Shown here in pieces: positions 1 through 64,000 of a stretch of DNA of 64,000 nt. The notes under the pieces are model-generated. The model was not told the origin of the DNA. It searched no databases and saw only the letters and a program-made list of their open reading frames with translations. The stretch spans positions 30,864 to 94,863 of the forward strand of contig NZ_DASUVO010000140.1 in the NCBI RefSeq assembly GCF_036378875.1. The letters are read 5' to 3'. The stretch comes from Actinophytocola sp. GTDB lineage: Bacteria; Actinomycetota; Actinomycetes; Mycobacteriales; Pseudonocardiaceae. The position numbers were made by a program, and so were the translations under genes. Numbering within the stretch: the stretch's first letter is position 1; each line of letters begins with the position of its first letter.

Positions 1-813
1 GAGCACCAGACCGGCCGCGCTGCCCCGGCCGTGCGACCCGACGACCATGAGCTGGGTTGAGGCGGCCCATTCGAGCAACGCGTGTGCGGGCCGGTCCCGC
101 GCGACCACCCGCCGCACCTCGACGTCGGGGTACTTCTCGCCCCAGCCCGCCAGCCGCTCGGCGAGCAGGAGTTGTTCGACGGTCTCGATGGCGTCCCAAC
201 CCAGCAGAGGCACCACGGCGGCGTCGAACACGCCGTCGGCCCAGGCGTGCACCGCGATCAACGGCACTTCGCGGGCATCCGCCGCCTGGAAGGCAAAAGC
301 CAGTGCCGCCTCGCTGACCGGGGAGCCGTCGACGCCGACCACGACCGGGCCGTCTTCGGACTGTCGTTCCCCGCGTACCACGACCATCGGGCATTCCGCA
401 TGAGCCGCCAGTCCGATCGCGACCGAACCGATCAGCAGTGAGGACAGTCCGCCGAGGCCACGGTCACCGATGACGACCAGCCCCGCGTCCCGTGACGCGG
501 CAACCAGCTGAGGCACCGGGAAGCCGTCGACGACACGCTCGGAGATCTCGACGCCCGGAGCGATCTGAGCGGCTGTCTCGGCGGCCGCCACGCTCGCCCG
601 CCGCGTGGCTTCCAACATCGTCTTGCGGTAGTGACCGCCGAGCCCGGGGTCGCCGACATGTGCTGAGTCGTGCCAGCTGAAGGCGCTGATCAACCGTAGC
701 GGGGTGTTGCGACGCGCGGCTTCCCGCGCTGCCCAGCGGACGCCGTCGAGCGCCGACGGTGACCCGTCGATGCCGACAACGACCGGCAGGTTTGTTTCTC
801 GCCAATGTCCCAT
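1..813 (-). CDS. Universal stress protein (tandem USP domains), 3' end runs off the window
   Basis: Manual translation from ATG at 813: MGHWRETNLPVVVGIDGSPSALDGVRWAAREA...LVVIGDRGLGG...VVVGVDGSP...LMVVGSHGRG. Two USP repeats, no stop before position 1, so it is absent from the ORF track. Confidence 0.9.
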   Translation of the reverse strand, partial: MGHWRETNLPVVVGIDGSPSALDGVRWAAREAARRNTPLRLISAFSWHDSAHVGDPGLGGHYRKTMLEATRRASVAAAETAAQIAPGVEISERVVDGFPVPQLVAASRDAGLVVIGDRGLGGLSSLLIGSVAIGLAAHAECPMVVVRGERQSEDGPVVVGVDGSPVSEAALAFAFQAADAREVPLIAVHAWADGVFDAAVVPLLGWDAIETVEQLLLAERLAGWGEKYPDVEVRRVVARDRPAHALLEWAASTQLMVVGSHGRGSAAGLVL

Positions 814-881
814 CTCACGCTCCTGTCCCAAGTCCGCAACTAGGACAGGACCGGGCACCGTCTTTGTGACAACGGTGCCCG

Positions 882-1292
882 TCACTGATCAGCCAGCGCT
901 GCGCGGAGGCTCACCCGGTACAGGTCAGCGAGGTCGACCATGCCGACGAGTCGACGGTCCTCGACGACCGGCAGATGGTGGACGCCCTGGGACAGCATCA
1001 GCCGTGCCGCGTCCTCGGCGGTGACATCGGCTCGCACGGTCGCCGGCGCCGCCGTGACGACCTGGCTGACACGAGTGTTGTCGAGGCTTCGACCGTGTGC
1101 GACCGCGCTGGTGATCTCGGCGCCGCTGATCACGGCGACGGGTTCGTGGGTGTCGTCGGCCACCACCACGAGCGCGGACTCATGGCTGTGTTCGATCAGG
1201 TAGGCGGCCGCGGCGAGATGGGCGTCCGGTTCGATCGTCGTCGGCTGCCTCATGACTTGCCCCACGGTCGGGAGCCGGGCATACATGCTCAT
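882..1292 (-). CDS. CBS-domain protein
   Basis: C-terminal part of ORF 882..1640 from MSMYARLPTVGQVM; CBS pair motifs VMRQPTTIEPD...HHLPVVEDRRLVGMV. The upstream extension overlaps the MFS gene and is not credible. Confidence 0.8.
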   Translation of the reverse strand: MSMYARLPTVGQVMRQPTTIEPDAHLAAAAYLIEHSHESALVVVADDTHEPVAVISGAEITSAVAHGRSLDNTRVSQVVTAAPATVRADVTAEDAARLMLSQGVHHLPVVEDRRLVGMVDLADLYRVSLRAALADQ

Positions 1293-1533
1293 GATGAGTC
1301 GTCCTGGTCCTTGGCGACGGAATGGGAACTGGTCCCCCAGACCGAGCCGGGCTGAGGCCACCGGGAAGACCGGCCGGCGACGAGATTTGTGACACCGCTC
1401 CCGGGACACATGTCCCTGGCCGTGCTTGACCAGGGACTTTCCCTGGCGCGAACCGAGCCCGAACCCGGCGATGCTCGACAGGCGATCCACGTCCCAGGCA
1501 AGGCACTCGGCTGACTCACGACGGGAGACTTCG

Positions 1534-2850
1534 ATGACCACCGACTCCGCCACGGTCGCGGTTCCGGTAGGACCGCCCATCTCGTTGCCACCCAGACGAT
1601 CGTTGCGCACGATCGTGGGAACCGGCATCGGCAATGCCATCGAATGGTACGACTGGAACGTCTACATCGTCTTCGCGCCGTTCTTCGCCCAGCAGTTCTT
1701 CAACCCTGCCGACCCCCTCTCGGCGATGCTCTCGACGCTGGCGATCTTCGCGGTCGGGTTCGTCCTGCGCCCGCTCGGTGGGTTGCTGTTCGGCTGGATC
1801 GCCGATCGTCACGGCAGGCGACCGTCGATGCTGCTGGCGATCTCCTTGGCATCGGCGGGAAGCCTGCTGATCGGTGTGTCGCCCACCTACGCGGGCGTCG
1901 GCGTAGTCGCCTCGTTGCTGCTCCTGCTGGCCCGGTTGCTGCAGGGCCTGGCACACGGCGGGGAGATCGCCTCCTCGTACACCTACATCGCCGAGATGGC
2001 ACCGCCTCGGCGACGGGGTCTGTGGTCGAGCACGATCTTCGTGTCGGGCATGTCCGCGATCCTGGTGGCCACCGTGCTGGGCGCAGGGCTCACCACGATG
2101 CTGACCGAGGCACAGATGACCGAGTGGGGGTGGCGGATCCCGTTCGTGATCGGCGGGGTGCTCGGGATCGTCGCGATCTTCCTCCGCCGCGGGCTGGACG
2201 AAACCCACGCCTTCGCCAAGACACGAAACAGCGAGCCCAGGCCCGCCCGTCCGTCGATCCTGCGCGGTATGTGGACCTACCGCGCCGCCCTCGCCCGAGT
2301 GTTCGGACTCAGCCTGGGCGGCACCGTCTTCTTCTACACCTGGGCTGTCGCCGCGCCCGCCTACGCCATCAGCGTCGGGGGCATGGACGCGACGGCCGCA
2401 CTGTGGGCCGGGGTCGCCGCGACCGCACTCGGCATCGCGCTGCTCCCGCTGGCGGGGCACCTGTCCGACCGGTTCGGGCGCAGACCCAGCTTCGTCGTCT
2501 TCGGGCTCGGCGCCGCCGCGGTCACCTTCCCCCTCGACCGCCTGATCCAGGACGAGTCGTGGCAACTGCTCGTCGCCATGTCGATCGCGATGGCGCTGAT
2601 CGCGGTCAGCGCCGCGATCGCGCCCGCGGCACTCGCCGAGCTGTTCCCCACCCACGTGCGCGCCTCCGGATTCGCCGTGCCCTACTCCCTCGCCGTGGCG
2701 CTCACCGGCGGAACCGCGCCCTATCTACAGGCGTGGTTGTCCAGCCGAGGGCTCGGCGATGTCTTCCTCGGCTACAGCGTCGCGCTGCTGGTGCTCGTGG
2801 CCGTCGTCGCGGGGTTCATGCCGGAGACCAAGGGCAAGAACCTCGACTGA
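1534..2850 (+). CDS. MFS transporter, metabolite:H+ symporter (MHS, KgtP/ProP-like)
   Basis: GNAIEWYDWNVY, RPLGGLLFGWIADRHGRR and ELFPTHVRASG motifs; about 12 hydrophobic segments; start at ATG 1534 after GGGAGA. Confidence 0.9.
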   Translation: MTTDSATVAVPVGPPISLPPRRSLRTIVGTGIGNAIEWYDWNVYIVFAPFFAQQFFNPADPLSAMLSTLAIFAVGFVLRPLGGLLFGWIADRHGRRPSMLLAISLASAGSLLIGVSPTYAGVGVVASLLLLLARLLQGLAHGGEIASSYTYIAEMAPPRRRGLWSSTIFVSGMSAILVATVLGAGLTTMLTEAQMTEWGWRIPFVIGGVLGIVAIFLRRGLDETHAFAKTRNSEPRPARPSILRGMWTYRAALARVFGLSLGGTVFFYTWAVAAPAYAISVGGMDATAALWAGVAATALGIALLPLAGHLSDRFGRRPSFVVFGLGAAAVTFPLDRLIQDESWQLLVAMSIAMALIAVSAAIAPAALAELFPTHVRASGFAVPYSLAVALTGGTAPYLQAWLSSRGLGDVFLGYSVALLVLVAVVAGFMPETKGKNLD

Positions 2851-2928
2851 CCCGCGAGGTTGTCACAGATCGGGTAGGCCGCCCTGTCCTTGCTCGCGAA
2901 GCCAATCCGGCGAGAAAGGCGGGTAACC

Positions 2929-3873
2929 ATGAGGACAACGCGTCCCCCTGGCCGGGCACCCGAGGACCCGCCGTCGACCGGCTGGCACGCCCTTCCCCGG
3001 CCCGTGGCCGTGGCCGTGGGTGGTGGTGGCGTGCTCGGAGCCGCGCATGTCGGTGTCGGGCACGCCCTGGAGGAGCGTGGCTTCGTCCCGGACCTGATCG
3101 TCGGAACCTCGGTGGGCGCCCTCAACGGGGCGATCGCGGCAGCACACCCGCACCGGGCCGCGCAGTGGCTGGACCACGTGTGGACCCATTTGCGTCGCCG
3201 TGAGGTGTATCCGCTCGGCTTCCTGCCCTCGCGGGCCAGCATCTTCGCCGACCGCGGCCTGCGTCGGCTGATCGCTCGGGCCGGGTTGCCGTCGCGGATC
3301 GAGGAGTTGGCGGTCCCGTTCACCGCGGTCGCCATGGACCTGGGCACCGGCGCCGAGGTCCTGCTCGACCACGGAGACCTCGAGTCCGCGCTGCTGGCCA
3401 GTGCGGCCATCCCCGGGATCCTGCCTCCGGTCGATCGGGACGACCGGACACTCGTCGACGGCGGGGTGATCGCCTATGTCCCGGTGCGGGCGGCGCTGCG
3501 GGCGGGGGCGGCCAGCGTGGTGGTGCTCGCAGCCGGGCCGGAGAGCTCACCGTTGCGGTCCACCATCCCGCGCCGACGCGCCAGTGCGATCGCCGCCAGG
3601 GCCGGGGTGCTGGCGTTGCGCCATCAGATCGAGCGTGACCTGCACGAGGTGGCCGGGCACATCCCGACCGTCGTGCTGCCGACCGGTGTCGAGACCTGGC
3701 CCGCCCCGTGGGACTTCCGCCATTCCGGGAGGCTGATCAGCACCGCCTCCCTCACGGCGGGCCGCTTTCTCGACGGGCTGCGCATCAGCGGGCCGGGCCT
3801 GTACCGGGTCGACGATCCTCCGGCCACATCGGACAGTCCAGAAGGGGCAGCGGCGTCGGGGGTCGGCCGGTGA
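2929..3873 (+). CDS. Patatin-like phospholipase
   Basis: GGGGVLG oxyanion loop, GTSVG nucleophile elbow and DGG catalytic Asp motif. Confidence 0.9.
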   Translation: MRTTRPPGRAPEDPPSTGWHALPRPVAVAVGGGGVLGAAHVGVGHALEERGFVPDLIVGTSVGALNGAIAAAHPHRAAQWLDHVWTHLRRREVYPLGFLPSRASIFADRGLRRLIARAGLPSRIEELAVPFTAVAMDLGTGAEVLLDHGDLESALLASAAIPGILPPVDRDDRTLVDGGVIAYVPVRAALRAGAASVVVLAAGPESSPLRSTIPRRRASAIAARAGVLALRHQIERDLHEVAGHIPTVVLPTGVETWPAPWDFRHSGRLISTASLTAGRFLDGLRISGPGLYRVDDPPATSDSPEGAAASGVGR

Positions 3874-5072
3874 GCACCATCGCGTTCCTCAACATCGGCA
3901 TGCACGGGCGTGTCAACCCGACGCTGCCGGTCGTGGCCGAGCTTGTTCGGCGCGGCCACGCCGTCACCTACCACACCTCGCCCGCGTTCCGCGCGGAGAT
4001 CGAGGCCACCGGCGCGACCGTGTGCCTCTACCCCGGGGGCGACCAGCCGCTTCCCGATCCGCCGACGCCGGCCACGCTGTTGGCAGGACTCGCACGCACC
4101 GCCGTCCATGTGCTGCCCGCCGTGCTCACCGACCTGCGCCGCGCCCGGCCCCATCTGATCGTCCACGACAGCGCCTGCCTGTGGGGCGCGGTCGCCGCCC
4201 GCGAACTCGAGGTGCCGGCGGCGTCGTCGTTCACCACGTTCGCGTTCAACCGGCAGGTGCCCAGCCCCACCCGCGGCTCGTGGGACCTGCTGGCGGCGGC
4301 TCGACCCCGCGGTCTCGGGGGCTACCTGCGGTCCCGCGGCGAGCTGCGCCGCCGTTACGACACACGCGGGTTGCCGCTGGTCGACCTGGGAAACATTCGC
4401 CAGCGGCTCAACCTGGTCTACACGTCGCGAGAGTTCCAGCCCGCCGTCGAGGACTTCGACCAGTCCTACCGGTTCGTCGGCGCGAGCATCGGTGCCCGCC
4501 CGGTCGACCCGGACTTCCCGCTCGACCAACTGCGGGATCCGGTGCTGTACGCCTCGCTGGGCACGGTGTTCAGCGCCGGCCCTCGGTTGCTCCGCGGCTT
4601 CGCGACCGCGCTAACCCCGCTGGGCGGCACCGTGGTCGTCGCCACCGGACAGACCGATCCGGCCGCGCTGGGTCCGTTGCCGGCCAACGTGATCGCAAGC
4701 CGTTTCGTGCCGCAACCGGAGGTGCTGGCCCGCGCGACGCTGTTCGTCACCCACGGGGGGATGAACAGCGTCAACGAGGCCATGTACGCCGGGGTGCCGA
4801 TGCTGGTGGTCCCGCAGGGCGCCGACCAGCCGATGGTGGCCAGTCGTGTCGTGGAGCTCGGCGCCGGCCTGTCGCTCCGCACCCAGGACGTCGCCCAGGA
4901 CTCCGTGCGTGCCCTCGCCAGGCGTCTGGTCGAGGATCCCCGGTTCCGGACAGCCGCGACCACCTTGCGGGCAGCCCAGCACGAGGCAGGTGGCTACCGG
5001 CGCGCCGCCGACGAGCTCGAACCGTACCTGCACGCGGCCGGCCCGGGCAGCCTTCACAGCAGGGCCGAATGA
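3870..5072 (+). CDS. GT1 glycosyltransferase, MGT/OleD/YjiC-like
   Basis: GTG overlapping the patatin stop (GTGA). HGRVNPTLPVVAELVRRGH N-terminus; YASLGTVF and FVPQPEVLARATLFVTHGGMNSVNEAMYAGVPMLVVPQGADQ UDP-binding signature. Confidence 0.9.
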   Translation: MSTIAFLNIGMHGRVNPTLPVVAELVRRGHAVTYHTSPAFRAEIEATGATVCLYPGGDQPLPDPPTPATLLAGLARTAVHVLPAVLTDLRRARPHLIVHDSACLWGAVAARELEVPAASSFTTFAFNRQVPSPTRGSWDLLAAARPRGLGGYLRSRGELRRRYDTRGLPLVDLGNIRQRLNLVYTSREFQPAVEDFDQSYRFVGASIGARPVDPDFPLDQLRDPVLYASLGTVFSAGPRLLRGFATALTPLGGTVVVATGQTDPAALGPLPANVIASRFVPQPEVLARATLFVTHGGMNSVNEAMYAGVPMLVVPQGADQPMVASRVVELGAGLSLRTQDVAQDSVRALARRLVEDPRFRTAATTLRAAQHEAGGYRRAADELEPYLHAAGPGSLHSRAE

Positions 5073-5560
5073 TCTCACCTGCGGTCGTCGCCCTGCTGCT
5101 GCTCGCCGGGTGGTCGGAGGCCGCCGGGCGCGTCCTGCCTCTCGTGGCGCGCCGGCCCGGCATGTCCCGGACCGTCGTCGTCGGGTTGCTGCTGGCCGGT
5201 GGCCTCGTCGAGGCCGCCGTGTTCGCGTTGTGGCCGCTGACCGCGTGGACCCTGGCCGAGTTGGTGCTGGCACCCGTGCCGTCACCGGCTGGGTTTCTGT
5301 GGACACCGGGCCTGGTCGCCCCGCTGGTGCTGGCTGCCGTCCTCGCCTTCCCGATGCTCGGACCGCTGCTCCACCTGCTGCTCTTCGTGGCAGTGGGCGT
5401 CGGACTGGTCACCCCGCTCGCTTCGGTGACCGGGCTGGGCTGGTGGCTCGCCGCCGGTTGCGTGGCCGTCGCCGGGACGGGGCTCGGTGTCGCGGTGGAG
5501 GCCGTCCGGCGGCTGGTCGTGCGGATCAGCGCGACCGGGGCGACGGAGCCTGTCGCATGA
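5069..5560 (+). CDS. Hypothetical integral membrane protein
   Basis: ATGA overlap with the GT stop; MISPAVVALLLLAG... with 4-5 hydrophobic segments (tail of ORF 4022..5560). Confidence 0.7.
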   Translation: MISPAVVALLLLAGWSEAAGRVLPLVARRPGMSRTVVVGLLLAGGLVEAAVFALWPLTAWTLAELVLAPVPSPAGFLWTPGLVAPLVLAAVLAFPMLGPLLHLLLFVAVGVGLVTPLASVTGLGWWLAAGCVAVAGTGLGVAVEAVRRLVVRISATGATEPVA

Positions 5561-6546
5561 ACGACTTCCTGCTCTGGGCCGGCGTGTTCGGGCCGGTCCT
5601 GCTCGCCGAAGGCCTGCTGGCCCGCTACGAGGTGTTGGCCTACGGCGCCGGCTGGCGAGCTCCCATGACCGAGCTCCCCGAGGACGTGCCCTATGCCCGG
5701 GGAGCGGCCCCCGACCGTCCCCCGGCCGCCTACCTGGTCTACCTGGACGGCATCGGGAAACGCCGTGCCCGCGACACCCGGGACGGCGGCCAACTGGTCG
5801 AGGCACTGATCGCCGGAGCGCCGGAGCTGCGGGTGCTGGGCCAGGTGCAGCCGTACTCGCCGCTGGCCGACCCGCTCGCCGACCGGCCGGTGTGGGCGCG
5901 GCTGCGCCGTCACGCCGGGTTACTGCTGTTCCTGCACAACGTCATGCAGACCTTCGTCGCCGCCGACCACCGCTACCGCCCCCTCTACAACCGGGCCATC
6001 GGCGCACAGATCGCCATCCAGCTCCAGCTCGCCGGCTACCAGCCCGACAGCGGTATCCCCGTGGTGCTGCTCAGCTACAGCGGCGGCGCCCAGGTCGCCA
6101 CCGGCGCGGTCGGCGAACTGCACACGCGGCTGCGCTCCCCGCTGCTGCTGATCACGCTCGGCGGCTTCCACAACGGAACCGGCGACCTCACCCACGCCCA
6201 GCACCTGTATCGGCTCACCAGCGCGAGCGACCGGATCGAGCGGGTCGGCACGTGGATCTTCCCCCAGCGCTGGCCGCTGTTGCGCCGTAGCGCATGGAAC
6301 CGGGCCCGCCGCGCCGGGAAGATCACCGTGCACCGGCTCGACCCCGCCACCCACGTCGGGCCACGCAGCTACATCAGCCCGAACGCCCTGCTGCCCGACG
6401 GCCGCAGCCACCTCGACCGCACCGCGGACACCGTGATCGCGCTCATCCGCGCCCACGGAGGCTGTCACACATCCCCGGCCAGCCATGAACCGCTGGTCAA
6501 TGACGCGCAGTCGGTAGGCGAAGGAGACCCCGATGACCAGTCCTGA
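5557..6546 (+). CDS. Hypothetical membrane-anchored alpha/beta-hydrolase-like protein
   Basis: ATGA overlap; N-terminal hydrophobic stretch, YLVYLDGIG and VVLLSYSGGAQ (nucleophile-elbow-like S-Y-S-G-G), with later D and H candidates. Confidence 0.6.
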   Translation: MNDFLLWAGVFGPVLLAEGLLARYEVLAYGAGWRAPMTELPEDVPYARGAAPDRPPAAYLVYLDGIGKRRARDTRDGGQLVEALIAGAPELRVLGQVQPYSPLADPLADRPVWARLRRHAGLLLFLHNVMQTFVAADHRYRPLYNRAIGAQIAIQLQLAGYQPDSGIPVVLLSYSGGAQVATGAVGELHTRLRSPLLLITLGGFHNGTGDLTHAQHLYRLTSASDRIERVGTWIFPQRWPLLRRSAWNRARRAGKITVHRLDPATHVGPRSYISPNALLPDGRSHLDRTADTVIALIRAHGGCHTSPASHEPLVNDAQSVGEGDPDDQS

Positions 6547-8263
6547 AAAGCAGATCGCGACCTCGGTGCTCGTCATCGGGACCGGCGGGTCCGGGCTGCG
6601 TGCCGCCATCGAGCTGGCCGAGCGCGGCGTCGACGTGCTCGTCGTCGGCAAGCGGCCGAAGGCAGACGCGCACACCACGATGGCCGCCGGCGGGATCAAC
6701 GCGGCGCTGGCGACGATGGACCCGCAGGACACGTGGCAGCAGCACGCCGCCGACACCATCAAGGAGAGCTACCTGCTGGCACACCCGGAGACGGTACGCA
6801 TCGTGGCCCAGAACGCGGCACGAGGCATCGAGGACCTGCAGCGGTGGGGCATGCCGTTCGCCCGCGAGGCCGACGGCCGCATCTCGCAACGCTTCTTCGG
6901 CGCGCACACCTACCGCCGCACCGCCTTCGCCGGCGACTACACCGGGCTGGAGATCCAGCGGACGCTGGTCAACCGGGCCGCGCAGCTCGACGTGCCGGTG
7001 CTCGACAATCTCTACATCACCCGGATTCTGGTGCGGGACAACGTCGTGTTCGGTGCGTACGGCTTCGACCTGGACACCGGCGCGCGCTACGTGATCCACG
7101 CCGACGCGGTGATCCTCGCCGCCGGTGGGCACACCCGCATCTGGCGCCGCACATCCTCGCGGCGCGACGAGAACACCGGCGATTCGTTCCGGCTCGCCAT
7201 CCTCGCCGGCGGCCGCATCCGCGATCCCGAGCTGGTGCAGTTCCACCCGTCCGGCCTGATCGAGCCCGAGAACGCGGCCGGAACACTGGTCTCCGAAGCG
7301 GCGCGCGGCGAAGGCGGCCTGCTGCGCAACGCACTGGGCGAGCGCTTCATGACCCGCTACGACCCGGACCGGATGGAACTGTCCACACGCGACCGAGTGG
7401 CGCTCGCCGCGTACACCGAGATCAAGGAGGGCCGGGGCACACCCCACGGCGGAGTGTGGCTCGACGTGTCACACCTGCCGCGGGAGACGATCATGCAACG
7501 GCTCCCCCGGGTCTACCAGACACTGCTGGAACTGCAGATGCTCGACATCACCCGCGATCCCATCGAGATCGCACCGACCGCGCACTACTCCATGGGCGGC
7601 GTGTGGGTCCGGCCGGAGGACCACGGGACGGGCGTCGACGGCCTGTACGCGATCGGCGAGGCCGCCAGCGGTCTGCACGGGGCGAACCGACTCGGCGGCA
7701 ACTCCCTGATCGAGCTGCTGGTCTACGGCCGGATCGTCGGCGAAGCGGCCGCGAGGTACTCCGCCGAACTGCCCGCACAGCAACGGTCACACGCGGCGCT
7801 GGCCGACGCGCGCGGCGAGGTCGACGAGTTGTTGGCCGCCGACGGGCCGGAGAACGTCCGAGCCCTGCAGCGTGCCCTGCGTGACACGATGACCGAGCAC
7901 GCCGGCGTGGTCCGCGAGGAGACGGGACTCCACGCGGGACTGTCCGAACTGGACGATCTCGAGGAGCGGATGAGACGCGTCGGTGTGCATCCCGACCTGG
8001 CCGGCTTCGCCGACCTCGCACACGCGTTCGATCTGAGGTCCTCCGTGCTCGCCGCCCGCGCCACGCTGGAAGCGGCCATCGAACGCCGTGAGACCCGCGG
8101 CTGCCACAACCGGTCCGACCACCCGGACCTCGACGAGTCGATGCGGGTGAACCTGGTCTGGTCCGGTCCCGGCCGCATCGACCGGGAACCGATCCCGGCC
8201 GTGCCGGACGAGATCTCCTCGCTCATGCGTGAGGTTTCCACCGCGGGCAAGCTCGTCGAGTAG
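6533..8263 (+). CDS. SdhA/FrdA/NadB-family flavoprotein with no neighbouring Fe-S or membrane subunits
   Basis: VIGTGGSGLRAA, AHTTMAAGG (His at the covalent-FAD position), QFHP, SEAARGEGG, ELSTRD, HYSMGG and LHGANRLGGNSL motifs. Confidence 0.9.
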   Translation: MTSPEKQIATSVLVIGTGGSGLRAAIELAERGVDVLVVGKRPKADAHTTMAAGGINAALATMDPQDTWQQHAADTIKESYLLAHPETVRIVAQNAARGIEDLQRWGMPFAREADGRISQRFFGAHTYRRTAFAGDYTGLEIQRTLVNRAAQLDVPVLDNLYITRILVRDNVVFGAYGFDLDTGARYVIHADAVILAAGGHTRIWRRTSSRRDENTGDSFRLAILAGGRIRDPELVQFHPSGLIEPENAAGTLVSEAARGEGGLLRNALGERFMTRYDPDRMELSTRDRVALAAYTEIKEGRGTPHGGVWLDVSHLPRETIMQRLPRVYQTLLELQMLDITRDPIEIAPTAHYSMGGVWVRPEDHGTGVDGLYAIGEAASGLHGANRLGGNSLIELLVYGRIVGEAAARYSAELPAQQRSHAALADARGEVDELLAADGPENVRALQRALRDTMTEHAGVVREETGLHAGLSELDDLEERMRRVGVHPDLAGFADLAHAFDLRSSVLAARATLEAAIERRETRGCHNRSDHPDLDESMRVNLVWSGPGRIDREPIPAVPDEISSLMREVSTAGKLVE

Positions 8264-8417
8264 TCGACAGAGCCAAAGCGCACGGGCAGGCACTGGTGTC
8301 CCTGGCCCGCCTCCCCGGGGGGTGTCCCCGGGTCTTCCACTGGCGCGACCGCACCCCGGGCGAGGCGAAGGTTGTCGTGTCACCTCCCCTCCGGTCACAG
8401 CGAACAGGAAGATCGTC

Positions 8418-9119
8418 ATGCGCATGTCCGATGTCAACGTCATGTCCGCGCCGACAGCGGTCGAGGAAGCGGAGGACTTCCAGAGCGTCCGTCCACGCCT
8501 GTTCGGGATCGCGTATCAGATGCTGGGGCGGGTGGCCGACGCCGAGGACGTCGTCCAGGACGTCTGGGTCCGCTGGCAGGGCACAGACCGAGCCCGGGTG
8601 AATGACCGGGTCGCGTTCCTCGTGAAGATCACGACGAACGTCGCGCTCAATGTCGCCGTCTCCGCTCGATTTCGCCGCGAGATCACCGTCGACCGCCAGC
8701 TGCCGGAACGAGTTCCCAACGCCGAGGACCCGACGCTGGCGGCCGAACGGTTGTCAGACCTAACCTACGCCGTCCGGCTCCTGGTCCAGCGGTTGTCGCC
8801 GACCGAACGTGCGGTCTTCGTGCTCCGCGAGGCGTTCGGCTACCGATTCCGCGAGATCGCCGAGACGCTCGCGATCAGCAACGCCAATGCCCGCCAGCTT
8901 GGCCGGCGGGCTCGCGCCCACCTCGCCCAACGCGGGCGCGAACCGGTTCGGGCGGCGGAGTGTGATCGCCTGCTCAGGGTCTTCCTCGACGCCGCTCAGG
9001 ACGGCGCCGTGGCCGACCTCGAGCGCGTGCTGGTCGATGACGTCATCTCCCACTCCGCACGCAACGTGCGTTCACCCCTCGTGGCAGCGGGATGCGGCGG
9101 CGGGGCTCGCCGTGCTTGA
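8418..9119 (+). CDS. ECF sigma factor, ECF41/SigJ-like, C-terminal extension truncated
   Basis: RPRLFGIAYQMLGRVADAEDVVQDVW (region 2) and LSPTERAVFVLREAFGYRFREIAETL (region 4); ends shortly after LERVLVDDV. Confidence 0.8.
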   Translation: MRMSDVNVMSAPTAVEEAEDFQSVRPRLFGIAYQMLGRVADAEDVVQDVWVRWQGTDRARVNDRVAFLVKITTNVALNVAVSARFRREITVDRQLPERVPNAEDPTLAAERLSDLTYAVRLLVQRLSPTERAVFVLREAFGYRFREIAETLAISNANARQLGRRARAHLAQRGREPVRAAECDRLLRVFLDAAQDGAVADLERVLVDDVISHSARNVRSPLVAAGCGGGARRA

Positions 9120-9279
9120 GATCGTCGAATGCCCCGAGTGCGCGGCTCCCGCGGAGGTCGTGGACCGCTTCATGTTGGACAGCACCGACGGCGCGATCGA
9201 ACACGCCACCGTGCTGTGCGTCCTGCGGCATCGCTTCACCATGCTGGTGGAGCGACTGGTGAGCACCCGAGGACGGTGA
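9112..9279 (+). CDS. Small Cys/His protein (55 aa)
   Basis: GTG overlapping the sigma stop; MLEIVECPECAAPAEVVDRFMLDSTDGAIEHATVLCVLRHRF, with CxxC and CxxxH. Confidence 0.6.
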   Translation: MLEIVECPECAAPAEVVDRFMLDSTDGAIEHATVLCVLRHRFTMLVERLVSTRGR

Positions 9280-9311
9280 CTCGACCCGCCGGTCGAGGCG
9301 GGGTTTGATCG

Positions 9312-9824
9312 TCAGCTGGCCAGTGCCCGCACCGGTTCGCCGACAGCGCGGACCGCGGCGATGCTCGCCCGGCAGGTGCGGACGACCTGGCGGTTGGCCG
9401 GCCCGCTCCCCGGCAGCCGGCAGCGCGCGCAGGTCAGGGCCACGGTGCCGGTCAGCTCGTCGACCGCCACGTTCAGCGCGACCTCACAGCGGCGGCACCA
9501 GCGATGCCCGGTCACCGCGATCGCATGCTGCGGCGACGCTACGCACTGGTGCATCCAGCGCCGGTGCAGCCGGCAGGTGACGCGCTCGTGCGGCGACAGC
9601 TCTTCGGCCTCCTCGGCGAGGTCCTCAGCGGCCAGGCGCGCGGCCAGCCGCCGGTCGGTGACGTCACGGTAGCGGTCGGTGAACACGGGCAGTGGAATGA
9701 GCGCAGCAGGGCGGGACGATGCGGGGGCCAATTCGGCGCCCCGCCGCGCTCGGCCGTACGACGCGGATCGCGGCGTCGCGCCGTACGGCTGGTTCGGGTG
9801 GCCGCTACGCGGCGTGGTGATCAT
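9312..9824 (-). CDS. Hypothetical Cys/His-rich putative Zn-binding protein
   Basis: CRLHRRWMHQC...H...HRWCRRC...CARC...C pattern; GC3-rich codon usage. Confidence 0.65.
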   Translation of the reverse strand: MITTPRSGHPNQPYGATPRSASYGRARRGAELAPASSRPAALIPLPVFTDRYRDVTDRRLAARLAAEDLAEEAEELSPHERVTCRLHRRWMHQCVASPQHAIAVTGHRWCRRCEVALNVAVDELTGTVALTCARCRLPGSGPANRQVVRTCRASIAAVRAVGEPVRALAS

Positions 9825-9962
9825 GACTTCTCTCGTTGGCCTGGCGTGAGGGGTGGTCGTGAGGACAAAGACTCCTCCGAAATCCCTACGGAAGTACCGG
9901 GGAAGTTACGTAACTCGGTACGGAGATCGGCGTCCGCGACGTCCCATCGAGCAAGCCTTCGC

Positions 9963-10937
9963 TCAGGGTAGGTCGAGGGTTTTCCGCACGGCGCGGTACT
10001 GCAGCGCCGGGCCGTAGTAGCTGAGAGGCTCCCACGGCAGGCGGTTCGGCACGCTCGTGCTGCTGACCTCGGCGAGGTGGCGGCGTGCCCGGTCGTGGTC
10101 CCCGGCGAGGTACAGGGCGGCGCCGTACAGATGATGGGCCTCGGGCGTGCGCACATGCGGTCGAAGATTGGCGATCCAATCGTCGGCGTGCTGGGTGATC
10201 TGGTTCCGAACGGACCGCGACCCGAAGTAGAGGTACGGGTCTACCTCCTTGTCGATCATCACCTCGAGATGGGCGGCGACCAGGATCGCGCCAAGTGGTT
10301 CGCCGGGCGGAGCGGCGCCTGCCGCGGAGGTGGCGAACTCGAGTACCTCGTCGTTGCTGCCCTGCCATTTGGCGCACAGCACCTGCACGCGGGAGAAGTG
10401 GCTGGCGTAGTGGACACTGTTTCGGGAATGCAGCTCGTGCCACACGTCGTCGAGCTCGGCACGGTCCACCTGGAGACCGAGACCGCGCCACTGCAGCTGA
10501 TCCCACGGTGTCGGGTCGTCCGGCCGAAGCTCGGCCGCCCGGACCAGTGGGTCGTACACACCGCCGAGCAGGAACCAGAAGCTCTCGAACTGCTCGCGGC
10601 TGACGTCGGCCGCCATCGCGCCCGTGCGGACCTGCCACGCTTGCTTGATGCGGGTTGCGCCGAGCAGGAGCGCGAGGTCGGCGTCGTCGGGTCGCTCGGT
10701 GGACAGCCGGGCCAGTGCGTCCACGTTGCCGATCGCCTGTTTGGACAGTCGGCCCACGCGCAGCGCCCTGAGCTCGTGGTCGCCCTGGGCACCCGCCAGC
10801 AGACGCCGACCGGCCTCGATGTCCCCGGCCCGAACCTTTTCCTCGACAGGCGGCAACTCGGGGTCGTGCCAGGCCGTGTCCTCACGGAGATTGTTGGATC
10901 GCAGGGCTCGGATGATCCGGCCGATCGTGCGTAACAT
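9963..10937 (-). CDS. DUF4034-like helical-repeat protein
   Basis: Starts MLRTIGRIIRAL (ATG 10937); AWQVRTGAMAADVSREQFESF and VQVLCAKWQGS motifs typical of this actinobacterial family. Confidence 0.65.
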   Translation of the reverse strand: MLRTIGRIIRALRSNNLREDTAWHDPELPPVEEKVRAGDIEAGRRLLAGAQGDHELRALRVGRLSKQAIGNVDALARLSTERPDDADLALLLGATRIKQAWQVRTGAMAADVSREQFESFWFLLGGVYDPLVRAAELRPDDPTPWDQLQWRGLGLQVDRAELDDVWHELHSRNSVHYASHFSRVQVLCAKWQGSNDEVLEFATSAAGAAPPGEPLGAILVAAHLEVMIDKEVDPYLYFGSRSVRNQITQHADDWIANLRPHVRTPEAHHLYGAALYLAGDHDRARRHLAEVSSTSVPNRLPWEPLSYYGPALQYRAVRKTLDLP

Positions 10938-10954
10938 GGAAACCTCGCCGAGTG

Positions 10955-12498
10955 TCAGGTGCGCTTGAGGCGGGCAAGAAGGCGGTCCCACGAGCCGACG
11001 TGTGCGGGGCGGGGTATCTCGCCGGCCGGCCGCGGAGGTCGAGAAAGGACGACGGCCTGCGGCACGCCACGGTCGAGAAGATCGGACACCAGGTGCCCTT
11101 CGCGCCACATCGTCGGTTCAACTCGCAGGTGCAGTCCGTCCCGGCCGATCAGATGCCGCGCGCCGTCCGGCCAGGACTGCATCGCCTCGCACTGATCGAA
11201 CCTGACGGTCATGAAGGCCAATCCCTCGACCAGGCTGATCCCGGTGGGACCGACGCACAGCCGCGCCCTGCTGTCATTGCCGGGTCCGATCGTCCGCTGC
11301 CCGCGAGGTGTGGACGACTTCGCGGCGAGAAAGACACGCCCATCCACCACCGCGTCCGATGTCGACGGTGCGGGAGAGTAGCGACCGCCCGGTGGCCGGT
11401 GGCCGGACGGCACCATCAACAGCATGTCGTCACGGGCCTCGACAGAAGCCGCGGTCAGCTGCTCCCGGGTCAGTTCGTCGATCTCGGCCAGGAGGTCCGC
11501 AAAGCTTGGCGACGCGGCGCCGACCAGCTCGTCATGTGCGGCGCCCACCACCCAGCCGGCGGCGGCGTCGGGTTCCCTCATCGGCGCTCTGAGCAGGTCG
11601 GCGACCTCCGCGACCTCCCGCGCGGCAGGCGGCTCCTCGGCCAGCCGATCGACGGTCTCGACGAAGCCGTCGACCAGCCTGGCGTGCACTGCCTCCAGCC
11701 CGTCCACGAAAGCCGTGATCTGAGCCATCTGCCCGTCTCGCCGCTCGTAGGAAGCGACCGGGCTGTAGCTGATGCCCTCGGCCACCCGCAGTCGCTCGTA
11801 CAGGCGGCGTCGCAACAGTTCGGTGTACGCCGAAGCCGCGATGGACCGGCGGACCACGCTGCTGGCGGCCACGCCGTCGATGAGCGACGGGAAGTACGCC
11901 GGGGTCCGCGGCAACGTGCTGGATGGCCGCGGTGGCGGCACACGCGGCCCGTCGGGCAGATCAAGCCGCAGGCTCGTGGGAGGCTCGCCGCCGATCAGCC
12001 ACAACACCGCGTTGCCTCGGGTGAACCACCGGCTCGCCCACCGCCGCAGCTCCTCGGGATCATGGTGGCCGACACCGAGCTCTTCGTAGCCGCCCAGGCC
12101 GTAGGTGGCCGCGCCGTACCGCCAGATCGCCAACGCCGAGGCGACGTCCCGCCCGCCCGCACGATTCGCCTCGGTCAGCAGTACCTGGTTCTCCAACTCC
12201 ATCCGGTCGGTCGGCAGACGACACAGGGCCCGGCAGACTCCGGCGAGGAAGCAGGCGACGTCCCGATCGGACCCGCGCGTGACGAACGTCGTGGTCGTAG
12301 CGTCAACCGCGCCGTTGACATGATCAGGACGATGCCCCATCTCGTGCAGGGCAAGATGCTCGACCAGGTGCGTGATACCCGTCGCGCCAGTCGCTCGTCG
12401 GCATGGCCGACCCGAAAGACGAGACCGGCCTTGAACTCACCGTCGTGCCGCGACCAGAACGTCGGCACCCCGTCGACCTCGGTCCGCCCCCATTCCAC
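10955..12498 (-). pseudogene. M16 (insulinase-like) metallopeptidase split by a 1-nt frameshift
   Basis: N-terminus VEWGRTEVDGVPTFW...GLVFRVGHADERLARR (ORF 12175..12531) switches frame at the CCC run 12378-12380 into GITHLVEHLAL, the inverted HxxEH Zn motif, which continues in ORF 10955..12340. Confidence 0.8.
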
Positions 12499-12681
12499 CC
12501 CAGTGCCCTTCCTTCGACCACCGAACGACACGATGGCACCCCAGTGTTCCCCCCGACAGCACGTATCCTAGCGAGCCCGGGCGGTCGAATCCCTGGCATG
12601 AGAAAGGTTCTGGGCCCCAAGCCACGAACCATCCCAACCAAACAGCGACTGGCCGCCGCCACGCTCTGAACACTTGGCAAA

Positions 12682-13515
12682 TCAGACGGTGAACCGGCCG
12701 CCGTTGCTCAGCAGGACCGCCCCGACGACGTTGGAGGCACCCGGCGACGCGAGATAGCAGATGTTGTCGGCGAGCTCCTCGGCCGAGGCGTAGCCCAGTA
12801 CCCCGGACTCGGCCATGGCCGTCCGCACCGCGGCGGGTGTCCGGCCGGCCATCGGGGTGTCGACCGGACCGGGTGCCACCGTGTTGACCCGGATCCCGAA
12901 GGCGATCGCCTCCTTGGCGACGGCCTGGGACAGGGCGTGCACACCGGCCTTGGACGCCGCGTAGTGCGGGTAACCGGTGAGGGTGTCGAAGCTCGCGGAC
13001 GAGCCGACAGTGACGATCGCCCCCGTGCCCCGGGGCCGCATCGCGCGCACCGCGGCTCGGAGCACGTGGAAGGTGCCGTCGAGGTTGATCGACAGAACCC
13101 GGCGCCAGGCCGCGTCGTCAAGGTGGCACAGGACGTCGACCGGCTCGCCAGACTCCTGCGCGTGCAGGATGCGGCTCTTCGCGTCCGGGTCGTCGACCCC
13201 GGCGGTGTGCACCAGGACGTCGATGCGGCCGTGCTCGGCGAGCACCGCCTCCACCACGGCATCGACCGCCACCGGATCGGTCACGTCGACCACGTGGGCG
13301 TGCCCGCCGACCCGGTCGGCGACCTGGCGCGCACCGAGTTCGTCGCGGTCGGCCACGTGCACGGCGACACAGCCCTCGGCCGCCAGCTGACGGGCCACGG
13401 CCGCCCCGATGCCGGAGCCGCCACCGGTCACCAGTGCGACGTGGCCGGCGAACCGCCCCGTCTTCGTCTCGGCACCCGCGGGCGATGGGTTGCCGCTCGC
13501 GTGGACCTGGGACAT
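12682..13515 (-). CDS. SDR oxidoreductase (FabG-like)
   Basis: TGGGSGIG, HTAG, YAASK and VNTVAPGPVDT motifs; GAAGGAG RBS before ATG 13515. Confidence 0.9.
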   Translation of the reverse strand: MSQVHASGNPSPAGAETKTGRFAGHVALVTGGGSGIGAAVARQLAAEGCVAVHVADRDELGARQVADRVGGHAHVVDVTDPVAVDAVVEAVLAEHGRIDVLVHTAGVDDPDAKSRILHAQESGEPVDVLCHLDDAAWRRVLSINLDGTFHVLRAAVRAMRPRGTGAIVTVGSSASFDTLTGYPHYAASKAGVHALSQAVAKEAIAFGIRVNTVAPGPVDTPMAGRTPAAVRTAMAESGVLGYASAEELADNICYLASPGASNVVGAVLLSNGGRFTV

Positions 13516-13556
13516 CAGCACTCCTTCGTACTCGGATCGGCCGAACCATGCCTACT

Positions 13557-13572
13557 CTCAACCTGAATTGAG
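13557..13572. promoter_or_regulatory. CTCAA-N6-TTGAG dyad (MerR/SoxR-like operator geometry) upstream of the SDR
   Basis: CTCAACCTGAATTGAG. On the minus strand it overlaps a TTGAAC -35-like hexamer; the -10 element is poor. Confidence 0.35.
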
Positions 13573-13737
13573 TTCAAGAGGCCCAGCCAGCGGTGGTCTG
13601 AAGTACTGATAACCGCGGTGTTATCGGTAGCGGCGGTATTTCGTTGTTGATCGCCACCGCGTGAGCCAGCAGTCTTGGGGCGTCACAGGATCGGCCGCGG
13701 ACGTCGCGGCGATCAAGTCTGCTTTTGAGAGGCACCC

Positions 13738-14157
13738 ATGCGGTTCACGGTGGTCGGGATGGCAGTCGCGGCGGAGGAACCCGCCGTGAGCGCGGCTTGG
13801 TTCACGAAGCACTTCGGGTTCAAGGTCGGTATCGATCTTGGCTGGTACGTGAACACCCAGCACCCCGATCACTCGAACCTGAGCCTGGACTTCGTCCACA
13901 GTGGTCACGAGTCGTGGCCGGCGGCGACCCGAGGGAAGACTGTGGTCGGCACCCTGCTGGCGTTTCTCGTCGCCGATGTGGACGCCGAGTTCGAACGGTT
14001 GCGAGCCATGGGGCTGGACGTCGTCATGCCACTGGTGACCGAGCCGTGGGGACAGCGCCGGTTCCAGGTCGCCGGGCCGGACGGGCTGCTGGTCGAGGTG
14101 CTGCAGATGGTGGCACCGGACCCGCGGTGGCTGGCCGACAACGGCATGGCCGGATGA
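13738..14157 (+). CDS. VOC/glyoxalase family protein
   Basis: AWFTKHFGF...LAFLVADVDAEFERL...EPWGQRRFQVAGPDGLLVEV. Confidence 0.85.
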   Translation: MRFTVVGMAVAAEEPAVSAAWFTKHFGFKVGIDLGWYVNTQHPDHSNLSLDFVHSGHESWPAATRGKTVVGTLLAFLVADVDAEFERLRAMGLDVVMPLVTEPWGQRRFQVAGPDGLLVEVLQMVAPDPRWLADNGMAG

Positions 14158-14202
14158 CCGCGCCCCACGAGTTCCTGACAATGACCCGAACTGGAGGAAG
14201 CC

Positions 14203-15165
14203 ATGACCCTGGCGCGTGACTCAACTGTGGAACAGGGCAACCTGACCATGCGCCCGATCACCGGACGCGACGAGCTCGACCTCTTCAACCGACTGCCCTA
14301 CGTCTTCAACGAGGAGTTGGCGGACGACCTCGCAGGCGGCCGTCGCCGGCCGGAGTGGATGTGGGTCGCCCTGCGTGGTGACCATCTGCTGGCCAGGGTC
14401 GCCTGGTGGGGGCGGCCCGACAACGACCAACCGTTGATCCTGGACGTGTTCGACCTCGACGACAGCAGCGCGGACCGGGTGGACATCGGCTTGGCGCTGT
14501 TGCGGAGGGCCATGGCCGCGGTGGTCCCGGCGGGCACCCGTCCGCCCGAGTACAGCCGTTGCGTACCACCGGATTGGCGCGAGGGCGGGGCGACCGGGCA
14601 GGTCGTCGAGGACCGCATGGTCGTCCTGGAACAGACCGGCGCCCGGCTGTCGATCGAACGGCTGCGTCTGCAGTGGCATCCCGGGACGCCGATCCCGGAG
14701 CCGACCGGACGGCTGCGGTTCCGGGCGGTGGGCGACACCGAGGAACTCCTCGCCATGATGACTCGGGCGCTGGAGGGGACGCTGGACGAGCACAGCCGCG
14801 ACGACCTGACCCGGATGTCCGCCCGCGAGGCGGCGGTCAAACACTACGAGGAGGAGTTCGCGCGCTACCGCAGCCCGCGGGACTGGTGGCAGGTGGCGAC
14901 GCTGCCGGACGGCGAGCCGGTGGGGTTCGTCATCCCGGCCCGCAACGACTACAACCCTCTCATCGCCTACCTCGCCGTACTGCCCGAACACCGCGGCAAC
15001 GGCTACATCGACGAGATCCTCGCCGAAGGCACCCGGCTTCTCAGCACGCAGGACGTCCCACGCATCCGCGCCGCCACCGATCTCGGCAACATCCCCATGG
15101 CGAAAGCCTTCCAGCGCGCCGGATACGTCAACTTCGAACGCACGATCAACATGACCTGGCACTGA
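14203..15165 (+). CDS. GNAT acetyltransferase (two-domain)
   Basis: YLAVLPEHRGNGY acetyl-CoA motif A; ATDLGNIPMAKAFQRAGY. Confidence 0.85.
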   Translation: MTLARDSTVEQGNLTMRPITGRDELDLFNRLPYVFNEELADDLAGGRRRPEWMWVALRGDHLLARVAWWGRPDNDQPLILDVFDLDDSSADRVDIGLALLRRAMAAVVPAGTRPPEYSRCVPPDWREGGATGQVVEDRMVVLEQTGARLSIERLRLQWHPGTPIPEPTGRLRFRAVGDTEELLAMMTRALEGTLDEHSRDDLTRMSAREAAVKHYEEEFARYRSPRDWWQVATLPDGEPVGFVIPARNDYNPLIAYLAVLPEHRGNGYIDEILAEGTRLLSTQDVPRIRAATDLGNIPMAKAFQRAGYVNFERTINMTWH

Positions 15166-15225
15166 TCCAGCCATCGGGTGGGAGGCCGCGAAGAACCTCC
15201 CACCCACTCGGCGTCACCCGGGACG

Positions 15226-15549
15226 TCGTGCCACCCGACGACTCGCCACACGGGCCGCCTGCTGGCTCTGCGCCTGGATGTCACGGACCGTGCGGCGGTC
15301 TTCGACGTCGTCGCACAGGCGGTCGACCGCTTCGGCAGGCTCGACATCGTCGTGAACAACGCCGGCGCGCTCTTCGCCGGAATGGTGGAGTTCACCGAAG
15401 CGCAGGCCCGCGCGCAGCCGGACCTCAACTTCTTCGGCGCGCTGTGGGTCAGCCAGGCCGTCCTGCCCACCTGCGGACACACGGGCGCATCGTGCAGATC
15501 TCCAGCATCGGTGCGCTGGGCGGAGAAGGCCGTGCCCGCCCCGAACTGA
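15226..15549 (+). pseudogene. SDR oxidoreductase internal fragment
   Basis: LLALRLDVTDRAAV...FGRLDIVVNNAG...NFFGALWVSQAVLP, then HIVQISSIG in another frame. The Rossmann TGxxxGIG and YxxxK motifs are absent. Ends are approximate. Confidence 0.75.
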
Positions 15550-15574
15550 CCGGCTGTGCCGTCATTCAGGTGTC

Positions 15575-16465
15575 TTAGAGGTCGAGTGGCCCGATGTCGC
15601 GGATGGTCCTGGCGAGGGCACGGATGAGATCGTTCTCGGACTCGGCGAGCCACACCAGTCCGTACGACAACGCGTCGATGTCCCGGACGGGTAGGTAGGC
15701 GATGTCGGGTCGTGCTCCGTACCGGGTCATGTGGCCGGGGAAGAGGGTGACGACTTCTCCGGTGCTGGTCAGGATGAGGGCCTGGTCTCCGTTGTGTACG
15801 ACTGGACCGCGTTCGATCTGGCGTCCCTCGCGGGTGTGGGACGGGACGTAACTGTCGACCCAGTAGGCCGGGGCCACCGCGATGTCGGGGTGCTGGAAGT
15901 CGCTGACGACCTCCAGCGAGATCGAGGTGTACCGGGTGAGCTCGTGATCGGTGGGAACGGCCAGCACCCGTGGTTCGCTGAACAGGACCGGCCCGACGGT
16001 GACGTCGGGTTCCTCGACGGGCAGCCACGTGATCAGGACATCGATGTTGCCTCGGCGTAGTTCGCCGAACGGGTCGTTGGCGAGCGCCTGCTGGAACCGT
16101 AGCCGCCACTGAGGATGGTTGGCGCGGAACGTGTCCCAGTAGGAGCGCACGTCGTGGAGGTTGATGGGCAGGGTGCCGACGCGGAGTACCGCGTCGATGC
16201 CCTGGCCGGCGAGGCGGGCTCGTTCGAGGCTGTCGCGTAGTCCCGCGTAGACGGGTCGGAGGTCGTCGCGGAGTTGTCGGCCGACGGAGGTCAGCTGGAT
16301 CTGGCGGCGGTTGGCGCGGTCGAACAGTGGGACGCCGATGCGCCGTTCCTGCTGGCTGATCGCCTGGCTGACACGGGCCTGGGAGACGTGCAGCCGCTCG
16401 GCGGTGCGTCCGAAGTGGAGTTCCTCGGCGAGGGTCAGGAAGATCTCGATGTCCCGCAGCTCCAC
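15575..16465 (-). CDS. LysR-family transcriptional regulator
   Basis: MELRDIEIFLTLAEELHFGRTAERLHVSQARVSQAI HTH; GGAGGAGA RBS. Confidence 0.92.
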   Translation of the reverse strand: MELRDIEIFLTLAEELHFGRTAERLHVSQARVSQAISQQERRIGVPLFDRANRRQIQLTSVGRQLRDDLRPVYAGLRDSLERARLAGQGIDAVLRVGTLPINLHDVRSYWDTFRANHPQWRLRFQQALANDPFGELRRGNIDVLITWLPVEEPDVTVGPVLFSEPRVLAVPTDHELTRYTSISLEVVSDFQHPDIAVAPAYWVDSYVPSHTREGRQIERGPVVHNGDQALILTSTGEVVTLFPGHMTRYGARPDIAYLPVRDIDALSYGLVWLAESENDLIRALARTIRDIGPLDL

Positions 16466-16480
16466 CGGTCTCCTCCTTCG

Positions 16481-17382
16481 TCAGCTCGTCGTGTCACGTG
16501 TCGCTCCGATGTCCGCGTCTCGGGCCGCCTCGGCGAAGGCGTGCACCAGCGGGTTTCCGGCGCTGGTGCGCCAGACCAGGGCCCACTGACACGGTGGGGC
16601 GTCGCGGATGGGAATGTAGACGATGTTGGGCCATGGGTAGAACTGGGCGGCCTCGACGGCGACCGCGGTGACGGCCTGGCCCGCGGCCACCGCCGTCATC
16701 TCCTCGTGCCAGGTGGACACCTTCTGACCACGGGGGACCGGGCGTCCCGCGGGGGTGTGGAAGGGGTTGAAGGTCTCCTCCATGTAGTCGGGAACCGCGG
16801 TGCCGGCCAGGACGGTGCAGTCGCCGAAGTCCTCCAGACACACTGATTCGCGTTCGGCGAGTGGGTGTTTGGCGTCGACCATGAGCAGTACCGCGGAGGA
16901 GTGGGTCACCGGGCCGACGGTGAGGTCGGGGTCGCGGACTGGTAGCCAGACCAGTCCGATGTCCACCTCCCCCGAGTGGATTGGTTCGAGGGGCGCGGTC
17001 GGCTGGATCTCCCGGTAGTGCAGCCGCACGGCTGGGTTCTGGTTTGGAACAGGTCGATGACCTGGTTGATCGCCCAGGGTTGCGGTCCCATGCTGCCGAG
17101 GGTCAGGTGGCCGTGATGTCCGCTCGCGGCGGCGGTCGCCGCGGCGACGCCCGTCATGATCTGCTGGTATCCGGCGCTCAGGTCCCGGTGGAGTTGCTCA
17201 CCGATCGGGGTGAGGCGTACTCGGCGGCTGGTGCGGTGGAACAGCGGCGCGCCGATGCGCCGTTCCTGCGCCTTGATCGCCTGGCTGACCCTGGCCTGGG
17301 AGATGTGCAGTCGTTCGGCGGTGCGTCCGAAGTGGAGTTCCTCGGCGAGGATCAGGAAGATCTCGATGTCCCGCAGTTCCAC
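16481..17382 (-). pseudogene. Second LysR regulator, frameshifted near 17035
   Basis: HTH in ORF 16906..17394 (VELRDIEIFLILAEELHFG); substrate-binding domain continues in ORF 16481..17029 (RLHYREIQ...GEVDIGLVWLPV). Confidence 0.85.
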
Positions 17383-17506
17383 CCGTGCCCCCATCGCCTC
17401 ATAACCACCATGTTATCGATGGGCCGGTGAAGTTGGCGTTGATCCGTTCGGTGCGTCGCGGGAGGGTTGGCGTAGCACCAACCCGGCCCTGGGGAAGGAA
17501 CCAATC

Positions 17507-17968
17507 ATGCGAGCACGGATGAAGAACCCTGCTCTCGTGCTGCCCGACGGGATGACGGGCATCGGCTCGATCCTGCGGGCCGTCCACTTTGGTGGGATTG
17601 CCGAAGGGCTGCGGGAGATCGTCGGCCTGCGGGTCAGCCAGATCAACGGGTGTTCCGCGTGCGTGCACACACACAGCCAGAACCTGGTCAAGGCCGGGGA
17701 GAGTGCGGAGCGAATAGCGGGCGTTGGCGCGTGGCGGGAGGCGCCGTTCTTCACCGGCGCGGAGCGGGCGGCGCTGGCGCTGACCGAGATGGTCACCCGG
17801 CTGGCCGACCGGTCCGGCGAGGCGGTGCCCGACGAGCTGTGGGACGAGGTGGCCGACCACTTCGACGAACGGCAGATCTCGGCACTGATCCTGTTGATCG
17901 GTGTGACCAATCTGGTCAATCGACTCAATGCCGCCGTCCGCGAGCCCGCGAGCAGCGCATGGGGCTGA
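17507..17968 (+). CDS. Carboxymuconolactone decarboxylase/AhpD-like protein
   Basis: LRVSQINGCSACVHTH (CxxC+H) and WREAPFFTGAERAALALTE. Confidence 0.9.
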   Translation: MRARMKNPALVLPDGMTGIGSILRAVHFGGIAEGLREIVGLRVSQINGCSACVHTHSQNLVKAGESAERIAGVGAWREAPFFTGAERAALALTEMVTRLADRSGEAVPDELWDEVADHFDERQISALILLIGVTNLVNRLNAAVREPASSAWG

Positions 17969-17970
17969 GC

Positions 17971-18609
17971 ATGAACGGCAGACTCGACATGACCTCGATG
18001 TACGCGATGCACGACGCTCTGCGGCGAGAGCTGGTGCAGCTTGCCCGGGTCACCACACGCGTCGACGGAGATCCCTACCGCGTTCTGCATACCGCCGCCG
18101 GTTGGGCCCTGTTCACCACGTGCCTGCGGGTCCACCACAGCGCCGAGGACGACACGCTGTGGCCGGCGCTGCGCCGCACCCTGGCCGACCGGCCGGACGA
18201 GTTGGCGCTGCTGGAGGCGATCGAGGCCGAACACGCCGCCATCGCCGATGTCGTCGCGATGATCGAGGACCTCCTGACCACTCCGGAGACCGGCCTGGAC
18301 CGGTTGGGAGATCTCACCGACTCGCTGGCCACCGGTTTGGCCGGGCACCTGAAGCATGAGGAGGACCAGGCGCTGCCGCTGGTCCAGGCCTTCACCACCC
18401 CTGCGCAGTGGGCCCATTTCGGAGAGGTCCACGCCCAGCGGATCGCCCCGGACATCGCCCGCGTCCTGCCGTGGCTGCTGGACGGCGCGACCGAGCAGAC
18501 AGCGGCGACCGTGCTCGCGGTACTGCCCGCGTCCGGCCGCACCGAGTACACCACCCGGTGGCGACCGGCCTTCGCGGCCCTGGACCGCTGGAGCCCGAAC
18601 ACCGCCTGA
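17971..18609 (+). CDS. Hemerythrin-domain protein
   Basis: MHDALRRE, HHSAED, EAEH and HLKHEE iron-ligand pattern. Confidence 0.85.
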   Translation: MNGRLDMTSMYAMHDALRRELVQLARVTTRVDGDPYRVLHTAAGWALFTTCLRVHHSAEDDTLWPALRRTLADRPDELALLEAIEAEHAAIADVVAMIEDLLTTPETGLDRLGDLTDSLATGLAGHLKHEEDQALPLVQAFTTPAQWAHFGEVHAQRIAPDIARVLPWLLDGATEQTAATVLAVLPASGRTEYTTRWRPAFAALDRWSPNTA

Positions 18610-18875
18610 CCGCGAGCGGTCACCCACTACCGCGCCGACGAGCGGCGCGGTCACCTCGTCGCGCCGTGATCCGCGGCGAAACACCAGAAAGTGATGGAGG
18701 AGACATGGGTTCACGAACACCCGACCCGGTGGTGCCGGTTCCCGAACCGCGGGAGACGACCGGCGTGTTGGTCAAGGCCGAGGGCAACGGGTTGGCGCGA
18801 CCACGGCCGCCCTGATGGAGCCAGGTCCATGCGTTTACCAGCGTCAGCAAACAACCAGCACAGGAGCAAAGCACG

Positions 18876-19537
18876 ATGCGGAAGTTCGACACCCCCAACC
18901 CGATCGCCGTCTTCCTTGACATCCCCGCGGGGCGCGTCCGGTTCGTCGCCGCCGACCAGGCCGACACCACGGTCGAGGTCCTACCCGAGGACGCCGACAA
19001 GGGCCGCGATGTGAAGGTGGCGGAGCAGACGACGGTCGAATACGGCGACGGCGTGCTGCGGATCGAGGCCCATGCGAAGAACCAGATCCTCGGCCCCTCC
19101 GGTTCCGTCCAGGTGACGGTCCAGCTGCCCACCGGTTCCCGCGTCGAGGCGAAGGCGGCCAGCGTCGAACTCCGGGGCGTCGGCCGGTTCGGCGAGGTCA
19201 CCTTCGAGGCTTCGCACGGCTCGATCAATCTCGACGAGGCCGCGAGCGTCCGCCTCACCACCGACGCCGGTGACGTGTCGGTGGGGCGTCTGGGCGGCCC
19301 CGCGGAGATCAGCACCGGAAAGGGCGACATCCGGATCGCCGAGGCCGTGCGCGGCACGGTCGTGCTGCGCACCCAGGCCGGCGACGTGTCGGCGCCGCCG
19401 CCGGAGTTTCCGCCGCCCTGGACGCCGGCACCACGTACGGCCGGATCGACAACACGCTCAAGAACACCGACGGCACCGCCGAACTGAACATCCACGCGAC
19501 CACCGCCTCCGGCGACATCACCGCCCGCAGCCTCTGA
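18876..19537 (+). pseudogene. DUF4097 beta-strand-repeat protein, frameshifted near 19390
   Basis: MRKFDTPNPIAVFLDIPAG...; the natural C-terminus (AAAGVSAALDAGTTYGRIDNTLKN...HATTASGDITARSL*) lies in another frame ending at TGA 19537. Confidence 0.75.
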
Positions 19538-19551
19538 GGAAGACGAAACGA

Positions 19552-19611
19552 GTGAGCACCATTCAGGACTACCAGGCCGCGGAACAACTCCTGCGCCGAC
19601 CCGCTCGCCCC
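19552..19611 (+). pseudogene. 5' remnant of a probable S9/DPP-IV peptidase gene
   Basis: [22 protein letters not shown] resembles, from recall, the N-terminus of actinobacterial S9 peptidases; similarity is lost after about 20 codons. Confidence 0.35.
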
Positions 19612-19741
19612 GACTGCGCGAGCAACCACGGCCACGGTCGTCCCGTCGTTGTCGTGGCGAGTGGTCCTCCTTGTGCGGAGTGACAACCGAACGGGCCCCA
19701 GCGCGGTCACGCACTGGGGTCCGTCCGCCGTGGCTGTTAGT

Positions 19742-20482
19742 TCCACGACCTACGTCCGCCGACCGCCCTATCTCGACAGTATGAGCCGCGACCCCGCACC
19801 GGTCAGCGACATCCGCGACGCCCGCGTCCTGGTCAAACTCGGCGACTCCGTCACCACCGACCACATCTCCCCCGCCGGCGCCATCCCGCCCGGCGTACCG
19901 GCCGGCCGGTACCTGTGCTCCCTCGGGGTCCGGGAGCTGAACACCTACGCCTCCCGCCGAGGCAACCACGAGGTCATGATGCGTGGCACCTTCGCCAACG
20001 TCCGGCTCCGCAACCAGCTCGCACCCGGCACCGAAGGCGGCTACACGCGGGCCCCCGACGGCACCATCACCACGATCTATGACGCCGCCACCGCCTACCG
20101 CGACGCAGGCGTGCCACTGATCGTCCTCGCCGGCAAGGAATACGGCACCGGCTCCTCCCGCGACTGGGCCGCCAAAGGACCCGCACTGCTGGGCGTCCGT
20201 GCCGTCATCGCCGAGTCGTTCGAACGCATCCACCGCTCCAACCTCATCGGCATGGGCATCCTCCCCCTCGAGTTCCTCCCCGGTCAGAACGCCGACACCC
20301 TCGGCCTCACCGGCGACGAACCAGTCACCGTCACCGGCCTGACCGCCCTCCCCGACCGGGTCACCGCGCGGGCGGCCGACACCGAGTTCGAGCTCATCGT
20401 CCGACTCGACACCACCCGGGAAGCCGCCTACTACCAGCACGGCGGAATCATGAACTACGTCCTCCGCGATCTGCTGACCTGA
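19742..20482 (+). pseudogene. acnA: Aconitase A C-terminal (swivel) fragment; domains 1-3 missing
   Basis: [67 protein letters not shown] and [11 protein letters not shown]. None of the [4Fe-4S] Cys region is present. Confidence 0.9.
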
Positions 20483-20520
20483 GACCAAGATCCGGTCCCT
20501 GCTGGCGGGTGGTTCGGCGG

Positions 20521-20870
20521 CTACGCGGTGACTGCCTGCGCTACCAGCGACTCGGGACAGATCTGTTCGACGCGGTCGCGCCGGGTGTACATGTCCCAGT
20601 AGTGCTCGGCGAGGTCGTCCGGGTCGACGGTGGGAATCTCGACACCGCCGGGCAGCTCCGCAGGGATATCGGGCTGGGCGGCGGCCTCGGCCAGTTCGCT
20701 GCCGCCGACGGAGGCGATGGCCAGGGTGCCCGCGTAGACGCCGGTTCCGGCCAGTTCGCCGTTGAGGGAGGACAGGTAGTTGCGAGCAGCCGACATCACG
20801 GCCCGACGCCGCTGAGATACGGGATCGGCCGCACCGCGGAGTAGCCGTGGGTGAGCAGGATGGCGACCAT
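20521..20870 (-). pseudogene. SDR-family C-terminal fragment with frameshift
   Basis: LLTHGYSAVRPIPYLSGVGP / VMSAARNYLSSLNGELAGTGVYAGTLAI...VDPDDLAEHYWDM; frame break near 20800. The 5' limit is approximate. Confidence 0.6.
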
Positions 20871-20961
20871 CGCTCCCCGCAAGGTGCGCCTGGTCCAGTG
20901 CAAACGGCAGGACATGCCCGCCGACATGGGGATTCCATGTCGGCGGGCTGGAGCATCGGGG

Positions 20962-21768
20962 TCAGGGTTTGTCGGTCACCGCGACCAGGTACTCCCATTC
21001 GCTGCGAAGGGTGTCTCTCGCGGAGACGTTCGACGCCGTGGCGAGGGTGATCATGTCCTCGCGGAGGGCGCGTTGGGCCACCTCGTCCAGGCGGGCCGCC
21101 GCGGCGTGGGTCGGGCCGTAGTGGGTGAGGAAGAAGTCGGCGAAGTGCTCCTCGGACGGGAAGCGCTGGGTGACCGTCGTCGTGGTCGTCGAGACCGCGT
21201 GGCCGGCCAGGAGTGAACGCACGGCCTCCTCGTCGCCCCAGCGGGTGGGGGGTAGGGCCCCCGCTGGGGGCGGCGCGTGCCGGGAGACGGTCTTCAGCAA
21301 CTGGCCGACGAAGCCGGCCGGTGTCCAGCTCGCGATCGCGATGCGGCCGCCCGGCCGGCACACCCGCACGAGTTCGTCGGCGGCGCGCTGGTGGTCCGCG
21401 GTGAACATGACGCCGATGGCCGAGAACACGTAGTCGAAGCTGTCGTCCTCGAACGGCAGGTTCTCCGCGTCGGCCACCAGGAAGTCGATGTCCAGGTCCT
21501 CGGCGGCCGCGCGCCGGCGCGCGGCGTCGACCAGGTCGGGGACGTAGTCGATGCCGGTGACGTCGCAGAACCGGCGGGCGGCGGCGATCGCGACGTGCCC
21601 GGTGCCGGTCGCCACGTCCAGCACCCGCGCGCCGGGGCGGAGGTCGGCGGCCTCGACGAGGGTCTCGGCCAGCGGGACGGTGACCCAGGCGATCCTGCCG
21701 TAGTCGCCGCTGCTCCACACCTTGTGCTGCTTGGTCTTGATCTCGTCGAACGAAAGGGCGGTACTCAT
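20962..21768 (-). CDS. Class I SAM-dependent methyltransferase
   Basis: RVLDVATGTGH (motif I), DAENLPFEDDSFD and ELVRVCRPGGRI; GAAGGAAG RBS. Confidence 0.9.
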   Translation of the reverse strand: MSTALSFDEIKTKQHKVWSSGDYGRIAWVTVPLAETLVEAADLRPGARVLDVATGTGHVAIAAARRFCDVTGIDYVPDLVDAARRRAAAEDLDIDFLVADAENLPFEDDSFDYVFSAIGVMFTADHQRAADELVRVCRPGGRIAIASWTPAGFVGQLLKTVSRHAPPPAGALPPTRWGDEEAVRSLLAGHAVSTTTTTVTQRFPSEEHFADFFLTHYGPTHAAAARLDEVAQRALREDMITLATASNVSARDTLRSEWEYLVAVTDKP

Positions 21769-23657
21769 TGTGTTACTTCCTTCTTGTCGTGCCTTTCTGG
21801 CATCGGATAGGGAGAGATGATCCGCAGGTAGGAGTCGGGGACGCCGTGGTCGCGGACGCGGTCGGCGTCGCGGCGCCCCGTGATCGTGCGGAAGAGCTCG
21901 TGGCGGTCGGCGGTGACCGTGGCGCCCGGCGAACCGTGGCCCAGCACCCACTCCCGCCCCTCGCCGCGCAACCGCAGCGCGGGCAGCCCACGGGCGACGA
22001 TCCGGGCGTGCAGCCACTGCCGGTACATCGCGAACCCGAACCGCGCCACGGGCGACGACGGATCCGGCGGCAGGTCGAGCGCCTCGCGCAGGTCGTCGAG
22101 GTGCACTGACAGGTCCGCGGCGGCCGCGGCGACGAGCCAGGCCGGCGTGTCGGCCGCGGCCCCGGTGCCGCGCCGCAGCATGCCGACCAGCGCACTGCTG
22201 TGCTCGTCGAACTCGCGCAGCAGGGCCGGGACGTCGAGTCCGGCACGTGCGGCGACCTGGCCTGCGGTCCAGCGGTCTCGTGCCGCGGCGAGACGGGGAT
22301 CGCGCCAGGCGTCCATCGCGTCCGCGAAGTACGTGCCGCGCACGGAGTCCTCGGCGATGCCGGTCAGGTGGGCCACGAGGTCCTTGACCGTCCACTCCGG
22401 ACACGCGGGTACCACGGTCCCGAGCATGACCGGATCGAGGTCCTCGACCAGGGACCGCACCTGGCGCCGCCCGTCCTCGTACGCGCCGGCGGCGCCCCAG
22501 CGGGCGACCCGGTCCGGCGTGAACACCTCCGACGGGCGGCGCCGCTTGGTGAACGTGTCCAGGAAGCCCTGCCCCGCGACGGGATCGGCCGCGAGCCCGG
22601 CGTAGTGGGTGGTCGCCGCGGTGGTACCGAAGCGGGCCAGCCGGTAGGAGAAGTCGTAGTGCTCGGCGGCCCGGGAGTCGCGCCACCGCTGGTAGCCGCC
22701 GAGATCGTCGCCGTCGCTCAACGCCGCGGCGAGGTACCACGCCTGCTGCACGGCGTCCCCGATGCCCTGCGCGGTGACGGGGTGCTTGAAGTGGCCCGCG
22801 TCGCCGAGCAGCGCCCAGCCGGGACCCGCCGCCTGGCGGTAATAGCCGCGCATCATCGTCTCGGGCACCACGATCAGCGGCGAGATCCGCGACGCGTCGT
22901 CGAGCAGCCTCGGGTTGAACACCGCGGGGAACTGCCGCAGCCCGTCGCGGTAGCGCTGCTCGCGGACCTCGGCGGAGCCACGCGTGATCTCCGGTGGTCC
23001 GGCGACCGAAAGCAGGTGGATGCCGTCCTCGCACGGCACCGACATCAGCGCCGCCCGCTCGTGCATGTCGATGTGGCACCACTCGGACGCGGGCAACCCG
23101 CGCCAGTACGCCATGAGGAAGGCCATCTCGCCCCGGCTTTCCCGCGACGCGGGCAGGTGCAGGCGCCGTGCGACCGTCGACATGCGACCGTCCGCGCCGA
23201 ACACCCACCGCGCCTCGACGCGTTCCCCGGTGTCCAGGACGACCCCGCGCACCGGGTCGCTGCCGATCAGGTCGCGCACCTGGTGGCCGAACAGGGTCTG
23301 CGCGCCGGCCTCGCGTGCCGTGTCGACCAGCGCGGCGTCCAGCACGATCCGCCGCACGCAGGCGCCGCGGTCGAACCGGCCCACCGGGGTGAAGTCGCCG
23401 CCGACCTGGTGCCCGTGCACCCGCCAGCCGAAGTGGACGAACGGGATACGGTGCTCGGCCTGTAGTCGGCGCAGAACGCCGAGCTCGTCCAGACGGTGCA
23501 GGGTGTCCGGGAACATCATGTGCGTGGAGACGGTGTCGCTGGGGAACCGGTCACGGTCCACGAGGAGCACGCGCCGCCCGGCCCTGGCCAGCAGGGTCGC
23601 GAGGGTCGCTCCCGCGACGCGGGCCCCAACGATGATCGCGTCGTATCGCTCGCTCAT
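21765..23657 (-). CDS. Fusion of a FAD-dependent oxidoreductase (geranylgeranyl-reductase/monooxygenase superfamily) and an MDMPI/DinB-like domain
   Basis: IIVGARVAG, FPSDTVSTH, FGADG and LLGDAGHFKHPVTAQGIGDA, then in-frame VPACPEWTVKDLVAHLTG...DLSVHLDDL...ELFRTITGRR. Single frame of 630 aa. Confidence 0.85.
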   Translation of the reverse strand: MSERYDAIIVGARVAGATLATLLARAGRRVLLVDRDRFPSDTVSTHMMFPDTLHRLDELGVLRRLQAEHRIPFVHFGWRVHGHQVGGDFTPVGRFDRGACVRRIVLDAALVDTAREAGAQTLFGHQVRDLIGSDPVRGVVLDTGERVEARWVFGADGRMSTVARRLHLPASRESRGEMAFLMAYWRGLPASEWCHIDMHERAALMSVPCEDGIHLLSVAGPPEITRGSAEVREQRYRDGLRQFPAVFNPRLLDDASRISPLIVVPETMMRGYYRQAAGPGWALLGDAGHFKHPVTAQGIGDAVQQAWYLAAALSDGDDLGGYQRWRDSRAAEHYDFSYRLARFGTTAATTHYAGLAADPVAGQGFLDTFTKRRRPSEVFTPDRVARWGAAGAYEDGRRQVRSLVEDLDPVMLGTVVPACPEWTVKDLVAHLTGIAEDSVRGTYFADAMDAWRDPRLAAARDRWTAGQVAARAGLDVPALLREFDEHSSALVGMLRRGTGAAADTPAWLVAAAAADLSVHLDDLREALDLPPDPSSPVARFGFAMYRQWLHARIVARGLPALRLRGEGREWVLGHGSPGATVTADRHELFRTITGRRDADRVRDHGVPDSYLRIISPYPMPERHDKKEVTQ

Positions 23658-24817
23658 CGCACACCAACCTTCGCGCGGACCTGGGGGGCCACGGTGATCC
23701 CGACCGACAGCAGCAGCAGGATGGCCAGGACGGCGCCGAGCCCGGACCACCCGGCCAGGGTGAGGCCGAGGCCGCCCAGCGCGCTGCCGCCGAAGTACCC
23801 GAACTGCACGGCGGCCGCACGCACGCTCATCGCCTGCAAGGGAGCGGCGCCGAGGTCGAGCCCGAGGGAGCTGCCGGCCATCATCCGCATCCCGGCGATC
23901 AACGCGGTCAGGGTGAACAGCGCGACCGACACCCCGAAGGAGGGCCGGACCGAGCCGAGCAGCAATGCCGCGGCGGACAGGGCCGGACTCGTGGTCAGCA
24001 CCAGGCGGTGCGCGGCCACCGCAACCCAGCGCCGGGCGACGAGAGTGCCCACGATGTACGCGGCCGCGCCAGCGCCCAGTGCCGCCCCGGCCGTGGTGAC
24101 CGACACCCCGTGGGCGTCGGTGACCAGGCTCCCGGTGTAGACGAGGACGCCCGCCCAGCCGGCGAAGGCCAGCAGCTCCGCGGCGGCCCAGCGTGCCACG
24201 CCGGGCCGCCGCAGTGGCGAGCCGACGGCGGCCGGTTCTGGTTCGTCGCGCCCGCGGGCACGGACCCCGGTGAGCGCGACCGCGCTGGCCACGAGAGGGA
24301 GCAACCAGATCAGCCGCCAGCTGTGTGCGCCGAGTACGCCGACGATCGGCATACCCACGACCCATGCGGCGGGCTGACCGTTCAGTGCCCAGGCCAGCAC
24401 AGTGGCGCGCTCGCCGTCCTCGGCCCACCGCGCGGGCGCGGCCAGGCCGGCGGCGAGGACCAACGCCATGCCGGCGCCGAGGATGACCTGCGCGGTGGCG
24501 AGAACCTCGAAGGTCGGCGCGACCGCGCTGGCCACGGACGCGATCGCGATCGACGTGAGCCCGGCGGCCAGTAGGTCGCGCAGGTTCCAGCGACGCCGGC
24601 CGGCGAGCAGGCCGAGCGCCACGAGCGCGGCGACAGCGCCGGAGACCGACCGGAGCTGGCCGGCGGCCGCGGTCGAGACCCCGAAGTCCCGGGCGACGTC
24701 GGACAGCACCGGGGTCAGGACGAGGAGGCCGGACTGTCCGGCGAACAGGCACCCGAACAGGGTGGCGGTGGGAGACTTCATCGTGAGTCCGTTGTTGCTA
24801 CTGGTCATGGCGTTCAC
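23654..24817 (-). CDS. MFS transporter (drug/H+ antiporter-like)
   Basis: About 12 hydrophobic helices; LTPVLSDVARDFGVS...; start uncertain (24817, 24808 or 24782). Confidence 0.8.
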   Translation of the reverse strand: MNAMTSSNNGLTMKSPTATLFGCLFAGQSGLLVLTPVLSDVARDFGVSTAAAGQLRSVSGAVAALVALGLLAGRRRWNLRDLLAAGLTSIAIASVASAVAPTFEVLATAQVILGAGMALVLAAGLAAPARWAEDGERATVLAWALNGQPAAWVVGMPIVGVLGAHSWRLIWLLPLVASAVALTGVRARGRDEPEPAAVGSPLRRPGVARWAAAELLAFAGWAGVLVYTGSLVTDAHGVSVTTAGAALGAGAAAYIVGTLVARRWVAVAAHRLVLTTSPALSAAALLLGSVRPSFGVSVALFTLTALIAGMRMMAGSSLGLDLGAAPLQAMSVRAAAVQFGYFGGSALGGLGLTLAGWSGLGAVLAILLLLSVGITVAPQVRAKVGVR

Positions 24818-24854
24818 GATCGGCGGCCGGTGTTGAAGATCCGTGCAAGTGCCG

Positions 24855-27800
24855 TTAAAGCAGGTCGCGCCACCGGCCAGCGGCGCCGATCTCGTCGAGG
24901 ACCTCGGCGGCGGCGCGCAGCCTCGGGGCCGGGTCGTCGCTCACCCGTGCCCAGTCGCGCAGGGCCAGCGCCCGCCGCCACGGCAGCCGGAGCTCGGTGA
25001 AGACGCGCACCGCGTTCTCGTGGGCGGCATCGGACTCGCCAGGCCGCCCACGGGCGGCGGCCAGGGCACCACGAGCGAGTTCGACCGCACCCAGCCGGCC
25101 GCGCCAGTCCTCGCCGCCGGCGAGGATCTCGTCGCAGCGGGACAGGTGTTCGGCGGCCGTATCGGCCTCCCCGCCCGTGGCGTGGACGCGAGCCAGCTCG
25201 GCCCGGACGAGCAGCTCGGCCGGCACCTGGGGGCCGTCGACAGCGAGGGCCAGGGCCTGCCCGAGTGCGGTGAGCGCGCCGTCCCGATCGTCGAGCAGCA
25301 GGCGGGCACCGGCCAGCCAGCACGCGTTGAGCACGGCGTCGTGCCGGTCCCCGGCGGACTCGTCGGCCGCGAGCGCCGCGGCCCACGCCTGTTCCGCGCG
25401 TTCCCACTCGCCGTCGAGGAGCAGCAGGAACCGCCTGCTCACGGCATCGGCGGGCAGGGGCTCCGCAGCGCGTAGGGCAACCCGCAGCTCACCCATGGCC
25501 GCCGCGGCGAGCACGAGCTGGTCGACGACGGTGTCGTGCGGGAACCTGAACGTGTCGAAGCGGGCCTGGGTCAGGCCGCGGCGGCACCACATCCTGCCCG
25601 CGCCGGGATCGAGCAGGTACTCGGTCGCGCACAGTGCGGCCGCGTTCACCGCCCCCCAGCTCAGGTACGCGTCGCCGAGCGCGTGTGCGGCCGCCCACCC
25701 CCGCTCGAACGCGGCTGCCGCCTCGGCCAGCTCGCCGCGGTTGAACGCGAACCAGCCGCGACCCCACGCCGCGAGCACGCCGAGGTCTCGCCTGTCCAGC
25801 TCCTCGGCCAGCGCCATGGCGTCCGCCGAGGCCGTCCCGAGCAGGTCTGTTCGCAGCCCGTACATGGCCGCCTGGGCGAGGCCCCGGAGCATCTGGAAGT
25901 CGGGGCCGCCGTCCTCGCGCAGCCGGCGCGCGGCGGTGAAGTGCTCGATCGCGCGCGGGATGTCCATCACCGAGTGGTGGGTGGACAGCGCACCCCCGAT
26001 GCGGCCGTGCACCGACGCGGCCGCGCTGTCGTCCTGGGTGTGCTCGAGCGCCGACTCGAGGAGCCGGACGGCGTCGCGGTAGCCGATGCTCGACCTGATC
26101 CGGAGCATGGCCGCCCGCACCTCCGCGTCCGCCAGCCGGCCCGGGGGCGCGTTCGCGTTGGTGAGCAGGCCGACCGCGGCCTCGGCGTGGGCGATGGCCG
26201 CGTCCCACGCGTAGAGCCGCCGTGCCTCGTCGGCGGCCCGGAGGCTGATTTCCGCCGCCTGCACGGGATCCGCCGCTGGGCCGGCGGCGCGCAGGTGCAC
26301 CGCCGCGGTGACCACGTCGCTCGACCGCTCCGACTCCAGCAGCGCCGTCGCGGCCCGCACGTGGAGGCGTCGGCGTCGCGGGACGGGCAGGTCGGCGTAC
26401 ACCGCGTCGCGCATCAGGTCGTGGGGGAACGCGTAGCTGACCGTCCACGAGCTGCCCGACACCACGAGGAAGCCAGCGCCGACCGCGTCCTCGACCGCGT
26501 CGATCAGGTCGTCCTCCGACTCGTCGGCGAGCCGCAGCAGCAAGGAGAACTCCACCTCACGGCCGAGCACCGCGGCGCGGCCGACGACGTCCTGGGTCCG
26601 CTCCGGCAGGCCGCGCAGCCGGTGCCGCAGGATGTCCCGCACACCGGCGGGCACCGGCCAGCCGTGGCCGCCCAGCTCCCCACGGGAGTCGAGGTCGCGG
26701 ACGACTTCCGTGGCGTAGAGCGGGTTTCCGCCGGTGTTGTGCCACAGCTGCCGGACGAACCCCTCGGGCGGATCGGTGGCGATCAGCTCGGCCACCAGCG
26801 CCCCGAGGTCCTCTTCGGACAGTGGGCGCAGGTCGAGCCGCTCCGCGACGCCGCGTCCCCCGATCTCGGCGAGCAGCTCCAGCAGCGGGCCGTGCCTGCC
26901 GCCGGGCGGGTCGCGGAAGCACACAGCGACGAGCACGTGCCCGGGCAGGTGTCTGATCAGGTGCCCGAGCAGCAGCGCGCTCGCCCGGTCGACGCGTTCG
27001 GCCTCCTCCACCACCACGGCCACCGGGGCGAGGGCCGCGAGCCGCGCGAGCACCCACCCGACCGCGCCGAACACGGCCTCCCGGTCCTCGGCCCGTGCGT
27101 CGGCCCGTGACTCGGCCGGCAGGTCGAGCAGGGCGGCTAGCCGGTCCCGGACGGCCTCGGGCGCGCCGGCGAGCACGGCCGCGGCGTCCACACTGGACCG
27201 CAGCGCGTCGGCGACCGGCTGGTAGGGCACCGCCGTCGCGTGATCGCAGCGCCCGACCAGGACCACCGCCGGGTCCGCGGCGACGAGGTGGGCGAACTCG
27301 GCGACGAGCCGGGTCTTGCCGACCCCGGCCTCGCCGGAGACCACCACGACCCGCCGGTCGCCGTCGCGAACCGCCCGCCACAGGTCCAGCAGCCGGCCGA
27401 GCTCCGCGGACCGTCCCACGAGCCGCACCCGACGGGCCACGGACAGCAACGCGTCCGGCGGGGCGACCGCCGGAGTGCCCGCGGGACGCGCGGCATGGTC
27501 CGCGCGCGGTGCGAGCGTGGGGTCGTGGCGCAGGATCGCGGTCTCCAGCTCCGCGAGCGCCGGTCCCGGGTCCAGTCCGAGCTCGTCGGCGAGCCGCTGC
27601 CGCGCCGCGGCGTACACCGTGAGCGCGTCCACCTGCCTGCCCGACCGGTACAGCGCGAGCATCAGCTGGCCACAGAAGCGTTCCCGGTAAGGGTGGTCCG
27701 CGACCAGCGCCTCGAGCTCGGAGATCACCTCCTGGTGCCGGCCCAGCGCGAGATCGGCCTCGATCCGGCCCTCCAGGGCCACCAGGCGTAGCTCGTCGAG

Positions 27801-28265
27801 CCGGGCGGTCTCGGCCGCGGCGAACTCGGGGTACCCGAGGTCCTCCAGCACCGGCCCGCGCCACTGGGCGAGCGCTTCCCGCAGCAGGCCCGCCGCCCGC
27901 TGCGGGTCACCGAGGCCGAGGGACTCCTGCCCCAGCCCGGCGGTCCGCTCGAACCGGTACGCGTCGACCTGCTCGGGGGCCAGTCGCAGCCGGTAGCCCG
28001 GGCGCTCGGTGACGAGCGCCTCCGCGTACGCCAGTAGCCGCTTGCGCAGGTGGGACACGTGGGTGCGCAACGTGACCTCGGCGGCGGCCGGTGGCGTCGG
28101 ACCCCAGAGCGCGTCGATCAGCCGCCCGGCCGGGACGACCCTGCCGAGGTTCAGTGCCAGCACGGCGATGAGCTCACGCTGCTTCGGGCCGCCGAGGTCG
28201 AGCTGGACTCCGTCGGCCACCGCCTCGAGCGGGCCGAGGATGCCGAGCCGCAGTCCGGGCGTCAC
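24855..28265 (-). CDS. AfsR/SARP-type regulator: OmpR-like wHTH + BTAD + AAA/NB-ARC + TPR
   Basis: LGILGPLE, LRTHVSHLRK, VDAYRFE, HPYRERFCGQLMLALYRSGRQ (BTAD), Walker A GEAGVGKT and GGNPLY. Likely start is GTG 28265. Confidence 0.9.
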   Translation of the reverse strand: MTPGLRLGILGPLEAVADGVQLDLGGPKQRELIAVLALNLGRVVPAGRLIDALWGPTPPAAAEVTLRTHVSHLRKRLLAYAEALVTERPGYRLRLAPEQVDAYRFERTAGLGQESLGLGDPQRAAGLLREALAQWRGPVLEDLGYPEFAAAETARLDELRLVALEGRIEADLALGRHQEVISELEALVADHPYRERFCGQLMLALYRSGRQVDALTVYAAARQRLADELGLDPGPALAELETAILRHDPTLAPRADHAARPAGTPAVAPPDALLSVARRVRLVGRSAELGRLLDLWRAVRDGDRRVVVVSGEAGVGKTRLVAEFAHLVAADPAVVLVGRCDHATAVPYQPVADALRSSVDAAAVLAGAPEAVRDRLAALLDLPAESRADARAEDREAVFGAVGWVLARLAALAPVAVVVEEAERVDRASALLLGHLIRHLPGHVLVAVCFRDPPGGRHGPLLELLAEIGGRGVAERLDLRPLSEEDLGALVAELIATDPPEGFVRQLWHNTGGNPLYATEVVRDLDSRGELGGHGWPVPAGVRDILRHRLRGLPERTQDVVGRAAVLGREVEFSLLLRLADESEDDLIDAVEDAVGAGFLVVSGSSWTVSYAFPHDLMRDAVYADLPVPRRRRLHVRAATALLESERSSDVVTAAVHLRAAGPAADPVQAAEISLRAADEARRLYAWDAAIAHAEAAVGLLTNANAPPGRLADAEVRAAMLRIRSSIGYRDAVRLLESALEHTQDDSAAASVHGRIGGALSTHHSVMDIPRAIEHFTAARRLREDGGPDFQMLRGLAQAAMYGLRTDLLGTASADAMALAEELDRRDLGVLAAWGRGWFAFNRGELAEAAAAFERGWAAAHALGDAYLSWGAVNAAALCATEYLLDPGAGRMWCRRGLTQARFDTFRFPHDTVVDQLVLAAAAMGELRVALRAAEPLPADAVSRRFLLLLDGEWERAEQAWAAALAADESAGDRHDAVLNACWLAGARLLLDDRDGALTALGQALALAVDGPQVPAELLVRAELARVHATGGEADTAAEHLSRCDEILAGGEDWRGRLGAVELARGALAAARGRPGESDAAHENAVRVFTELRLPWRRALALRDWARVSDDPAPRLRAAAEVLDEIGAAGRWRDLL

Positions 28266-28679
28266 CAGTGAAAAGTACGCGTTCGGAACCGGAAACGGCG
28301 TGCTCGGTCGCGGAGTGCGTGTCGCAGGTGGACGCAGTGGAATGCCCGAACCACAAGGATTCTCGTCGCCGGTGGCGGTGGCCTGGCGCTCGCGCAGGCG
28401 CTGCACCACGCCGGGCTCGAGGTCGTCTACGAGCAGGACCCGACACCCCGCACCCGGAACCAGGGCTACCGGATCCATCTCGACCCGACCGGCAACGCGG
28501 CCCAGATGTTCGCGGCGACCTGATCAGCCTCCTGCCGGCCGTGAGCTGAACTCAAGTCGATTCGTGGATCTAGCTCAACCATCCACATGACATGGCGTGC
28601 TTCGGACACATGACTGTCCAACTGAGATGAATTCAGTTAACCTACGGCACTGGCGACGTTGCCGCGAAGGAGAACCGCC

Positions 28680-29369
28680 ATGCCGTTCGTGCTCATCCAT
28701 GGCGCCACGTTGGGCGCAAACTGCTGGGACACACTCACCCCGCTGCTCGACGACGAGGTCCTCGCCGTCGACCTGCCTGGCCGCGGCGGCCGAGCGGAGA
28801 CCGACCTCCGTACCGTCACCCTCGCGGACTGCGCCAAGGCCGTGGTCGCCGACATCGAGCGACACGACCTCACCGACGTCGTCCTGGTCGGCCACTCCTT
28901 CGGCGGCGTCACGGTGCCGCTGGTGATGACCCTGATACCCGAACGGATCCGGCACGTTGTGCTGTTGTCCGCCGTCGTCCCCGAGGACCGCACCCGCGTG
29001 CTCGACCAGATCGACCCGGACGTCCGGACCGCGGTCGAAGCCGCCATCGCTGGCGGCATCTACTCGGTCGGCGAAGAGGCAGCGCGAGCGATGCTGTGCA
29101 ACGACGCCGACAACGACCAGTCCGCGTTCATCCTCGACCGTGTCGTCGACGACGCCGCCGCACTACTGACCGAAACCGTGGACCTGAGCGGCTACCGGCT
29201 ACCCATCCCCCGCACCTACATCCACCTGTCCAACGACCACTGCTATCCCCCGGAACTGCAGACCAAGTCCGCCGAACGCATCGGCGCGGGCGTCGTCACG
29301 ATCGACGCGGGGCACATGGCGATGGTGACCGTGCCGGACAAGATCGCCACGATCATGAACGGTCTCTGA
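28680..29369 (+). CDS. Alpha/beta hydrolase (esterase, SABP2/methylesterase-like)
   Basis: FVLIHGA, VGHSFGG nucleophile elbow, D in LSNDHC and H in DAGHMAM. Confidence 0.88.
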   Translation: MPFVLIHGATLGANCWDTLTPLLDDEVLAVDLPGRGGRAETDLRTVTLADCAKAVVADIERHDLTDVVLVGHSFGGVTVPLVMTLIPERIRHVVLLSAVVPEDRTRVLDQIDPDVRTAVEAAIAGGIYSVGEEAARAMLCNDADNDQSAFILDRVVDDAAALLTETVDLSGYRLPIPRTYIHLSNDHCYPPELQTKSAERIGAGVVTIDAGHMAMVTVPDKIATIMNGL

Positions 29370-29484
29370 GACACGACACGCGGGCGTGAACACAGGGACG
29401 GAAGTCCCGGTTGTCGAGGACCGTCGGACCGCAGCGACGGCCGGCGGGCACGACGCATGCTGTTGGTGGCCAAGGAGGAAAGCG

Positions 29485-30207
29485 ATGAGCCACCAGAAGG
29501 TCAAGAACGTCATGAGCACCGATGTCGCCACTGTGCGCGAGGGCACTCCGTTCAAGGACGTGGTCCGCGCACTGTCCCAGCGGGACGTGAGTGCCGTGCC
29601 GGTCGTCGACGACGACCGGCGTGTGCTGGGCGTGGTGTCGGAGGCGGACCTGCTGATCAAGCAGGGGACACAGGAAATCGAGTTCACCCGCTCACTGGCG
29701 AGTTGGTGGCGAGGCAGGCGCAACATCCGCCGCGCCGTCGCGGTCACCGCCGGCCAGCTGATGAGTAAGCCCGCGATCACGGTGCCGGACAACGCAACCG
29801 TGGCAGGCGCGGCCCGGCTGATGACCCAGCACAACGTGAAACGCCTGCCAGTCATCGACCCCGACGGCAAGCTGGTCGGCATCGTCAGCCGCAGGGACGT
29901 GCTGACCGTGTTCCTCCGCAAGGACGAGGACATCCGAGACGACATCGTCGAACGGGTCTTCGAACACGGCATCGGCATCGCGGTCAACCCGGCCACGATC
30001 AGTGTCGAGGTCCGGGACGGCGAGGTCACCCTCACCGGACAGCTCGCTCTGAGAAGCCAGCTGTCCCTGGTCGAGGACATGACCCGCCACATCGACGGCG
30101 TGGTCGACGTCATCGCCTCGCTGACCTACCGCCACGACGACACCCACGAACACATCCCCGAAGGCATGACGGTCGACATCACCCGACCGCCCCGCGTCCA
30201 GTCATGA
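29485..30207 (+). CDS. CBS-pair + BON domain protein
   Basis: VMSTDVATV...SAVPVVDDDRRVLGVVSEADLL; KRLPVIDPDGKLVGIVSRRDVL; BON motif VEVRDGEVTLTG...IDGVVDV. Confidence 0.9.
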   Translation: MSHQKVKNVMSTDVATVREGTPFKDVVRALSQRDVSAVPVVDDDRRVLGVVSEADLLIKQGTQEIEFTRSLASWWRGRRNIRRAVAVTAGQLMSKPAITVPDNATVAGAARLMTQHNVKRLPVIDPDGKLVGIVSRRDVLTVFLRKDEDIRDDIVERVFEHGIGIAVNPATISVEVRDGEVTLTGQLALRSQLSLVEDMTRHIDGVVDVIASLTYRHDDTHEHIPEGMTVDITRPPRVQS

Positions 30208-31043
30208 CCACCACCAAGCCGGACCACAACACGATGCTCGCCGCGATCGAACTCGCCAACCGCGCACCGTCGGTGTGATCGGTGACAACTCGGCGCACCT
30301 GATCGCCGACGCACCCATCAGCTGGCGGCGACCGACCCCGAGGGCAGGGACCTGCTGTCGCGCTCGCCGGCACGATCCCCCGACGCCGCACGGACCGCCG
30401 CCGCTTCACCTCCTGGGGAGGTGCCGGCCGACCACCTCGACGTCATGGTCCGCGAAGCAGCCCAAGCCGGTGCACTGCTGGTGCCGGTCACCGACAGCGC
30501 CACCCGGTGGCAGCTCACCCGCGCCATCGATCTCGCGGCAACGCAAGCAGGCAGCCAACCCCGACTACCAGGTGGAGCTGGCCGCGTGGAGCGGGCGCGG
30601 CTACGCCGCCCAGGACGGCCTACTCAACGCCAGCACTCCCGTCGCACCGGTGCGGCACGACGACACCGCGATGCGCGCCTTCCCCCGAGGGTCGCTCGCC
30701 AACGCACCGACCGGCCGGGGCGAGCAGGACGGCGGTGAGCTGCTCGTGCTCGCCACCCAGCAGGACGACCCGGTATCGCTGCTGCGTGCAGGTGAAGCGG
30801 CTAGTGCCGCGCTGCTGACGGCCACCGACCTCGGGCTCGCGACCTGCCCGCTGTCGCAACCGCTCGAGATCACCGACACCCGCGCCACCATCCGCGACCA
30901 GGTCCTCGACGGCACCACCCACCCCCACCTGATCCTGCGCGTCGGCTGGGGCGCCCATCTCGGCGCCCCCGCTGCCGCACAGCCCTGTTCGCCGGACCGA
31001 GGACACCGTCGACTACCTGCCGGGCACCCTCAGAAGGGCGTGA
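30204..31043 (+). pseudogene. Acg-family FMN-binding nitroreductase-like gene, degraded
   Basis: MTTTKPDH...ANRAPSV then TGA (30276-30278) where HNTQPW is expected. Downstream Acg segments (DYQVELAAW, DDPVSLLRAGEAASAALLTAT, LILRVGW) are spread over several frames. Confidence 0.8.
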
Positions 31044-31140
31044 CCATCCACATCACCGCCCCCGGTGATCGCCGGCCGCGACGACTTCGTGTTCCCGTCT
31101 GTGGACGACGCGGCTCGTCGCCCATCCCTGGACAGTCGGG

Positions 31141-32919
31141 TCAGCTCAGGGGTCCGGCAGGCGTGGCCATTCCGGCCCCTTCGAGCGCGGTGGCGGCGAC
31201 GGCACGCATGCGGCGAAGCAGCCTGGTCGTCACCGGGCGCACGCGCGGATGCTCGCCACCGTTTGCCGCGGCCTCGTCCTGCCAGCGCTTCTGCCGCGCC
31301 GCGAACGTCGCCGGATCGGCCAGCTCAGCGCAGTCGAGGGTGTCGTGGTCGATGTCCACGGTGATCGTGTCGCCGTCCTCGATCAGGGCGATCGGGCCGC
31401 CCAGTGCCGCCTCCGGCCCGACGTGACCGATGACCAGGCCGACCGAACCACCGGAGAAGCGTGCGTCGGTCATCAGCGCGACGGCGATGCCCTTCTGGCG
31501 GCACAGGGCGGTGATGCGGGAGGTCGGGTCCAGCATCTCGGGCATACCGGGCGCGCCACGCGGGCCCTCGTAGCGGATGACGACCATGTCCTGGTCGGTG
31601 AACACGTCCGGGGTGTCGATGAGCGCCGCCAGCAGGTCCTGCTCGCTGTCGAACACCCGTGCCCGCCCGACGAAGCGGTTGTCCACGAGGCCGGCCTCGA
31701 CACCGGCCAGCTTGATCACCGCGCCACCGTTCGGGGCGATGTTGCCCGCGAGCAGGCGAAGTCCACCCGTCGGTTTGAAGGGGCCCGCCACGCCGAAGAC
31801 GACCTCACCGTCCGGCGCTGGCGGGTCGAGCCGGGCGATCTGCTCGGACAGCGTCTCGCCCGTGCAGGTCAGGGTCGAGCCGTCGAGGACGCCGTGGCCG
31901 AGGAGTTCCTTGACGATCACCGGCAGGCCACCGACCGCGTCGATGTCGACCATGCTGTACTTCCCGAACGGACGGGCGTTGACCAGCACCGGCACGTCCC
32001 GGGAGAGCTTGTTGAACTCCTGCTGGGACATGACCTCGGTCCAGAAGTCGATCCCGGCACCGCGAGCGATCTCCGGTGCGTGCAGGACGACGTTGGTCGA
32101 GCCGCCCATCGCGATGGCCACGATCGTGGCGTTGCGGAACGCGGCCGGGGTGGCCAGGTCACGGGGAGTGATCCCCCGCTGGGTCATGATCTCCAGGCAG
32201 TCCACGAGCTGCTCGGGGAACACCTCGACCCGCCGCGGGTCCTCCGACGCCGGCGACACCATGTGCAGCGGCTCCAGCCCCAGCATCGCGATGAACGACT
32301 GCATGGTGTTGTACGTGAACATGCCCCCGCAGCTGCCGTACCCGGGACAGGCGTTACGCGCCCAGCGCTCACGCTTCTCGGTGTCCGGGTCGCCCGCGAC
32401 CTGGAAGCAGCTGACCAGGTCGATCGTCTCGCCGGTCAGCGGGTCCGTGCCAGGGCGGATGGAGCCGTCGGAGAGCACGACCGCCGGGACGTTGCGCTCC
32501 AGGACCGCCGCGGTGGTGCCGACCGGCGGCTTGTCACACGCCACCACCGCGATCACACCCCGAATGTCGCTGCCCTCGAAGTGCAGCGACAGGCCGTCGT
32601 TGGTGGTCTCCCGGCCGATCAACGAGTAGCGCATCTGCGGCGTGCCGTTGCGCTGGCCGTCGGAGATCCCGCCCGAGTAGTTGGGCGCCAGCAGCCGCAC
32701 CGGCAGGTCACGCTCGGCGATCCGGCGGCCCATGGCCGCCTGGATGGCCTCGACCTTCTCGTTCACGCCGATGTAGCAGACGCTGTCACCCAGCGTCCCG
32801 ACCACACCCCACGGCATCCCGTGGATTTTGTCGACGTCCTGCCCCAACACCCGCGCCGTGGCCACCGCCTGACAGTCCTGACCAGGCCGCCACACCTCCT
32901 GGCCGCTCGACTCGCTCAT
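31141..32919 (-). CDS. IlvD/Edd-family [Fe-S] dehydratase
   Basis: VACDKP, CPGYGSCGGMFTYNTM, AMGGSTNVVLH, GNIAPNGGAVIK, RYEGPRGAPGMPEM and TDARFSGGS...GHVGPEA. The N-terminus is shortened and divergent. Confidence 0.9.
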   Translation of the reverse strand: MSESSGQEVWRPGQDCQAVATARVLGQDVDKIHGMPWGVVGTLGDSVCYIGVNEKVEAIQAAMGRRIAERDLPVRLLAPNYSGGISDGQRNGTPQMRYSLIGRETTNDGLSLHFEGSDIRGVIAVVACDKPPVGTTAAVLERNVPAVVLSDGSIRPGTDPLTGETIDLVSCFQVAGDPDTEKRERWARNACPGYGSCGGMFTYNTMQSFIAMLGLEPLHMVSPASEDPRRVEVFPEQLVDCLEIMTQRGITPRDLATPAAFRNATIVAIAMGGSTNVVLHAPEIARGAGIDFWTEVMSQQEFNKLSRDVPVLVNARPFGKYSMVDIDAVGGLPVIVKELLGHGVLDGSTLTCTGETLSEQIARLDPPAPDGEVVFGVAGPFKPTGGLRLLAGNIAPNGGAVIKLAGVEAGLVDNRFVGRARVFDSEQDLLAALIDTPDVFTDQDMVVIRYEGPRGAPGMPEMLDPTSRITALCRQKGIAVALMTDARFSGGSVGLVIGHVGPEAALGGPIALIEDGDTITVDIDHDTLDCAELADPATFAARQKRWQDEAAANGGEHPRVRPVTTRLLRRMRAVAATALEGAGMATPAGPLS

Positions 32920-33005
32920 CCACCCATCCCCTCGTCCGGTACCGTCGCCAGCCTCCCGATTATCAGGCCGGGCGTCAGTGCGGGCTCGGGCGCACCCACC
33001 TCGTG

Positions 33006-34118
33006 TCACGCCGACCACGTCGGCACGGCGGGTGAGTGGGTGTAGAAGTCGCGGTGAGCGATGGCGGCGCGGCGCCAGGTGTAGGTCGCCGCGAGCAGGC
33101 GGCCCGCGGTCGGCTCGGGTCGACGGGTGAGCATGCGATCCATAGCCGTCGCGATGTCGTGGACATCCGCGGCGAACGCGACGGAACCGCCGGCCCCCGC
33201 GAAGACCTCTCGTAGTACCGGGAGGTCACGTGCGACCACGGGCACTCCGGCGGCCAGTGCCTCCATCGCCGCGAGTCCGAATCCCTCCTTCGTGGACACC
33301 ATCGCCAGCGCGGACGCCTCCGCGACCAGCGCGGGCAGCGCGTCTTCCTCGAGAACGCCGGTGATCACCGGCTCGACTCCCAGCTCGGCCGCACGGGCCT
33401 CGAAAGCCGCGCGGTACTCGCGGTAGTCGAAGAGCGTTTCCCCGCCGCCGATCACCAGTCGCAGGTCGGGGTGGTGGCCCCGCAGGAGGGCGAATGCCTC
33501 CAGCAGGTCGATGGATCCCTTGCGTGGCTCGATTCCGCCCAGCGCGAGGACATAGCGGCCGAGTTCGGCCCGCCACCGTTCTCGGCCGGCGGCGTCGTCG
33601 GCCGCCGCGGCGAAGCGGGCAGCGTCCACGCCGTTGGGGATGACGGTCGGTGTGAGGCCCCAACGCCTGTTGACCTCGTCGGCTACCGACGCCGACACGC
33701 AGATGCGGGCGGTCGGCTCGACGACGGCTCGTTCGTGGCACCTCGCGAGTTCCGGGGTGGTGAAGTCGTCGAGGTGGTGGATGGTCCGCAGGCACGGGAG
33801 CGCGGCGTTGGCGCTGATGCAGTCCTGTGCGTGGACGATGTCGTAGTCCGTCCTCGCCAGCGAGAAGGCTTCACGCAACACCGCTATGGACCGGACGATG
33901 CGTTCGCCGACGGGCTCGTCCTCGGCGGCGTGGAAGGGCACCGTGTGCACCGTGACGGCAGGGTCGACCGGTCGGAAGAAGGTCGTGTCGCCGCCGCGGC
34001 CCAGGGTCCAGACGTGGACGTCCTCGCCGAGTTTCGCGAGTGCCTCGGCCAGCGCGAGGGTGTGCACGACGCCACCGCGTGGGCGGGTGGAATAGGTGAG
34101 GAGAGCGATGCGCGTCAC
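33006..34118 (-). CDS. MSMEG_0565-family glycosyltransferase (GT4)
   Basis: VTRIALLTYSTRPRGGVVHTLALAEAL, HAQDCISANA, GGIEPRKG and EGFGLAAMEALAAG; GTGA overlap with the upstream gene. Confidence 0.9.
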   Translation of the reverse strand: MTRIALLTYSTRPRGGVVHTLALAEALAKLGEDVHVWTLGRGGDTTFFRPVDPAVTVHTVPFHAAEDEPVGERIVRSIAVLREAFSLARTDYDIVHAQDCISANAALPCLRTIHHLDDFTTPELARCHERAVVEPTARICVSASVADEVNRRWGLTPTVIPNGVDAARFAAAADDAAGRERWRAELGRYVLALGGIEPRKGSIDLLEAFALLRGHHPDLRLVIGGGETLFDYREYRAAFEARAAELGVEPVITGVLEEDALPALVAEASALAMVSTKEGFGLAAMEALAAGVPVVARDLPVLREVFAGAGGSVAFAADVHDIATAMDRMLTRRPEPTAGRLLAATYTWRRAAIAHRDFYTHSPAVPTWSA

Positions 34119-34948
34119 GAGGTGCTCCGGTAGGTCTCCGGCTTGAGCTCGGTGAGGTGGTGCAGCACGCGGCGTGCGGTCGCGATCTCGGCGGCGACAT
34201 CCAGTTCCGCCACCGCGATGCCCGCCTTCGACCACGTGCGGGCGAGGATGTCGCCGCCTGGGCCGACGACCTTGGCCTGGCCGAGGAACCGCATCCCGCC
34301 CATCGTGCCGGTCTGGTTCGACGACGCGAGCACCACCTGGTTCTCGGCTGCGCGGGCGCAGTCGTAGAGGTCGAACAACCGCGACTGCCGGTCCTGTGCC
34401 ATGCGGGGCGAACGGTTGGTGATGCTCGTCGGCCAGGCGGACAGGCACGCGATGATGTCCGCACCGTCGACGGCGAGGCTCCGCGCGGACTCCGGGAAGG
34501 TCTTGTCGTAGTCGATGAGCATGCCGATCCGCCCTACCGGGGTGTCGAACGCCGCGAAGGAGTCACCCGGCGCGTAGACCGCGGCCTCGCCCAGCGGTTG
34601 GTGCACCTTGCGGTGCCTGCCCAGCACACCGTCACCGTGTACGCACACCGCCGCGTTGAACCGCTTGTCGCCGTCCAGCTCGCAGTAGCCGACACACACG
34701 ACCATCTCCCCCGCCAGCGCCGCCACCTTCGCGAGCAGCGGGTGGTCACGCTCGAGCGCGGGCGGCAGCGCGTCCGGGTCGGGCTGCCGCAGGTCGGCGA
34801 GGTACCCGCCGAGCGCGGCGTCCGGCAACACCAGCAGCTGTGCGCCGTCCTGACGAGCGTGCTCGATCAACGTGCCGATGCGCTGCAGGTCGAAGTCGAG
34901 GTCACGCCCGAAGTGCGCAGCCACAACCGCGATCCGTGTTGGAGACAT
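34115..34948 (-). CDS. Carbon-nitrogen hydrolase fold protein lacking catalytic Glu and Cys (probable pseudoenzyme)
   Basis: LVLPDAALGGY (E to D), HRKVHQP (K kept) and GMLIDYDKTFPESAR (C to D), read directly from the codons at 34501-34530 and 34801-34840. Confidence 0.88.
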   Translation of the reverse strand: MSPTRIAVVAAHFGRDLDFDLQRIGTLIEHARQDGAQLLVLPDAALGGYLADLRQPDPDALPPALERDHPLLAKVAALAGEMVVCVGYCELDGDKRFNAAVCVHGDGVLGRHRKVHQPLGEAAVYAPGDSFAAFDTPVGRIGMLIDYDKTFPESARSLAVDGADIIACLSAWPTSITNRSPRMAQDRQSRLFDLYDCARAAENQVVLASSNQTGTMGGMRFLGQAKVVGPGGDILARTWSKAGIAVAELDVAAEIATARRVLHHLTELKPETYRSTS

Positions 34949-34955
34949 GGGCGCA

Positions 34956-35789
34956 TCATCCCGTCCAATGTGGTGGGTACGCCTCGGGCCTGCGGTCACG
35001 GAGGTGGCCCATCGACCGCCGTGCGGTCTCCAGTGCCGCCGTGACGTCCAGCTCCGCGATCGCGACGCCTTCTGCCACACCGGTGTCGGCGATGATCTCC
35101 CCGCCCGGCTCGACGATCTTGGCGCTGGCCACGAAGCGTAGGTCGCCGAACGTGCCGGACTGGTTCGCCGACACCCACACCACCTGGTTCTCCAGTGCCC
35201 TTGCCCGGTCGAACAGGTCGAACCGGCGCTTCCAGCGGTCCTCGGCGAGGTCGGCGGCGGCGTTGGTGCGGCTGCCCGGCCACGCGGACACGCAGACGAT
35301 GATCTCCGCGCCGTCCAGCGCGAGTGCCCGCGCGGACTCGGGGAACGCCTTGTCGTAACAGATCATCATGCCGAGCCTGCCGACCGGCGTGTCGAACGCC
35401 GTGAACTCGGCACCCGCGCCGTAGTTCGCGTCCTCCGACAGCGGCTGGTGCACCTTGCGGTGGTTGCCGAGCACACCGTCCCCGGTGACGCAGACCGCGC
35501 TGTTGTAGAGCCGCTCCCCCGCGTCCTCGCAGTAGCCCGCGACCACGACCATGTCACCAGCCAGCGCGGCCACTCGCGCGATCTCCGGGCCGTCCAGGCG
35601 AAGCGGCGGCGGGCCATCGGCGCCACCGTCCAGATTGGCCAGATAGCCGCCGAGTGCCGCCTCGGGTAACGCGAGCAGGCCAACGCCCTCGGCACGTGCC
35701 TGCGCGACCAGCTTCTCGATCCGCGCCAGGTCCGCGTCGAGGTCGCGGTCGAACGGTGCTGCCACCGCGGCCATCCGCACGACGCTCAT
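34956..35789 (-). CDS. Carbon-nitrogen hydrolase (nitrilase/amidase superfamily), intact triad
   Basis: LALPEAALGGY, HRKVHQP and GMMICYDKAFPESAR give the Glu-Lys-Cys triad. Confidence 0.9.
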   Translation of the reverse strand: MSVVRMAAVAAPFDRDLDADLARIEKLVAQARAEGVGLLALPEAALGGYLANLDGGADGPPPLRLDGPEIARVAALAGDMVVVAGYCEDAGERLYNSAVCVTGDGVLGNHRKVHQPLSEDANYGAGAEFTAFDTPVGRLGMMICYDKAFPESARALALDGAEIIVCVSAWPGSRTNAAADLAEDRWKRRFDLFDRARALENQVVWVSANQSGTFGDLRFVASAKIVEPGGEIIADTGVAEGVAIAELDVTAALETARRSMGHLRDRRPEAYPPHWTG

Positions 35790-37180
35790 GCCCGTCCCAA
35801 TCCGGTCACCCCGGCGGGGACGACCTCTGTCAGTGCGCCGTCCGGCCAGCGCAACCACACCCCGCCGCCGGCGACGAGTTCGCCGCAGTCCGCCGTCACC
35901 GCGGGCCCGGCGGGCGGCACCGGCGCTGCCGGCGCGTCCGCCGTGAGCATCGCGAAGCCGGGGAAGCAGGTCAGCCAGTCGCCCACGGTCGCGTGTGCCG
36001 GGCGCGGCACGGCGGCGACGTCGAGGATCGCGCCGCACCCGCTGGCCTCGGCGAGCATGCCGAGCGTGCCCGCGACACCGGCCATCGAGACGTCCTTCGC
36101 GGCGGCGGGCCGCACAGCACCGACCGAGGCCAGCATGGTGCGCAGCTCACCCGGCGTGCGGCTTGTCGTCGAGTCCCACTGGCGGCCCGTGTAACCACGC
36201 CGCCAGCGACCGCCGAGGTCGGCGGTCAACCGTACGGTGTGGCCGGGTCGGCCTCCGCCCCCTGGCACGGGGTGACGGGTACGGCCGAGCGCGGTGACCG
36301 CCAGCGCGGCGGGCACGCCGAGCTGCGTGTGACCGCCCAGCACCGGCACGGCGTAGGCCTCGCTCGCCTTCCGCAGACCGGCGAGCACGCGGCTGGCGAA
36401 GGAGGCGTCGCGGGCACCGAGCGCGTCCAGCAGTCCGACCGGCGTGGCACCCATTGCCGCCAGGTCGTTGACGTTGACCAGTACCGAGCACCAGCCCGCC
36501 CACTCCGGGTCACGCTCCACCATGGACGGCACGATCGCGTCGCAGGCCGCGACCAGATCACTGCCCGGTACGGGAACGCCGTCGTCGCCGACGAACCCCG
36601 GCACGCCGGGGAGCCCGGTGAGCAGCGGGCCGAGCGCGCTCTTCGTGGCGGCCGCCAGCGCCGCGATCCGCCGGATCGGCTTGCGCATGAGGACGTGCGG
36701 CGTGCCCGCGACCGTCACCGGCCCCACGGCTTCCCAGCCCAGGCGCGCGAAGAACCGCTCGTTGCTCGCCTGCACGGTCGCCTCGAACCGGAGCACGCCA
36801 GCGCTTTCCGCGTGCACGCAGGCGGCGTCGACCAGCGCGGAGCCCACGCGGTGCGTCGACCGGTAAGCAGGGTCGACGACCAGCCGCCCACCCTGCCACC
36901 AGCCGAGGTCCACGCCGCCAGTGACCGGGCCGAGCCGGACACCGCCGAGGACCGTGCCACCGGCGTCGCGGGCCACGAGGACGACCGTGCGTGGGTCGTC
37001 GTCTCGCTCGTCGAGGTCGTGGCGCGGGAAGAGCCCTTGCTGCTCGACGAAGACAGCATGGCGGAGCCGGTGGTAGGCGGCGAGCGTCGCCGCGTCCTCG
37101 GCGACCTCGATGGTGAACGCCGGCCCGCGGGCGACACTCGCGGTGTCGCCCAGCAGTACCAGCACGTCGGCCATCGTCAT
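35786..37180 (-). CDS. MSMEG_0567/sll0787-family GNAT + AIR-synthase(PurM)-like fusion (NitE-NitF-like)
   Basis: GNAT part YHRLRHAVFVEQQGLF...WWQGGRLVV...FEATVQ; PurM-like part GDDG, VNVNDLAAMGA, GGHT and KDVSMAG. Confidence 0.9.
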   Translation of the reverse strand: MTMADVLVLLGDTASVARGPAFTIEVAEDAATLAAYHRLRHAVFVEQQGLFPRHDLDERDDDPRTVVLVARDAGGTVLGGVRLGPVTGGVDLGWWQGGRLVVDPAYRSTHRVGSALVDAACVHAESAGVLRFEATVQASNERFFARLGWEAVGPVTVAGTPHVLMRKPIRRIAALAAATKSALGPLLTGLPGVPGFVGDDGVPVPGSDLVAACDAIVPSMVERDPEWAGWCSVLVNVNDLAAMGATPVGLLDALGARDASFASRVLAGLRKASEAYAVPVLGGHTQLGVPAALAVTALGRTRHPVPGGGGRPGHTVRLTADLGGRWRRGYTGRQWDSTTSRTPGELRTMLASVGAVRPAAAKDVSMAGVAGTLGMLAEASGCGAILDVAAVPRPAHATVGDWLTCFPGFAMLTADAPAAPVPPAGPAVTADCGELVAGGGVWLRWPDGALTEVVPAGVTGLGRA

Positions 37181-37181
37181 C

Positions 37182-38237
37182 TCAGCCTCCTGCCGTCGAG
37201 AGCACGCTGCACGCACCGCATGCCGCGCAGCCCGCCTGCTGGTCGGCGCCACGCATGCCCGCCGCGTGCAGCAGTTGACCGACGCGCCGCGTGACGTCCG
37301 CCACGAGCGACGCGGGTGGCGCCACCGCCCCGTCGCGGCGGGCGAGCGTGCCGAGCATCGGGCGCATCGGCACGACGAACGGGTACACGCCCCGCTCGAT
37401 CAGCCGGGCCGCTCCGGCGACGAGGTCGTCGGGATCCTCGCCGAGACCGATGAGCAGGTACGTGGACACCTGGTTCCAGCCGAAGACACGGACCGCCTCG
37501 TCCCACGCGGCCTCGTACTCGGCCAGCGGCACGGTGGACTTGCCGGGCAGCCAGTGCTTTCGCACGTCGTCGTCGAGCGACTCGACGTGAATGCCGATCG
37601 AAGTCGCGCCGGCCTCCTTCAGCTCGGCCAGCACACCCAGGTCACCCGGCGGCTCGATCTGCACCTGGACCGGCAGCCCGGGAACCGCCGCCAGCACGGC
37701 TCGAACGCAGCGCGCCAGGGTTTTCGCGCCACGGTCTGGACCCTTGGTCGTGCCGGTCGTGAGCACCATCTGCCGCACCCCGTCCAGCCGCACCGCGGCC
37801 TCGGCCACCTCGGCGAGTTGGGCCGGGGTCTTCGCGGCGACGGTGGCGCCGGCCCGCAATGACTCCTCGATCGCGCAGAACCGGCACCGCTGGTCCTCGG
37901 CGTAGCGGACACACGTCTGCACCACCGTGGAGGCCAGGACGTCCTTGCCGTGCAGCAGCGCGATCTGCCGATAGGGGATGCCGTCCGCGGTCTCGAGGTC
38001 GTAGAACCGCGGCCGCCGCACCGCTTCCACGGACAGGCCAAGGTCGAGCGTTCCTTTGTGGACACGTCCGTCCCTGACCGTGTACGGGCTCTCGGGGTCG
38101 AGCGGGATCGCCGCGTTGGCGCCGTCCACGACGAGATGCCCGTCGTCGCTCGGGCCGGCACCCTTGTGACGGGTGACCGGCGCGGCCAGGTTGACGCCGC
38201 GCACGGCCAGGTCAGCTCGAATGTCTACTACGGACAT
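37182..38237 (-). CDS. MSMEG_0568-family radical SAM protein (NitD-like)
   Basis: GAGPSDDGH, QTCVRYAEDQRCRFC (Cx8Cx2C), LTTGT, GIHVES and a C-terminal AGCAACGAC. Confidence 0.9.
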   Translation of the reverse strand: MSVVDIRADLAVRGVNLAAPVTRHKGAGPSDDGHLVVDGANAAIPLDPESPYTVRDGRVHKGTLDLGLSVEAVRRPRFYDLETADGIPYRQIALLHGKDVLASTVVQTCVRYAEDQRCRFCAIEESLRAGATVAAKTPAQLAEVAEAAVRLDGVRQMVLTTGTTKGPDRGAKTLARCVRAVLAAVPGLPVQVQIEPPGDLGVLAELKEAGATSIGIHVESLDDDVRKHWLPGKSTVPLAEYEAAWDEAVRVFGWNQVSTYLLIGLGEDPDDLVAGAARLIERGVYPFVVPMRPMLGTLARRDGAVAPPASLVADVTRRVGQLLHAAGMRGADQQAGCAACGACSVLSTAGG

Positions 38238-38241
38238 TCGG

Positions 38242-38754
38242 TCACCACATGTAGGTGGAGTTGATGATCGCGCCCTTGCGGGCGTAGTGAATGAGCGCGT
38301 CCTGGACGTCGAGCGGGTGCGTCGGGATGACACCCTCGATCAGGTCCTCCTCGCGCAGGCCGTGCAACGAGAGCCCGAAGCGGCAGCAGTAGACCTTGCC
38401 ACCTTCCTTGATGAACGTCTTGAGCTGGTCGTTGATGTTGTGCTCGCCGGGGAACGCCGAGTTGCCGGTGGTGGGGAAACCTCGGGTGGCCATGCAGTTC
38501 ATCGCGCCGGGCCCGTAGAAGTAGATCGCGGACTCGAAGCCCTTCCTCAGTGCGCGGGTGGCCTGCAGGATCGCCACGAAGCTCACCGACGACTCGTGGG
38601 CGATGCCGTGGACGAGCGTGAAGTAGGACTGGCCCTCCTCGGCCTGGTAGTCGGGGAAGACCTTGGTGCCGCCGTAGAGGTTCGAGCCCTCGGGCAGCGA
38701 CGGGTGCGGGATCTCGTTCAGGCTCTGTGATTCGAGCTCGGTCAGGTCGGTCAT
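38242..38754 (-). CDS. MSMEG_0572/sll0783-family DsrE-like protein (NitB-like)
   Basis: KVFPDYQAEEG, VHGIAHESSVSFVAILQA, YFYGPG and YCCRFGLSLHGLREEDLIEGV. Confidence 0.9.
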   Translation of the reverse strand: MTDLTELESQSLNEIPHPSLPEGSNLYGGTKVFPDYQAEEGQSYFTLVHGIAHESSVSFVAILQATRALRKGFESAIYFYGPGAMNCMATRGFPTTGNSAFPGEHNINDQLKTFIKEGGKVYCCRFGLSLHGLREEDLIEGVIPTHPLDVQDALIHYARKGAIINSTYMW

Positions 38755-38772
38755 GGTCTGTCTCCTTCGATT

Positions 38773-39600
38773 TCAGTCGTAGAGCTCCGCGAAGGTGTCG
38801 CGGAAGACGAGGTCGGCGAGTTCGCCGTCGCCGGCGACGGCGGCCAGCCGCGCGTACTCGCCGGCGTGGTCGCCCCAGGGTTGGTCGGAGGCGAAGAGGA
38901 TCCGGTCGTGCCCGATGCCGCGGCGCGAGACCTCCTCGGCGAGCCATCGCGGCGTGAACCCGATGGCCCAGGAGAGGTCGGTGTACACGCGTTTGCCCGC
39001 CGCGATCCAGTCGAAGAACCGGCTGCCCGCGAGCTTGATGTGTCCGCTCATGCCGCCGCCGAAGTGCACCAGGTGCACCGCGACGTGGTCGCCGTACCAG
39101 TCGACCAGGTGCCCGACCTCGTCGATGTCCGACGCAGCGCCCGGCGAGGTGTGCACGTGGACGACGAGGTTCCGCTGCCGTGCCACGGCGAAGATCCGGT
39201 CGAGACCGGGACGGCAGTCCTGCTCGGTGGGCCGCCCGCCGAGCAGGAAGCTGAGCTTGAGCGCCCGCACGCCTTCCTCGCCGGCGAGCGTGAGTGCCTT
39301 GTCGGTGCGCTCCCGGTCACGCGGCAGTGGTGACACCCACAGTGCGGCGCGGATCCGGTCGTCGCGCGACGCGGCCTCGACGCAGAGTTCGTTGAACGAG
39401 AACGCGATGTCGGGGTCGGGCACGCCGTAGTTCGGGATCACCAGCGCGCGCTCGGTGCCTTCCGCGTCGAGGTCGGCGATCAGGTCCTCGATCGTGGCGC
39501 GCGCCGTGACATCCGGGCGCACCGGCGGCCCGCCGTAGAAAGGAAACGCGGGCAGTACACCGAGGTGCCGATGCGCGTCGGACAGTCCTTTTCTGGCCAT
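38773..39600 (-). CDS. Amidohydrolase-superfamily metalloenzyme (amidohydro_2-like)
   Basis: DAHRH (HxH), VHVHT, HLVHFGG and FASDQPW metal ligands. Confidence 0.85.
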   Translation of the reverse strand: MARKGLSDAHRHLGVLPAFPFYGGPPVRPDVTARATIEDLIADLDAEGTERALVIPNYGVPDPDIAFSFNELCVEAASRDDRIRAALWVSPLPRDRERTDKALTLAGEEGVRALKLSFLLGGRPTEQDCRPGLDRIFAVARQRNLVVHVHTSPGAASDIDEVGHLVDWYGDHVAVHLVHFGGGMSGHIKLAGSRFFDWIAAGKRVYTDLSWAIGFTPRWLAEEVSRRGIGHDRILFASDQPWGDHAGEYARLAAVAGDGELADLVFRDTFAELYD

Positions 39601-39630
39601 GGGGGAATTCCGTTCTCACGGCAGGAGATG

Positions 39631-40962
39631 TCACGCGACGGTGCGTGGGGCGACCCAGTCGTCGTCGCGGGGGTAGGTCGAGGTCGCCGTGCCGGCGATC
39701 CAGCGCACCTCCGCGCTGGAGGATCGGCGGCCGAACTCGGCGATGCGCGCCGCCAGGTACTGGGCGTCGGCGGCGACACCGCAGAACCGGCCCGAGCCCC
39801 ACGTGTGCTGCCACGGCAGACCGAGGAAGTAGACACCGGGAAAGCTCGTCACGCCGCGATGATGGGTCGGGTAACCGCGACCGTCGAACACCGGGAGGTC
39901 GATCCACCGGTAGTCGGCGCCGAACCCGGTACACCAGACGACCGACCCGATCTCCGCGGCGGCAAGGATCCTCGGCTCGACCTCCGGACGCCACACCGGG
40001 TCATATCGCTTCTCGGCAGGCGCGTCGATGCCCCTGGCGGTCAGACAGGTGTCGATCGAGTCCTTGATGGACTCGGACACGGCGTCCGCCGCGTCGAGGT
40101 TGGCGCGCAGGTCGGCGGCGAAGTACAGCGTGCCGGCGCGGACGTCGACGAGCCTGCCGTAGAGCCGCATGCCGTCGCGGGCGAAGGCACGCAGGTCGAT
40201 GTCCCGGCCCCCGTCGCGGCCGGTGACATAGTGGTTGGCGCGGAACCGCACCGCGTCGACGTCGGCGAACTCGTCGATGCCGCGGCGGTAGTAGCCCATG
40301 TCCTCGAGCCACGCCACCACGTCGCGCCCCCGGTAGCGCCGGGCCACGCGTGGCGCGCTGCCCACCGCGAGGTGCACCCGCCTGCCCGCGAGGTGAAGGT
40401 CCTCCGCGATCTGGCAGCCGGACTGCCCGGTGCCCACGACCAGGATGTCGCCTTCGGGCAGCCGCGCGGGGTTGCGGTAGTCGGCGGAGTGGAGCTGGAC
40501 GATGTCGTCGGGCAGCCGTTCGGCGATACGCGGCACGCGCGGCGTCTGGTACGGGCCCGTTGCCACCACGATCTGGTCCGCCGTCAGCGTGCCCGCCGAG
40601 GTGGTCACCGTGAACCGGCCGTCAGCCTGTTGACGCAACCGGGTCACCGCGACACCTTCGGCAATGGGCACGTCGAAGGACTTCGCGTAGTCCTCGAGGT
40701 AGGCGACGATCTCGTCCCGCGGCATGAACCCGTCAGGATCTCCGCCCGGATAACCGAAACCAGGCAACTGGCACTGCCAGTTCGGCGTGACGAGACAGAA
40801 CGAGTCCCACCGCCGCTCCCGCCACTCGTACCCGACGCGCTCCCGTTCGAACACGACGTGGTCGACACCTGTCCGGGTGAGACAGTGACTCATCGACAGG
40901 CCCGCCTGGCCACCACCCACGACGACCACCGACCGGTGAACGCCCTCCCACTCCCCGGTCAT
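39631..40962 (-). CDS. MSMEG_0569-family flavin-dependent oxidoreductase (NitH-like)
   Basis: [43 protein letters not shown] and WCTGF...[13 protein letters not shown]. Confidence 0.9.
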
Positions 40963-41030
40963 CGCTCGAACCCCGCGACCGGTTGACCGGAACCGCCGGG
41001 CCGGCGTACGAGAAACCGGATTTCGGGCAC
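40959..41030 (-). pseudogene. Collapsed remnant of an MSMEG_0570-family (NitG-like) gene
   Basis: AGGAG RBS + [28 protein letters not shown] (23 aa). It matches the family N-terminus as I recall it (MPExxFxVRWPDG), the CYSPS core is missing, and the ATGA overlap with the next gene is kept. Confidence 0.7.
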
Positions 41031-41116
41031 CGCGTCTCCTCTGTCGGAGTTTCTCGGTGAAGACGGCCGAAGAAACTCCGGCAGCGTTGGCGGACCTGAC
41101 CGCGAAACCCATTCCA

Positions 41117-41141
41117 CAACCGATTCATTGCCAATCGGTTG
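41117..41141. promoter_or_regulatory. Perfect inverted repeat CAACCGATT-N7-AATCGGTTG upstream of the Nit1C-like operon
   Basis: caaccgatt cattgcc aatcggttg, about 90 bp upstream of the first gene in an AT-richer intergenic stretch. Confidence 0.6.
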
Positions 41142-41184
41142 CATCCGAACTACGCAGGTGTTTCCGGTGCCGGGGAATTGTTAC
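41138..41184 (-). promoter_or_regulatory. Degenerate GlnR-box-like pentamers
   Basis: The minus strand reads GTAAC-N15-GAAAC-N6-GTAGT-N6-GCAAC. The 11-bp phasing of the canonical GTNAC-N6-GAAAC box is only partly met. Confidence 0.35.
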
Positions 41185-41238
41185 GTACCCGACCGTTCGT
41201 GCTTAACACAACGGTCCCCACGGGTCGCGAGGGTGTTC

Positions 41239-44200
41239 TCAGTGGGAAAATACTGCGAGGTCGTAGAGGGAATAGCCGTATCCGGTCCCCCGCCGCACGC
41301 CGACCATGCGGACGTAGCGCGCCTCGGTGGCCTGGAACGTGATGTTGTCGATTCCCCCGTTGCCGGTGCTGGTGGTGTGAACCTGTCGCCACGTACTGCC
41401 ATTGGTCGATGTCTCGATCCGATAGGCCGCGCCGAAGGCGGCCTCCCAGTCCAGTCGGACCCGTGCGACCCGTCGTGTGGCGCCGAGGTCGACGGTGATC
41501 GAGTCGTTGTCGCGCCACTCGCTGGCCCACCGGGTCGTCGGGTCGGTATCGACCGCGTGTGCGGCGGGGTGGCCCGACTGTGCGCCGGTCGCGGTGGCCG
41601 TCCTGCCCAGGGCGAGGTTGGTGATGTCGTCGCCGCGGCGTGCGGGGAACTCCACCACCTGCTGGTAGGTCGGACGGTTCTGCCAGGAGATCTTGTCGTG
41701 GCCGATGCCGCCGATCTTCTGCTGCACGATCGAGTCGGCGCACCACTGGTCGCCGGCCTCGCAGTTGCCCTCGTCGCCGGGGTAGGTCACGGTCAGCGGT
41801 TCGGCCGCGGCGCCGAGCAGCGTGTCGGACAGCGCCTTTCGGCACGCGCTCAGGCCGCCACACAGCGGGGTCGTCGTCTTACCGGCCGGGTTCTCGCCGA
41901 GCACCGCGCGGATGTCCTGTGACACCTGGCCGAACCAGCCGTACTGGAACGCCGAGCCGCTGTGCGGGTGGCCGGTGTTCAGCCCGGGTTCGCCCAGCTG
42001 CCAACCGGACGGCGACTCGTTGATCCGCATGACGCCGGTCAGCGCGCGGTACGCGTCGGCGCCGACCTTCGGCTCGTAGATCGCCTTGACCAGTCGTGGC
42101 CACCACGCGTCGAACAGGGCGATCGCGCCGGCGTGCGCATAGGTGTGGCTGCCCAGGCTGGTCTCGGTGCGCTTGCCGCCGGCGGCCAGCCAGGCGCGCA
42201 GTGTCGCCGCCTGCGCGGCGGTGGCGGGGTCGCCGTCCAGCACGCGCAACAGGTTCGGCAGGATGCGCTCGGCACGCATGTCGGTGACCGCGGCGTCGGC
42301 CATGGCCTGGGTCAGGGTGACCCGGTTGACCTTCCCGCCGTTCGCGATCAGGTCGCGCACCCGCCGGTCGAGCACGTCGCCGCGCTGCACCGAGGACTTC
42401 TCCGGGCTGCCGCTCATGCCCGGCGCCTGCTTGTTGTTCCAGCTGATGTAGTAGTCCTGGTTCACCGAGTTCGGATGCTGCGCGAACGGGGTGTAGGTGG
42501 CCGTGTTGCCGTTCGGGTTCCAGTCCTGCCACTCGTTGGCCACGCCGGACCACGCCGGCAGCGCGGGATCCATTGTGGACTTGCGGACCGGGTTGTCACC
42601 GGAGTTGACGTACGCGACGTCCCGCGAGTCGGCGTAGAACCAGTTGAACGTGTAGTTGACGTCCATCGCCGCCTGCTGGAACTCCTGCGCGGAACGGATC
42701 GCGGCCGGGTCGTTGAACTTCTGGAACCCGATGATGGAGTCGGCCTCGTGGAGGAACGTCGATCGCACGGTGGTGTAGGCGACCGGCTTGCCGCCGACCG
42801 TGGCCCGGTGCGTGACCGGTCCGTACCTCGTCCGGTAGGAACGAAGCGTGTAGGAGCCCGCGGCCGTGCCGTCGGCCAGCGTCGGCGTCCAGGCATTCTT
42901 CCGCTCCACCACGTCGAACGGCAGGCACTCACCGCGGAAGCGGTAGTAGCCGGACGCCTTCGTCGGTGTGCCGCCGTTCGGTTCGCACAGCTCGACGGCG
43001 TAGGTGTCGATGATGTCCTGTCCCGCCGTGGTGGCGCTCCACGCGTAGTCCTGACCGCGGCCGAGCAGGGTGTAGAAGCTCAGTCCGGCGAACGACGCGC
43101 CCCTCGACGAGATCCCCGGCCCCTGCAGTTCCTGCAACGTCAGCAGCTGCGGCGCGAAGTACCCGGTCTGCGGGCCGAACACGGCGACCGGGTGGCCGGA
43201 CTCGGTGTGGGCGCCGGAGACCACCAGCGCGTTGGACATCCCCCGCGCCTGGAACATCCCGGCCGCCGCGGCCTGCTGCTGGGTGGAGACCGCTGACCCG
43301 GTCTGGTCGAACACCATCTGCTGCGGGGTCACCGATCCCTTGTCCGGCAGGGCGAGCCCCTGTGGGTTCGCCGGCGACGCGGCATAGGGGAACGACCGTC
43401 CATCGTGGATGGTGCTGATCGCCTCGGGGTCGTTCTGCGACTGGAACTCCTGCCAGCGCCGCTCGCCCTCCGCGAGGCCGTAGCGCTCCTGCAGCGCGAG
43501 CTTCGCGACAGCCTGCTGCACCTCGTTGCCGCCGCCACCGCCGAACTGCGCGCCGACGAGCGACGCCAGCACGACGATGTCGGTCAGCGTGAACGGCTCG
43601 ATGGTGCCGGCGTTGGTGATCGCGTCGATCTTGCCGATGGCCACGTACTCCCCGGGGAAGTACCGGCCGTCCTTGGCCTGCCTCGCGTAGGCGTTGATGC
43701 CATCCACATAGGCCTGTGCGTCGGAGTACGCCAGCTCGCCGGCGGGCCCCTGCCTGCGCACGCTCTCGATCTGCGCGGTCAGTTCCTGCTCCGTGTAGGG
43801 CGACGCGGCGAAGAAGCCCTGTTCCAGCACGCGGTTACCCTCGGCACCTCCGGCGAACGAGGTCACCTGGCCGCGCCCGGCACGCCGCATCACGTCCATG
43901 AGGAACAGCTTGTTCTCCGCCGTGGCGTACCCGGCGCCGAACATGGTGCCCGACCGGGTGGTCCCGTAGATGTGCGGGACGCCGGCCTTCTTGTCGCGCA
44001 CCACGGTGACGTCCGCGCGCGGCTGGTAGCTCCGCTCGATGTCGTCGGCGGCCACGCCGAACGAGTTGTCGTTGAAGAACTGGGTGATCGTGTCCGTGGT
44101 CAGGGTCTGGTACCCGCTGGCCAGGCTCCCGTACATCCCGAGCTGGTCGGCGGAGTGGGCCGGCCTGGCCCCGCTGACGGTGTGCGCCAGGAGCTCGGCG

Positions 44201-44385
44201 AAGGTCGCGTTGCCGTTCTGTCCCGGTGGCAGGATGTCCGCGCACTGCCCGAGGCAGTAGTCCAGCTGGGATGCCGTCCGCACCGTCACCGGTGCCGCCA
44301 TCGCGGGCACCGTGACCACCGCCGCGACCGCCGCGCCCACGGTCAGCACGCCGAAGGCCCTTTTCGTCCACGAACGACCAGACAT
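41239..44385 (-). CDS. Secreted penicillin-acylase-family Ntn hydrolase with a C-terminal F5/8 type C (CBM32/discoidin) domain
   Basis: Signal peptide ...VPAMA; RDKKAGVPHIYG; beta-chain start RGM/SNALVVSG; WNNKQA; C-terminal NLALGRTATAT...TRWASEW...DLGA...VRMVG...YSLYDL. Confidence 0.9.
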   Translation of the reverse strand: MSGRSWTKRAFGVLTVGAAVAAVVTVPAMAAPVTVRTASQLDYCLGQCADILPPGQNGNATFAELLAHTVSGARPAHSADQLGMYGSLASGYQTLTTDTITQFFNDNSFGVAADDIERSYQPRADVTVVRDKKAGVPHIYGTTRSGTMFGAGYATAENKLFLMDVMRRAGRGQVTSFAGGAEGNRVLEQGFFAASPYTEQELTAQIESVRRQGPAGELAYSDAQAYVDGINAYARQAKDGRYFPGEYVAIGKIDAITNAGTIEPFTLTDIVVLASLVGAQFGGGGGNEVQQAVAKLALQERYGLAEGERRWQEFQSQNDPEAISTIHDGRSFPYAASPANPQGLALPDKGSVTPQQMVFDQTGSAVSTQQQAAAAGMFQARGMSNALVVSGAHTESGHPVAVFGPQTGYFAPQLLTLQELQGPGISSRGASFAGLSFYTLLGRGQDYAWSATTAGQDIIDTYAVELCEPNGGTPTKASGYYRFRGECLPFDVVERKNAWTPTLADGTAAGSYTLRSYRTRYGPVTHRATVGGKPVAYTTVRSTFLHEADSIIGFQKFNDPAAIRSAQEFQQAAMDVNYTFNWFYADSRDVAYVNSGDNPVRKSTMDPALPAWSGVANEWQDWNPNGNTATYTPFAQHPNSVNQDYYISWNNKQAPGMSGSPEKSSVQRGDVLDRRVRDLIANGGKVNRVTLTQAMADAAVTDMRAERILPNLLRVLDGDPATAAQAATLRAWLAAGGKRTETSLGSHTYAHAGAIALFDAWWPRLVKAIYEPKVGADAYRALTGVMRINESPSGWQLGEPGLNTGHPHSGSAFQYGWFGQVSQDIRAVLGENPAGKTTTPLCGGLSACRKALSDTLLGAAAEPLTVTYPGDEGNCEAGDQWCADSIVQQKIGGIGHDKISWQNRPTYQQVVEFPARRGDDITNLALGRTATATGAQSGHPAAHAVDTDPTTRWASEWRDNDSITVDLGATRRVARVRLDWEAAFGAAYRIETSTNGSTWRQVHTTSTGNGGIDNITFQATEARYVRMVGVRRGTGYGYSLYDLAVFSH

Positions 44386-44417
44386 CGTTGTCCTCTCGTA
44401 GCACGACGATTGGATCG

Positions 44418-44441
44418 TGACTTGAACACTCGTCCAAGTCA
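44418..44441. promoter_or_regulatory. TetR-type operator, copy 1: TGACTTGAAC-N4-GTCCAAGTCA
   Basis: Near-perfect palindrome in the 72-bp gap between the divergent acylase and TetR starts. Confidence 0.75.
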
Positions 44442-44457
44442 AGGGCAGGATGGCGCA

Positions 44458-45060
44458 ATGGCACGGGTACCGGTCGCTCAGCGCAGGTGGCAGCTGATCG
44501 AGGCGACCATCGCGCTGCTCTCCCGCGAGGGCGTCGGTGCCGCGTCGATCCGGCGGATCAGCGAGGAGGCGGACGTCCCGCTCGGCCTCGTGCACTACTG
44601 CTTCGCCTCGAAACAGGAGCTGATCGCCGAGACGATCCGGCAGCTGAACACGGAGAACACGACGGCGGCGCGGGCGGCGCTGTCCGTCCCGGCCGACGCG
44701 GGAACGGACCTGAGGAGCGCGCTCACCGCAGCGTTCCGGGCGTACTGGTCACTGGTCGAACGGTCGCCGAGGCGCCAGCTGCTCACCTACGAGCTGAACG
44801 CCTATGCGTTGCGCGACAAGGAGCTTGCCCCGATCGCCGAGCAGGCCCATCGCGAGCTGCTGACCAATGTGCGCGTCCTGCTCGACGAGATCGCGACGGC
44901 GACCGGCCGGCAGTGGACGGTGCCGCTGGACGACGTCGCCCGGCTGGTCGTCACGGTCACCGGCGGCGCCACCCTGAACTGGCTCAACGACAGGGACTCC
45001 ACGGCCGCGCTGACCACGGCAAACCTCGTCGTCGGCGCGCTCGACGCGCTCGCCACCTGA
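44458..45060 (+). CDS. TetR-family transcriptional regulator
   Basis: LIEATIALLSREGVGAASIRRISEEADVPLGLVHYCFASKQELI (tail of ORF 43405..45060). Confidence 0.92.
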   Translation: MARVPVAQRRWQLIEATIALLSREGVGAASIRRISEEADVPLGLVHYCFASKQELIAETIRQLNTENTTAARAALSVPADAGTDLRSALTAAFRAYWSLVERSPRRQLLTYELNAYALRDKELAPIAEQAHRELLTNVRVLLDEIATATGRQWTVPLDDVARLVVTVTGGATLNWLNDRDSTAALTTANLVVGALDALAT

Positions 45061-45081
45061 CTTGAACGGATGTCCAAGTCA
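45058..45081. promoter_or_regulatory. TetR-type operator, copy 2: TGACTTGAAC-N4-GTCCAAGTCA
   Basis: Both 10-bp arms are identical to copy 1 and only the 4-bp spacer differs. It spans exactly from the TetR stop (TGA) to the convergent GT87 stop. Confidence 0.7.
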
Positions 45082-46404
45082 GTCTGACCGAATGATCGGC
45101 CTTTCCACGTCGGCCTCCCGGCGGCGATGGGCCAGGCGGGCGACGACGACCAGGAAGCCGATGGCCGTGATCGGATACGTGTTGATCACCAGGTGTTCCC
45201 ACGGGAGCCAGGAGGGGCCGTTGGGCGAAGCGAGAAGGTGCGGCGATACCACGAATGCCGCGGTGACCACCAGCAGCACCACGACCGCCCCGCGCCGACG
45301 GCGCGAACTCGCCGTGTCGTCGCCGATCGTGGCGAACGCACGATGGGCGATCATCAACCAGGCCATCGCCAACCACACCCAATGCGCGATCCAGGACAGC
45401 GGTGACACCAGCAACGCCACCGCCGCGTTGGCCAGCAGAGCCAGTGCCCGGTCGGCGTGCCGTATCGCTATCGCGCCGACGACCAGCACGATGACGATGA
45501 GCGCGATCCGCGTGGCCAGGTGCGCGCTCTCGGACAGGTGAAGCCGACTCAGCGCCGCCGCGATGGTCTGGTTCTCCCGGGTCGCGGGTCCCGATACGCG
45601 GTGCGGTTGGAACAGGACGCCACCGAACCAGAAACGCACCGACTCGCTGGGAGCCAGCGCGAAACCCACACCCGTGGCGACGACGCCGGTGACGACGGCG
45701 GTCACCGACGCCCGAAAGTCCTTACGTAGGAGGAAGAAGAGCAGGAAGGCGGCTGGGGTGACCTTGATGGCCGCGGCGAGACCGACCAGGATGCCGCGGG
45801 GCAGGCGGGTCGCCGGGCCGAGGCAGTCCACGACCACCGCGGTCATCAGCAGGATGTTGATCTGCCCAAGGCCGACGGTGGTTCGGACCGGCTCGAGCAC
45901 GGCCAGCACGGGCATTGCCACAGCGACCAGGCGAACCGTGGTGTACGTCGGCGCGGTTGGGCGAAGTCTCCGCAGAACCACATAGCCGCTGATGGCAAGA
46001 CAGGCCACAGAGGCCGCGACGATCGTCACCTTCGCGACCGAGAACGAGGTCATCGTGAACGGCGCGAGTGCGATGAGCGCGAACGGCGGATAGATGAAAT
46101 CCGGCACCTCGCTCACCCATCGCGAGGACAGGGAACCGTAGAGATCTCCTCCGTTCGTCCAGGCGGCGGTGCCCTCCCAGTACGCGCTCAGATCGATGAA
46201 GTGGTTGTAGAACAGCGGAACCAGGATGAGTTCGATGACCACGCACACAGCGACGCTGACGCCGATGACCTGCCAGTGGCGTCGCGAGGACGGTTCCAGG
46301 ACGAATCTCGAGACTCGATGAGGCGGGCGCGCCCCGGTGGCACGTCGAGGCGAGCCGGCCACGCTCGTCGCCACGTCTTCCCCTGTGTGCTGATCTTCGG
46401 CCAC
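45079..46404 (-). CDS. GT87/DUF2029 polyprenyl-phospho-mannose-dependent alpha-mannosyltransferase
   Basis: IDLSAY, FIYPPFALIAL, TVGLGQINILL, GLAAAIKVTP and SPLSWIAH motifs; multiple transmembrane segments. Confidence 0.88.
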   Translation of the reverse strand: MAEDQHTGEDVATSVAGSPRRATGARPPHRVSRFVLEPSSRRHWQVIGVSVAVCVVIELILVPLFYNHFIDLSAYWEGTAAWTNGGDLYGSLSSRWVSEVPDFIYPPFALIALAPFTMTSFSVAKVTIVAASVACLAISGYVVLRRLRPTAPTYTTVRLVAVAMPVLAVLEPVRTTVGLGQINILLMTAVVVDCLGPATRLPRGILVGLAAAIKVTPAAFLLFFLLRKDFRASVTAVVTGVVATGVGFALAPSESVRFWFGGVLFQPHRVSGPATRENQTIAAALSRLHLSESAHLATRIALIVIVLVVGAIAIRHADRALALLANAAVALLVSPLSWIAHWVWLAMAWLMIAHRAFATIGDDTASSRRRRGAVVVLLVVTAAFVVSPHLLASPNGPSWLPWEHLVINTYPITAIGFLVVVARLAHRRREADVERPIIRSD

Positions 46405-46527
46405 GTCGCGCAGTACGGGCGCCCGCCGGTGGGCGGTTCACCAGCCGGAAATGAAAAGGATCACACAAGCAGTCCGGTTGGCGAGGCAACCAACCTTCGC
46501 CTGGAGCCGCGAGCTGGGTGTCATCGC

Positions 46528-47379
46528 TCAGAACAGGGTCGCGGGCTCGACCGGTTCCGGTTCGGGTAGCGCCTCGAGGCCGGGTACCAGCGCTCGCACG
46601 TGGTCGTGGAATCGGCGGGCGAGTGCCGGTGCGTCGTCGTTGTCGGGGGTGTGTACGAAGACCGTCGGCGAGCGGCCCTCGCGCAGCCAGTCGGCGACCA
46701 CCTCGGTCCACGGCCGCCACCCCTGGACCGTCTCCTCGATCGAGTCCCGGCCCAGGTAGCGGACGATCGGCCGGTCGGTCAGCGCCCGGGTCCGCCGGGG
46801 CAGCCGCGGTTTCTTGGCCCAGGCGTCCTGCTCGGCCTCGCTGGTCGGCGGGCTCTGGAAGAAGACCGTGGTGTCGAACGGCACCCACTCGGCGTCCGCG
46901 TCAGCGAGCGTGCCCTCCAGCAGCGCCGTCGAGCGGGCGTCGGTGAAGAACCCGGGGTGGCGCACCTCCACGGCGCGTCGACGGTCGGTGGGCAGCCGGC
47001 GCAGGAAGCGGCCGAGGGCCTCGACGTCGGAAGGGCCGAACGAGCCGGGCAGCTGGGTCCACAGGACCGCCCGTTCGCCGAGGGGTTCGATCGCGTCCAG
47101 GAACGCCCGCATCTCGGCCTCGACACCGACGAACCGGCGCTCGTGCGTGACGATTTTCGGCAGCTTGACCACGAACCGGAAGCCGGGATCGGTCTGCTGC
47201 GCCCACGTCGCGACGGTTTTTCTGGCGGGCGTCGCGTAGAAGGTGGTGTTGCCCTCGACCGCGTTGCACCAGCCGGCGTAGGCCCGCAGGCGCTCCCAGG
47301 CCGGCAGCGACTGCGGCAGGAACCGCCCGGGCCAAGCCTTGTGGGTCCACATCGCACAGCCGACATGCAGACGTGTCAC
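46528..47379 (-). CDS. DUF72 domain-containing protein
   Basis: VGCAMW, NAVEGNTTFYATP, FVVKLPKIVTH, QLPGSF, AVEVRH and FVHTPDN. Confidence 0.88.
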   Translation of the reverse strand: MTRLHVGCAMWTHKAWPGRFLPQSLPAWERLRAYAGWCNAVEGNTTFYATPARKTVATWAQQTDPGFRFVVKLPKIVTHERRFVGVEAEMRAFLDAIEPLGERAVLWTQLPGSFGPSDVEALGRFLRRLPTDRRRAVEVRHPGFFTDARSTALLEGTLADADAEWVPFDTTVFFQSPPTSEAEQDAWAKKPRLPRRTRALTDRPIVRYLGRDSIEETVQGWRPWTEVVADWLREGRSPTVFVHTPDNDDAPALARRFHDHVRALVPGLEALPEPEPVEPATLF

Positions 47380-47446
47380 TCCGCCCAGCTCCCCTCACTC
47401 GTGAGAGAAGCTACTACCCGGGCGGGAGTCGTCACTCGCGACCTGA

Positions 47447-48577
47447 TCACACGTACGGAAGGTGCAGGTTGTCGACGGAGAACATCGCGTCCGTGCGGCC
47501 TTCGAAGAGGGGGACCAGGCGGCGGAAGTGGTCGCGCATCGCGGTTTCGAAGTCCGCTTCTCCGCTCAACAGCCAGGTCGCGCCGTCGAGTAGCTCGGGG
47601 AGGTCCTCGGTGATGCGTTCTGCCGACATGCTCGGTGAGCGGGGGCCGTCGTCCTCGACGGGGTCCGGTTTGTTGCCGAGCATGACGTAGCTCGGGAAGC
47701 GCTTCAGGTCGGGTAGGACCGAGTAGAACGGGACGCCGGGGTTGAAGTAGTACTCGGCCCAGTCGTTACCGGCCAGTGCCAGCCACGGGGTGCCGACCGC
47801 CATCGCGGCGAACGCGAAGCCCGTGTGCGGGGACAGGAACAGGTCGCAGCGTTCTACCGCGGCCAGCTGTCGAGCCAGCGGCACGTCCACCGCCCACGCC
47901 GCGTCCGGCACCACGTCCGCGATGGCGGTGAACTCCTCGCGGGTGAACGTGGTGTTGGTGCGGCCGTCCTCGGCCAGTTTGCCCACCAGGCAGAAGCGCG
48001 CCGTCGGCCAGCGCTCCGTGAAAGCGCTCAACACGCGGCGCCAGCTGGCCACTGACGGGTATCGCCACCTCGGGCTGCTGCCGCCGGGCAGCACCGCGAT
48101 CGTGGGGCCGCCGTCCGGGAGGAGTTCAGCGGCCCAGGTCCGCGCCTCGTCGGGCAGCGTCAGCTCGAGCCGGTTCTTCGGGTGGTACGACGGTCGTGGC
48201 GCGCCGATGGGAAGGTGACCCCGGCTGGCGCGGAAGTGCCTGGCAGCCAGGTCGTAGTAGCCAGCCAGTCCGGGGAACAGGTCGTGCTGCCACTGTTGGT
48301 GACCGCGAGGATCGTCGACGACCCAGTCCCACTCCGCCGGCACGTGCGAGAGCACGTCCGGGCTCGGCGGCTCGAACACGTCGACGTCCACCGTGTACAC
48401 CTCGTCGATGTGCTCGCACCACGACGCGAGCTCCACGGCCGTCTTCTCGAGCAACACCACACCGATACGCCGGTCCGGGTCGGCGCGACGGAAGCCGAGG
48501 GAGTACTGCAGGGCTTCCACGGCGTGACCGACCGGATGGCAGTAGACGAAGTTCACCAGTACTGACTCAGCGGGCAC
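47447..48577 (-). CDS. GT9 (heptosyltransferase-like, GT-B) glycosyltransferase
   Basis: IAVLPGGSSPRWRYP and LAAVERCDLFLSPHTGFAFAAMAVGTP resemble the GT9 C-terminal signature. Likely start GTG 48577. Confidence 0.65.
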   Translation of the reverse strand: MPAESVLVNFVYCHPVGHAVEALQYSLGFRRADPDRRIGVVLLEKTAVELASWCEHIDEVYTVDVDVFEPPSPDVLSHVPAEWDWVVDDPRGHQQWQHDLFPGLAGYYDLAARHFRASRGHLPIGAPRPSYHPKNRLELTLPDEARTWAAELLPDGGPTIAVLPGGSSPRWRYPSVASWRRVLSAFTERWPTARFCLVGKLAEDGRTNTTFTREEFTAIADVVPDAAWAVDVPLARQLAAVERCDLFLSPHTGFAFAAMAVGTPWLALAGNDWAEYYFNPGVPFYSVLPDLKRFPSYVMLGNKPDPVEDDGPRSPSMSAERITEDLPELLDGATWLLSGEADFETAMRDHFRRLVPLFEGRTDAMFSVDNLHLPYV

Positions 48578-48608
48578 ACCGCCAACCCTAGAACCGCGTG
48601 CGAACGGT

Positions 48609-49490
48609 TTACGGTGCCGGTGGTCGCCGTGCCGCGCGGTCCTCCGGTAGCGGGATGCCCGCCTGCCACTCCAGTTCGCGGAGCTGCTCGTCCACCGCGA
48701 ACCGCTGCGCTTCGTTCGTCGCGGACTCGAAGGCCTGCAGCAGGAGTACGTAGCCCTTCGCGGTCGCGGCGCGTCGTGTCGACGTGCTGCCGGGTTCGGT
48801 GAGGCGCAGCACCCGGTCGGCCAGCCGGTTGAGCCGGGCGTTCGTCCTGGCCCGCCAGTCGCGCCTGCGCCGCAGGACATACTCCGCCAGCGACCACACC
48901 TCGCGGACCAGGAAGGCGACGACCACCAGGAGGACCACACCCATCGCCGCCGACATGACCAGCACGATCTTCTCGACCGCGCCGTCGTTCGCGGGGCGTG
49001 GCGGGCCGCGGGCCGGTGGCGGTGTGCCGGGGAACGTCTCCGCCACGTGGGCGTCGAACGCACGCACGTACTCCTCGACGTGGACGGTCCAGTCATGGTC
49101 CGTGTCGAGGAGCGTCACGGCCTCCCGCGCCGTGGCGGTCAGGTTCCTTTCGTAGTAAGGGGATCCACCGTCGCAGGTCTTGATCGGCATTCTTGGGACG
49201 TCGTTCACCCAGAGCACGATCACGCCTGGCAGGATGTCCGCGAAATCGGCACACATGCCGGTGCGCTCACCCACGATCACCGCGATCGGGCGGTCACCGA
49301 TGATCCGCCGTGCCCGCTCGGCGTCGAAGATCCGCTCCGCGCCCGGTGCGACGTGGACCGACGTGTAGCGGAGTTCGTCGGGCAGCGCGGTCAGCTCGGC
49401 GGACTTGCGTGTCTCCGTCAGCACCACCCAGGTCGCTGACACCAGGATGATCAGCACGATCACCCAACCGTGCGGACGGCGCCAGGTCAC
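48609..49490 (-). CDS. Hypothetical membrane protein (two TM segments, basic cytoplasmic tail)
   Basis: N-terminal TM, extracellular region, second TM followed by RRRRDWRAR; GTGA overlap with the upstream gene. Confidence 0.65.
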   Translation of the reverse strand: MTWRRPHGWVIVLIILVSATWVVLTETRKSAELTALPDELRYTSVHVAPGAERIFDAERARRIIGDRPIAVIVGERTGMCADFADILPGVIVLWVNDVPRMPIKTCDGGSPYYERNLTATAREAVTLLDTDHDWTVHVEEYVRAFDAHVAETFPGTPPPARGPPRPANDGAVEKIVLVMSAAMGVVLLVVVAFLVREVWSLAEYVLRRRRDWRARTNARLNRLADRVLRLTEPGSTSTRRAATAKGYVLLLQAFESATNEAQRFAVDEQLRELEWQAGIPLPEDRAARRPPAP

Positions 49491-50560
49491 CGGTCCTCCT
49501 CACGGTCGCCCGCCACCACGAGCCCTTCCTCGGCGACCTCCCGCACCGCGGCCATCGCCTCGGGCGTGAGGGCCTGGTCGAAGAGCGCGCGTGCGGTGGC
49601 GTACCGCTCGGCGGCGGCCGGGACGTCGGCCTGGTCCTCGGCCAGCCTGGTGCCCAGCTCCTCGATCGACAGGTATGCCCTGGCCCGCGCCTCCCGCAGC
49701 CCTTCCCTGGTCTCGCGCCTGCGCAGCGCCCACCGCAGGTACAGGACGAGCAACATCGCCACGACCGTGGCAGCCGCCGCGACCAGCGTGACGACGATCG
49801 CGGAGCCGGCCAGGTCGACCTTCTCCGGCCGCGGCAGGTCGTACACCGGCCGAGCGGGCGGTTCGGTCATCCGGTCCAGGACGGCGGTCACCACGTCCGT
49901 CGAGCGACCGCGGTTGAGGAGGACCGGGCCGTAGGCGGCGTTCCGCGCGTGTTCGGCCCGATCGGCGCCGGGGCCGGCGAACTCGAGCCAGGCCCCGTGC
50001 GCGACGACGACCAGCTCGCCGGGGAAGCGAGCCGCCAGCCTGCCCGCGTAGTCGACGTACACCGGCCCCATCGGGACCCGCGCCAGGCGAACGCCGTCGC
50101 GGGGTTGGCTCACGGTCAACTGGTCGAGCTGCGCGTCCGTGGCGGGCACGGTCGCCGGTGACGCCTGTTCGCCGAGCACGACGCCGGTGACGTCACCGTA
50201 GGCGAGGACCTGCCGCAGAACCCGCTCGTCGGCCGTCGCGAGTGGCCGCTCGCTTTCGGTGCCCTCGTACCGCTCGATCCACAGCCCTTCGACAACCGTG
50301 AGCGCGACTCCGGTGTCGCCGGCCCACTTCAGGAGGGCGACCAACCCCGGCGGCAGACCGGACTGGGGAGCGAGCAGCACCCTCTCGTCGTCGGGCACCC
50401 TGGCCACATCGACGGTGGTGACCGCACCGGGCAGCCGCACGACCCGGTTCTGGGAGAGCTGGTCGATCAGCTGCTGTGGATCCGGCGGTTGGGCGGTGGC
50501 CGGTGAGCCGGACAGCAGCAGGCACACGGCCGCCGCGAGCACCGCTCCCACCGTTCGCAT
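49487..50560 (-). CDS. Hypothetical secreted, C-terminally anchored protein
   Basis: Signal peptide MRTVGAVLAAAVCLLLSGSPATA; TM IVVTLVAAAATVVAMLLVLYL followed by RWALRRRE. Confidence 0.7.
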   Translation of the reverse strand: MRTVGAVLAAAVCLLLSGSPATAQPPDPQQLIDQLSQNRVVRLPGAVTTVDVARVPDDERVLLAPQSGLPPGLVALLKWAGDTGVALTVVEGLWIERYEGTESERPLATADERVLRQVLAYGDVTGVVLGEQASPATVPATDAQLDQLTVSQPRDGVRLARVPMGPVYVDYAGRLAARFPGELVVVAHGAWLEFAGPGADRAEHARNAAYGPVLLNRGRSTDVVTAVLDRMTEPPARPVYDLPRPEKVDLAGSAIVVTLVAAAATVVAMLLVLYLRWALRRRETREGLREARARAYLSIEELGTRLAEDQADVPAAAERYATARALFDQALTPEAMAAVREVAEEGLVVAGDREEDR

Positions 50561-50788
50561 GGCGGGCAGCTTCGCACGCAAGTGCCTGCCCTGTCTGGCA
50601 AACGGCCGCTCCCGTACGACCGGAAAGTTCCGTTCCGGAGGACTCCGCCCCAACCTGAACATTCTAGGGACACAACGAGATCTCGAAGACGGGACGGGTG
50701 ATCAGCGTCACGGTCGGGCCCCCTATCATGGCGCCGTCTACTCCCCCTCCTCCCCCGAGTTCGTCGCTCTCGAAAGGGCTCAACGACC

Positions 50789-51709
50789 ATGCCCGAGATC
50801 ATCAACACCCTCTTCGGCCGCTCCAAGAACGCCACGACCAGCCCCGGCGAGGAGGTCGAGCCGACCGTGATCGTGACCGTGGATCCGACGGACGACGCCA
50901 CCGCGACCGAGGAGGTCGCCGAGGGCGTCGAGACCGCGCCGAGTGCGGACAACGTCGTTGAGTCCACTGAAGACGAGTCCACCGACAACACACCGGCTGA
51001 CAGCGACTCCGAGAACAGCAGCGACGACGCCGCAGAGTCGGCCGATGTCGACGATCAGGCTGACGACGAGCCCGTCGCGGACGACGCCGCGATCGAGACC
51101 GATGCCGAGGAGTCCGAGCAGCCCGCCACGGACGAAGAAGCCGCCACGGACGACGACATCGCAGAAGACATCGCAGTAGACACTGCCGCCGAGGTCTCCG
51201 ATGAGGACGGCGGTAGCGCGGAGAACGTCGAGCCCGTCGCTGCCGAAGCCGATGACGCGCTGGTCGCTGCCGAGACCGCCGCCGACACCACCGACGTGGA
51301 CGCTGACGACGACACCGACGCTGACGCGGACGACGCCGAAGACGCCGACCAGATTGAGCCCGTCGTCGTGCCCGTCGTCGTGCCCGTCGTCGTGCCGGTC
51401 GCGTCCGAGGCTCGGCCCGCTGCGGGCGCTCGCGGGAGCGTCACCGTGGGCGAGGGGGTCGTCGCGAAGGTCGTGAACATCGTCGTCGGCAAGATCGATG
51501 GCGTGCACAGCATTGACGACGAGGGCATCTCGGTCGCGTTGGACAACGACATCGCCACGGTCAAGGTCTCGTTGGTGGTCGAGTTCGGACACGCGATCAA
51601 GGCGCTGGCCGAGCAGATCCGGGTCGACGTGATCGAGGCCGTCGAGCAGTTCCTCGGCCTCGACGTCGCGGCTGTGGACGTCCACGTCAGCGACATCCAC
51701 GCCGCCTGA
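50789..51709 (+). CDS. Asp23/Gls24 envelope-stress protein with a long acidic low-complexity N-terminus
   Basis: C-terminal RGSVTVGEGVVAKVV...VSLVVEFGHAIKALAEQIR...VDVHVSDIH; about 190 aa D/E/A/T-rich region before it. Confidence 0.85.
   Translation: MPEIINTLFGRSKNATTSPGEEVEPTVIVTVDPTDDATATEEVAEGVETAPSADNVVESTEDESTDNTPADSDSENSSDDAAESADVDDQADDEPVADDAAIETDAEESEQPATDEEAATDDDIAEDIAVDTAAEVSDEDGGSAENVEPVAAEADDALVAAETAADTTDVDADDDTDADADDAEDADQIEPVVVPVVVPVVVPVASEARPAAGARGSVTVGEGVVAKVVNIVVGKIDGVHSIDDEGISVALDNDIATVKVSLVVEFGHAIKALAEQIRVDVIEAVEQFLGLDVAAVDVHVSDIHAA
51359..51394 (+). repeat. 12-bp tandem repeat x3 (CCCGTCGTCGTG, PVVV)
   Basis: Three exact copies in frame at the junction between the acidic region and the Asp23 domain. 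Confidence 0.9.
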
Positions 51710-51773
51710 GGCGAGCAGCCACGACACTCGGTCCTGGATGCGAGAACGCGGCCAGGACCGAGTGTCAGCCGTT

Positions 51774-52982
51774 CTACCCCTCCGCCAAGAGCGGCCAGAT
51801 CGCGGCCGCCACCGCCAGCAGGCGATCGTCGTCACCGGAGGGAGTGGACAGCAGCACGCTGCCACGCAGACCACCCGGCAGCGCGCCATGCGGCACGGCG
51901 ACCCCCGGCAGACCGAAGTAGCTCAACAACATCGTCGTGCGCAGAGCCCGGCGGTTGGCCGTCGCCATCACGTCCAGGTCCGCCAGCAGCGGAGCAACCG
52001 CCGGCGCCGGGTCACGGACCGTCGGGCACAGCAGGACCGCGCCAGCCAACTCCTCGACCAACCGGTCCCGCAACCCCGCCTGCGCGGCACGCACCACCGG
52101 CTCACCGGCCGCGTTGAAGTCGGCCAACCGACGCAGCACCAAGGGATCCACATCGCTCGGCCCGGCCAAGAAGTGGCCATGCCGCGCATACGCCTCGGCG
52201 ACGGCCAGCGTGCCGTGCCGGTCCATCAGCTCCTGCGCTTCGCCCAACGACGGCAGCGGGCGGTGGTCGATCCGCACACCGGACCGCGCCAACGCGGCCA
52301 GCGTGTCCTCGAACGCGGTCCGGACGGCCGGGTCGCAGTCGTCCAGCAGCTCGCCGGTCGGGACCACACACCGGAACTCCGTCTCATGCGACTCGACCGG
52401 CGCGCCACGCAGCCACGCGTCGGCACGCACCGCGGCCGCGACGTCATGCGTGAACACACCGATCGTGTCGAGACTCGGCGCGAGCGGCTGCATGCCGGTG
52501 CGGTCGTAGCGATCGATGCTCGCCTTGTACCCCACCAACCCGCAGAACGCCGCCGGCACACGCACCGAACCGGAGGTGTCCGTGCCGACCGCCAGGTCCA
52601 CGATCCCGTCCGCCACCGCCACGGCCGACCCGGACGACGAGCCGCCCGGCACCCGGTCCGGCGCCAGCGGGTTGACCGGATTGCCGAAGTGCGGGTTCAA
52701 CCCCAGCCCCGAGAAAGCGAACTCGCTCTGGTTCGTCTTCCCGACACACACCGCGCCGCGGGCTGCCAGGTTCCGCACGATCGGCGCGTCCTCCGTTGCC
52801 ACCGGCACGTCGCGACGAGTCGCGGAACCGTTGGTGGTGCGTGTGCCGGCGACGTCGAACAGGTCCTTCCACGCGACCAGCGGGCCCGGTCCTTCCCGGC
52901 GCGCTCGCTCCGCCGTGACCGTGATGAACGCGGCCGACTCCCGCGCCCTGCGCAATGCCTCCTCGATCCGGTCAGACATCAT
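51774..52982 (-). CDS. Amidase-signature family amidase (short N-terminus)
   Basis: AWKDLFD (Lys), PGGSSSGS (cis-Ser) and GTDTSGSVRVPA (Ser nucleophile). Confidence 0.9.
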   Translation of the reverse strand: MMSDRIEEALRRARESAAFITVTAERARREGPGPLVAWKDLFDVAGTRTTNGSATRRDVPVATEDAPIVRNLAARGAVCVGKTNQSEFAFSGLGLNPHFGNPVNPLAPDRVPGGSSSGSAVAVADGIVDLAVGTDTSGSVRVPAAFCGLVGYKASIDRYDRTGMQPLAPSLDTIGVFTHDVAAAVRADAWLRGAPVESHETEFRCVVPTGELLDDCDPAVRTAFEDTLAALARSGVRIDHRPLPSLGEAQELMDRHGTLAVAEAYARHGHFLAGPSDVDPLVLRRLADFNAAGEPVVRAAQAGLRDRLVEELAGAVLLCPTVRDPAPAVAPLLADLDVMATANRRALRTTMLLSYFGLPGVAVPHGALPGGLRGSVLLSTPSGDDDRLLAVAAAIWPLLAEG

Positions 52983-53090
52983 CCACCCCCACGTCCACGT
53001 CCACGTCAGCGTGCCGGCAGTGTGACCGACAGGCGGCGGCGGTACGCGTCCAGGACCACCGCGACGCAGGGTGTTCGCCGACCCAGATGA

Positions 53091-54257
53091 CTATCGGAGA
53101 ATGAGCGGGAGCGACTGCAGACCGGTGAAGTCCGGCGAGGGCTGGGAGACCGGCGGTCGTTCCGGGTCGGTGCGCAGGTCAGGGTAGCGGTCGTACAGGA
53201 TGTTCAGCGCGACCCGGCCCTCCAGCCGGCTCACCGACGTGCCAAGGCAGAAGTGCACACCGAGCCCCCAGGACAGGTGCAGGTTGATGTCGCGGTTCGG
53301 GTCGAACTCGTGTGGGTTCGGGAAGATGCGTTCCTCACGGTTGGCCGCGCCGATCCACACCGAGACGAGCCGGTCGCGCGGGATCGCGTGCCCGCTGACT
53401 TCCGTGTCGACCATGGTCGCCCGGATGATGCGCTGGAACGGCGGGTACATCCGCAGCGACTCCTCGAGCGCTCCCGGCAGCAGTGTCCGGTCGTCGAGGA
53501 TCCGCTTGGCCTGCACGGGGTTGATGTCCAGCGCCAGCACGGTGTTGGCGAGCATCGACGCGGTGGTGACGTGCCCGGCGATCAGCATCAGGTTGGCGAA
53601 GTTGACGACCTGGGCGTCGGTGAGCCGCTCGCCGTCCACCTCCGCCTGGACCAGGGCAGTGAGCATGTCGTCGCGCGGGGAGCGCCGACGGTCGGTGGTG
53701 TGTTCGAGTAGGTAGGCACGCAACTGCTTGATGTCGGCGACGCGCTGCTCCATCGCGGCCGCCACGTCCTCCAGCGCGTCCTTGTCGCTGTTGAGGTGCT
53801 TGGTCATCAGCTGCTTGAACCAGACCCGGTCGGACCCGGGAACGCCGAGCATCTCGGCGATCACGATCACCGGCAGCGGGTAGGCGAGCGACTCCACCAG
53901 ATCCATCCGGTCCCCGTCGCCGGCCTCGTCCAGCAGCTCGTGGGTCAGCGCGGCGACGCGCGGCTCCAGGTCGGCGACCATCCTCGGCGTGAACCCGCGG
54001 TTGACGATCTTGCGCAGCTGGGTGTGCTCGGGTGGATCGAGCCGCACCATGTTCCCGTCGGTCAGTTCCGTCGCGAACTTGAACTTGCTCGGCATCAGCC
54101 GCTGGGAGTTGCTGGAGAAGGTCGCGGGATCCAGCATGATCTTCTGCGCGTCGTCGTATCCGTACACGTGGTGGATTCGCGTGTCCTCGTCGAACCGGAC
54201 CTTCGCGGGCGGCAGCTCCCCGCGCATCCAGACGTGCTGCTCATGCGTGTCGAACAC
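53091..54257 (-). CDS. Cytochrome P450, EryK/CYP113-like macrocycle-tailoring type
   Basis: LDPPEHTQLRK, AYPLPVIVIAEMLG, IAGHVTT, EESLR and WGLGVHFCLG heme motif. Confidence 0.9.
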   Translation of the reverse strand: MFDTHEQHVWMRGELPPAKVRFDEDTRIHHVYGYDDAQKIMLDPATFSSNSQRLMPSKFKFATELTDGNMVRLDPPEHTQLRKIVNRGFTPRMVADLEPRVAALTHELLDEAGDGDRMDLVESLAYPLPVIVIAEMLGVPGSDRVWFKQLMTKHLNSDKDALEDVAAAMEQRVADIKQLRAYLLEHTTDRRRSPRDDMLTALVQAEVDGERLTDAQVVNFANLMLIAGHVTTASMLANTVLALDINPVQAKRILDDRTLLPGALEESLRMYPPFQRIIRATMVDTEVSGHAIPRDRLVSVWIGAANREERIFPNPHEFDPNRDINLHLSWGLGVHFCLGTSVSRLEGRVALNILYDRYPDLRTDPERPPVSQPSPDFTGLQSLPLILR

Positions 54258-54370
54258 GGGACTCCCTCGGTTTCCGCGACGTCCTTGCCCGGACAGACAG
54301 GAAGTTACCGGCGCCGGACATGACAGGGCATCACCAAAGCTTGTCGTTCTGTCTCCGGTGCCGGCCGGGA

Positions 54371-54388
54371 CTACCCGCGTTGGGGATG
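54371..54388 (+). promoter_or_regulatory. RifZ-type (LAL/LuxR) binding site, exact CTACC-N8-GGATG
   Basis: CTACC CGCGTTGG GGATG in the divergent P450/acyltransferase intergenic region. Confidence 0.75.
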
Positions 54389-54459
54389 GCCTCGGCGAAC
54401 GGCGTGGGCAAGCCTGCTAACGACGGTGCGAGAACCAGAACCCTGACTGGAGGCAATTC

Positions 54460-55677
54460 GTGACGACAGTTGGAGTTTGGCGTGCGCTGTCACCAACCGA
54501 GAAGATCCAGGCCGGGCGAGAGTCCTACATCGGGTTCTCGGTGCGCGCCGCAGGCCGACTGGATCTTGGTGCCCTGACGACTGCCTACGAGGCCGTGTGT
54601 CGCGCCTATCCGCAGTTCGCGGCCCGGCTGGAAGCCGGCGACGACGGACCTGTTTTCACGGCGTCCGACGCCTTGCCGGACGTCCGTGTCCACGACGGAG
54701 ACCCCGAACGCCCGTTGTCCGGTGTGGACGTGGCTCAGCACCGGGCGTTGAGCGCGCTCAACGTCGTACGCGACGGCGACGACGTGAGTGTGTGTCTGGT
54801 AACCCATCACGGCATCGCCGACGCCGACCACGCCATCGCTGTGTTCGCCGCACTGTGGTCCTGCTACACCGATGTCGTGGCCGGCCTGCCCGTGGACCTG
54901 CCCAGTCATCCGTTTCCCAGGTCGTTGGAGGACCTGCTGGCCGAGCGCGGCATCCATGGTTCTGCCCCCACCGAAGCGGGTGTGGCGGTCCAACCGGTAT
55001 CCGAACAGCCCGCGGTCGTCCGGCACGTGGTCCAACATCGCCTGACGGTGGCGGAGACGACGGCACTGGCGGAACTCGGCCACCGTGAGCACGTGACGAT
55101 CAACGGCTTGTTGTCGGGCGCCATACTTCTCGCCGAGGCCGAGATTCGCGGGCTGCCGGTGACCGACCTGGTGTACCGGTTCACGGTGAACCTCCGCGGT
55201 CATCTCACTCCGCGGGTCGGTCCGACCGAGGGTACGAACGTGCTCGGCGGCGCGGGTTTCCAGGCCACCAACGGAATGGAACCCACCGCGGTGTCGATCG
55301 GTCGCGCGGTCGGTGAGCAGCTACGCGCGGGGCTGGCCGACGGTTCCATCCAGCGCAGCCTCCTCGACCTCGTCGCGCAGTCGAGGCCCGGCGCGAAACC
55401 GTGGGATCCGAGCAAGGCCCCCGCCATTGTCAGCATGATGAACTGGGGACCGATACCACCCATGCGCACACCGGAAGGTCTACTGTTGACCAACTTCCGC
55501 TCCGCCTCCCGCATCAGGGAGACCTCGGCCATGGGTGGCTACGTGGTGAGCACCTTCGACGGACGCACAGGTATCGATCTCACGTGGCCCGTCGACGATC
55601 CGGAACTGCCGAGGCGCCTCGACTGCCTGCGTGAACAGTTGGGCCGTTTGCGGTTGACCGACAAGCTTAACGGCTGA
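54460..55677 (+). CDS. PapA5-type acyltransferase resembling rifamycin C-25 O-acetyltransferase Rif-Orf20
   Basis: RALSPTE...LTTAYEAVCRAYPQFAARL N-terminus, HHGIADA (HHxxxDG-like) catalytic motif and FTVNLRGHL. Confidence 0.8.
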   Translation: MTTVGVWRALSPTEKIQAGRESYIGFSVRAAGRLDLGALTTAYEAVCRAYPQFAARLEAGDDGPVFTASDALPDVRVHDGDPERPLSGVDVAQHRALSALNVVRDGDDVSVCLVTHHGIADADHAIAVFAALWSCYTDVVAGLPVDLPSHPFPRSLEDLLAERGIHGSAPTEAGVAVQPVSEQPAVVRHVVQHRLTVAETTALAELGHREHVTINGLLSGAILLAEAEIRGLPVTDLVYRFTVNLRGHLTPRVGPTEGTNVLGGAGFQATNGMEPTAVSIGRAVGEQLRAGLADGSIQRSLLDLVAQSRPGAKPWDPSKAPAIVSMMNWGPIPPMRTPEGLLLTNFRSASRIRETSAMGGYVVSTFDGRTGIDLTWPVDDPELPRRLDCLREQLGRLRLTDKLNG

Positions 55678-55680
55678 GGC

Positions 55681-57111
55681 GTGCCGATGTCCGCCGCCGG
55701 ACTGCTGACCACGACCGACGACGACCTGCTGCACCGGTTCACGGAGTCGGCCAACACACAGGACCGGGTGCTGGTCCCGACGCCCTCGTTCCGCAGCTGG
55801 TTCGCCGAACGCGTGCAGGCCAACAGCTATCGGGTCACGCGAGTTCCGTTCGGCGGGCTGTCCGGCTGGCGGTTCCAACCGGACACCGGGAACCTCGTGC
55901 ACGACAGCGGCCGGTTCTTCACGATCGAAGGACTGTCGGTGAACACCGACCACAGCGAGCGCGCGCACTGGACGCAGCCGATCATCCGGCAGCCGGAGAT
56001 CGGCATCCTCGGCATTCTGGTCAAGGAGTTCAACGGTGTCCTGCACTGCCTGATGCAGGCCAAGATGGAGCCGGGCAACGTCAACCTGACCCAGCTCTCC
56101 CCCACCCTGCAGGCCACCCGCAGCAACTACACCCGGGTACACAAGGGAAAGCCCATTCCGTACCTGGAGTACTTCATGGCACCGTGGCGTGGCCGGGTGC
56201 TGGTCGACGTGCTGCAGTCCGAGCAGGGCGCGTGGTTCCTGCACAAGCGCAACCGCAACATGGTCATCGAGGTCACCGACGACATCCCGGTGCTCGAGGA
56301 CTTCTGCTGGCTGACGCTGGCGCAGCTGCACGAGCTGCTGCACGTCGACAACCTGGTCAACATGGACTCGCGGACGGTGCTGTCCGGCATCCCGTTCGCC
56401 GCGCCGGTCGACCGGCCGTCCATGCTCGACGAGGACTCGTTCCGCGGCGCGCTCCTGCGGTCCCTGGCCGAGCGCAAGGGCGCGCTGCACGAGCTGCCAT
56501 CGTTGCTGAGCTGGTTCACCGAGGCCAAGACCAAGCACAGCCTTGACCAGCAACGGATCCCGCTCAACCAGGTGTCCAGGTGGCACGCCACCGACGAGCA
56601 CATCAGCCGTGACGACGGCAAGTACTTCACGGTGATCGGCGTCGACGTCCGTGCGAGCAACCGCGAGGTGGCGCACTGGACGCAGCCGATGCTGGCGCCG
56701 GTCGGCCAGGGGCTGCTCGCCTTCCTTGCCAAGCGGATCGGTGGCGTGCTGCACGTGCTCGTCCAGGCCCGCACGCAGGCGGGCACGTTCGACGTGATCG
56801 AGATGGCCCCGACCGTGCACTGCACGCCGGAGAACTACGCTGGCGCCGAGCCGCCGCCGTACCTACGAGAGGTGCTGGAGGCCCCACCCGAGGCGATCAA
56901 GCACGACGTCGTGCACTCGGAGGAGGGCGGCCGCTTCCACCACGCGGAGAACCGCTACCTGGTCGTCGAGGTCGGTGACGACTTCCCCGTCGAGGTGCCA
57001 CCGGACTTCATCTGGATGACCGCGCGGCAGGCCACCGATCTGGTGCGGTACAGCAACTACTTCAACGTCGAGGCACGCAGCCTGCTGACGTGCCTGCACA
57101 CCCTGTGGTGA
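55681..57111 (+). CDS. NDP-4-keto-6-deoxyhexose 2,3-dehydratase (EryBVI/OleV/Rif-Orf18 family)
   Basis: LVHDSGRFF, WTQPIIRQPEIGILG, LMQAKMEPGN, QLSPTLQATRSNY, LQSEQGAWFLHKRNRN and HSEEGGRF. Confidence 0.95.
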   Translation: MPMSAAGLLTTTDDDLLHRFTESANTQDRVLVPTPSFRSWFAERVQANSYRVTRVPFGGLSGWRFQPDTGNLVHDSGRFFTIEGLSVNTDHSERAHWTQPIIRQPEIGILGILVKEFNGVLHCLMQAKMEPGNVNLTQLSPTLQATRSNYTRVHKGKPIPYLEYFMAPWRGRVLVDVLQSEQGAWFLHKRNRNMVIEVTDDIPVLEDFCWLTLAQLHELLHVDNLVNMDSRTVLSGIPFAAPVDRPSMLDEDSFRGALLRSLAERKGALHELPSLLSWFTEAKTKHSLDQQRIPLNQVSRWHATDEHISRDDGKYFTVIGVDVRASNREVAHWTQPMLAPVGQGLLAFLAKRIGGVLHVLVQARTQAGTFDVIEMAPTVHCTPENYAGAEPPPYLREVLEAPPEAIKHDVVHSEEGGRFHHAENRYLVVEVGDDFPVEVPPDFIWMTARQATDLVRYSNYFNVEARSLLTCLHTLW

Positions 57112-57161
57112 GCCGGACGCGCGAAGAAGATCGCCGCCGATAGTCTGATGAGGAATCGGTG

Positions 57162-57182
57162 AACCGTTGCCGCACAACGGTT
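57162..57182. promoter_or_regulatory. Perfect inverted repeat AACCGTTG-N5-CAACGGTT upstream of the multicopper oxidase
   Basis: aaccgttg ccgca caacggtt, about 35 bp before the oxidase ATG. Confidence 0.45.
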
Positions 57183-57217
57183 GTACTCCCATGAGAAAAC
57201 GCAGGAGAAAATACCTG

Positions 57218-59197
57218 ATGGATGATTCCGTCGACCGTCGAACCTTCCTCGCCTCGGCCGTGCTCGGGTCCGCGGGCGTCGTGGCGGGCGTGAGCCTGCT
57301 CGGTGCGAGTGCCCCGGGTGCGACGGCCTCGGCGGCGACAGGCCGCGGACGATTAGCACCGTCCGCGGCGCCGAACTTCGGTCTCACCAAGTTCCTCGAC
57401 GCGCTGAGGATTCCGCCGGCGATCCGGTCATCCTCGCGACAGAACCTGGACGATCTCACGATCACGATGACCAATGCGCGGATACGGCTGCACTCGCAGC
57501 TGCCCGAGACCACGGTGTGGGCCTACGAGGGACAGTTCCCCGGCCCGACCATCGAGGTGCGTAGCGGCAGGCGGCTGCGGGTCGCGTGGACCAACGAGCT
57601 CGAGGGCACGGTCCCGCTCGTGGCGGTGCGGGCGCCGTTCGCGCAGCCGACACCGGCGAACGTGCCCGGCTACCGCAACCCGGACGGCAGCCTGCCCGCC
57701 GGGGTCGAGCTGATCGACGGTGTCGCCGAACTGCCGCCGTGGAACGTCGTGCACCTGCACGGCGCGCTGACGAACGGCGGCAACGACGGCTGGGCGCACA
57801 ACGGCATGCTGCCGGGGAGCACGCAGCTCACCGAGTACCCGAACCGCCAGGCGGCGACGGCACTCTGGTACCACGACCACGCGATGGCCGTGACGCGCTT
57901 CAACGTGTTCGCCGGTCTGGCCGGCATGTACCTGATCCGGGACGACGAGGAGGACGCGCTCGGACTCCCGGGCGGTGACCACGAGATCCCGCTGATCATC
58001 GCCGACCGCAACCTGGACACCGACCCCGCGACCGGCGCGCTCACCGGTCAACTGCTGTTCAAGTTCCAGTACCTGCCAGCGAACGGCATAGCTGCCCCCG
58101 TCACCGGCCCGTTCACCCTCGTCAACGGCGTCATCTGGCCGCACCTCGACGTCGAGAAGCGCTGGTACCGCTTCCGCGTGCTCAACGCGGCGAACGCCCG
58201 GTTCTTCCGTCTCAACCTGGTCGACGAGGCGGGCACCGTCCAGAACGACGCGGTCCGGATCGCGGGCACGGACTCCGGCCTGCTGCCCGCCCCGGCGCCG
58301 ATGCCCGCGGGCGGGCTGACACTCGCCCCGGCCGAGCGGGCCGACCTGCTGATCGACTTCAGCCGGTTCCCGGGGCAGCGGCTGCGTCTCGTCAACACCG
58401 GTGCCACGGTCGAGCCGGACATCATGGAGTTCCGCGTCGGGAACCAGGGCCAGCCCGACCCGTTCCAGTTGCCGGCCCGACTGTCCACATCGTACGTCCG
58501 ACTGGCACATGGCACGACCGTGCCGGAGGACCACGACGAGGTGTTCGTGGCGACGACCTCTGCCGGTGTGGCCGGCCGAGCGCACCCGGAGATGTGGGAG
58601 CTGACGGAGATCACCGACCCGGACGAGCTGCCGGAGCAGTTCCCTGCGGAGGGGGTCATCCAGCTCACCGACCCCGCGACGGGAAACGTGCGAACGTTCC
58701 GGAAGGTCGCGCGCCTGTTCGACGACACGACGACGATCTTCATCGACCGAGGCCGGTGGGTGGTGTGGAACCTGCTCCAGCTCGGCGGGGCCCCGCACCC
58801 GACGCACATCCACATGGCGCGGTTCCAGCTGCTGACCCGGCGGACCTTCACCGACCTGACGGCTTTCGACATCGCGGCCGGCGGCACCACCCGGCCGCTG
58901 CCCGCACCGAACGACGGCCCGCCGATCGAGAAGTACGAGGAGGGCTGGAAGGAAACCTTCAACCTGCGGCAGGGTGAGTGGATCACGGTCGCCGGCCAGT
59001 TCGAGGGCGCGACCGGCGAGTTCATGTACCACTGCCACATCCTCGACCACGAGGACGAGGGCATGATGCGCCCCTTCGTCGTACACCCCGCCGAGGTGGC
59101 CCGGTTCCACATGCACTCGGGTGGCTCCAACCACGGCGGGCATTCAGCCGCCTCCAGCAACACCGCGCCCTCGAGCGGCCACGGTGGGCACTCGTAA
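57218..59197 (+). CDS. Tat-exported multicopper oxidase (PhsA/CotA-like) with a His-rich tail
   Basis: DRRTFL twin-arginine signal; all four Cu motifs (VHLHG, WYHDH, HPTHIH, YHCHILDHEDEGMM); AGGAGA RBS. Confidence 0.92.
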   Translation: MDDSVDRRTFLASAVLGSAGVVAGVSLLGASAPGATASAATGRGRLAPSAAPNFGLTKFLDALRIPPAIRSSSRQNLDDLTITMTNARIRLHSQLPETTVWAYEGQFPGPTIEVRSGRRLRVAWTNELEGTVPLVAVRAPFAQPTPANVPGYRNPDGSLPAGVELIDGVAELPPWNVVHLHGALTNGGNDGWAHNGMLPGSTQLTEYPNRQAATALWYHDHAMAVTRFNVFAGLAGMYLIRDDEEDALGLPGGDHEIPLIIADRNLDTDPATGALTGQLLFKFQYLPANGIAAPVTGPFTLVNGVIWPHLDVEKRWYRFRVLNAANARFFRLNLVDEAGTVQNDAVRIAGTDSGLLPAPAPMPAGGLTLAPAERADLLIDFSRFPGQRLRLVNTGATVEPDIMEFRVGNQGQPDPFQLPARLSTSYVRLAHGTTVPEDHDEVFVATTSAGVAGRAHPEMWELTEITDPDELPEQFPAEGVIQLTDPATGNVRTFRKVARLFDDTTTIFIDRGRWVVWNLLQLGGAPHPTHIHMARFQLLTRRTFTDLTAFDIAAGGTTRPLPAPNDGPPIEKYEEGWKETFNLRQGEWITVAGQFEGATGEFMYHCHILDHEDEGMMRPFVVHPAEVARFHMHSGGSNHGGHSAASSNTAPSSGHGGHS

Positions 59198-59211
59198 CCA
59201 CTAACACAACG

Positions 59212-59248
59212 ACCGACCCGCAGTGCCCATGGGGCGCTGCGGGTCGGT
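59212..59248. terminator. Bidirectional hairpin terminator
   Basis: 17-bp stem ACCGACCCGCAGTGCCC / GGGCGCTGCGGGTCGGT (one G-T pair) with a 3-nt loop, between the convergent oxidase and P450 genes. Confidence 0.8.
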
Positions 59249-59271
59249 TCGGTCCTGGTCGGCGTACGCCT

Positions 59272-60534
59272 TTATGGTGCGTCCCAGGTGATCGGCAGTT
59301 CCTGCACGCCATAGGCGAGCATGTCGGGGCGCAGGGGGACCTCCTCTGGCGGCACCGTGAGGCGAAGATTGGGCAGGCGTCGCAACAGTTCGACGTAGCC
59401 GACCGCCAGCTCCATCCGGGCCAGTTGCTGGCCGAGGCACTGGTGCACGCCGTGGCCGAACGCCATGTGTGAGGTCCGCACCCGGTTCAGGTCCAGCTTG
59501 TCCGGCTCCTTCCAGTGCTCACTGTCCCAGTTGACGGCCAGCAGCGAGATCACCACGGTCGAGCCGGCCGGGATGTGCTCGCCGCCGAGTTCCAGGTCCT
59601 CCTTGGGGAACCGGAAGACTCCGGTGTTGCTGACCGACAGGAAGCGCAGCAGCTCCTCGACCGCGTCGCCGACGCGGGACGGGTCGTCGCGCAGCATGGC
59701 GAGTTGCTCGGGGCGCTGCAGCAACACGAAAATGCCCAGCCCCAACATTCTCGCCGTGGTTTCGAAGCCGGCGATGAGCACCAGGTTGATCATATTGATC
59801 AACTCGTCGTCGGTGAGCGCCGGATCGGCCCCTGCGTGGTGGATCAGGCCGGAGATGATGTCGTCGACCGGGTTCTCGCGCTTGTCCGTCACCAGCCGCT
59901 GTATGAACGCGCGCAGGGCTTCGTAGTTCTCCTGCGCCACCGTGATCGGCACGTCCATCTGCATCAGTGCCGCCGCGCGTTCCTGGAACTCCGCCCGGTC
60001 CTCGTAGCGCACCCCGAGCATCTCGCAGATCACCAGCGAGGGCACCGGGAACGCGAAGTCCGCCATCAGATCGGCGGTGTTTCCCTTGGCCAGCATGGCA
60101 TCCAGCTGCGCGGTGACGATCTCCTCGATCCGTTCGCCGAGTATGCGGATCCGGCGGACCGTGAACTGCCCGGTGAGCAACTTGCGGTAGCGGGAGTGCT
60201 CCGGCGGATCCATGTTGATGAACGACCCGGCGCGCGCCTTGTCGTCCCGCATCTTCGCCTTGGTTTCCTCGGACAGCTGTTTGAACCTGGGGTGGTAGGT
60301 GAACCGGTCGGCGGAGAACCGCGGGTCCGACAGCACCGCACGAGCCTCTTCGAACCCGGACACCAACCAGAACGGGTCACCGGTGGGCAGCGCCGCCTTG
60401 GTGATCGGGGTTCGCTCGTTCTGGTTCGCCAGGGCCGACGGCAGCGTGAACGGGTCTTCGCGGTAGAAGAACTCGAGGGGAAGCGGTGCGCGGAGTGATT
60501 CGCCGGCTGGCGGATTCTCGGTCTTCTGGGTCAC
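59272..60534 (-). CDS. rif16: Cytochrome P450 (CYP105 clan), Rif16-like
   Basis: IAGFETT, EELLR and FGHGVHQCLG. Distinctive segments (REDPF, YHPRFK, RDDKARAGSFINMDPPEH, LIHHAGADPALTDDELIN, C-terminal WDAP) match my recall of A. mediterranei Rif16. Coupled directly downstream of a split transketolase. Confidence 0.8.
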   Translation of the reverse strand: MTQKTENPPAGESLRAPLPLEFFYREDPFTLPSALANQNERTPITKAALPTGDPFWLVSGFEEARAVLSDPRFSADRFTYHPRFKQLSEETKAKMRDDKARAGSFINMDPPEHSRYRKLLTGQFTVRRIRILGERIEEIVTAQLDAMLAKGNTADLMADFAFPVPSLVICEMLGVRYEDRAEFQERAAALMQMDVPITVAQENYEALRAFIQRLVTDKRENPVDDIISGLIHHAGADPALTDDELINMINLVLIAGFETTARMLGLGIFVLLQRPEQLAMLRDDPSRVGDAVEELLRFLSVSNTGVFRFPKEDLELGGEHIPAGSTVVISLLAVNWDSEHWKEPDKLDLNRVRTSHMAFGHGVHQCLGQQLARMELAVGYVELLRRLPNLRLTVPPEEVPLRPDMLAYGVQELPITWDAP

Positions 60535-61460
60535 CGCGAAGCCTCCCCGTCCTCAAGGAAGCCGGTGATCGACTCGGCCAGGCTCGCGGCGTCCAGCCCG
60601 TGCAGCCGGTCGTGGTCCGCGGCACTTCCATAGGCGCGCACCTCCTGGTCCCGCCGGACACCGAGTGATCGCAGCCGGTGCGGCACGTCGCCGAGCGCCT
60701 CGGCCACCTCGTGCGCGGAGGTCCCACGCAGATAGGGCTCGACCATCACCACGTTCGGCGCCGATGCCACCACCGCCGAGCGCAGACCCGCGTGGTCGAA
60801 CGGCCGGACCGTGGACGCGTACAGCACTGTCACGTCCATAGTGGACGTCGCGGCGAGGACGGCCGCCAGCACCGGACCGACCGCGACCACCACACCGGCG
60901 CCACCCTGGCGCAGCACGGTGAACCCGTCCGAGAGCGGAATCGCCTCGCTGTGGACCTTGTCGGACAGTCGCAGGTAGACCCGGCCGTCACCGGCGATCG
61001 CCTTCCGCAGCAGCGGCTCGACCTCGTCCTCGTGGCCCGGCACGTGCACGGTCCAGCCGGGCACCGTGTCGAGCAGCGCCACGTCGCCGGGCGCCTGGTG
61101 GGTCCGGCCCCTCGGTATGTCGTCGTAGGAACTGCCGATGCCGACCAGCACGGCGCCGACGTCCTGGTGTCCGAGGCTGATCTTGATCTGCTCGAACGGC
61201 CGCTCGACCAGGAACGGCGCGTAGGTGTGCACCACCGGCCGGTACCCGGCCAGCGACAGGCCGCCCGCGATCCCGATCATCGCCTGTTCACGGATCCCGA
61301 CGTTGACCACCCGCTCCGGATACCGGGCCCGCGCCTCGTTGAAGAACGGTGACGAGATGTCCGCGGTCACCAGGGCCAGCTTGGAGTTGGTGGACAAGGA
61401 CTCGACCACGGTCTCGACGAAGACGAGACGCATCAGCTTTCGGGTCACCTGAGTGGTCAC
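60531..61460 (-). CDS. rif15b: Split transketolase, pyrimidine-binding/C-terminal subunit (Rif15b-like)
   Basis: VNVGIREQAMIG, HTYAPFLVERPFEQIK, THQAPGD and DRLHGLD; its stop overlaps the P450 start. Confidence 0.8.
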   Translation of the reverse strand: MTTQVTRKLMRLVFVETVVESLSTNSKLALVTADISSPFFNEARARYPERVVNVGIREQAMIGIAGGLSLAGYRPVVHTYAPFLVERPFEQIKISLGHQDVGAVLVGIGSSYDDIPRGRTHQAPGDVALLDTVPGWTVHVPGHEDEVEPLLRKAIAGDGRVYLRLSDKVHSEAIPLSDGFTVLRQGGAGVVVAVGPVLAAVLAATSTMDVTVLYASTVRPFDHAGLRSAVVASAPNVVMVEPYLRGTSAHEVAEALGDVPHRLRSLGVRRDQEVRAYGSAADHDRLHGLDAASLAESITGFLEDGEASR

Positions 61461-61533
61461 GACTGGTCCGCCTCCCCGGATTCAGATGTGTTGGTCACGT
61501 TGGGGAAGGCACGTCCTGTTGACACAGGAAGTG

Positions 61534-62223
61534 TCATGCCATTCCCCCCGCGCTGTCGTGGATCTCCGCGACCACGGCCTGTGGCCGCCCGTCGCGTGCC
61601 TGGGTCAGCGCCCGGTACAGCTCGTCGTGGTCGCGACCGTCCACAGTGGTCGTGAGCCAGTTCTCCGACTCGAAGCGCCTGGCGATGCCACCCGGCCAGC
61701 CGAGGCTCGCCGAGGAGTTGTCGATCACGATCGCGGTGAGCTGGTCGAGCCCGAGCCGCCCGGCGATCGCGATCGCCTCGTGGTTGCTGCCCTCGTCGAA
61801 CTCACCGTCGCCCAACATCACGACGACCCGGGCGCTGCGGCCGTCGGCACGCAGCCCGAGCACGGTCCCCACGCCGAGCGGGAGCCCTTGCCCGAGGGAG
61901 CCACTGCTGATCTCGACCCCGGGCACCAGCACCCGGTCCGGGTGCAGACCGAGCGGCGAGCCGAGCTTGGCCCAGGTGTTCAACTCGTCCGGGTCGATGA
62001 AGCCCTTCGCGGCGAGCACCGCGTAGTAGGGCATCGGCGCGTGGCCCTTGGAGAGATAGAACCGGTCCCGGTCGGGATCGTCGATGTTCGCCGGCGACAC
62101 GTTGAGCACGCGGTCGTAGAGCACCCAGATCGCGTCCTGCGTCGACGTCAGCGACAACATGTGCGCGTTGCCCCCGACCATCCTGTCGATGAAGCCTTGT
62201 AACGTCTGTTCTGTCGTCTGCAC
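61534..62223 (-). CDS. rif15a: Split transketolase, ThDP-binding N-terminal subunit (Rif15a-like)
   Basis: DRDRFYLSKGHA, GLHPD, SSGSLGQGL and GDGEFDEGSNHEA...VIDN ThDP motif. Start is GTG 62223 or TTG 62238. Confidence 0.8.
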   Translation of the reverse strand: MQTTEQTLQGFIDRMVGGNAHMLSLTSTQDAIWVLYDRVLNVSPANIDDPDRDRFYLSKGHAPMPYYAVLAAKGFIDPDELNTWAKLGSPLGLHPDRVLVPGVEISSGSLGQGLPLGVGTVLGLRADGRSARVVVMLGDGEFDEGSNHEAIAIAGRLGLDQLTAIVIDNSSASLGWPGGIARRFESENWLTTTVDGRDHDELYRALTQARDGRPQAVVAEIHDSAGGMA

Positions 62224-62365
62224 TGGTTCCACCTGCAACGCTTCCCGGGTTGTGGTGATCAGGCCGGCTTGCGGACCGTCAGGAGAAGTCCAGTCTTGCC
62301 CAGACCGCTCGTCCAGGACATCACCAACGTGGGTAGCGGTGGCAGGCCCCGGCACCGGCCAAGCC

Positions 62366-62383
62366 CTATCAGGTTGAGGGATG
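62366..62383 (+). promoter_or_regulatory. RifZ-type binding site, CTATC-N8-GGATG (one mismatch)
   Basis: CTATC AGGTTGAG GGATG in the divergent transketolase/glycosyltransferase intergenic region. Confidence 0.65.
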
Positions 62384-62528
62384 CTCGGCCGGTCGCCCCT
62401 TCCCTATCGTTCGAAAGCGGTGCCGTAACGCGCCCGCGCACGCCAGGGCGCGCGAGGCGGCGACACCGACGAGGTGGACGACGAGGTCGTAGCGAGCCAC
62501 CATCCGCACGGACTGCCGCCAGGAGGAC

Positions 62529-63683
62529 TTGTTGAAGGTCATCATTCTTTCCGGGATCACCCCCTCGACGTTCTTCGCTCATGTCTCGCTCGCAACGGCC
62601 CTGCGCGACGCCGGGCACCAGGTGATGGTGACCGCCGCCGCCGACGACGTGATCCCGAGCATCGCGGCGGCCGGGCTCCCCGCCCTACCGGTCATGGAGC
62701 CGGGACTGACCCGAGAGCAGATCTTCGCCGAGGCCGGGCTGGCACGGGTGCCGGAGGACGCCGTCGAACGTGAGTACATGGCGGGTCGGTGGTTCGCGCT
62801 CATCGAGACCAAGCCGCTCGACGCCCTCCTGGCGTTCGCCAAGGACTGGCGCCCGGATGTCGTCGTCGGGGGCATGCTGGCCTATGGCGCGCCGCTGCTG
62901 GCGGCCCGTCTCGGGGTCCCGTACGTGCGGCAGGCCTGGGACATCCACAACCCGAAACTGTTCGACGCGGGGGCGGCGTTCCAGTTGCGGGAGGCGTTGG
63001 CGGAGCTGGGGCTGGACGGCCTTCCCGAACCCGACATGATGATCGAGGTCATGCCGCCGAGCCTGCGCACACCGGAGACCAAGCCCGCGCAGGCGATGCG
63101 GTGGATCGCGGGCAACTCGCAGTGTCGCCTGGAACCGTGGATGTACACCAAGGGTGCGGACACCCGGATCGGCGTCACCATCGGGACGGGAGTGGCGGAC
63201 TACAACCAGTACGACTTCGTCGAGGGCATCGTCAAGAACATCGCCACCCTCGACGTCGAGGTGGCGGTGGCGGTCCCCCAGGCCGCCGTCCCCGTCCTGC
63301 GGGAACGCCTGGACGAGAACGTCCCGGTGGGCTGGGCCCCGCTCGACGTCCTCGCACCCACCTGCGATGTCCTGGTGCACCAGAGTGGTGGCAGCACCAT
63401 GATGACGGCGTTGAGCTTCGGGGTGCCTCAGATCCTGCTCCCCGACGCCGGGCAGTTCCGCCAGGGCGACATGGCACGCCGCCTCGTCGAGGCCGGCGCC
63501 GCACTGACACTCTCCCACGAGCAGGCCACGACCGAGATCATCGCTGAGACCTGCCAAGAGATGATCTCCAACCCGAGCTACGCCGCGGCCGCGGCCGGGC
63601 TCGCCAAGGAGATCGCCGCGCTGCCCCTGCCATCCGAGGTGGCCAGGCGCATCGAGTGGCTCGTCCACGAAACGTCCGCATGA
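62529..63683 (+). CDS. GT1 natural-product deoxysugar glycosyltransferase (UrdGT2/EryCIII-like)
   Basis: AGGAGG RBS + TTG; LATALRDAGHQV, WRPDVVVG, GWAPLDVLAPTCDVLVHQSGGSTMMTALSFGVPQILLP. Confidence 0.9.
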   Translation: MLKVIILSGITPSTFFAHVSLATALRDAGHQVMVTAAADDVIPSIAAAGLPALPVMEPGLTREQIFAEAGLARVPEDAVEREYMAGRWFALIETKPLDALLAFAKDWRPDVVVGGMLAYGAPLLAARLGVPYVRQAWDIHNPKLFDAGAAFQLREALAELGLDGLPEPDMMIEVMPPSLRTPETKPAQAMRWIAGNSQCRLEPWMYTKGADTRIGVTIGTGVADYNQYDFVEGIVKNIATLDVEVAVAVPQAAVPVLRERLDENVPVGWAPLDVLAPTCDVLVHQSGGSTMMTALSFGVPQILLPDAGQFRQGDMARRLVEAGAALTLSHEQATTEIIAETCQEMISNPSYAAAAAGLAKEIAALPLPSEVARRIEWLVHETSA

Positions 63684-63709
63684 CACCGGAACGGACACAG
63701 GAGGTGGCG

Positions 63710-64000
63710 ATGCGGTTCAACGCTTTGCGGGTCGCGGTCGCGGCGATGGTGGCCCTGTCCTTGGCTGTGCCGGCTCAGGCCAGCCAGCGGCAGGAGGAGC
63801 CGGTTTCGCTGGTGGGCAAGAAGATCCTGTTGGCCAACGACGACGGCGTCCAGGCGGCGAACCCCAACGGATCGGACGGCCGGGGCCTTTACGTGCTTCG
63901 GCGGGCGTTGTGTCGTGCTGGCGCCGACGTGGCGATCGTCGGACCATGGACACAACAGAGCGGACGAAGCCGGGCCACGTCGGGGGCCGGCGTCGTGTCC
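63710..64000 (+). CDS. surE: Secreted SurE-like acid phosphatase/nucleotidase, truncated by the window end
   Basis: Manual translation: MRFNALRVAVAAMVALSLAVPAQA (signal peptide)...KILLANDDG...QQSGRS, the SurE NDDG and QSG motifs. Confidence 0.75.
   Translation, partial: MRFNALRVAVAAMVALSLAVPAQASQRQEEPVSLVGKKILLANDDGVQAANPNGSDGRGLYVLRRALCRAGADVAIVGPWTQQSGRSRATSGAGVVS

What the first reader, a model, noticed from the sequence alone, without database searches (positions are those of the whole stretch)
54371..62383. RifZ-type boxes in both divergent promoters define the regulon and its left border
Seen: exact CTACC-N8-GGATG at 54371-54388 and CTATC-N8-GGATG at 62366-62383, one in each divergent intergenic region of the block. 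Established: this motif is the reported footprint of RifZ, the LuxR/LAL pathway activator of the rif cluster. This is non-coding support independent of the protein calls. Inference: all four transcription units are co-activated, including the non-canonical EryK-like P450 and possibly the oxidase and amidase.
Basis: partly seen in the sequence, partly recalled or inferred. Interest (0 to 1): 0.8.

Follow-up and report, generated by a model that had tools for sequence, protein, structure and literature searches.

The report
RifZ-type activator boxes, rifamycin-like cluster
The two short DNA motifs are real and belong to a set of four conserved binding sites for the known rifamycin pathway activator RifZ, one in front of each of four promoters at the left end of a rifamycin/kanglemycin-like antibiotic gene cluster, which is the expected regulatory logic for this family and not a new kind of system.

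Summary
Observation confirmed and extended. CTACCCGCGTTGGGGATG (54371-54388) and CTATCAGGTTGAGGGATG (62366-62383) are present: 2 hits against 0.06 expected, and none in about 1.5 Mb of non-rif control loci. Each divergent intergenic region also holds a second, outward-facing box on the minus strand (54329-54346; 62319-62336). A weight matrix trained only on other genomes ranks these four sites 1-4 of 127,966 window positions. All four lie 21 nt upstream of a -10-like hexamer, which suggests an activator site in place of the -35 element. The same paired, back-to-back layout fills all four divergent regions of the canonical A. rifamycinica rif cluster next to the RifZ orthologue. Box and -10 are invariant in orthologous promoters from Amycolatopsis, Actinophytocola and soil metagenomes, while the spacers drift. 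The window encodes no RifZ. Two RifZ homologues with a near-invariant HTH are recorded on a contig of the same length (102,603 bp) as the window's own protein, which is indirect evidence. Corrections: there are four boxes, not two; RifZ is a ~400-aa LuxR/GerE protein without an ATPase domain, so it is not a LAL; the amidase has no box and is absent from syntenic relatives, so the border lies just left of the P450. Binding and activation are inferred, not shown. This is a new member of a known kind, of modest interest.

The parts
54371..54388 (+). RifZ-type box of the Rif20-like operon promoter (CTACCCGCGTTGGGGATG)
   Evidence: PWM score 17.2 bits, rank 2 in the window. The same box subtype lies upstream of Rif20 orthologues in L086, L087 and L088.
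54410..54415 (+). -10-like hexamer AAGCCT, 21 nt after the box
   Evidence: The TGGGC-AAGCCT block is invariant in alignment A4.
54329..54346 (-). Degenerate RifZ-type box of the P450 promoter (CGACAAGCTTTGGTGATG on the minus strand)
   Evidence: PWM score 10.3 bits, rank 4. It is not significant alone (about 1.1 such hits expected per window). However, AACGAC.AG..T..G.GAT is invariant in five orthologous promoters (A3), and the L053 orthologue scores 17.8 bits.
54302..54307 (-). -10-like hexamer TAACTT, 21 nt after the minus-strand box
   Evidence: GTAA is invariant in A3.
62319..62336 (-). RifZ-type box of the transketolase/P450 (rif15A-15B-16-like) operon promoter (CTACCCACGTTGGTGATG)
   Evidence: PWM score 12.9 bits, rank 3. 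It is 16/18 identical to the 54371 box. It aligns with the Rif20p boxes and the A. rifamycinica orf7 promoter box (A4).
62292..62297 (-). -10-like hexamer AAGACT, 21 nt after the box
62366..62383 (+). RifZ-type box of the glycosyltransferase operon promoter (CTATCAGGTTGAGGGATG)
   Evidence: PWM score 31.1 bits, rank 1. The 18-mer is identical to L053:15079-15096. Box plus downstream CCCTTCCCTAYCGTYCGAA resembles the A. rifamycinica orf13 promoter.
62405..62410 (+). -10-like hexamer TATCGT, 21 nt after the box
53091..54257 (-). Cytochrome P450, non-canonical for rif; leftmost box-controlled gene
   Evidence: Pfam p450. Orthologues of 82-87% identity lie next to Rif18/GT in kanglemycin-type loci L001, L046 and L053.
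54460..55677 (+). PapA5-type acyltransferase (Rif-Orf20-like)
   Evidence: Pfam PapA_C. 65% identical to the A. mediterranei protein P0179 and 66% to the A. rifamycinica protein P0188.
55681..57111 (+). NDP-hexose 2,3-dehydratase (Rif-Orf18-like), 3 nt after the acyltransferase
   Evidence: Pfam. 89-91% identical to L001, L046 and L053.
57167..59197 (+). Multicopper oxidase, third gene of the operon
   Evidence: Pfam Cu-oxidase_2/3. Homologues include 'copper oxidase' of eDNA rifamycin-congener clusters.
59272..60534 (-). Cytochrome P450 (Rif-Orf16-like), last gene of the leftward operon
   Evidence: Pfam. Gene order matches the metagenome contig of P0001.
60531..61460 (-). Transketolase subunit B (Rif15B-like)
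   Evidence: Pfam.
61534..62223 (-). Transketolase subunit A (Rif15A-like); start revised to GTG 62223
   Evidence: Pfam. The syntenic orthologues are 229-230 aa. An AGGTGGA RBS precedes GTG 62223.
62529..63683 (+). EryCIII-type glycosyltransferase
   Evidence: Pfam. 77-80% identical to the GT of L001 and L053.
63710..64000 (+). SurE-like gene (truncated by the window end), continuing the GT operon
   Evidence: tblastn gives 75% identity to the SurE-like gene that follows the GT in L001.
51774..52982 (-). Amidase, probably outside the cluster (flank)
   Evidence: Pfam Amidase. It has no box and is absent beside the P450 in L001, L046, L053, L088 and the P0001 contig.

Best explanation
The window's right-hand 11 kb is the left end of a rifamycin-family (kanglemycin-related) biosynthetic cluster from an uncultured Actinophytocola-like actinomycete. 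Its two divergent intergenic regions each carry two back-to-back 18-bp operators of the RifZ type (consensus CTAYCAGNNYGRGGGATG, an imperfect YATC-N9-GATG inverted repeat). Each box points toward its gene and ends 21 nt upstream of a -10-like hexamer, so it covers roughly -51 to -34 and occupies the place of a -35 element. A RifZ-family LuxR-type activator encoded elsewhere in the cluster most likely binds each box as a dimer and recruits RNA polymerase in the manner of a class-II activator. This would switch on four transcription units together: P450 (leftward); acyltransferase, 2,3-dehydratase and multicopper oxidase (rightward); transketolase A, transketolase B and P450 (leftward); and glycosyltransferase, SurE-like and further genes (rightward). 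Shown here: the sequences, their statistics, their conservation and spacing, and the conserved HTH of candidate regulators. Inferred: binding, activation, transcription start sites, and that the regulators lie on the same contig.
For: The motif is present and enriched. A PWM trained only on other genomes ranks the four sites 1-4 of 127,966 window positions, and the next best scores 8.9 bits. In 1.16 Mb of non-rif high-GC DNA nothing reaches 17 bits except one site that itself has the full promoter architecture. In A. rifamycinica, each of the four divergent regions beside the RifZ orthologue has two back-to-back boxes, with no other hit at one mismatch or fewer in 21 kb. This matches the published 10 operons, six promoter regions and four divergent pairs, all activated by RifZ (PMC7062684). 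26 of 31 boxes from 9 loci have [T/A]ANNNT 19-23 nt downstream (mode 21) against 0.9% background. Orthologous promoter alignments show box and -10 invariant with drifting spacers. The RifZ-family HTH (ISRHTVAFHLKKV) is almost invariant across genera, including P0280 and P0308. Both are recorded on a contig of 102,603 bp, the same length as for the window's own protein P0121.
Against: There are no binding, transcription-start or expression data for this organism, and no RNA runs exist. The two minus-strand boxes are weak by PWM (10.3 and 12.9 bits, with about 1.1 and 0.3 such hits expected per window by chance), so their case depends on position, orientation and conservation. Two of the four -10-like hexamers start with A rather than T. 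The 31 boxes are partly orthologous, so the binomial P value overstates independence. The published consensus could not be read in the primary paper.
Confidence: 0.8

Rival explanations
1. Only the two strong plus-strand boxes found by the reader are functional operators. One bound activator per intergenic region drives both divergent promoters, and the weak minus-strand matches are conserved for other reasons, such as promoter UP or -35 elements.
For: The minus-strand boxes score only 10.3 and 12.9 bits, a level expected about once per window by chance. The P450 box has CGACA instead of CTAYC.
Against: The minus-strand boxes sit 24 and 29 nt from the plus-strand boxes in the same back-to-back layout seen eight times in A. 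rifamycinica. Each is exactly 21 nt from a -10-like hexamer. They are invariant in orthologues. The 62319 box is 16/18 identical to the exact-consensus box at 54371.
Confidence: 0.12
2. The conserved 18-mers are promoter elements read by something other than a RifZ-type protein, for example a dedicated sigma factor or another regulator such as the SARP/AfsR-like protein at 24855-28478 or the ECF sigma at 8229-9119.
For: The box replaces the -35 element at a fixed distance from the -10. The window encodes a SARP-type regulator and an ECF sigma but no LuxR protein.
Against: These genes lie 26-45 kb away among unrelated genes. The box has no tandem heptamer repeats of the SARP type and is not an ECF-like -35/-10 pair. 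The motif co-occurs with RifZ orthologues across genera. RifZ is reported to activate all rif promoters directly (PMC7062684).
Confidence: 0.05
3. The matches are chance occurrences of a short degenerate pattern in GC-rich DNA.
Against: 2 observed against 0.06 expected. None occur in about 1.5 Mb of control loci. The spacer is also conserved, and the PWM rank, the orientation and the 21-nt coupling to the -10 all agree.
Confidence: 0.01

Closest known systems
RifZ (AMED_0655) regulon and RifZ box of the Amycolatopsis mediterranei U32 rif cluster (Li et al. 2017, AEM 83:e03201-16; summarised in PMC7062684)
   Same: The core motif is the same (CTACC-N8-GGATG, from my recall of the abstract). The boxes lie in divergent promoter regions of orthologous tailoring operons (orf20, orf18, orf15A/B, orf16, GT). 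The regulator family has a nearly invariant LuxR HTH. The published pattern of ten operons, six promoter regions and four divergent pairs matches the paired boxes seen in A. rifamycinica.
   Different: The host is a different genus (probably Actinophytocola). Gene order is rearranged: orf19, orf14, orf13 and rifR are absent from this stretch, and a kng-type P450 and GT module is inserted. Two RifZ paralogues are probably present instead of one. The commonest variant in all loci is CTATC rather than CTACC. No experimental binding data exist here.
Kanglemycin (kng) and eDNA 'RifCon' rifamycin-congener clusters (Peek et al. 2018, PMC6175910)
   Same: The rif-type tailoring genes are accompanied by an extra P450, deoxysugar genes and a glycosyltransferase. 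The window's P450, 2,3-dehydratase and GT are 77-91% identical to those of Amycolatopsis loci that also carry mutase, CoA-transferase and carboxyltransferase genes. Many top protein hits are 'uncultured bacterium' eDNA proteins.
   Different: No K-acid genes (mutase and others) are visible in the part of the cluster inside the window. The product is unknown. The paper mentions no LuxR regulator (0 occurrences of 'LuxR').
LAL (large ATP-binding LuxR) pathway activators such as PikD or GdmRI/RII (from general knowledge)
   Same: They have a C-terminal LuxR/GerE HTH and act as pathway-specific activators of polyketide clusters. P0280 gives a weak MalT-type TPR signal (E = 8.6e-4, below the Pfam cutoff).
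   Different: RifZ-family proteins have no AAA/Walker ATPase domain and are only 378-455 aa, against about 900-1100 aa for LAL proteins. They are therefore not members of that family.
Class II activator sites overlapping the -35 region, e.g. the LuxR lux box centred near -42.5 (from general knowledge)
   Same: An imperfect inverted repeat of about 18-20 bp lies immediately upstream of, and overlaps, the -35 position of a promoter that lacks a recognisable -35 hexamer. No sigma-70-type -35/-10 pair was found in 50500-64000.
   Different: The transcription starts are only predicted here. The box is strongly asymmetric and oriented toward the gene.

Membership tests
RifZ box / RifZ regulon (rifamycin cluster) | Sequence matches the RifZ box consensus CTACC-N8-GGATG | tested here: met
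   There is one exact match, two with one mismatch and one with two mismatches. A PWM built from boxes of other rif clusters ranks them 1-4 in the window. The consensus itself is recalled from memory and could not be read.
RifZ box / RifZ regulon (rifamycin cluster) | Boxes lie in promoter regions of rif-type operons, as in the canonical cluster | tested here: met
   All four lie in the two divergent intergenic regions flanked by Rif20-, Rif15A-, GT- and P450-type genes. The layout is the same in A. rifamycinica.
RifZ box / RifZ regulon (rifamycin cluster) | A RifZ orthologue is encoded in the same cluster or genome | tested here: inconclusive
   None is in the window. P0280 and P0308 (67-68% identical to RifZ, HTH conserved) are recorded on a contig of 102,603 bp, the same length as the window's own P0121. 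The contig could not be fetched.
RifZ box / RifZ regulon (rifamycin cluster) | Physical binding of RifZ (EMSA, DNase I footprint) | not testable with these tools
   This needs purified protein.
RifZ box / RifZ regulon (rifamycin cluster) | RifZ-dependent transcription of the downstream operons | not testable with these tools
   No RNA runs hold this DNA.
   RifZ (406 aa), P0280 (455 aa) and P0308 (378 aa) have only GerE above threshold.
Rifamycin-family (kanglemycin-related) biosynthetic gene cluster | Orthologues of rif tailoring genes in conserved local order | tested here: met
   Rif20-, Rif18-, Rif16- and Rif15A/B-like genes and a GT are present. The order is identical on a metagenome contig.
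Rifamycin-family (kanglemycin-related) biosynthetic gene cluster | AHBA synthesis genes and rif-type modular PKS | not testable with these tools
   These would lie beyond coordinate 64000, and the rest of the contig is not retrievable.
SARP operator (because a SARP/AfsR-like gene is in the window) | Tandem heptameric direct repeats at 11-nt periodicity upstream of the -10 | tested here: not met
   The 18-mer consensus has no direct heptamer repeat. The SARP-like gene lies 26 kb away.

The most novel reading that the evidence does not exclude
The cluster uses two box subtypes. One is CTATCAG..GGGGGATG followed by a TAGCCT-like -10. The other is CTACCCRCGTTGGKGATG followed by GGGC-AAGCCT. The contig probably encodes two RifZ paralogues that are 74% identical. 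The subtypes might be read differently, either by different paralogues or at different activator concentrations, so that tailoring operons (acyltransferase/oxidase and transketolase against the sugar/GT module) are switched on in sequence rather than together.
Probability: 0.1. Interest if true: 0.5.

Novelty: new member of a known kind. Interest (0 to 1): 0.3.

Why it matters
The result gives sequence-level, protein-independent support that this block is a functional, co-regulated part of a rifamycin-congener cluster. It fixes the cluster's left border just beyond the P450. It provides a sharper operator model (an 18-bp oriented box, 21 nt, then the -10) that works across Amycolatopsis, Actinophytocola and soil metagenomes. 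That model can be used to delimit rif-type clusters, to predict out-of-cluster regulon members, and to choose the regulator to over-express when activating silent kanglemycin-like clusters from uncultured bacteria. It does not reveal a new regulatory principle.

Tried and rejected
Only 3 of 80 loci were rif-type, and neither the source genome nor A. mediterranei was recovered. The other 77 loci served as background.

2. Exact look-ups of the window's GT, its Rif20 protein (P0121) and the two candidate regulators all returned 'not on record', so the rest of the contig could not be read.

3. The closest syntenic metagenome contig (P0001) gave gene calls but no DNA.

4. The metagenome scan with Rif20 gave only two short loci.

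5. The primary RifZ paper is not held under its PMC id or PubMed id. Full-text searches for the consensus string and for 'RifZ box' found nothing, and a 'rifz' + 'ctacc' substring search returned only irrelevant papers.

6. The closest oxidase homologues in A. tolypomycina and A. ultiminotia turned out to lie in an NmrA-P450-oxidase cassette outside any rif cluster. My provisional label 'Rif17-like' for the oxidase is therefore not secure, and the canonical A. rifamycinica stretch has no such gene.

7. Terminator and RNA-fold scans of the P450-amidase gap were uninformative.

8. No RNA-seq runs carry this DNA.

9. SARP, ECF-sigma and LysR genes in the window were considered as alternative regulators and set aside on distance and motif type.
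Full report
OBSERVATION. The pattern CTAYC-N8-GGATG occurs twice in the window against 0.06 expected from dinucleotide-preserving shuffles. It does not occur at all in 77 non-rif loci (about 1.5 Mb) fetched later, whereas the three rif-type loci among the same 80 have 2-3 copies each.

GENE CONTEXT. The DNA is about 70% GC and looks actinomycete. Coding frames were picked by third-position GC and named with Pfam.

- 51774-52982 (-): amidase
- 53091-54257 (-): cytochrome P450
- 54460-55677 (+): PapA5-type acyltransferase (Rif-Orf20-like)
- 55681-57111 (+): NDP-hexose 2,3-dehydratase (Rif-Orf18-like)
- 57167-59197 (+): multicopper oxidase
- 59272-60534 (-): P450 (Rif-Orf16-like)
- 60531-61460 (-) and 61534-62223 (-): transketolase subunits B and A
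- 62529-63683 (+): EryCIII-type glycosyltransferase
- 63710 onward (+): SurE-like gene, cut by the window end

A soil-metagenome contig whose oxidase is 86% identical has exactly this gene order, and its transketolase A is 229 aa. This moves the window's rif15A start to GTG 62223, behind an AGGTGGA ribosome-binding site. The second divergent intergenic region is therefore 62224-62528. Everything left of about 53 kb is unrelated: Asp23-like, DUF72, GT87, penicillin amidase, a monooxygenase, and a SARP-like, a LysR and an ECF-sigma regulator, among others.

MORE BOXES THAN REPORTED. Allowing one mismatch reveals CTACCCACGTTGGTGATG at 62319-62336 on the minus strand. It is 16/18 identical to the 54371 box, spacer included. 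I built a position weight matrix from 13 boxes taken only from other genomes and scanned both strands of the window. The four best of 127,966 positions were:

- 62366-62383 (+): 31.1 bits
- 54371-54388 (+): 17.2 bits
- 62319-62336 (-): 12.9 bits
- 54329-54346 (-): 10.3 bits (CGACAAGCTTTGGTGATG)

The next best scores are 8.9 and 8.2 bits, far away in unrelated genes. Each divergent region therefore contains two boxes placed back to back, 24 and 29 nt apart, each pointing at its own gene. Taken alone, the two weak boxes are not significant. First-order Markov simulations give about 1.1 hits per window at 10.3 bits or more, and 0.3 at 12.9 or more. Their case rests on position, orientation, spacing and conservation, described below.

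THE CANONICAL CLUSTER HAS THE SAME ARCHITECTURE. Through the Rif20 homologue of Amycolatopsis rifamycinica I fetched 21 kb of the canonical rif cluster end. It contains rpoB, a 406-aa GerE protein (the RifZ orthologue), rifJ, orf16, orf15B/A, orf14, orf13, rifR, orf20, orf19, orf18, orf10 to orf5. This order agrees with the published U32 order (PMC8788734). Its four divergent intergenic regions each hold exactly two back-to-back boxes, and there is no other hit with one mismatch or fewer in the 21 kb. This fits the published description: ten operons share six promoter regions, four pairs are divergent, and RifZ directly activates all of them (PMC7062684).

PROMOTER GEOMETRY. I collected 31 boxes scoring 9 bits or more from nine rif-type loci. 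The consensus is CTAYCAGNNYGRGGGATG, and 26 of the 31 are followed 19-23 nt downstream (usually 21) by [T/A]ANNNT. The background frequency is 0.9%, giving a nominal binomial P of about 2e-48, which is overstated because many of the sites are orthologous. In the window all four have the 21-nt spacing:

- Rif20 promoter: AAGCCT at 54410-54415
- P450 promoter: TAACTT at 54302-54307 (-)
- rif15A promoter: AAGACT at 62292-62297 (-)
- GT promoter: TATCGT at 62405-62410

No sigma-70-type -35/-10 pair is detectable anywhere in 50500-64000. The box therefore spans roughly -51 to -34 and takes the place of the -35 element. That is the geometry of a class-II activator site. The transcription starts are inferred, not mapped.

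PHYLOGENETIC FOOTPRINTS. I aligned the P450 promoter from the window, a metagenome contig (L088) and three Amycolatopsis kanglemycin-type loci. The box core (AACGAC.AG..T..G.GAT), the GTAA of the -10 and the ribosome-binding region are invariant, while the 21-nt spacer keeps its length but not its sequence. I also aligned the Rif20 promoters of the window, L086, L087 (Actinophytocola sp.) and L088 with the window's rif15A promoter and the A. rifamycinica orf7 promoter. CTACCC.C.TTGG.GATG and TGGG.RAG are invariant at fixed spacing. The window's GT promoter resembles the A. rifamycinica orf13 promoter, including the CCCTTCCCTAYCGTYCGAA stretch downstream of the box.

THE REGULATOR. The window has no RifZ homologue by tblastn, and no GerE/LuxR gene among its ORFs. 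A search with A. rifamycinica RifZ found 135 homologues in rif-producing genera and in eDNA clusters. Two of them, P0280 (455 aa, 67% identical) and P0308 (378 aa, 68%), are both labelled Actinophytocola sp. and recorded on a contig of 102,603 bp. That is exactly the contig length recorded for the window's own Rif20 protein, P0121. Look-ups of all three fail in the same way, as expected if the source contig is withheld. I therefore infer, without having shown it, that the cluster to the right of the window encodes two RifZ paralogues, which are 74% identical to each other. Their LuxR HTH, including the recognition helix ISRHTVAFHLKKV, is almost invariant from Amycolatopsis to Actinomadura, Kutzneria and Micromonospora. 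This explains why the same box is conserved across genera. Pfam finds only GerE, plus a sub-threshold MalT-type TPR signal, and no ATPase domain. These proteins are LuxR-family but not LAL.

CLUSTER TYPE AND LEFT BORDER. The window's P450, 2,3-dehydratase and GT are 77-91% identical to neighbours in three Amycolatopsis loci. Those loci also carry methylmalonyl-CoA-mutase-like, CoA-transferase and carboxyltransferase genes. Peek et al. describe the same gene set for kanglemycin-type clusters, where an extra P450 (kng28), deoxysugar genes and a GT (kng26) are proposed to build the K-sugar and methylenedioxy bridges (PMC6175910). Assigning the window's P450 to kng28 is a lead only; I did not test it.

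No box lies left of 54329. The gene next to the P450 differs in every relative: another P450 with its own box in L001, L046 and L053; a zinc-type alcohol dehydrogenase/reductase in L088; and an 80-aa ORF plus a glyoxalase on the P0001 contig. The amidase is therefore not a conserved cluster member, and the border lies between 52982 and 53091. The 108-nt gap shows no terminator-like structure, so passive read-through into the amidase cannot be excluded.

VERDICT. The interpretation as RifZ-type operators marking a co-activated set of four transcription units is well supported computationally, and it is strengthened by the two additional boxes. Three details need correcting: the number of boxes, the 'LAL' label, and the inclusion of the amidase. 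Mechanistically this is the known RifZ system in a new host and a rearranged, kanglemycin-related cluster, so it is a new member of a known kind. The useful additions are the oriented 18-bp consensus, the paired layout, the fixed 21-nt coupling to the -10, and the cross-genus conservation. Binding, transcription starts and regulator dependence remain to be shown experimentally.

Noticed in passing
L082:7487-7504 (+), Amycolatopsis ultiminotia BAAAZN010000001.1: A 26.9-bit RifZ-type box (CTACCAGAACGAGGGATG, 21 nt, TAGCCT) lies about 80 nt upstream of an NmrA-P450-multicopper-oxidase operon. The operon is not in a rif cluster, although its oxidase is 79% identical to the window's. The same cassette in A. 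tolypomycina (L081) and the NmrA gene at the edge of Actinophytocola locus L087 have no box. This may be an out-of-cluster member of the RifZ regulon.
   Followed up: partly
Off-window (proteins P0280 and P0308); also contigs of 442,335, 70,367 and 34,627 bp: Several rif-like clusters appear to encode two RifZ paralogues on one contig. The two from the window's presumed contig are 74% identical, and P0280 has a Phe-to-Cys change in the otherwise invariant recognition helix.
   Followed up: partly
window 54371-54415 and 62292-62336; L083:19123-19140; L086:2562-2579; L087:1933-1950; L088:3922-3939: There is a distinct box subtype, CTACCCRCRTTGGKGATG, followed by ..GTGGGC-AAGCCT (a -10-like element beginning with A). 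It recurs at the Rif20, rif15A and orf7 promoters. The majority type is CTATCAG..GGGGGATG followed by a TAGCCT-like -10.
   Followed up: partly
L088:5301-5318 (+): In the metagenome relative, the 2,3-dehydratase gene has its own strong box (29.7 bits) in a 248-nt gap after the acyltransferase gene. In the window the two genes are only 3 nt apart with no internal box, so operon structure differs between close relatives.
   Followed up: no
window 62411-62528: The predicted 5' untranslated region of the glycosyltransferase operon is unusually long, about 112 nt from the predicted start near 62417 to TTG 62529. I did not examine it for structure or a small ORF.
   Followed up: no
window 24855-28478 (-), 8229-9119 (+), 15575-16465 (-): A large SARP/AfsR-type regulator (Trans_reg_C, BTAD and AAA_16 domains; 1207 aa), an ECF-type sigma factor and a LysR regulator lie in the unrelated left part of the window. 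There is no evidence linking them to the rif-like block.
   Followed up: no
window 57167-59197: The multicopper oxidase is present in the window, in eDNA rifamycin-congener clusters and in kanglemycin-type loci. It is absent from the canonical A. rifamycinica stretch between orf18 and orf10. JGI names some homologues 'o-aminophenol oxidase'. Its role in the pathway is unclear.
   Followed up: no

Follow-up and report, generated by a model that had tools for sequence, protein, structure and literature searches.

A probable rifamycin-congener gene cluster of the kanglemycin family: its outer tailoring end in Actinophytocola DNA

The classical rifamycins SV and B carry no sugar. The steps leading from SV to B have been described (PMC6002545), and A. 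mediterranei rif7 and rif18 are homologues of kng26 and kng27 of the kanglemycin cluster (Peek 2018 Supp. Table 3, PMC6175910). In this kanglemycin (kng) cluster, found in Amycolatopsis vancoresmycina NRRL B-24208, the K-sugar position is C-27 and roles have been proposed for kng22-28, those of kng26-28 being bioinformatic proposals and not the outcome of gene-by-gene experiments (PMC6175910). Kanglemycins are active on rifampicin-resistant RNA polymerase via extra contacts of the C-27 sugar and the K-acid (PMC6175910). RifCon6 and RifCon12, two metagenomic clusters, come from the same study (Peek et al. 2018, Supp. Tables 6 and 7).

The DNA analysed here, a stretch of 64,000 nucleotides from Actinophytocola sp. 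referred to as the window, was annotated with gene calls from third-position GC and domains from Pfam. The source is probably a metagenome-assembled genome of an uncultured Actinophytocola. Judged from sequence, the part of the window from 53.1 to 64.0 kb is very probably the outer end, with tailoring genes, of a rifamycin-congener gene cluster that belongs to the kanglemycin family. Four transcription units run from two divergent promoter regions with RifZ-type boxes: a kng28-type P450 (unit 1), a Rif20-type acyltransferase, a kng27-type 2,3-dehydratase and a copper oxidase (unit 2), Rif15A, Rif15B and Rif16 (unit 3), and a kng26-type glycosyltransferase (GT) with a kng25-type SurE (unit 4), which continues past the window end. 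The features are:

53091..54257, minus strand: cytochrome P450, kng28 orthologue, 388 aa, outermost cluster gene (Pfam p450)
54326..54391, no strand: divergent promoter region, two putative RifZ-type boxes (consensus match and PWM)
54460..55677, plus strand: PapA5/Rif20-type acyltransferase, 405 aa, heading its unit (PF16911, E 6e-51)
55681..57111, plus strand: NDP-4-keto-6-deoxyhexose 2,3-dehydratase, kng27 orthologue, 476 aa (PF03559, E 2e-163)
57167..59197, plus strand: multicopper oxidase, kng31 homologue, phenoxazinone-synthase-like, at most 676 aa (Cu-oxidase_2/_3)
59272..60534, minus strand: Rif16-type cytochrome P450 (rifamycin L to O/B, ester-to-ether; best PDB match Rif16 5YSM/5YSW)
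60531..61460, minus strand: Rif15B-type transketolase subunit, pyrimidine-binding and C-terminal domains (Pfam Transket_pyr)
61534..62223, minus strand: Rif15A-type transketolase subunit, ThDP-binding, 229 aa (Pfam Transketolase_N)
62316..62386, no strand: divergent promoter region, two putative RifZ-type boxes (consensus match and PWM)
62532..63683 (start 62529/62532), plus strand: GT1 glycosyltransferase, kng26 orthologue, 383 aa (Pfam EryCIII-like N and C)
63710..64000, plus strand: SurE-like gene, kng25 orthologue, start only, the window end cutting the gene (PF01975 SurE, E 6e-7 over 96 aa)

To the left of the P450 lie an amidase, Asp23 and genes of no known function, none of them rif-like.

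The RifZ box consensus reportedly given by Li et al. in 2017 is CTACC-N8-GGATG. This motif was validated empirically across loci, and 95 of its occurrences in rif/kng-type loci served to build the weight matrix (PWM). Each of 32 rif-type loci contains it 1-8 times (3-8 times in most full-length 21-kb loci), against 0-1 times in each of 7 non-rif loci, and the boxes are specific to rif-type clusters. Only four sites in the 64 kb exceed 12 bits, all in the two intergenic regions, and the other 53 kb contain none. In the first region, the strong box at 54368-54391(+) scores 22.6 bits, and its core at 54371-54388(+), CTACCCGCGTTGGGGATG, matches the consensus exactly and lies 72 bp 5′ of the acyltransferase-dehydratase-oxidase unit; the weak box at 54326-54349(−), with 13.9 bits, is directed at the P450. 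In the second region, the box on the GT side at 62363-62386(+) (core 62366-62383, CTATCAGGTTGAGGGATG, one mismatch) is with 32.8 bits the best site of the window, and that on the rif15A side at 62316-62339(−) (core 62319-62336, one mismatch) scores 20.7 bits. Orthologous genes elsewhere are preceded by the stereotyped box sequences of the region 62316-62386. The initial annotation had placed a RifZ-type box before the units of the dehydratase and the GT, and both units do have one, but none belongs to the dehydratase itself, which is the second gene of its unit, behind the acyltransferase.

Orthologues of kng25 (start), kng26, kng27, kng28 and kng31, and likewise of kng37/rif20, kng40A/B and kng41, are all found in the window, the shared set being 72-90% identical where measured, and RifZ-type boxes stand ahead of the units in both clusters. 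The gene order differs. In the kng cluster of Amycolatopsis the dehydratase is directly 5′ of the GT, with rif15/16, oxidase and acyltransferase elsewhere, whereas in the Actinophytocola window these genes are inserted among the kng28, kng27 and kng26 orthologues. RifCon6 (orf42-53) and RifCon12 (orf36-46) have the order of the window, namely P450 / acyltransferase, dehydratase, copper oxidase / Rif16, Rif15B, Rif15A / GT, SurE (Peek et al. 2018, Supp. Tables 6 and 7), except that SurE (326 aa) is present in RifCon6 only and RifCon12 is without it. The protein lengths in RifCon6/RifCon12 are near-identical to those of the window (P450 388/386, dehydratase 474/476, copper oxidase 658/656, P450 426/421, the two transketolase subunits, and GT 383), although the sequences have diverged. 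As a candidate for RifCon12 orf39, the eDNA protein P0016 was rejected for its misfit in length and kng26 identity, P0008 fitting better. A JGI soil contig has the gene order of the window and a GT 90% identical to that of the window, and an 81-base exact search of JGI metagenome contigs gave no match. The gene set and order were already described in 2018 (Peek et al.). It had been proposed earlier that the C2 branch and a 2-deoxysugar could make a new combination; this is unsupported because kng, RifCon6 and RifCon12 all unite these genes, the kng cluster combining its rif15A/B and rif16 homologues (kng40A/B, kng41) with the K-sugar genes and the two RifCon clusters having the exact order of the window.

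The 2,3-dehydratase and GT1 genes had been described as intact, and this was confirmed by end-to-end orthologue alignments over 475/476 aa and 380/383 aa, respectively, with no frameshift or stop. The dehydratase, separated from the acyltransferase by a gap of 3 nt, shows 89-91% identity to the kng27-type (90% to kng27 of A. vancoresmycina), 54-57% to the rif18-type, and 52-59% across the rif18-type and all other dehydratases. Its closest solved structure is EvaA (PDB 4J7G), both halves of which are matched (E 1.6e-142), and this enzyme of another pathway informs on fold and donor class only. The GT is 80-83% identical to the kng26 clade (81% to kng26), 62-66% to the rif-orf7 clade, and 82% to the closest eDNA GT in the database. 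In a neighbour-joining tree it falls with kng26 (95% bootstrap) and groups with eDNA and Actinophytocola sequences at 98%. Full-length matches were obtained with the GT structures 4RIE/4RIG/2P6P (E about 1e-95); 4RIE and 2P6P, which we take to be the D-olivosyltransferases LanGT2/UrdGT2, belong to other pathways and acceptors and likewise inform on fold and donor class only.

GT1 enzymes can inactivate rifamycins and macrolides, and a second GT of the macrolide family is located at 3708-5072 in the window. That the GT at 62532-63683 serves self-protection by inactivating rifamycin in the manner of Rgt, and not the building of the product, is nevertheless extremely improbable, given that it scores nothing against the Rgt model (NCBIfam NF000354, 800 bits needed), is a kng26 orthologue within a sugar cassette, and has biosynthetic enzymes, presumably D-olivosyltransferases, as its nearest solved relatives. 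The GT at 3708-5072 was itself rejected as an Rgt, with 33 of 800 bits.

The outermost P450 is 86-87% identical over 388 aa to the kng27-adjacent P450 in A. vancoresmycina and six related Amycolatopsis loci, is 32-49% identical to other rif-cluster P450s, and has the length of RifCon6 orf53; help of this type of enzyme in forming the methylenedioxy bridge of the K-sugar is a prediction only (Peek et al., PMC6175910). The start of SurE is 73-82% identical to the SurE-like gene behind the GT in ten distinct kng26-clade genome loci, counted as those whose sequence continues beyond the GT, and in these the order after the GT is SurE, O-methyltransferase, 3-ketoreductase and 4-ketoreductase.

The classical rif cluster (A. 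mediterranei / A. rifamycinica) has in common with the window the enzyme families of rif-orf7, rif-orf18, rif15A/B, rif16 and rif20 as well as the RifZ-type boxes, whereas its GT and dehydratase belong to paralogous clades (62-66% and 54-57% to those of the window) and it has neither a kng28-type P450 nor SurE. It is also without the copper oxidase (Peek et al. 2018, Supp. Table 3). In A. rifamycinica the GT (65%) and the dehydratase (54%) have paired boxes ahead of each. Because non-glycosylating rifamycin clusters such as that of A. rifamycinica own a dehydratase, a GT and identical boxes, the presence of these would not by itself be diagnostic of glycosylation, and the argument of the initial annotation for a glycosylated rifamycin fails in this respect. 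Its conclusion is retained on other grounds, since dehydratase, GT, P450 and the SurE start are orthologous to the kanglemycin K-sugar genes (kng27 90%, kng26 81%, kng28 87%, kng25 start 74-82%). The prediction of a sugar-bearing rifamycin for this cluster type is thereby supported, and so is that of 3,4-O-methylene-digitoxose at C-27 as the sugar.

Sugar genes that are silent or relic, with aglycones as the only products, would correspond to the state of rif-orf7 and rif-orf18 in the classical producers. Intact GT and dehydratase genes are retained behind RifZ-type boxes in A. rifamycinica, A. kentuckyensis and other rif-type loci, and yet rifamycins SV and B are known to have no sugar. The genes of the window are however in the other clade, that of the source organism of the K-sugar-bearing kanglemycins, and the cassette has kept its order and sequence in several soil contigs and in no fewer than ten distinct genomes, with dN/dS about 0.25, which makes silence a highly improbable state here. 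Relative to the kng orthologues, dN/dS was 0.24 for the dehydratase, 0.28 for the GT and 0.24-0.28 on all three sugar genes, values that are rough since dS is compressed in DNA of 70% GC. The three sugar genes are under purifying selection. No sequencing run held more than 13% of the sampled words, giving no read or RNA support for expression.

In unit 3, the start of Rif15A was set at 62223 because its relatives have 215-231 aa and the box falls inside the longest ORF. This subunit is 69-86% identical to its relatives, the Rif15B-type subunit 75-91% to rif15B-position genes, and the Rif16-type P450 66-92% to rif16-position genes, with full-length matches (E 9e-209) to 5YSM/5YSW, the structures of Rif16 (PMC6002545). 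A two-subunit transketolase and a Rif16-type P450 are thereby predicted within one unit, as is typical of the L/B branch of rifamycin biosynthesis with its Rif15 transketolase and its P450 Rif16 (Qi et al. 2018). The acyltransferase exceeds the cutoff of the NCBIfam PapA5 subfamily (462 bits, cutoff 396), is 63-70% identical to rif20-position genes of other clusters, has RifCon6 orf52 and RifCon12 orf45 as counterparts, and is a probable 25-O-acetyltransferase. The copper oxidase, the true start of which may be further 3′ because its relatives have 656-665 aa, matches PDB 3GYR (E 9e-155) and scores 709 bits with NCBIfam PhsA, under the cutoff. Its identity is 71-80% to copper oxidases in clusters of the kng type and in rif clusters of Actinomadura and Micromonospora, with 72% to the kng homologue of A. 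vancoresmycina NRRL B-24208.

The Rif15/Rif16 genes and the copper oxidase sit inside the K-sugar cassette and share RifZ-type promoters with it. Because they are wedged in this way, it is suggested, as a rather doubtful proposal, that a glycosylated intermediate is processed along the branch from S via L to O/B, with the oxidase as the enzyme converting SV to S, and with two alternative outcomes. The first would be a rifamycin not described so far that bears both the K-sugar and a glycolate at C-4. In the second, the one-carbon bridge that kanglemycin V2 has on its naphthalene ring would come from Rif15/Rif16 and the oxidase, and the sugar O-methyltransferase and the P450 would not be its source. 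Were the proposal true, the copper oxidase would be the long-suspected enzyme oxidising SV to S.

No NDP-glucose synthase or 4,6-dehydratase is present in the 64-kb window, as is also the case for the kng cluster (PMC6175910), and no gene of the LuxR family, to which RifZ belongs, was found within the 64 kb, the relatives having one or two a few kb past the 4-ketoreductase. A kng22-type 4-ketoreductase of Actinophytocola sp., 77% identical (P0136, HEX6359332.1), is a candidate for the window's own contig, having been found on one of equal length (102,603 bp), and as such adds to the case for a glycosylating cluster type. The PKS, the AHBA genes, RifZ, the O-methyltransferase and the 3-ketoreductase of this cluster we infer by synteny only. 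With the PKS outside the window, K-acid production is decided elsewhere, and genes for the ethylmalonyl-specific AT8, carboxylase, mutase and CoA-transferase were not found in the 64 kb.

Whether the product would also have the ethyl branch and K-acid, as in RifCon6 and the kanglemycins, was weighed against a congener of the RifCon12 type, whose cluster would have an AT8 specific for methylmalonyl units, would be devoid of K-acid genes, would place the K-sugar on a core otherwise like that of rifamycin, and might include a second set of genes for an amino sugar. RifCon12 owns the identical terminal block, and the eDNA GT P0008, 82% identical to that of the window, fits RifCon12 orf39 in length and in its 77% identity to kng26. 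An Actinophytocola MAG (L008; GT 83% identical) is also of this sort, as its GT is not followed by SurE and the contig bearing its 4-ketoreductase has another GT (P0062, 59%). In contrast, the window has SurE, as do kng and RifCon6, and no second rif7-like GT on a 102,603-bp contig was found among the best 120 GT matches. A kng30-like carboxylase beta subunit of Actinophytocola sp., 90% identical (P0208, HEX6354501.1) and on a different contig (103,370 bp), is probably from the window's own assembly. The closest soil relatives (L040, L041) own K-acid genes, 4-8 kb past the 4-ketoreductase. On these grounds the balance tips slightly towards the full kanglemycin type, and the sugar-only congener is regarded as possible though on the whole unlikely.

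In the proposed pathway to the K-sugar, the dehydratase would send NDP-4-keto-6-deoxyglucose down the 2,6-dideoxy route, and the 3-ketoreductase and 4-ketoreductase, expected just past the window, would yield NDP-digitoxose. The 3,4-O-methylene bridge would be closed by the O-methyltransferase and the kng28-type P450. The predicted role of the GT is transfer of the K-sugar to the hydroxyl at C-27 of the ansa chain, replacing the O-methylation by Rif14 of rifamycin SV, and the Rif15/Rif16 genes and the oxidase would work on the naphthoquinone end like their kng homologues.

A diverged member of the family, from a genus that had no previous link to kanglemycins, adds to the sequence diversity of GT, dehydratase and P450, which could serve to place the K-sugar on other ansamycins. 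No new question is opened; what is sharpened is the role of the conserved Rif15/Rif16 genes in sugar-bearing congeners and the question whether the conserved copper oxidase is the rifamycin SV-to-S enzyme. The ORF of 1118 aa at 41239-44595, tried as an rpoB beside the rif cluster, was rejected and encodes a protein of the penicillin-amidase family.

Across the window, in which the G+C content lies at 66-76%, about 48 genes were called by third-position GC and nearly all were annotated with Pfam. The first 53 kb is unrelated to rifamycin and holds transporters, a SARP-type regulator, a nitrilase/radical-SAM set, a penicillin-amidase-family protein, a GT87 and several unknowns. The rif-like end contains the following genes.

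Genes of the rif-like end, from gene calling and Pfam
53091-54257, minus strand, P450
54460-55677, plus strand, PapA5/Rif20-type acyltransferase
55681-57111, plus strand, NDP-hexose 2,3-dehydratase
57167-59197, plus strand, multicopper oxidase
59272-60534, minus strand, P450 (rif16-like)
60531-61460, minus strand, transketolase subunit
61534-62223, minus strand, transketolase subunit
62532-63683, plus strand, GT1 glycosyltransferase
63710 onward, plus strand, first 96 codons of a SurE-like gene

No PKS was found in the 64-kb window by gene calling and Pfam, and the rif-like block is therefore probably the outer margin of a cluster with its core further to the right. The initial annotation described the dehydratase and GT1 genes as intact, in agreement with the structure matches of the dehydratase to EvaA (4J7G) over both halves (E 1.6e-142) and of the GT to biosynthetic GT1 structures along its entire length (E ~1e-95), and with the uninterrupted full-length alignment of both to their closest relatives. 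It also placed each gene in a unit preceded by a RifZ-type box, the consensus of which is reportedly CTACC-N8-GGATG. With at most one mismatch, this motif was found 1-8 times per locus in 32 rif-/kng-type loci (3-8 times in most full-length 21-kb loci) and 0-1 times per locus in 7 unrelated loci, and the box forms across the rif-/kng-type loci are strongly stereotyped (CTATCAGGTYGRGGGATG, CTACCCRCGTTGGTGATG and CTACCACGTTGGGGGATG). When the whole window was scanned with a weight matrix built from the sites in these loci, four sites exceeded the threshold of 12 bits. All of them are confined to the two intergenic regions between divergent genes in the rif-like end; the other 53 kb had none.

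RifZ-type boxes in the window, weight matrix >12 bits
54326-54349, minus strand, RifZ-type box
54368-54391, plus strand, RifZ-type box
62316-62339, minus strand, RifZ-type box
62363-62386, plus strand, RifZ-type box

By motif counts and matrix scan, the boxes are real and far above chance. Both units are preceded by a box as annotated, but the dehydratase has none of its own: in its unit, acyltransferase-dehydratase-oxidase, it comes second, 3 nt after the acyltransferase.

Intact genes under pathway boxes had been taken to indicate a glycosylated product, an argument that proved insufficient. Rifamycin SV and B carry no sugar, yet classical rifamycin-type loci, such as those of A. rifamycinica (L032), A. 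kentuckyensis (L021) and Micromonospora okii (L028), also have a GT and a 2,3-dehydratase with paired boxes of the same kind before each; such genes and boxes alone are therefore not predictive. For kng26 and kng27, two K-sugar genes of the kanglemycin (kng) cluster, the listed homologues in A. mediterranei are rif7 and rif18 (Peek et al. 2018, PMC6175910). Paired RifZ-type boxes lie before the rif-orf7/rif-orf18 homologues of L032 (9878-9937 and 14769-14817) and likewise of L020-L023 and L031, which suggests that the 'silent' sugar genes of classical non-glycosylating clusters also belong to the pathway regulon.

The anticipated sugar-bearing rifamycin was nevertheless supported as a prediction, on orthology to the K-sugar genes. 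A genome scan with an alignment of GT relatives as query, one genome per species, returned 38 loci, among them that of the kanglemycin producer Amycolatopsis vancoresmycina NRRL B-24208 (L006). The 2,3-dehydratase is 90% identical to kng27 of this locus and 54-57% to rif18-type proteins, the GT 81% to kng26 and 62-66% to rif-orf7-type proteins, and the flanking P450 87% to kng28 and 32-49% to other rif-cluster P450s. The copper oxidase is 72% identical to kng31 and has no classical counterpart. In an NJ tree the window GT grouped with a JGI soil protein (90% identical), an eDNA protein and an Actinophytocola MAG (98% bootstrap), and these with the kng26 group (95% bootstrap), rif-orf7 proper being placed elsewhere. 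The SurE fragment shares 73-82% identity with the SurE-like gene 3' of the GT in kng-type loci, and dN/dS against the kng orthologues was 0.24-0.28 for the three sugar genes, a rough figure in such GC-rich DNA.

Two genomes hold one GT from each clade. In A. ultiminotia (L001/L010) and Amycolatopsis sp. NPDC059021 (L005/L014) a kng26-clade GT with the K-sugar reductase/methyltransferase set occurs together with a rif-orf7-clade GT, which in L001 is accompanied by aminotransferase, epimerase and DegT-type genes; a kng27-type dehydratase is absent beside the GT in both genomes, which may represent a doubly glycosylated or amino-sugar congener type. L025 (MAG MFD04935.bin.3.412) has a kng27-type dehydratase at 14438-15865, 89% identical to that of the window, and its GT, at only 66% identity, lies outside the kng26 clade; a given dehydratase clade thus does not always go with the same GT clade.

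The pairing of a C2 branch with a 2-deoxysugar had been thought a possible new combination. In the kng cluster, homologues of rif15A/B and rif16 (kng40A/B, kng41) and the copper oxidase already occur together with the sugar genes (PMC6175910), and the pairing is thus the normal state of the family. The gene arrangement is likewise already published: the terminal parts of RifCon12 and RifCon6, two clusters from soil metagenomes (Peek et al. 2018, PMC6175910, Supplementary Tables 6 and 7), read 4-ketoreductase, aldo-keto reductase, O-methyltransferase, SurE (RifCon6), GT of 383 aa, transketolase A and B, rif16-like P450, copper oxidase, 2,3-dehydratase of 476/474 aa, acyltransferase and P450 of 386/388 aa, which is the window's order in reverse with matching protein lengths. 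A JGI soil contig whose GT is 90% identical to that of the window shares this order, its cluster likewise ending at the P450. The window cluster thus adds a new and diverged member to the kanglemycin/RifCon family, probably in Actinophytocola.

Whether this member is of the sugar-only RifCon12 type, a live rival, or of the full kanglemycin type depends on genes beyond the window. All 10 distinct kng26-clade genome loci extending past the GT continue with SurE, O-methyltransferase, 3-ketoreductase and 4-ketoreductase. A search with the kng22 4-ketoreductase returned a 77% identical Actinophytocola sp. protein (P0136, HEX6359332.1) on a contig of 102,603 bp, also the length of the contig of the window GT. 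The K-acid gene kng30 returned a 90% identical Actinophytocola sp. carboxylase (P0208, HEX6354501.1) on a 103,370-bp contig, and neighbouring accession numbers hint at the same assembly. In the close soil relatives L040 and L041, regulators, rif5, rifR, carboxylase, CoA-transferase and mutase lie within 4-8 kb of the 4-ketoreductase. SurE is present in the window, as in kng and RifCon6, and no second rif7-like GT on the 102,603-bp contig was among the 120 best GT matches. On these grounds we lean towards the full kanglemycin type.

Enzyme families, orthology, operon layout and shared cis-elements were read from the sequence. Peek et al. describe the K-sugar as beta-3,4-O-methylene-digitoxose attached at C-27 and propose roles for kng22-28 (PMC6175910). 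Classically, Rif20 acetylates C-25 and Rif14 methylates C-27; rifamycin S gains a C2 unit through Rif15, yielding L, which Rif16 converts to O/B (PMC6002545). Here the GT would take over the C-27 hydroxyl otherwise methylated by Rif14, and the kng28-type P450 would close the methylene bridge with the O-methyltransferase. The copper oxidase (57167-59197, plus strand), encoded between the dehydratase and rif16-rif15BA, resembles phenoxazinone synthase (3GYR, E 9e-155; PhsA model, 709 bits, below cutoff) and is conserved across rif clusters of kng type and of Actinomadura and Micromonospora. Qi et al. (PMC6002545) explicitly left open the possibility of an oxidase for the conversion of SV to S in vivo, and the kng31 homologue is, speculatively, a reasonable candidate for this step ahead of Rif15.

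Elsewhere in the window, 50 kb from the rif-like block, a second GT1 (3708-5072, plus strand) follows a patatin-like lipase gene, which it overlaps in the longest-ORF call; it is a macrolide-family glycosyltransferase (TIGR01426, 410 bits, above cutoff) and not an Rgt-type enzyme. Two nitrilases, a GNAT-AIR-synthase fusion, a radical SAM protein, a DsrE-like protein, an amidohydrolase and a flavin monooxygenase (34115-41112, minus strand) form a run that resembles the Nit1C nitrilase cluster; several longest-ORF calls overlap here, so starts need revision. The SARP-type regulator (1207 aa; Trans_reg_C, BTAD, AAA_16; 24855-28478, minus strand) adjoins an MFS transporter gene in the most GC-rich part of the window (75-76%). 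The penicillin-amidase-family protein (1118 aa; 41239-44595, minus strand) has a C-terminal F5/8 type C (discoidin) domain, its gene adjoining those of the GT87 glycosyltransferase and a DUF72 protein. Three ORFs of 549, 293 and 391 aa (47447-50662, minus strand) have coding-type GC3 and no Pfam match; two of them share ~490 bp in different frames, which means that one call or more must be wrong. A 123-aa short-chain dehydrogenase fragment (15178-15549, plus strand) and a 162-aa LysR-type protein with the HTH domain only (16906-17394, minus strand) look like truncated genes.

Follow-up and report, generated by a model that had tools for sequence, protein, structure and literature searches.

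The gene at positions 57218–59197 of the window (the whole 64,000-nucleotide stretch of Actinophytocola DNA analyzed here) recurs as an accessory gene in gene clusters of the rifamycin and kanglemycin type. It encodes a multicopper oxidase of the phenoxazinone synthase (PhsA) family that carries a predicted twin-arginine (Tat) signal. The best reading of its function, to which we give a probability of about 0.4, is that the protein would work outside the cell as a laccase-type enzyme that oxidizes an exported naphthohydroquinone antibiotic. The window gene is a plausible candidate for a rifamycin oxidase.

Since the late-step work of 2018 it has been a question whether enzymes of the producers control the balance of hydroquinone and quinone in rifamycins and the passage of rifamycin B to O and S. 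The window oxidase is the obvious candidate, and its role has been left unassigned in each published cluster that carries the gene. If it is a true rifamycin or kanglemycin oxidase, it would offer a bacterial, clonable substitute for fungal rifamycin-B oxidase in making rifamycin S, explain product-spectrum differences among producers, and provide a case of an antibiotic activated extracellularly. If it is not such an oxidase, the gene can be dropped from pathway models.

The oxidase gene and its protein

The open reading frame was confirmed as real, and its GC3 of 0.91 was on par with that of its neighbours. The ATG at 57218 is the likely start: an AGGAG lies at 57203–57207, and the orthologues also open with MDDSVDRR. 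A longer form starting at TTG 57167 was considered and found to be unsupported. The gene and its parts are as follows.

57218..59197, + strand: multicopper oxidase gene, PhsA family, signal-bearing clade, 659 amino acids (open reading frame, Pfam, 3GYR match)
57218..57334, + strand: predicted Tat signal peptide, residues 1–39, with DRRTFL, a hydrophobic core and ASA↓A (motif positions; N-terminus shared by the closest homologues)
57752..57763, + strand: copper motif 1, HLHG, residues 179–182 (aligns with HLHG of PhsA and CotA)
57866..57880, + strand: copper motif 2, WYHDH, residues 217–221 (aligns with PhsA and CotA)
58796..58813, + strand: copper motif 3, HPTHIH, residues 527–532 (aligns with PhsA and CotA)
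59030..59065, + strand: copper motif 4, HCHILDHEDEGM, residues 605–616, containing the type-1 copper ligands Cys, His and axial Met (aligns with PhsA and CotA)
59099..59194, + strand: C-terminal tail rich in His, Gly and Ser; 7 of the last 40 residues are His (similar to the PhsA tail HGGAHGGHGE)

Both Pfam domains scored above their gathering thresholds (Cu-oxidase_3, E = 2.6 × 10−19, 69.9 bits, cut-off 21; Cu-oxidase_2, E = 9.1 × 10−21, 74.5 bits, cut-off 20.4), and all four multicopper oxidase motifs (HxH, HxH, HxxHxH and HCHxxxHxxxxM) were present. The match to PhsA of Streptomyces antibioticus (PDB 3GYR) was a full-length homology (E = 8 × 10−155, residues 55–644 on chain positions 10–608) and already fixes the fold of the window oxidase. 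The protein is almost certainly a three-domain multicopper oxidase of the PhsA/CotA laccase lineage.

PhsA and the window oxidase have their copper motifs and a His/Gly tail in common. However, the PhsA-like clade has a signal-less N-terminus, whereas RRxFL was present in the window protein and its clade. In addition, the best NCBIfam match of the window protein was the PhsA model NF045554 at only 709.3 bits, below the equivalog cut-off of 950. The copper-site motifs WYHDH and HCHIL.HED..MM also match those of the CotA/bilirubin oxidase group (E = 2.5 × 10−77), but the window protein exceeds CotA in length by about 150 residues, aligned with it in three separate stretches only, and is predicted to have another cellular location. 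CotA oxidizes a broad range of hydroquinones and phenols. The closest protein on record was 86% identical, the exact protein being absent, and no characterized enzyme of this kind was found in the literature searched, part of that search having been loosely targeted.

The N-terminus reads D-R-R-T-F-L-A at residues 6–12 (RRTFL at 7–11), followed by a hydrophobic stretch at 13–31 and ASA↓A at 37–40. This arrangement agrees with the Tat consensus of S/T-R-R-x-F-L-K, a hydrophobic region and AxA. The same signal opened all of the approximately 41 closest homologues and was absent from more distant ones. Because its sole Cys is the copper ligand Cys606, the oxidase is not a lipoprotein. Export by the Tat pathway is predicted from these motifs. 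A preliminary description of this DNA had reported an intact four-copper oxidase with a twin-arginine signal, which the reading frame, the four motifs and the RRTFL and ASA↓A elements bear out.

Gene neighbourhood and upstream leader

The oxidase gene was linked to the signature tailoring genes rif15A/B, rif16, rif18 and rif20. The features around it are listed here.

53091..54257, − strand: P450, 87% identical to the 388-aa kanglemycin-cluster (kng) P450 (Pfam; kng comparison)
54460..55677, + strand: PapA5-type acyltransferase, rif20-like, 66% identical to the kng gene (Pfam PapA_C; NCBIfam PapA5 subfamily)
55681..57111, + strand: NDP-hexose 2,3-dehydratase, rif18/kngR18-like, 90% identical to the kng gene (Pfam; kng comparison)
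57150..57217, + strand: leader with the motif GC.GCACAACGG(G/T)TGTAC.CCC ... GCAGGAGAA and the AGGAG Shine-Dalgarno sequence (conserved upstream of oxidase genes)
57162..57182, no strand: perfect 8+8 palindrome AACCGTTG-ccgca-CAACGGTT inside the leader (exact match of arms)
59211..59249, no strand: hairpin with an 18-bp stem between the oxidase gene and rif16 (dG −45.4 kcal/mol, z −5.24)
59272..60534, − strand: rif16 orthologue, P450 converting rifamycin L to B/O (5YSM/5YSW, E = 9 × 10−209)
60531..61460, − strand: rif15B-like transketolase subunit (Pfam Transket_pyr; 74–77% identical to rif16 neighbours elsewhere)
61534..62355, − strand: rif15A-like transketolase subunit (Pfam Transketolase_N; comparison with other clusters)
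62529..63683, + strand: EryCIII-type glycosyltransferase, 81% identical to the kanglemycin-cluster glycosyltransferase (Pfam; kng comparison)

The PDB entries 5YSM and 5YSW are Rif16 structures (Qi et al. 2018), and Peek et al. (2018; PMC6175910) linked the 388-aa kng P450 to methylenedioxy-bridge formation. The dehydratase gene lies 106 bp upstream of the oxidase gene on the same strand. Thus, the oxidase does stand downstream of an acyltransferase-dehydratase unit, as had been noted, and it converges on rif16 across a shared hairpin located in a gap of 74 bp. None of 200 shuffles folded as well as this hairpin. Although a terminator scan of the hairpin found no T-run, it is likely to be a two-way terminator. 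Promoter and terminator consensus scans of 56900–59500 found nothing.

The block is specifically kanglemycin-like, judging from the identities of its P450, dehydratase and glycosyltransferase to kng genes of A. vancoresmycina given above. The term "rif-like block" used earlier holds in that rif15 and rif16 genes are present; it needs narrowing to the kanglemycin type, and only the outer 11–12 kb or so of the cluster lies in the window. No PKS or AHBA genes were found within the window up to base 64000, and the cluster continues past the right end. Related loci carry AHBA/PKS genes near the oxidase. No RNA datasets containing the window DNA were found; soil metagenomes alone matched, at 17% of sampled words or less.

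Peek et al. have described clusters with the same gene. The window order (glycosyltransferase, rif15A, rif15B, rif16, oxidase, rif18, rif20, P450) is that of their soil clusters RifCon12 and RifCon6 (PMC6175910). The counterparts of the oxidase are orf43 in RifCon12, orf50 in RifCon6 and kng31 in A. vancoresmycina, all of the same family and of nearly equal gene size. Kng31 was 70% identical to the window oxidase, but in the kng cluster the gene is placed elsewhere and adjoins ABC transporters and a carboxylase. In the tables of that paper all three are named "copper oxidase"; neither a rif homologue nor a role is given for them, and the kng31 row carries a "-" in the rif-homologue column. This accords with the earlier remark that the canonical A. 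mediterranei cluster has no such enzyme. A 2023 paper (PMC10127220) describes the function of the oxidase as not established. The gene itself is therefore not new, and the novelty implied in the preliminary description was overrated, because the gene had already been annotated in published clusters. What is new is the pattern of the signal-bearing clade, its enrichment in clusters and the behaviour of the leader motif.

The palindrome in the leader was exact with arms of 8+8, as previously noted, and its chance expectation was about 0.14 matches per window even at 3 mismatches. The exact palindrome occurred in none of the 84 loci compared; its right half was better kept than the left among relatives, and the left arm was degenerate in several of them. 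The leader motif was found upstream of oxidase genes at cluster loci, at non-cluster loci and in front of signal-less Actinophytocola paralogues. The motif accompanies the oxidase gene even where there is no cluster, so the palindrome probably does not serve as a control site specific to the pathway. Control by copper rather than by the pathway, acting through this palindrome, had been raised earlier; the spread of the motif argues against a pathway-specific site, but nothing indicates a response to copper. The palindrome is presumably unlike CsoR/RicR-type sites, and probably also unlike the rifamycin-responsive promoter element RAE, a G+C-rich 19-bp repeat.

We also considered an RNA hairpin or riboswitch at the palindrome and rejected it. 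An alignment of 15 leaders yielded 5 pairs with almost no covariation and −1.5 kcal/mol, the window leader folded no better than shuffles (z −1.15), and a search of Rfam with the leader, at E up to 5, found no match. An RNA hairpin is poorly supported, and we treat the palindrome as a conserved sequence motif.

Distribution of the signal-bearing clade

In the tree, all signal-bearing homologues formed one monophyletic clade within a signal-less family, and the copper ligands were all intact across this clade. Proteins of the other clades open with MT(D/E)VI and lack the signal. Rifamycin-type genes were located within 10 kb at 13 of the 25 informative signal-bearing loci, compared with 0 of the 63 signal-less loci (on earlier counts of 12/26 versus 0/60, Fisher's exact test, p = 6 × 10−8). 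The 13 loci are the window, a soil contig with identical gene order, the kanglemycin cluster, M. rifamycinica, M. halophytica, and the loci L001, L002, L005, L008, L012, L014, L026 and L088. The oxidase gene adjoins rifK-L-M-N-Q-P in M. rifamycinica and rifS/T-orf0-rifA in M. halophytica. The association was seen in Micromonospora, Amycolatopsis, Actinomadura and soil DNA, and each of the tree's three main subclades shows it. The signal-bearing copies offer a simple genomic marker, and the two kinds of paralogue form a clean contrast for experiments, since signal-bearing copies are linked to clusters whereas signal-less ones never are.

The other 12 of the 25 signal-bearing loci had ordinary or unrelated contexts, for example beside recA/succinate-dehydrogenase-like genes, in an ESX locus, or beside ArsR/RibD_C genes. 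The earlier term "dedicated" rifamycin oxidase is too strong, because about half of the clade lies outside any ansamycin cluster. Within clusters, the position of the gene was variable and always peripheral. It often stood beside export genes, namely ABC transporters (kng, L002, L005 and L026) or RifP/RifQ (Micromonospora). A cassette of NmrA, P450 and oxidase genes recurred both inside clusters (L004, L026 and L084) and outside them (L082, L083 and L087).

Between clusters, the oxidase was more conserved than Rif16 (71–92% versus 66–94% identity), and the pairwise identities of the two proteins were correlated (r = 0.80, Mantel p = 0.002). At least six distinct proteins recorded as "copper oxidase [uncultured bacterium]" resemble those of soil cosmids probed with AHBA/rif15, and we infer that they belong to that deposit. 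Among the matches listed, A. rifamycinica had only a signal-less paralogue of 62% identity. The oxidase of S. arenicola was absent from the best 80 genome matches.

Possible functions of the exported oxidase

If the protein is an extracellular ansamycin oxidase, it would fold and take up four coppers in the cytoplasm, be exported by the Tat pathway and have its signal cut near residue 39. Outside the cell, the 1,4-naphthohydroquinone ring of the exported ansamycin would give up electrons one at a time to the type-1 copper, and O2 would be reduced to water at the trinuclear site. A hydroquinone of the SV type would thereby become a quinone of the S type, and a 4-O-glycolyl compound of the B type, made by the neighbouring Rif15 and Rif16, would give an O-type spiroketal that hydrolyses to the quinone. 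In this way, the oxidase would determine how oxidized and how active the secreted product is, but it would neither build the molecule nor feed quinone to the cytoplasmic Rif15.

Several published observations are consistent with this reading. Qi et al. (2018) treated the conversion of SV to S as spontaneous, the view also taken in the preliminary description, and regarded an in-vivo oxidase as "not excluded". Late in S. arenicola cultures, rifamycin B declines and S increases, for which the authors invoke a rifamycin oxidase, and the rif cluster of this species has been reported to carry a related oxidase (PMC10127220). M. rifamycinica, whose cluster carries the oxidase gene, yields rifamycin S. 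The fungal rifamycin-B oxidase (EC 1.10.3.6; Monocillium, Curvularia, Humicola) converts rifamycin B to O and then S with O2; its likeness to the window oxidase lies in the proposed function, and we claim no homology. A likewise uncharacterized multicopper oxidase, MclF of the megalochelin siderophore cluster, has been called by its authors highly related to the oxidases of the S. arenicola rifamycin and kanglemycin clusters; however, its own cluster is of the NRPS siderophore type, and the role proposed for it is to cross-link catechol and histidine (PMC10127220).

Other observations count against an extracellular ansamycin oxidase. Hydroquinone oxidation already runs with O2 and metal ions (Qi et al. 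2018), so the need for an enzyme is less evident. The kanglemycins of A. vancoresmycina, a carrier of the gene, have been described with a naphthohydroquinone ring. The variable place of the gene at the cluster edge would also suit a passenger gene. Since roughly half of the signal-bearing clade is found in ordinary parts of the chromosome, there is a general function that needs no ansamycin, and the sharing of the leader motif with non-cluster and signal-less paralogues means that regulation may not follow the pathway.

A more elaborate form of the ansamycin oxidase proposal is that the antibiotic is detoxified inside and re-armed outside: Rif15 and Rif16 would mask the active quinone in the cytoplasm as a weakly active B-type compound, a pump would export it, and the oxidase would restore the active quinone via the O-type spiroketal. 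We consider this scheme doubtful. If true, it would explain the build-up of rifamycin B in producers that have no oxidase (the A. mediterranei lineage), the S-type products of carriers, and the cluster linkage of one signal-bearing clade in an otherwise cytoplasmic family.

It is also possible, though somewhat unlikely, that the protein is a general extracellular phenol or aminophenol oxidase, serving pigment formation, cross-linking, phenolic detoxification or morphogenesis, which sits at the cluster edge without a pathway role. The 12 loci outside ansamycin clusters, the shifting peripheral position and the shared leader all favour this explanation. PhsA is reportedly dispensable for actinomycin production, which points in the same direction. 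Against a general role stand the enrichment of the signal-bearing clade in rifamycin-like clusters, its recurrence in three genera and soil DNA across all main subclades, and the stronger conservation of the oxidase than of Rif16.

Oxidative coupling could be another extracellular role. As in PhsA, the closest characterized relative, which couples o-aminophenols, the enzyme could act in tailoring by coupling the naphthoquinone with an amine, a thiol or an aminophenol, giving 3-substituted or iminoquinone congeners, or it could cause dimerization. Laccases aminate hydroquinones. Rifamycins of the 3-thio and thiazole types (awamycin, rifamycin P) occur in extracts of S. arenicola, and the recurrent NmrA-P450-oxidase cassette suggests joint redox chemistry. 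Nevertheless, no kanglemycin-cluster product has been attributed to the oxidase (PMC6175910), the window has none of the cassette partners, and no amine-donor genes adjoin the oxidase. This role is improbable.

The chance that the protein serves copper homeostasis as a CueO-like cuprous oxidase, with a copper sensor acting via the upstream palindrome, is small. Tat-exported multicopper oxidases such as CueO do serve copper tolerance, the overall fold is common to CueO, FtsP and the window oxidase, the tail is His-rich, and the conserved motif in the leader accompanies the gene, not the pathway. However, the NCBIfam scores for CueO and FtsP were weak (164 and 118 bits, far under the cut-offs; for CueO, 163.8 versus 525), and the Met-rich insert over the type-1 copper site of CueO was missing: the protein has 13 Met among its 659 residues, and no stretch of 40 holds more than 4. 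Neither the window nor ten related loci with annotation showed copper-handling genes beside the oxidase; one of these loci holds a signal-less paralogue that adjoins genes for molybdate uptake and the molybdenum cofactor.

There is at best a slight chance of a module for rifamycin modification or self-protection in which the oxidase acts together with a P450, a flavin aromatic hydroxylase and an NmrA-like reductase, and which may persist in cluster-free genomes. The recurrence of the cassette inside and outside clusters would suit such a module, but the partners are absent within the 64 kb, no rifamycin-responsive element was identified, and the change from hydroquinone to quinone does not inactivate rifamycins.

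Finally, the oxidase could scarcely be the missing SV-to-S oxidase that supplies rifamycin S to Rif15 inside the cell, even though the gene is near rif15/rif16 and Rif15 needs the quinone, because its conserved Tat signal would put it outside the cytoplasm where Rif15 and its ThDP and sugar phosphates are, NADPH directly reduces S to SV (Qi et al. 2018), and the signal-less paralogues are never cluster-linked.

Oxidase gene and its surroundings

We found that the oxidase gene lies in a real open reading frame whose third-position G+C (0.91) is similar to that of its neighbours. The features of the window referred to here are as follows.

3639-5072, plus strand: second EryCIII/UDPGT-type glycosyltransferase, remote from the cluster, adjoining a patatin-like phospholipase and an MFS transporter
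24855-28523, minus strand: large SARP-type regulator (Trans_reg_C, BTAD and AAA_16; about 1220 residues) where the G+C content of the window peaks (0.75-0.76, compared with about 0.69), some 25 kb away from the edge of the cluster
37182-44748, minus strand: same-strand run of a radical-SAM protein, a small unknown ORF, an amidohydrolase, a flavin monooxygenase (Pyr_redox_3/FMO-like) and a penicillin-amidase-family protein (1170 residues, C-terminal F5/8 type C domain); possibly a small metabolic island in its own right
51774-53090, minus strand: amidase-family gene at the extreme cluster edge, closely after the next P450 and on the same strand
53091-54257: P450 like that of the kanglemycin (kng) cluster
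53091-63683: kanglemycin-like block
57150-57217: oxidase leader
57162-57182: exact palindrome
57218-59197, plus strand: multicopper oxidase

The Pfam domains Cu-oxidase_3 and Cu-oxidase_2 were matched well above threshold, and all four copper-ligand motifs are present, namely HLHG (residue 179), WYHDH (217), HPTHIH (527) and HCHILDHEDEGM (605). The N-terminus, MDDSVDRRTFLASAVLGSAGVVAGVSLLGASAPGATASA followed after the predicted cut by A, is a typical twin-arginine signal; it has an AxA cleavage site and lacks a lipobox cysteine. The likely start is the ATG at 57218, which has an AGGAG 10 nt upstream and gives first residues that the orthologues share. Reading frame, domains, motifs and N-terminus thus bear out the preliminary description of an intact four-copper oxidase with a twin-arginine signal, and by sequence the protein is a laccase-type oxidase with a conserved export signal. 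Its alignment with phenoxazinone synthase PhsA (PDB 3GYR, E 8e-155) spans nearly the full length; CotA laccases, bilirubin oxidases and CueO gave weaker alignments. Because it scored 709 bits against the NCBI PhsA equivalog model (cut-off 950 bits), we regard it as a PhsA relative and not as a PhsA equivalog.

The first gene to the right is a convergent rif16-type P450, which matched 5YSM/5YSW, confirmed as Rif16 crystal structures, with E 9e-209. The 74-bp spacer does hold the shared hairpin described earlier (18-bp stem, dG −45.4, z −5.2). Beyond it lie the transketolase subunits rif15B and rif15A and an EryCIII-type glycosyltransferase. To the left are an NDP-hexose 2,3-dehydratase, a PapA5-type acyltransferase, the P450 and the amidase. 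Genes rif20-rif18 are upstream on the same strand, the gap to the oxidase is 106 bp, and a terminator scan detected none in it; thus the oxidase could be transcribed by read-through. Left of about 51.7 kb we found ordinary unrelated genes (Asp23, DUF72, GT87, penicillin amidase, radical-SAM enzyme, dihydroxy-acid dehydratase, SARP regulator and others), so the window covers only the outer edge of the cluster, which continues beyond the right-hand boundary. Neither PKS nor AHBA genes were found within the 64 kb.

With its counterpart in the kng cluster of A. vancoresmycina, the outer P450 shares 87% identity, the dehydratase 90% and the glycosyltransferase 81%. Therefore the block, first called rif-like, does contain rif15/rif16/rif18/rif20-type genes but is specifically kanglemycin-like (K-sugar type) and not plain rifamycin. 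The kng counterpart of the outer P450 has been tied to methylenedioxy-bridge formation (Peek et al. 2018, PMC6175910). In the supplement of the same paper, the soil-DNA clusters RifCon12 and RifCon6 show exactly the gene order of the window: glycosyltransferase, transketolase A, transketolase B, P450 (R16), “copper oxidase” (656 and 658 residues), 2,3-dehydratase (R18), acyltransferase (R20) and P450 (386 and 388 residues). This synteny, together with the kanglemycin-like character of the block, is new here. Both tables stop at the P450 and the syntenic soil contig shows no amidase at this position; the amidase gene may be an accessory specific to its cluster, or else the flanking genes begin with it.

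Peek et al. listed kng31 as a “copper oxidase” with no rif homologue (PMC6175910), in agreement with the earlier remark that no such enzyme was known from the canonical cluster. In the A. vancoresmycina genome, kng31 is flanked by ABC transporters and a carboxyl transferase. The window oxidase is only 70% identical to it, against 81-90% for the three genes just named, which suggests that the oxidase is more diverged or has a different history. The exact protein is absent from the collection searched; the nearest one (86% identical) is encoded on the soil contig that shares the gene order of the window, and fragments of the window DNA were matched only in soil metagenomes.

Distribution of the family and its leader motif

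Among the 120 best homologues, about the top 41 (≥68% identity) carry the RRxFL signal, bar a few with evidently miscalled starts; the others begin with MT(D/E)VI and have no signal. In a neighbour-joining tree of the mature region alone, all signal-bearing proteins formed one clade nested in the signal-less family, with cluster-linked oxidases in all three main subclades. The genomic context was readable at 25 loci of this clade. Rifamycin-type genes were found within 10 kb at 13 of them: the window, the syntenic soil contig, L001, L002, L005, L008, L012, L014 and L026 (homologous oxidase loci elsewhere), the kng cluster, M. rifamycinica (where the oxidase immediately follows rifK-L-M-N-Q-P), M. 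halophytica (where it immediately precedes rifS/T-like genes, a P450 and a PKS bearing a RifA-type loading module) and L088 (where it is flanked by rif20 and rif15B at the edge of a cluster). The other 12 comprise several Amycolatopsis chromosomal loci, an Actinokineospora locus adjoining recA and succinate-dehydrogenase-like genes, a Kutzneria ESX locus, one Micromonospora locus and one soil contig. None of the 63 signal-less loci had such neighbours (Fisher’s test on earlier counts, 12/26 versus 0/60, p = 6e-8). Thus linkage of the oxidase to rifamycin-like clusters is recurrent, often beside exporters, but not exclusive, and it is a new result that the Tat signal defines the single clade associated with rifamycin-like clusters. 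Also in this clade are at least six distinct proteins labelled “copper oxidase [uncultured bacterium]”, whose probable source is the set of AHBA/rif15-probed cosmids described by Peek et al.

Compared across clusters, Rif16 is less conserved than the oxidase. Their pairwise identities were correlated (r = 0.80, Mantel p = 0.002), partly through two close pairs, and shared ancestry would also give this correlation.

The leader, within which the palindrome lies, contains a conserved motif of about 45 nt, GC.GCACAACGG(G/T)TGTAC.CCC ... GCAGGAGAA at its core and also written GC.GCACAACGGGTGTAC.CCCC ... GCAGGAGAA, which is a candidate operator or leader RNA. It is common to Micromonospora, Amycolatopsis, Actinokineospora and Actinophytocola, and precedes signal-bearing and signal-less PhsA-like genes alike: cluster loci (L001, L002, L005, L026), a cluster-boundary locus (L004), non-cluster loci (L003, L015 and, more weakly, L086) and signal-less Actinophytocola paralogues (L017-L021, L031). 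Different leaders occur in the cluster copies L008, L012, L088 and L081. This distribution argues that the motif, newly seen here to travel with the gene, belongs to the oxidase family and not to the antibiotic pathway. The palindrome is accordingly disfavoured as a pathway-specific control site, the direction that the preliminary description had named as counting against its proposal. RNA-structure support is weak and Rfam gave no match. Read by eye, a second stem in the Actinophytocola leaders (CCCCTGCG/CGCAGGAGG or CCTGGCA/TGCCAGG) would span the Shine-Dalgarno site.

Possible function

The oxidase may act outside the cell on exported ansamycin hydroquinones or B-type forms (probability about 0.4). 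After Tat export it would turn the secreted naphthohydroquinone antibiotic into its quinone. B-type 4-O-glycolyl forms, the products of the neighbouring Rif15/Rif16, would likewise be converted by it to the O-type spiroketal and from there to the quinone. The support is circumstantial. Qi et al. (2018) left room for an in vivo oxidase, rifamycin S rises and B falls in late cultures of S. arenicola, and rifamycin S was obtained from M. rifamycinica, which carries the gene; among the matches listed, A. rifamycinica has only a signal-less paralogue. On the other side, metal ions already make the oxidation rapid without any enzyme (Qi et al. 2018), kanglemycins are described as naphthohydroquinones (PMC6175910), and half of the signal-bearing clade has no ansamycin cluster. 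The observation was sound and the idea reasonable, but the term “dedicated” is unsupported and the novelty was overrated, since the gene is already annotated in the RifCon12, RifCon6 and kng tables, where it has no assigned role; in their main text (PMC6175910), Peek et al. propose roles for many extra kng genes and none for the oxidase.

An extracellular phenol oxidase of general function, without a part in the pathway, is a somewhat weaker candidate, and oxidative coupling or tailoring is improbable. Copper homeostasis is very unlikely: CueO-type features are absent, no copper-handling genes were found near the oxidase in the window or at ten annotated related loci, and nothing pointed to a copper response of the leader motif. 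A resistance cassette is equally hard to credit. Supply of quinone to Rif15 inside the cell is unlikely because the oxidase is predicted to be exported; only the signal-less paralogues would be cytoplasmic, and these are never cluster-linked.

Recurrent cassette and multiple copies

A cassette of NmrA-like reductase, P450 and exported oxidase recurs at L004 (5156-11950), L084 (7516-11971), L087 (5296-11920), L082 (7587-11953), L083 (7763-11905) and L026 (6030-14270). Its P450 is just 35-37% identical to Rif16, and an FAD aromatic-ring hydroxylase is added in L004, L026 and probably L087. Its recurrence both inside clusters, at rifamycin-like edges, and outside them, alone in genomes, is reported here for the first time; the cassette partners are absent from the 64 kb around the window oxidase.

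Several family members can occur in one genome, such as L006 and L050 in Amycolatopsis sp. A133, or L016 and L026 in Amycolatopsis sp. NPDC051045. In the latter strain, an exported copy in a rifamycin-like cluster coexists with another exported copy at an ordinary place in the chromosome and with a signal-less paralogue (L051), which together provide a natural three-way comparison.
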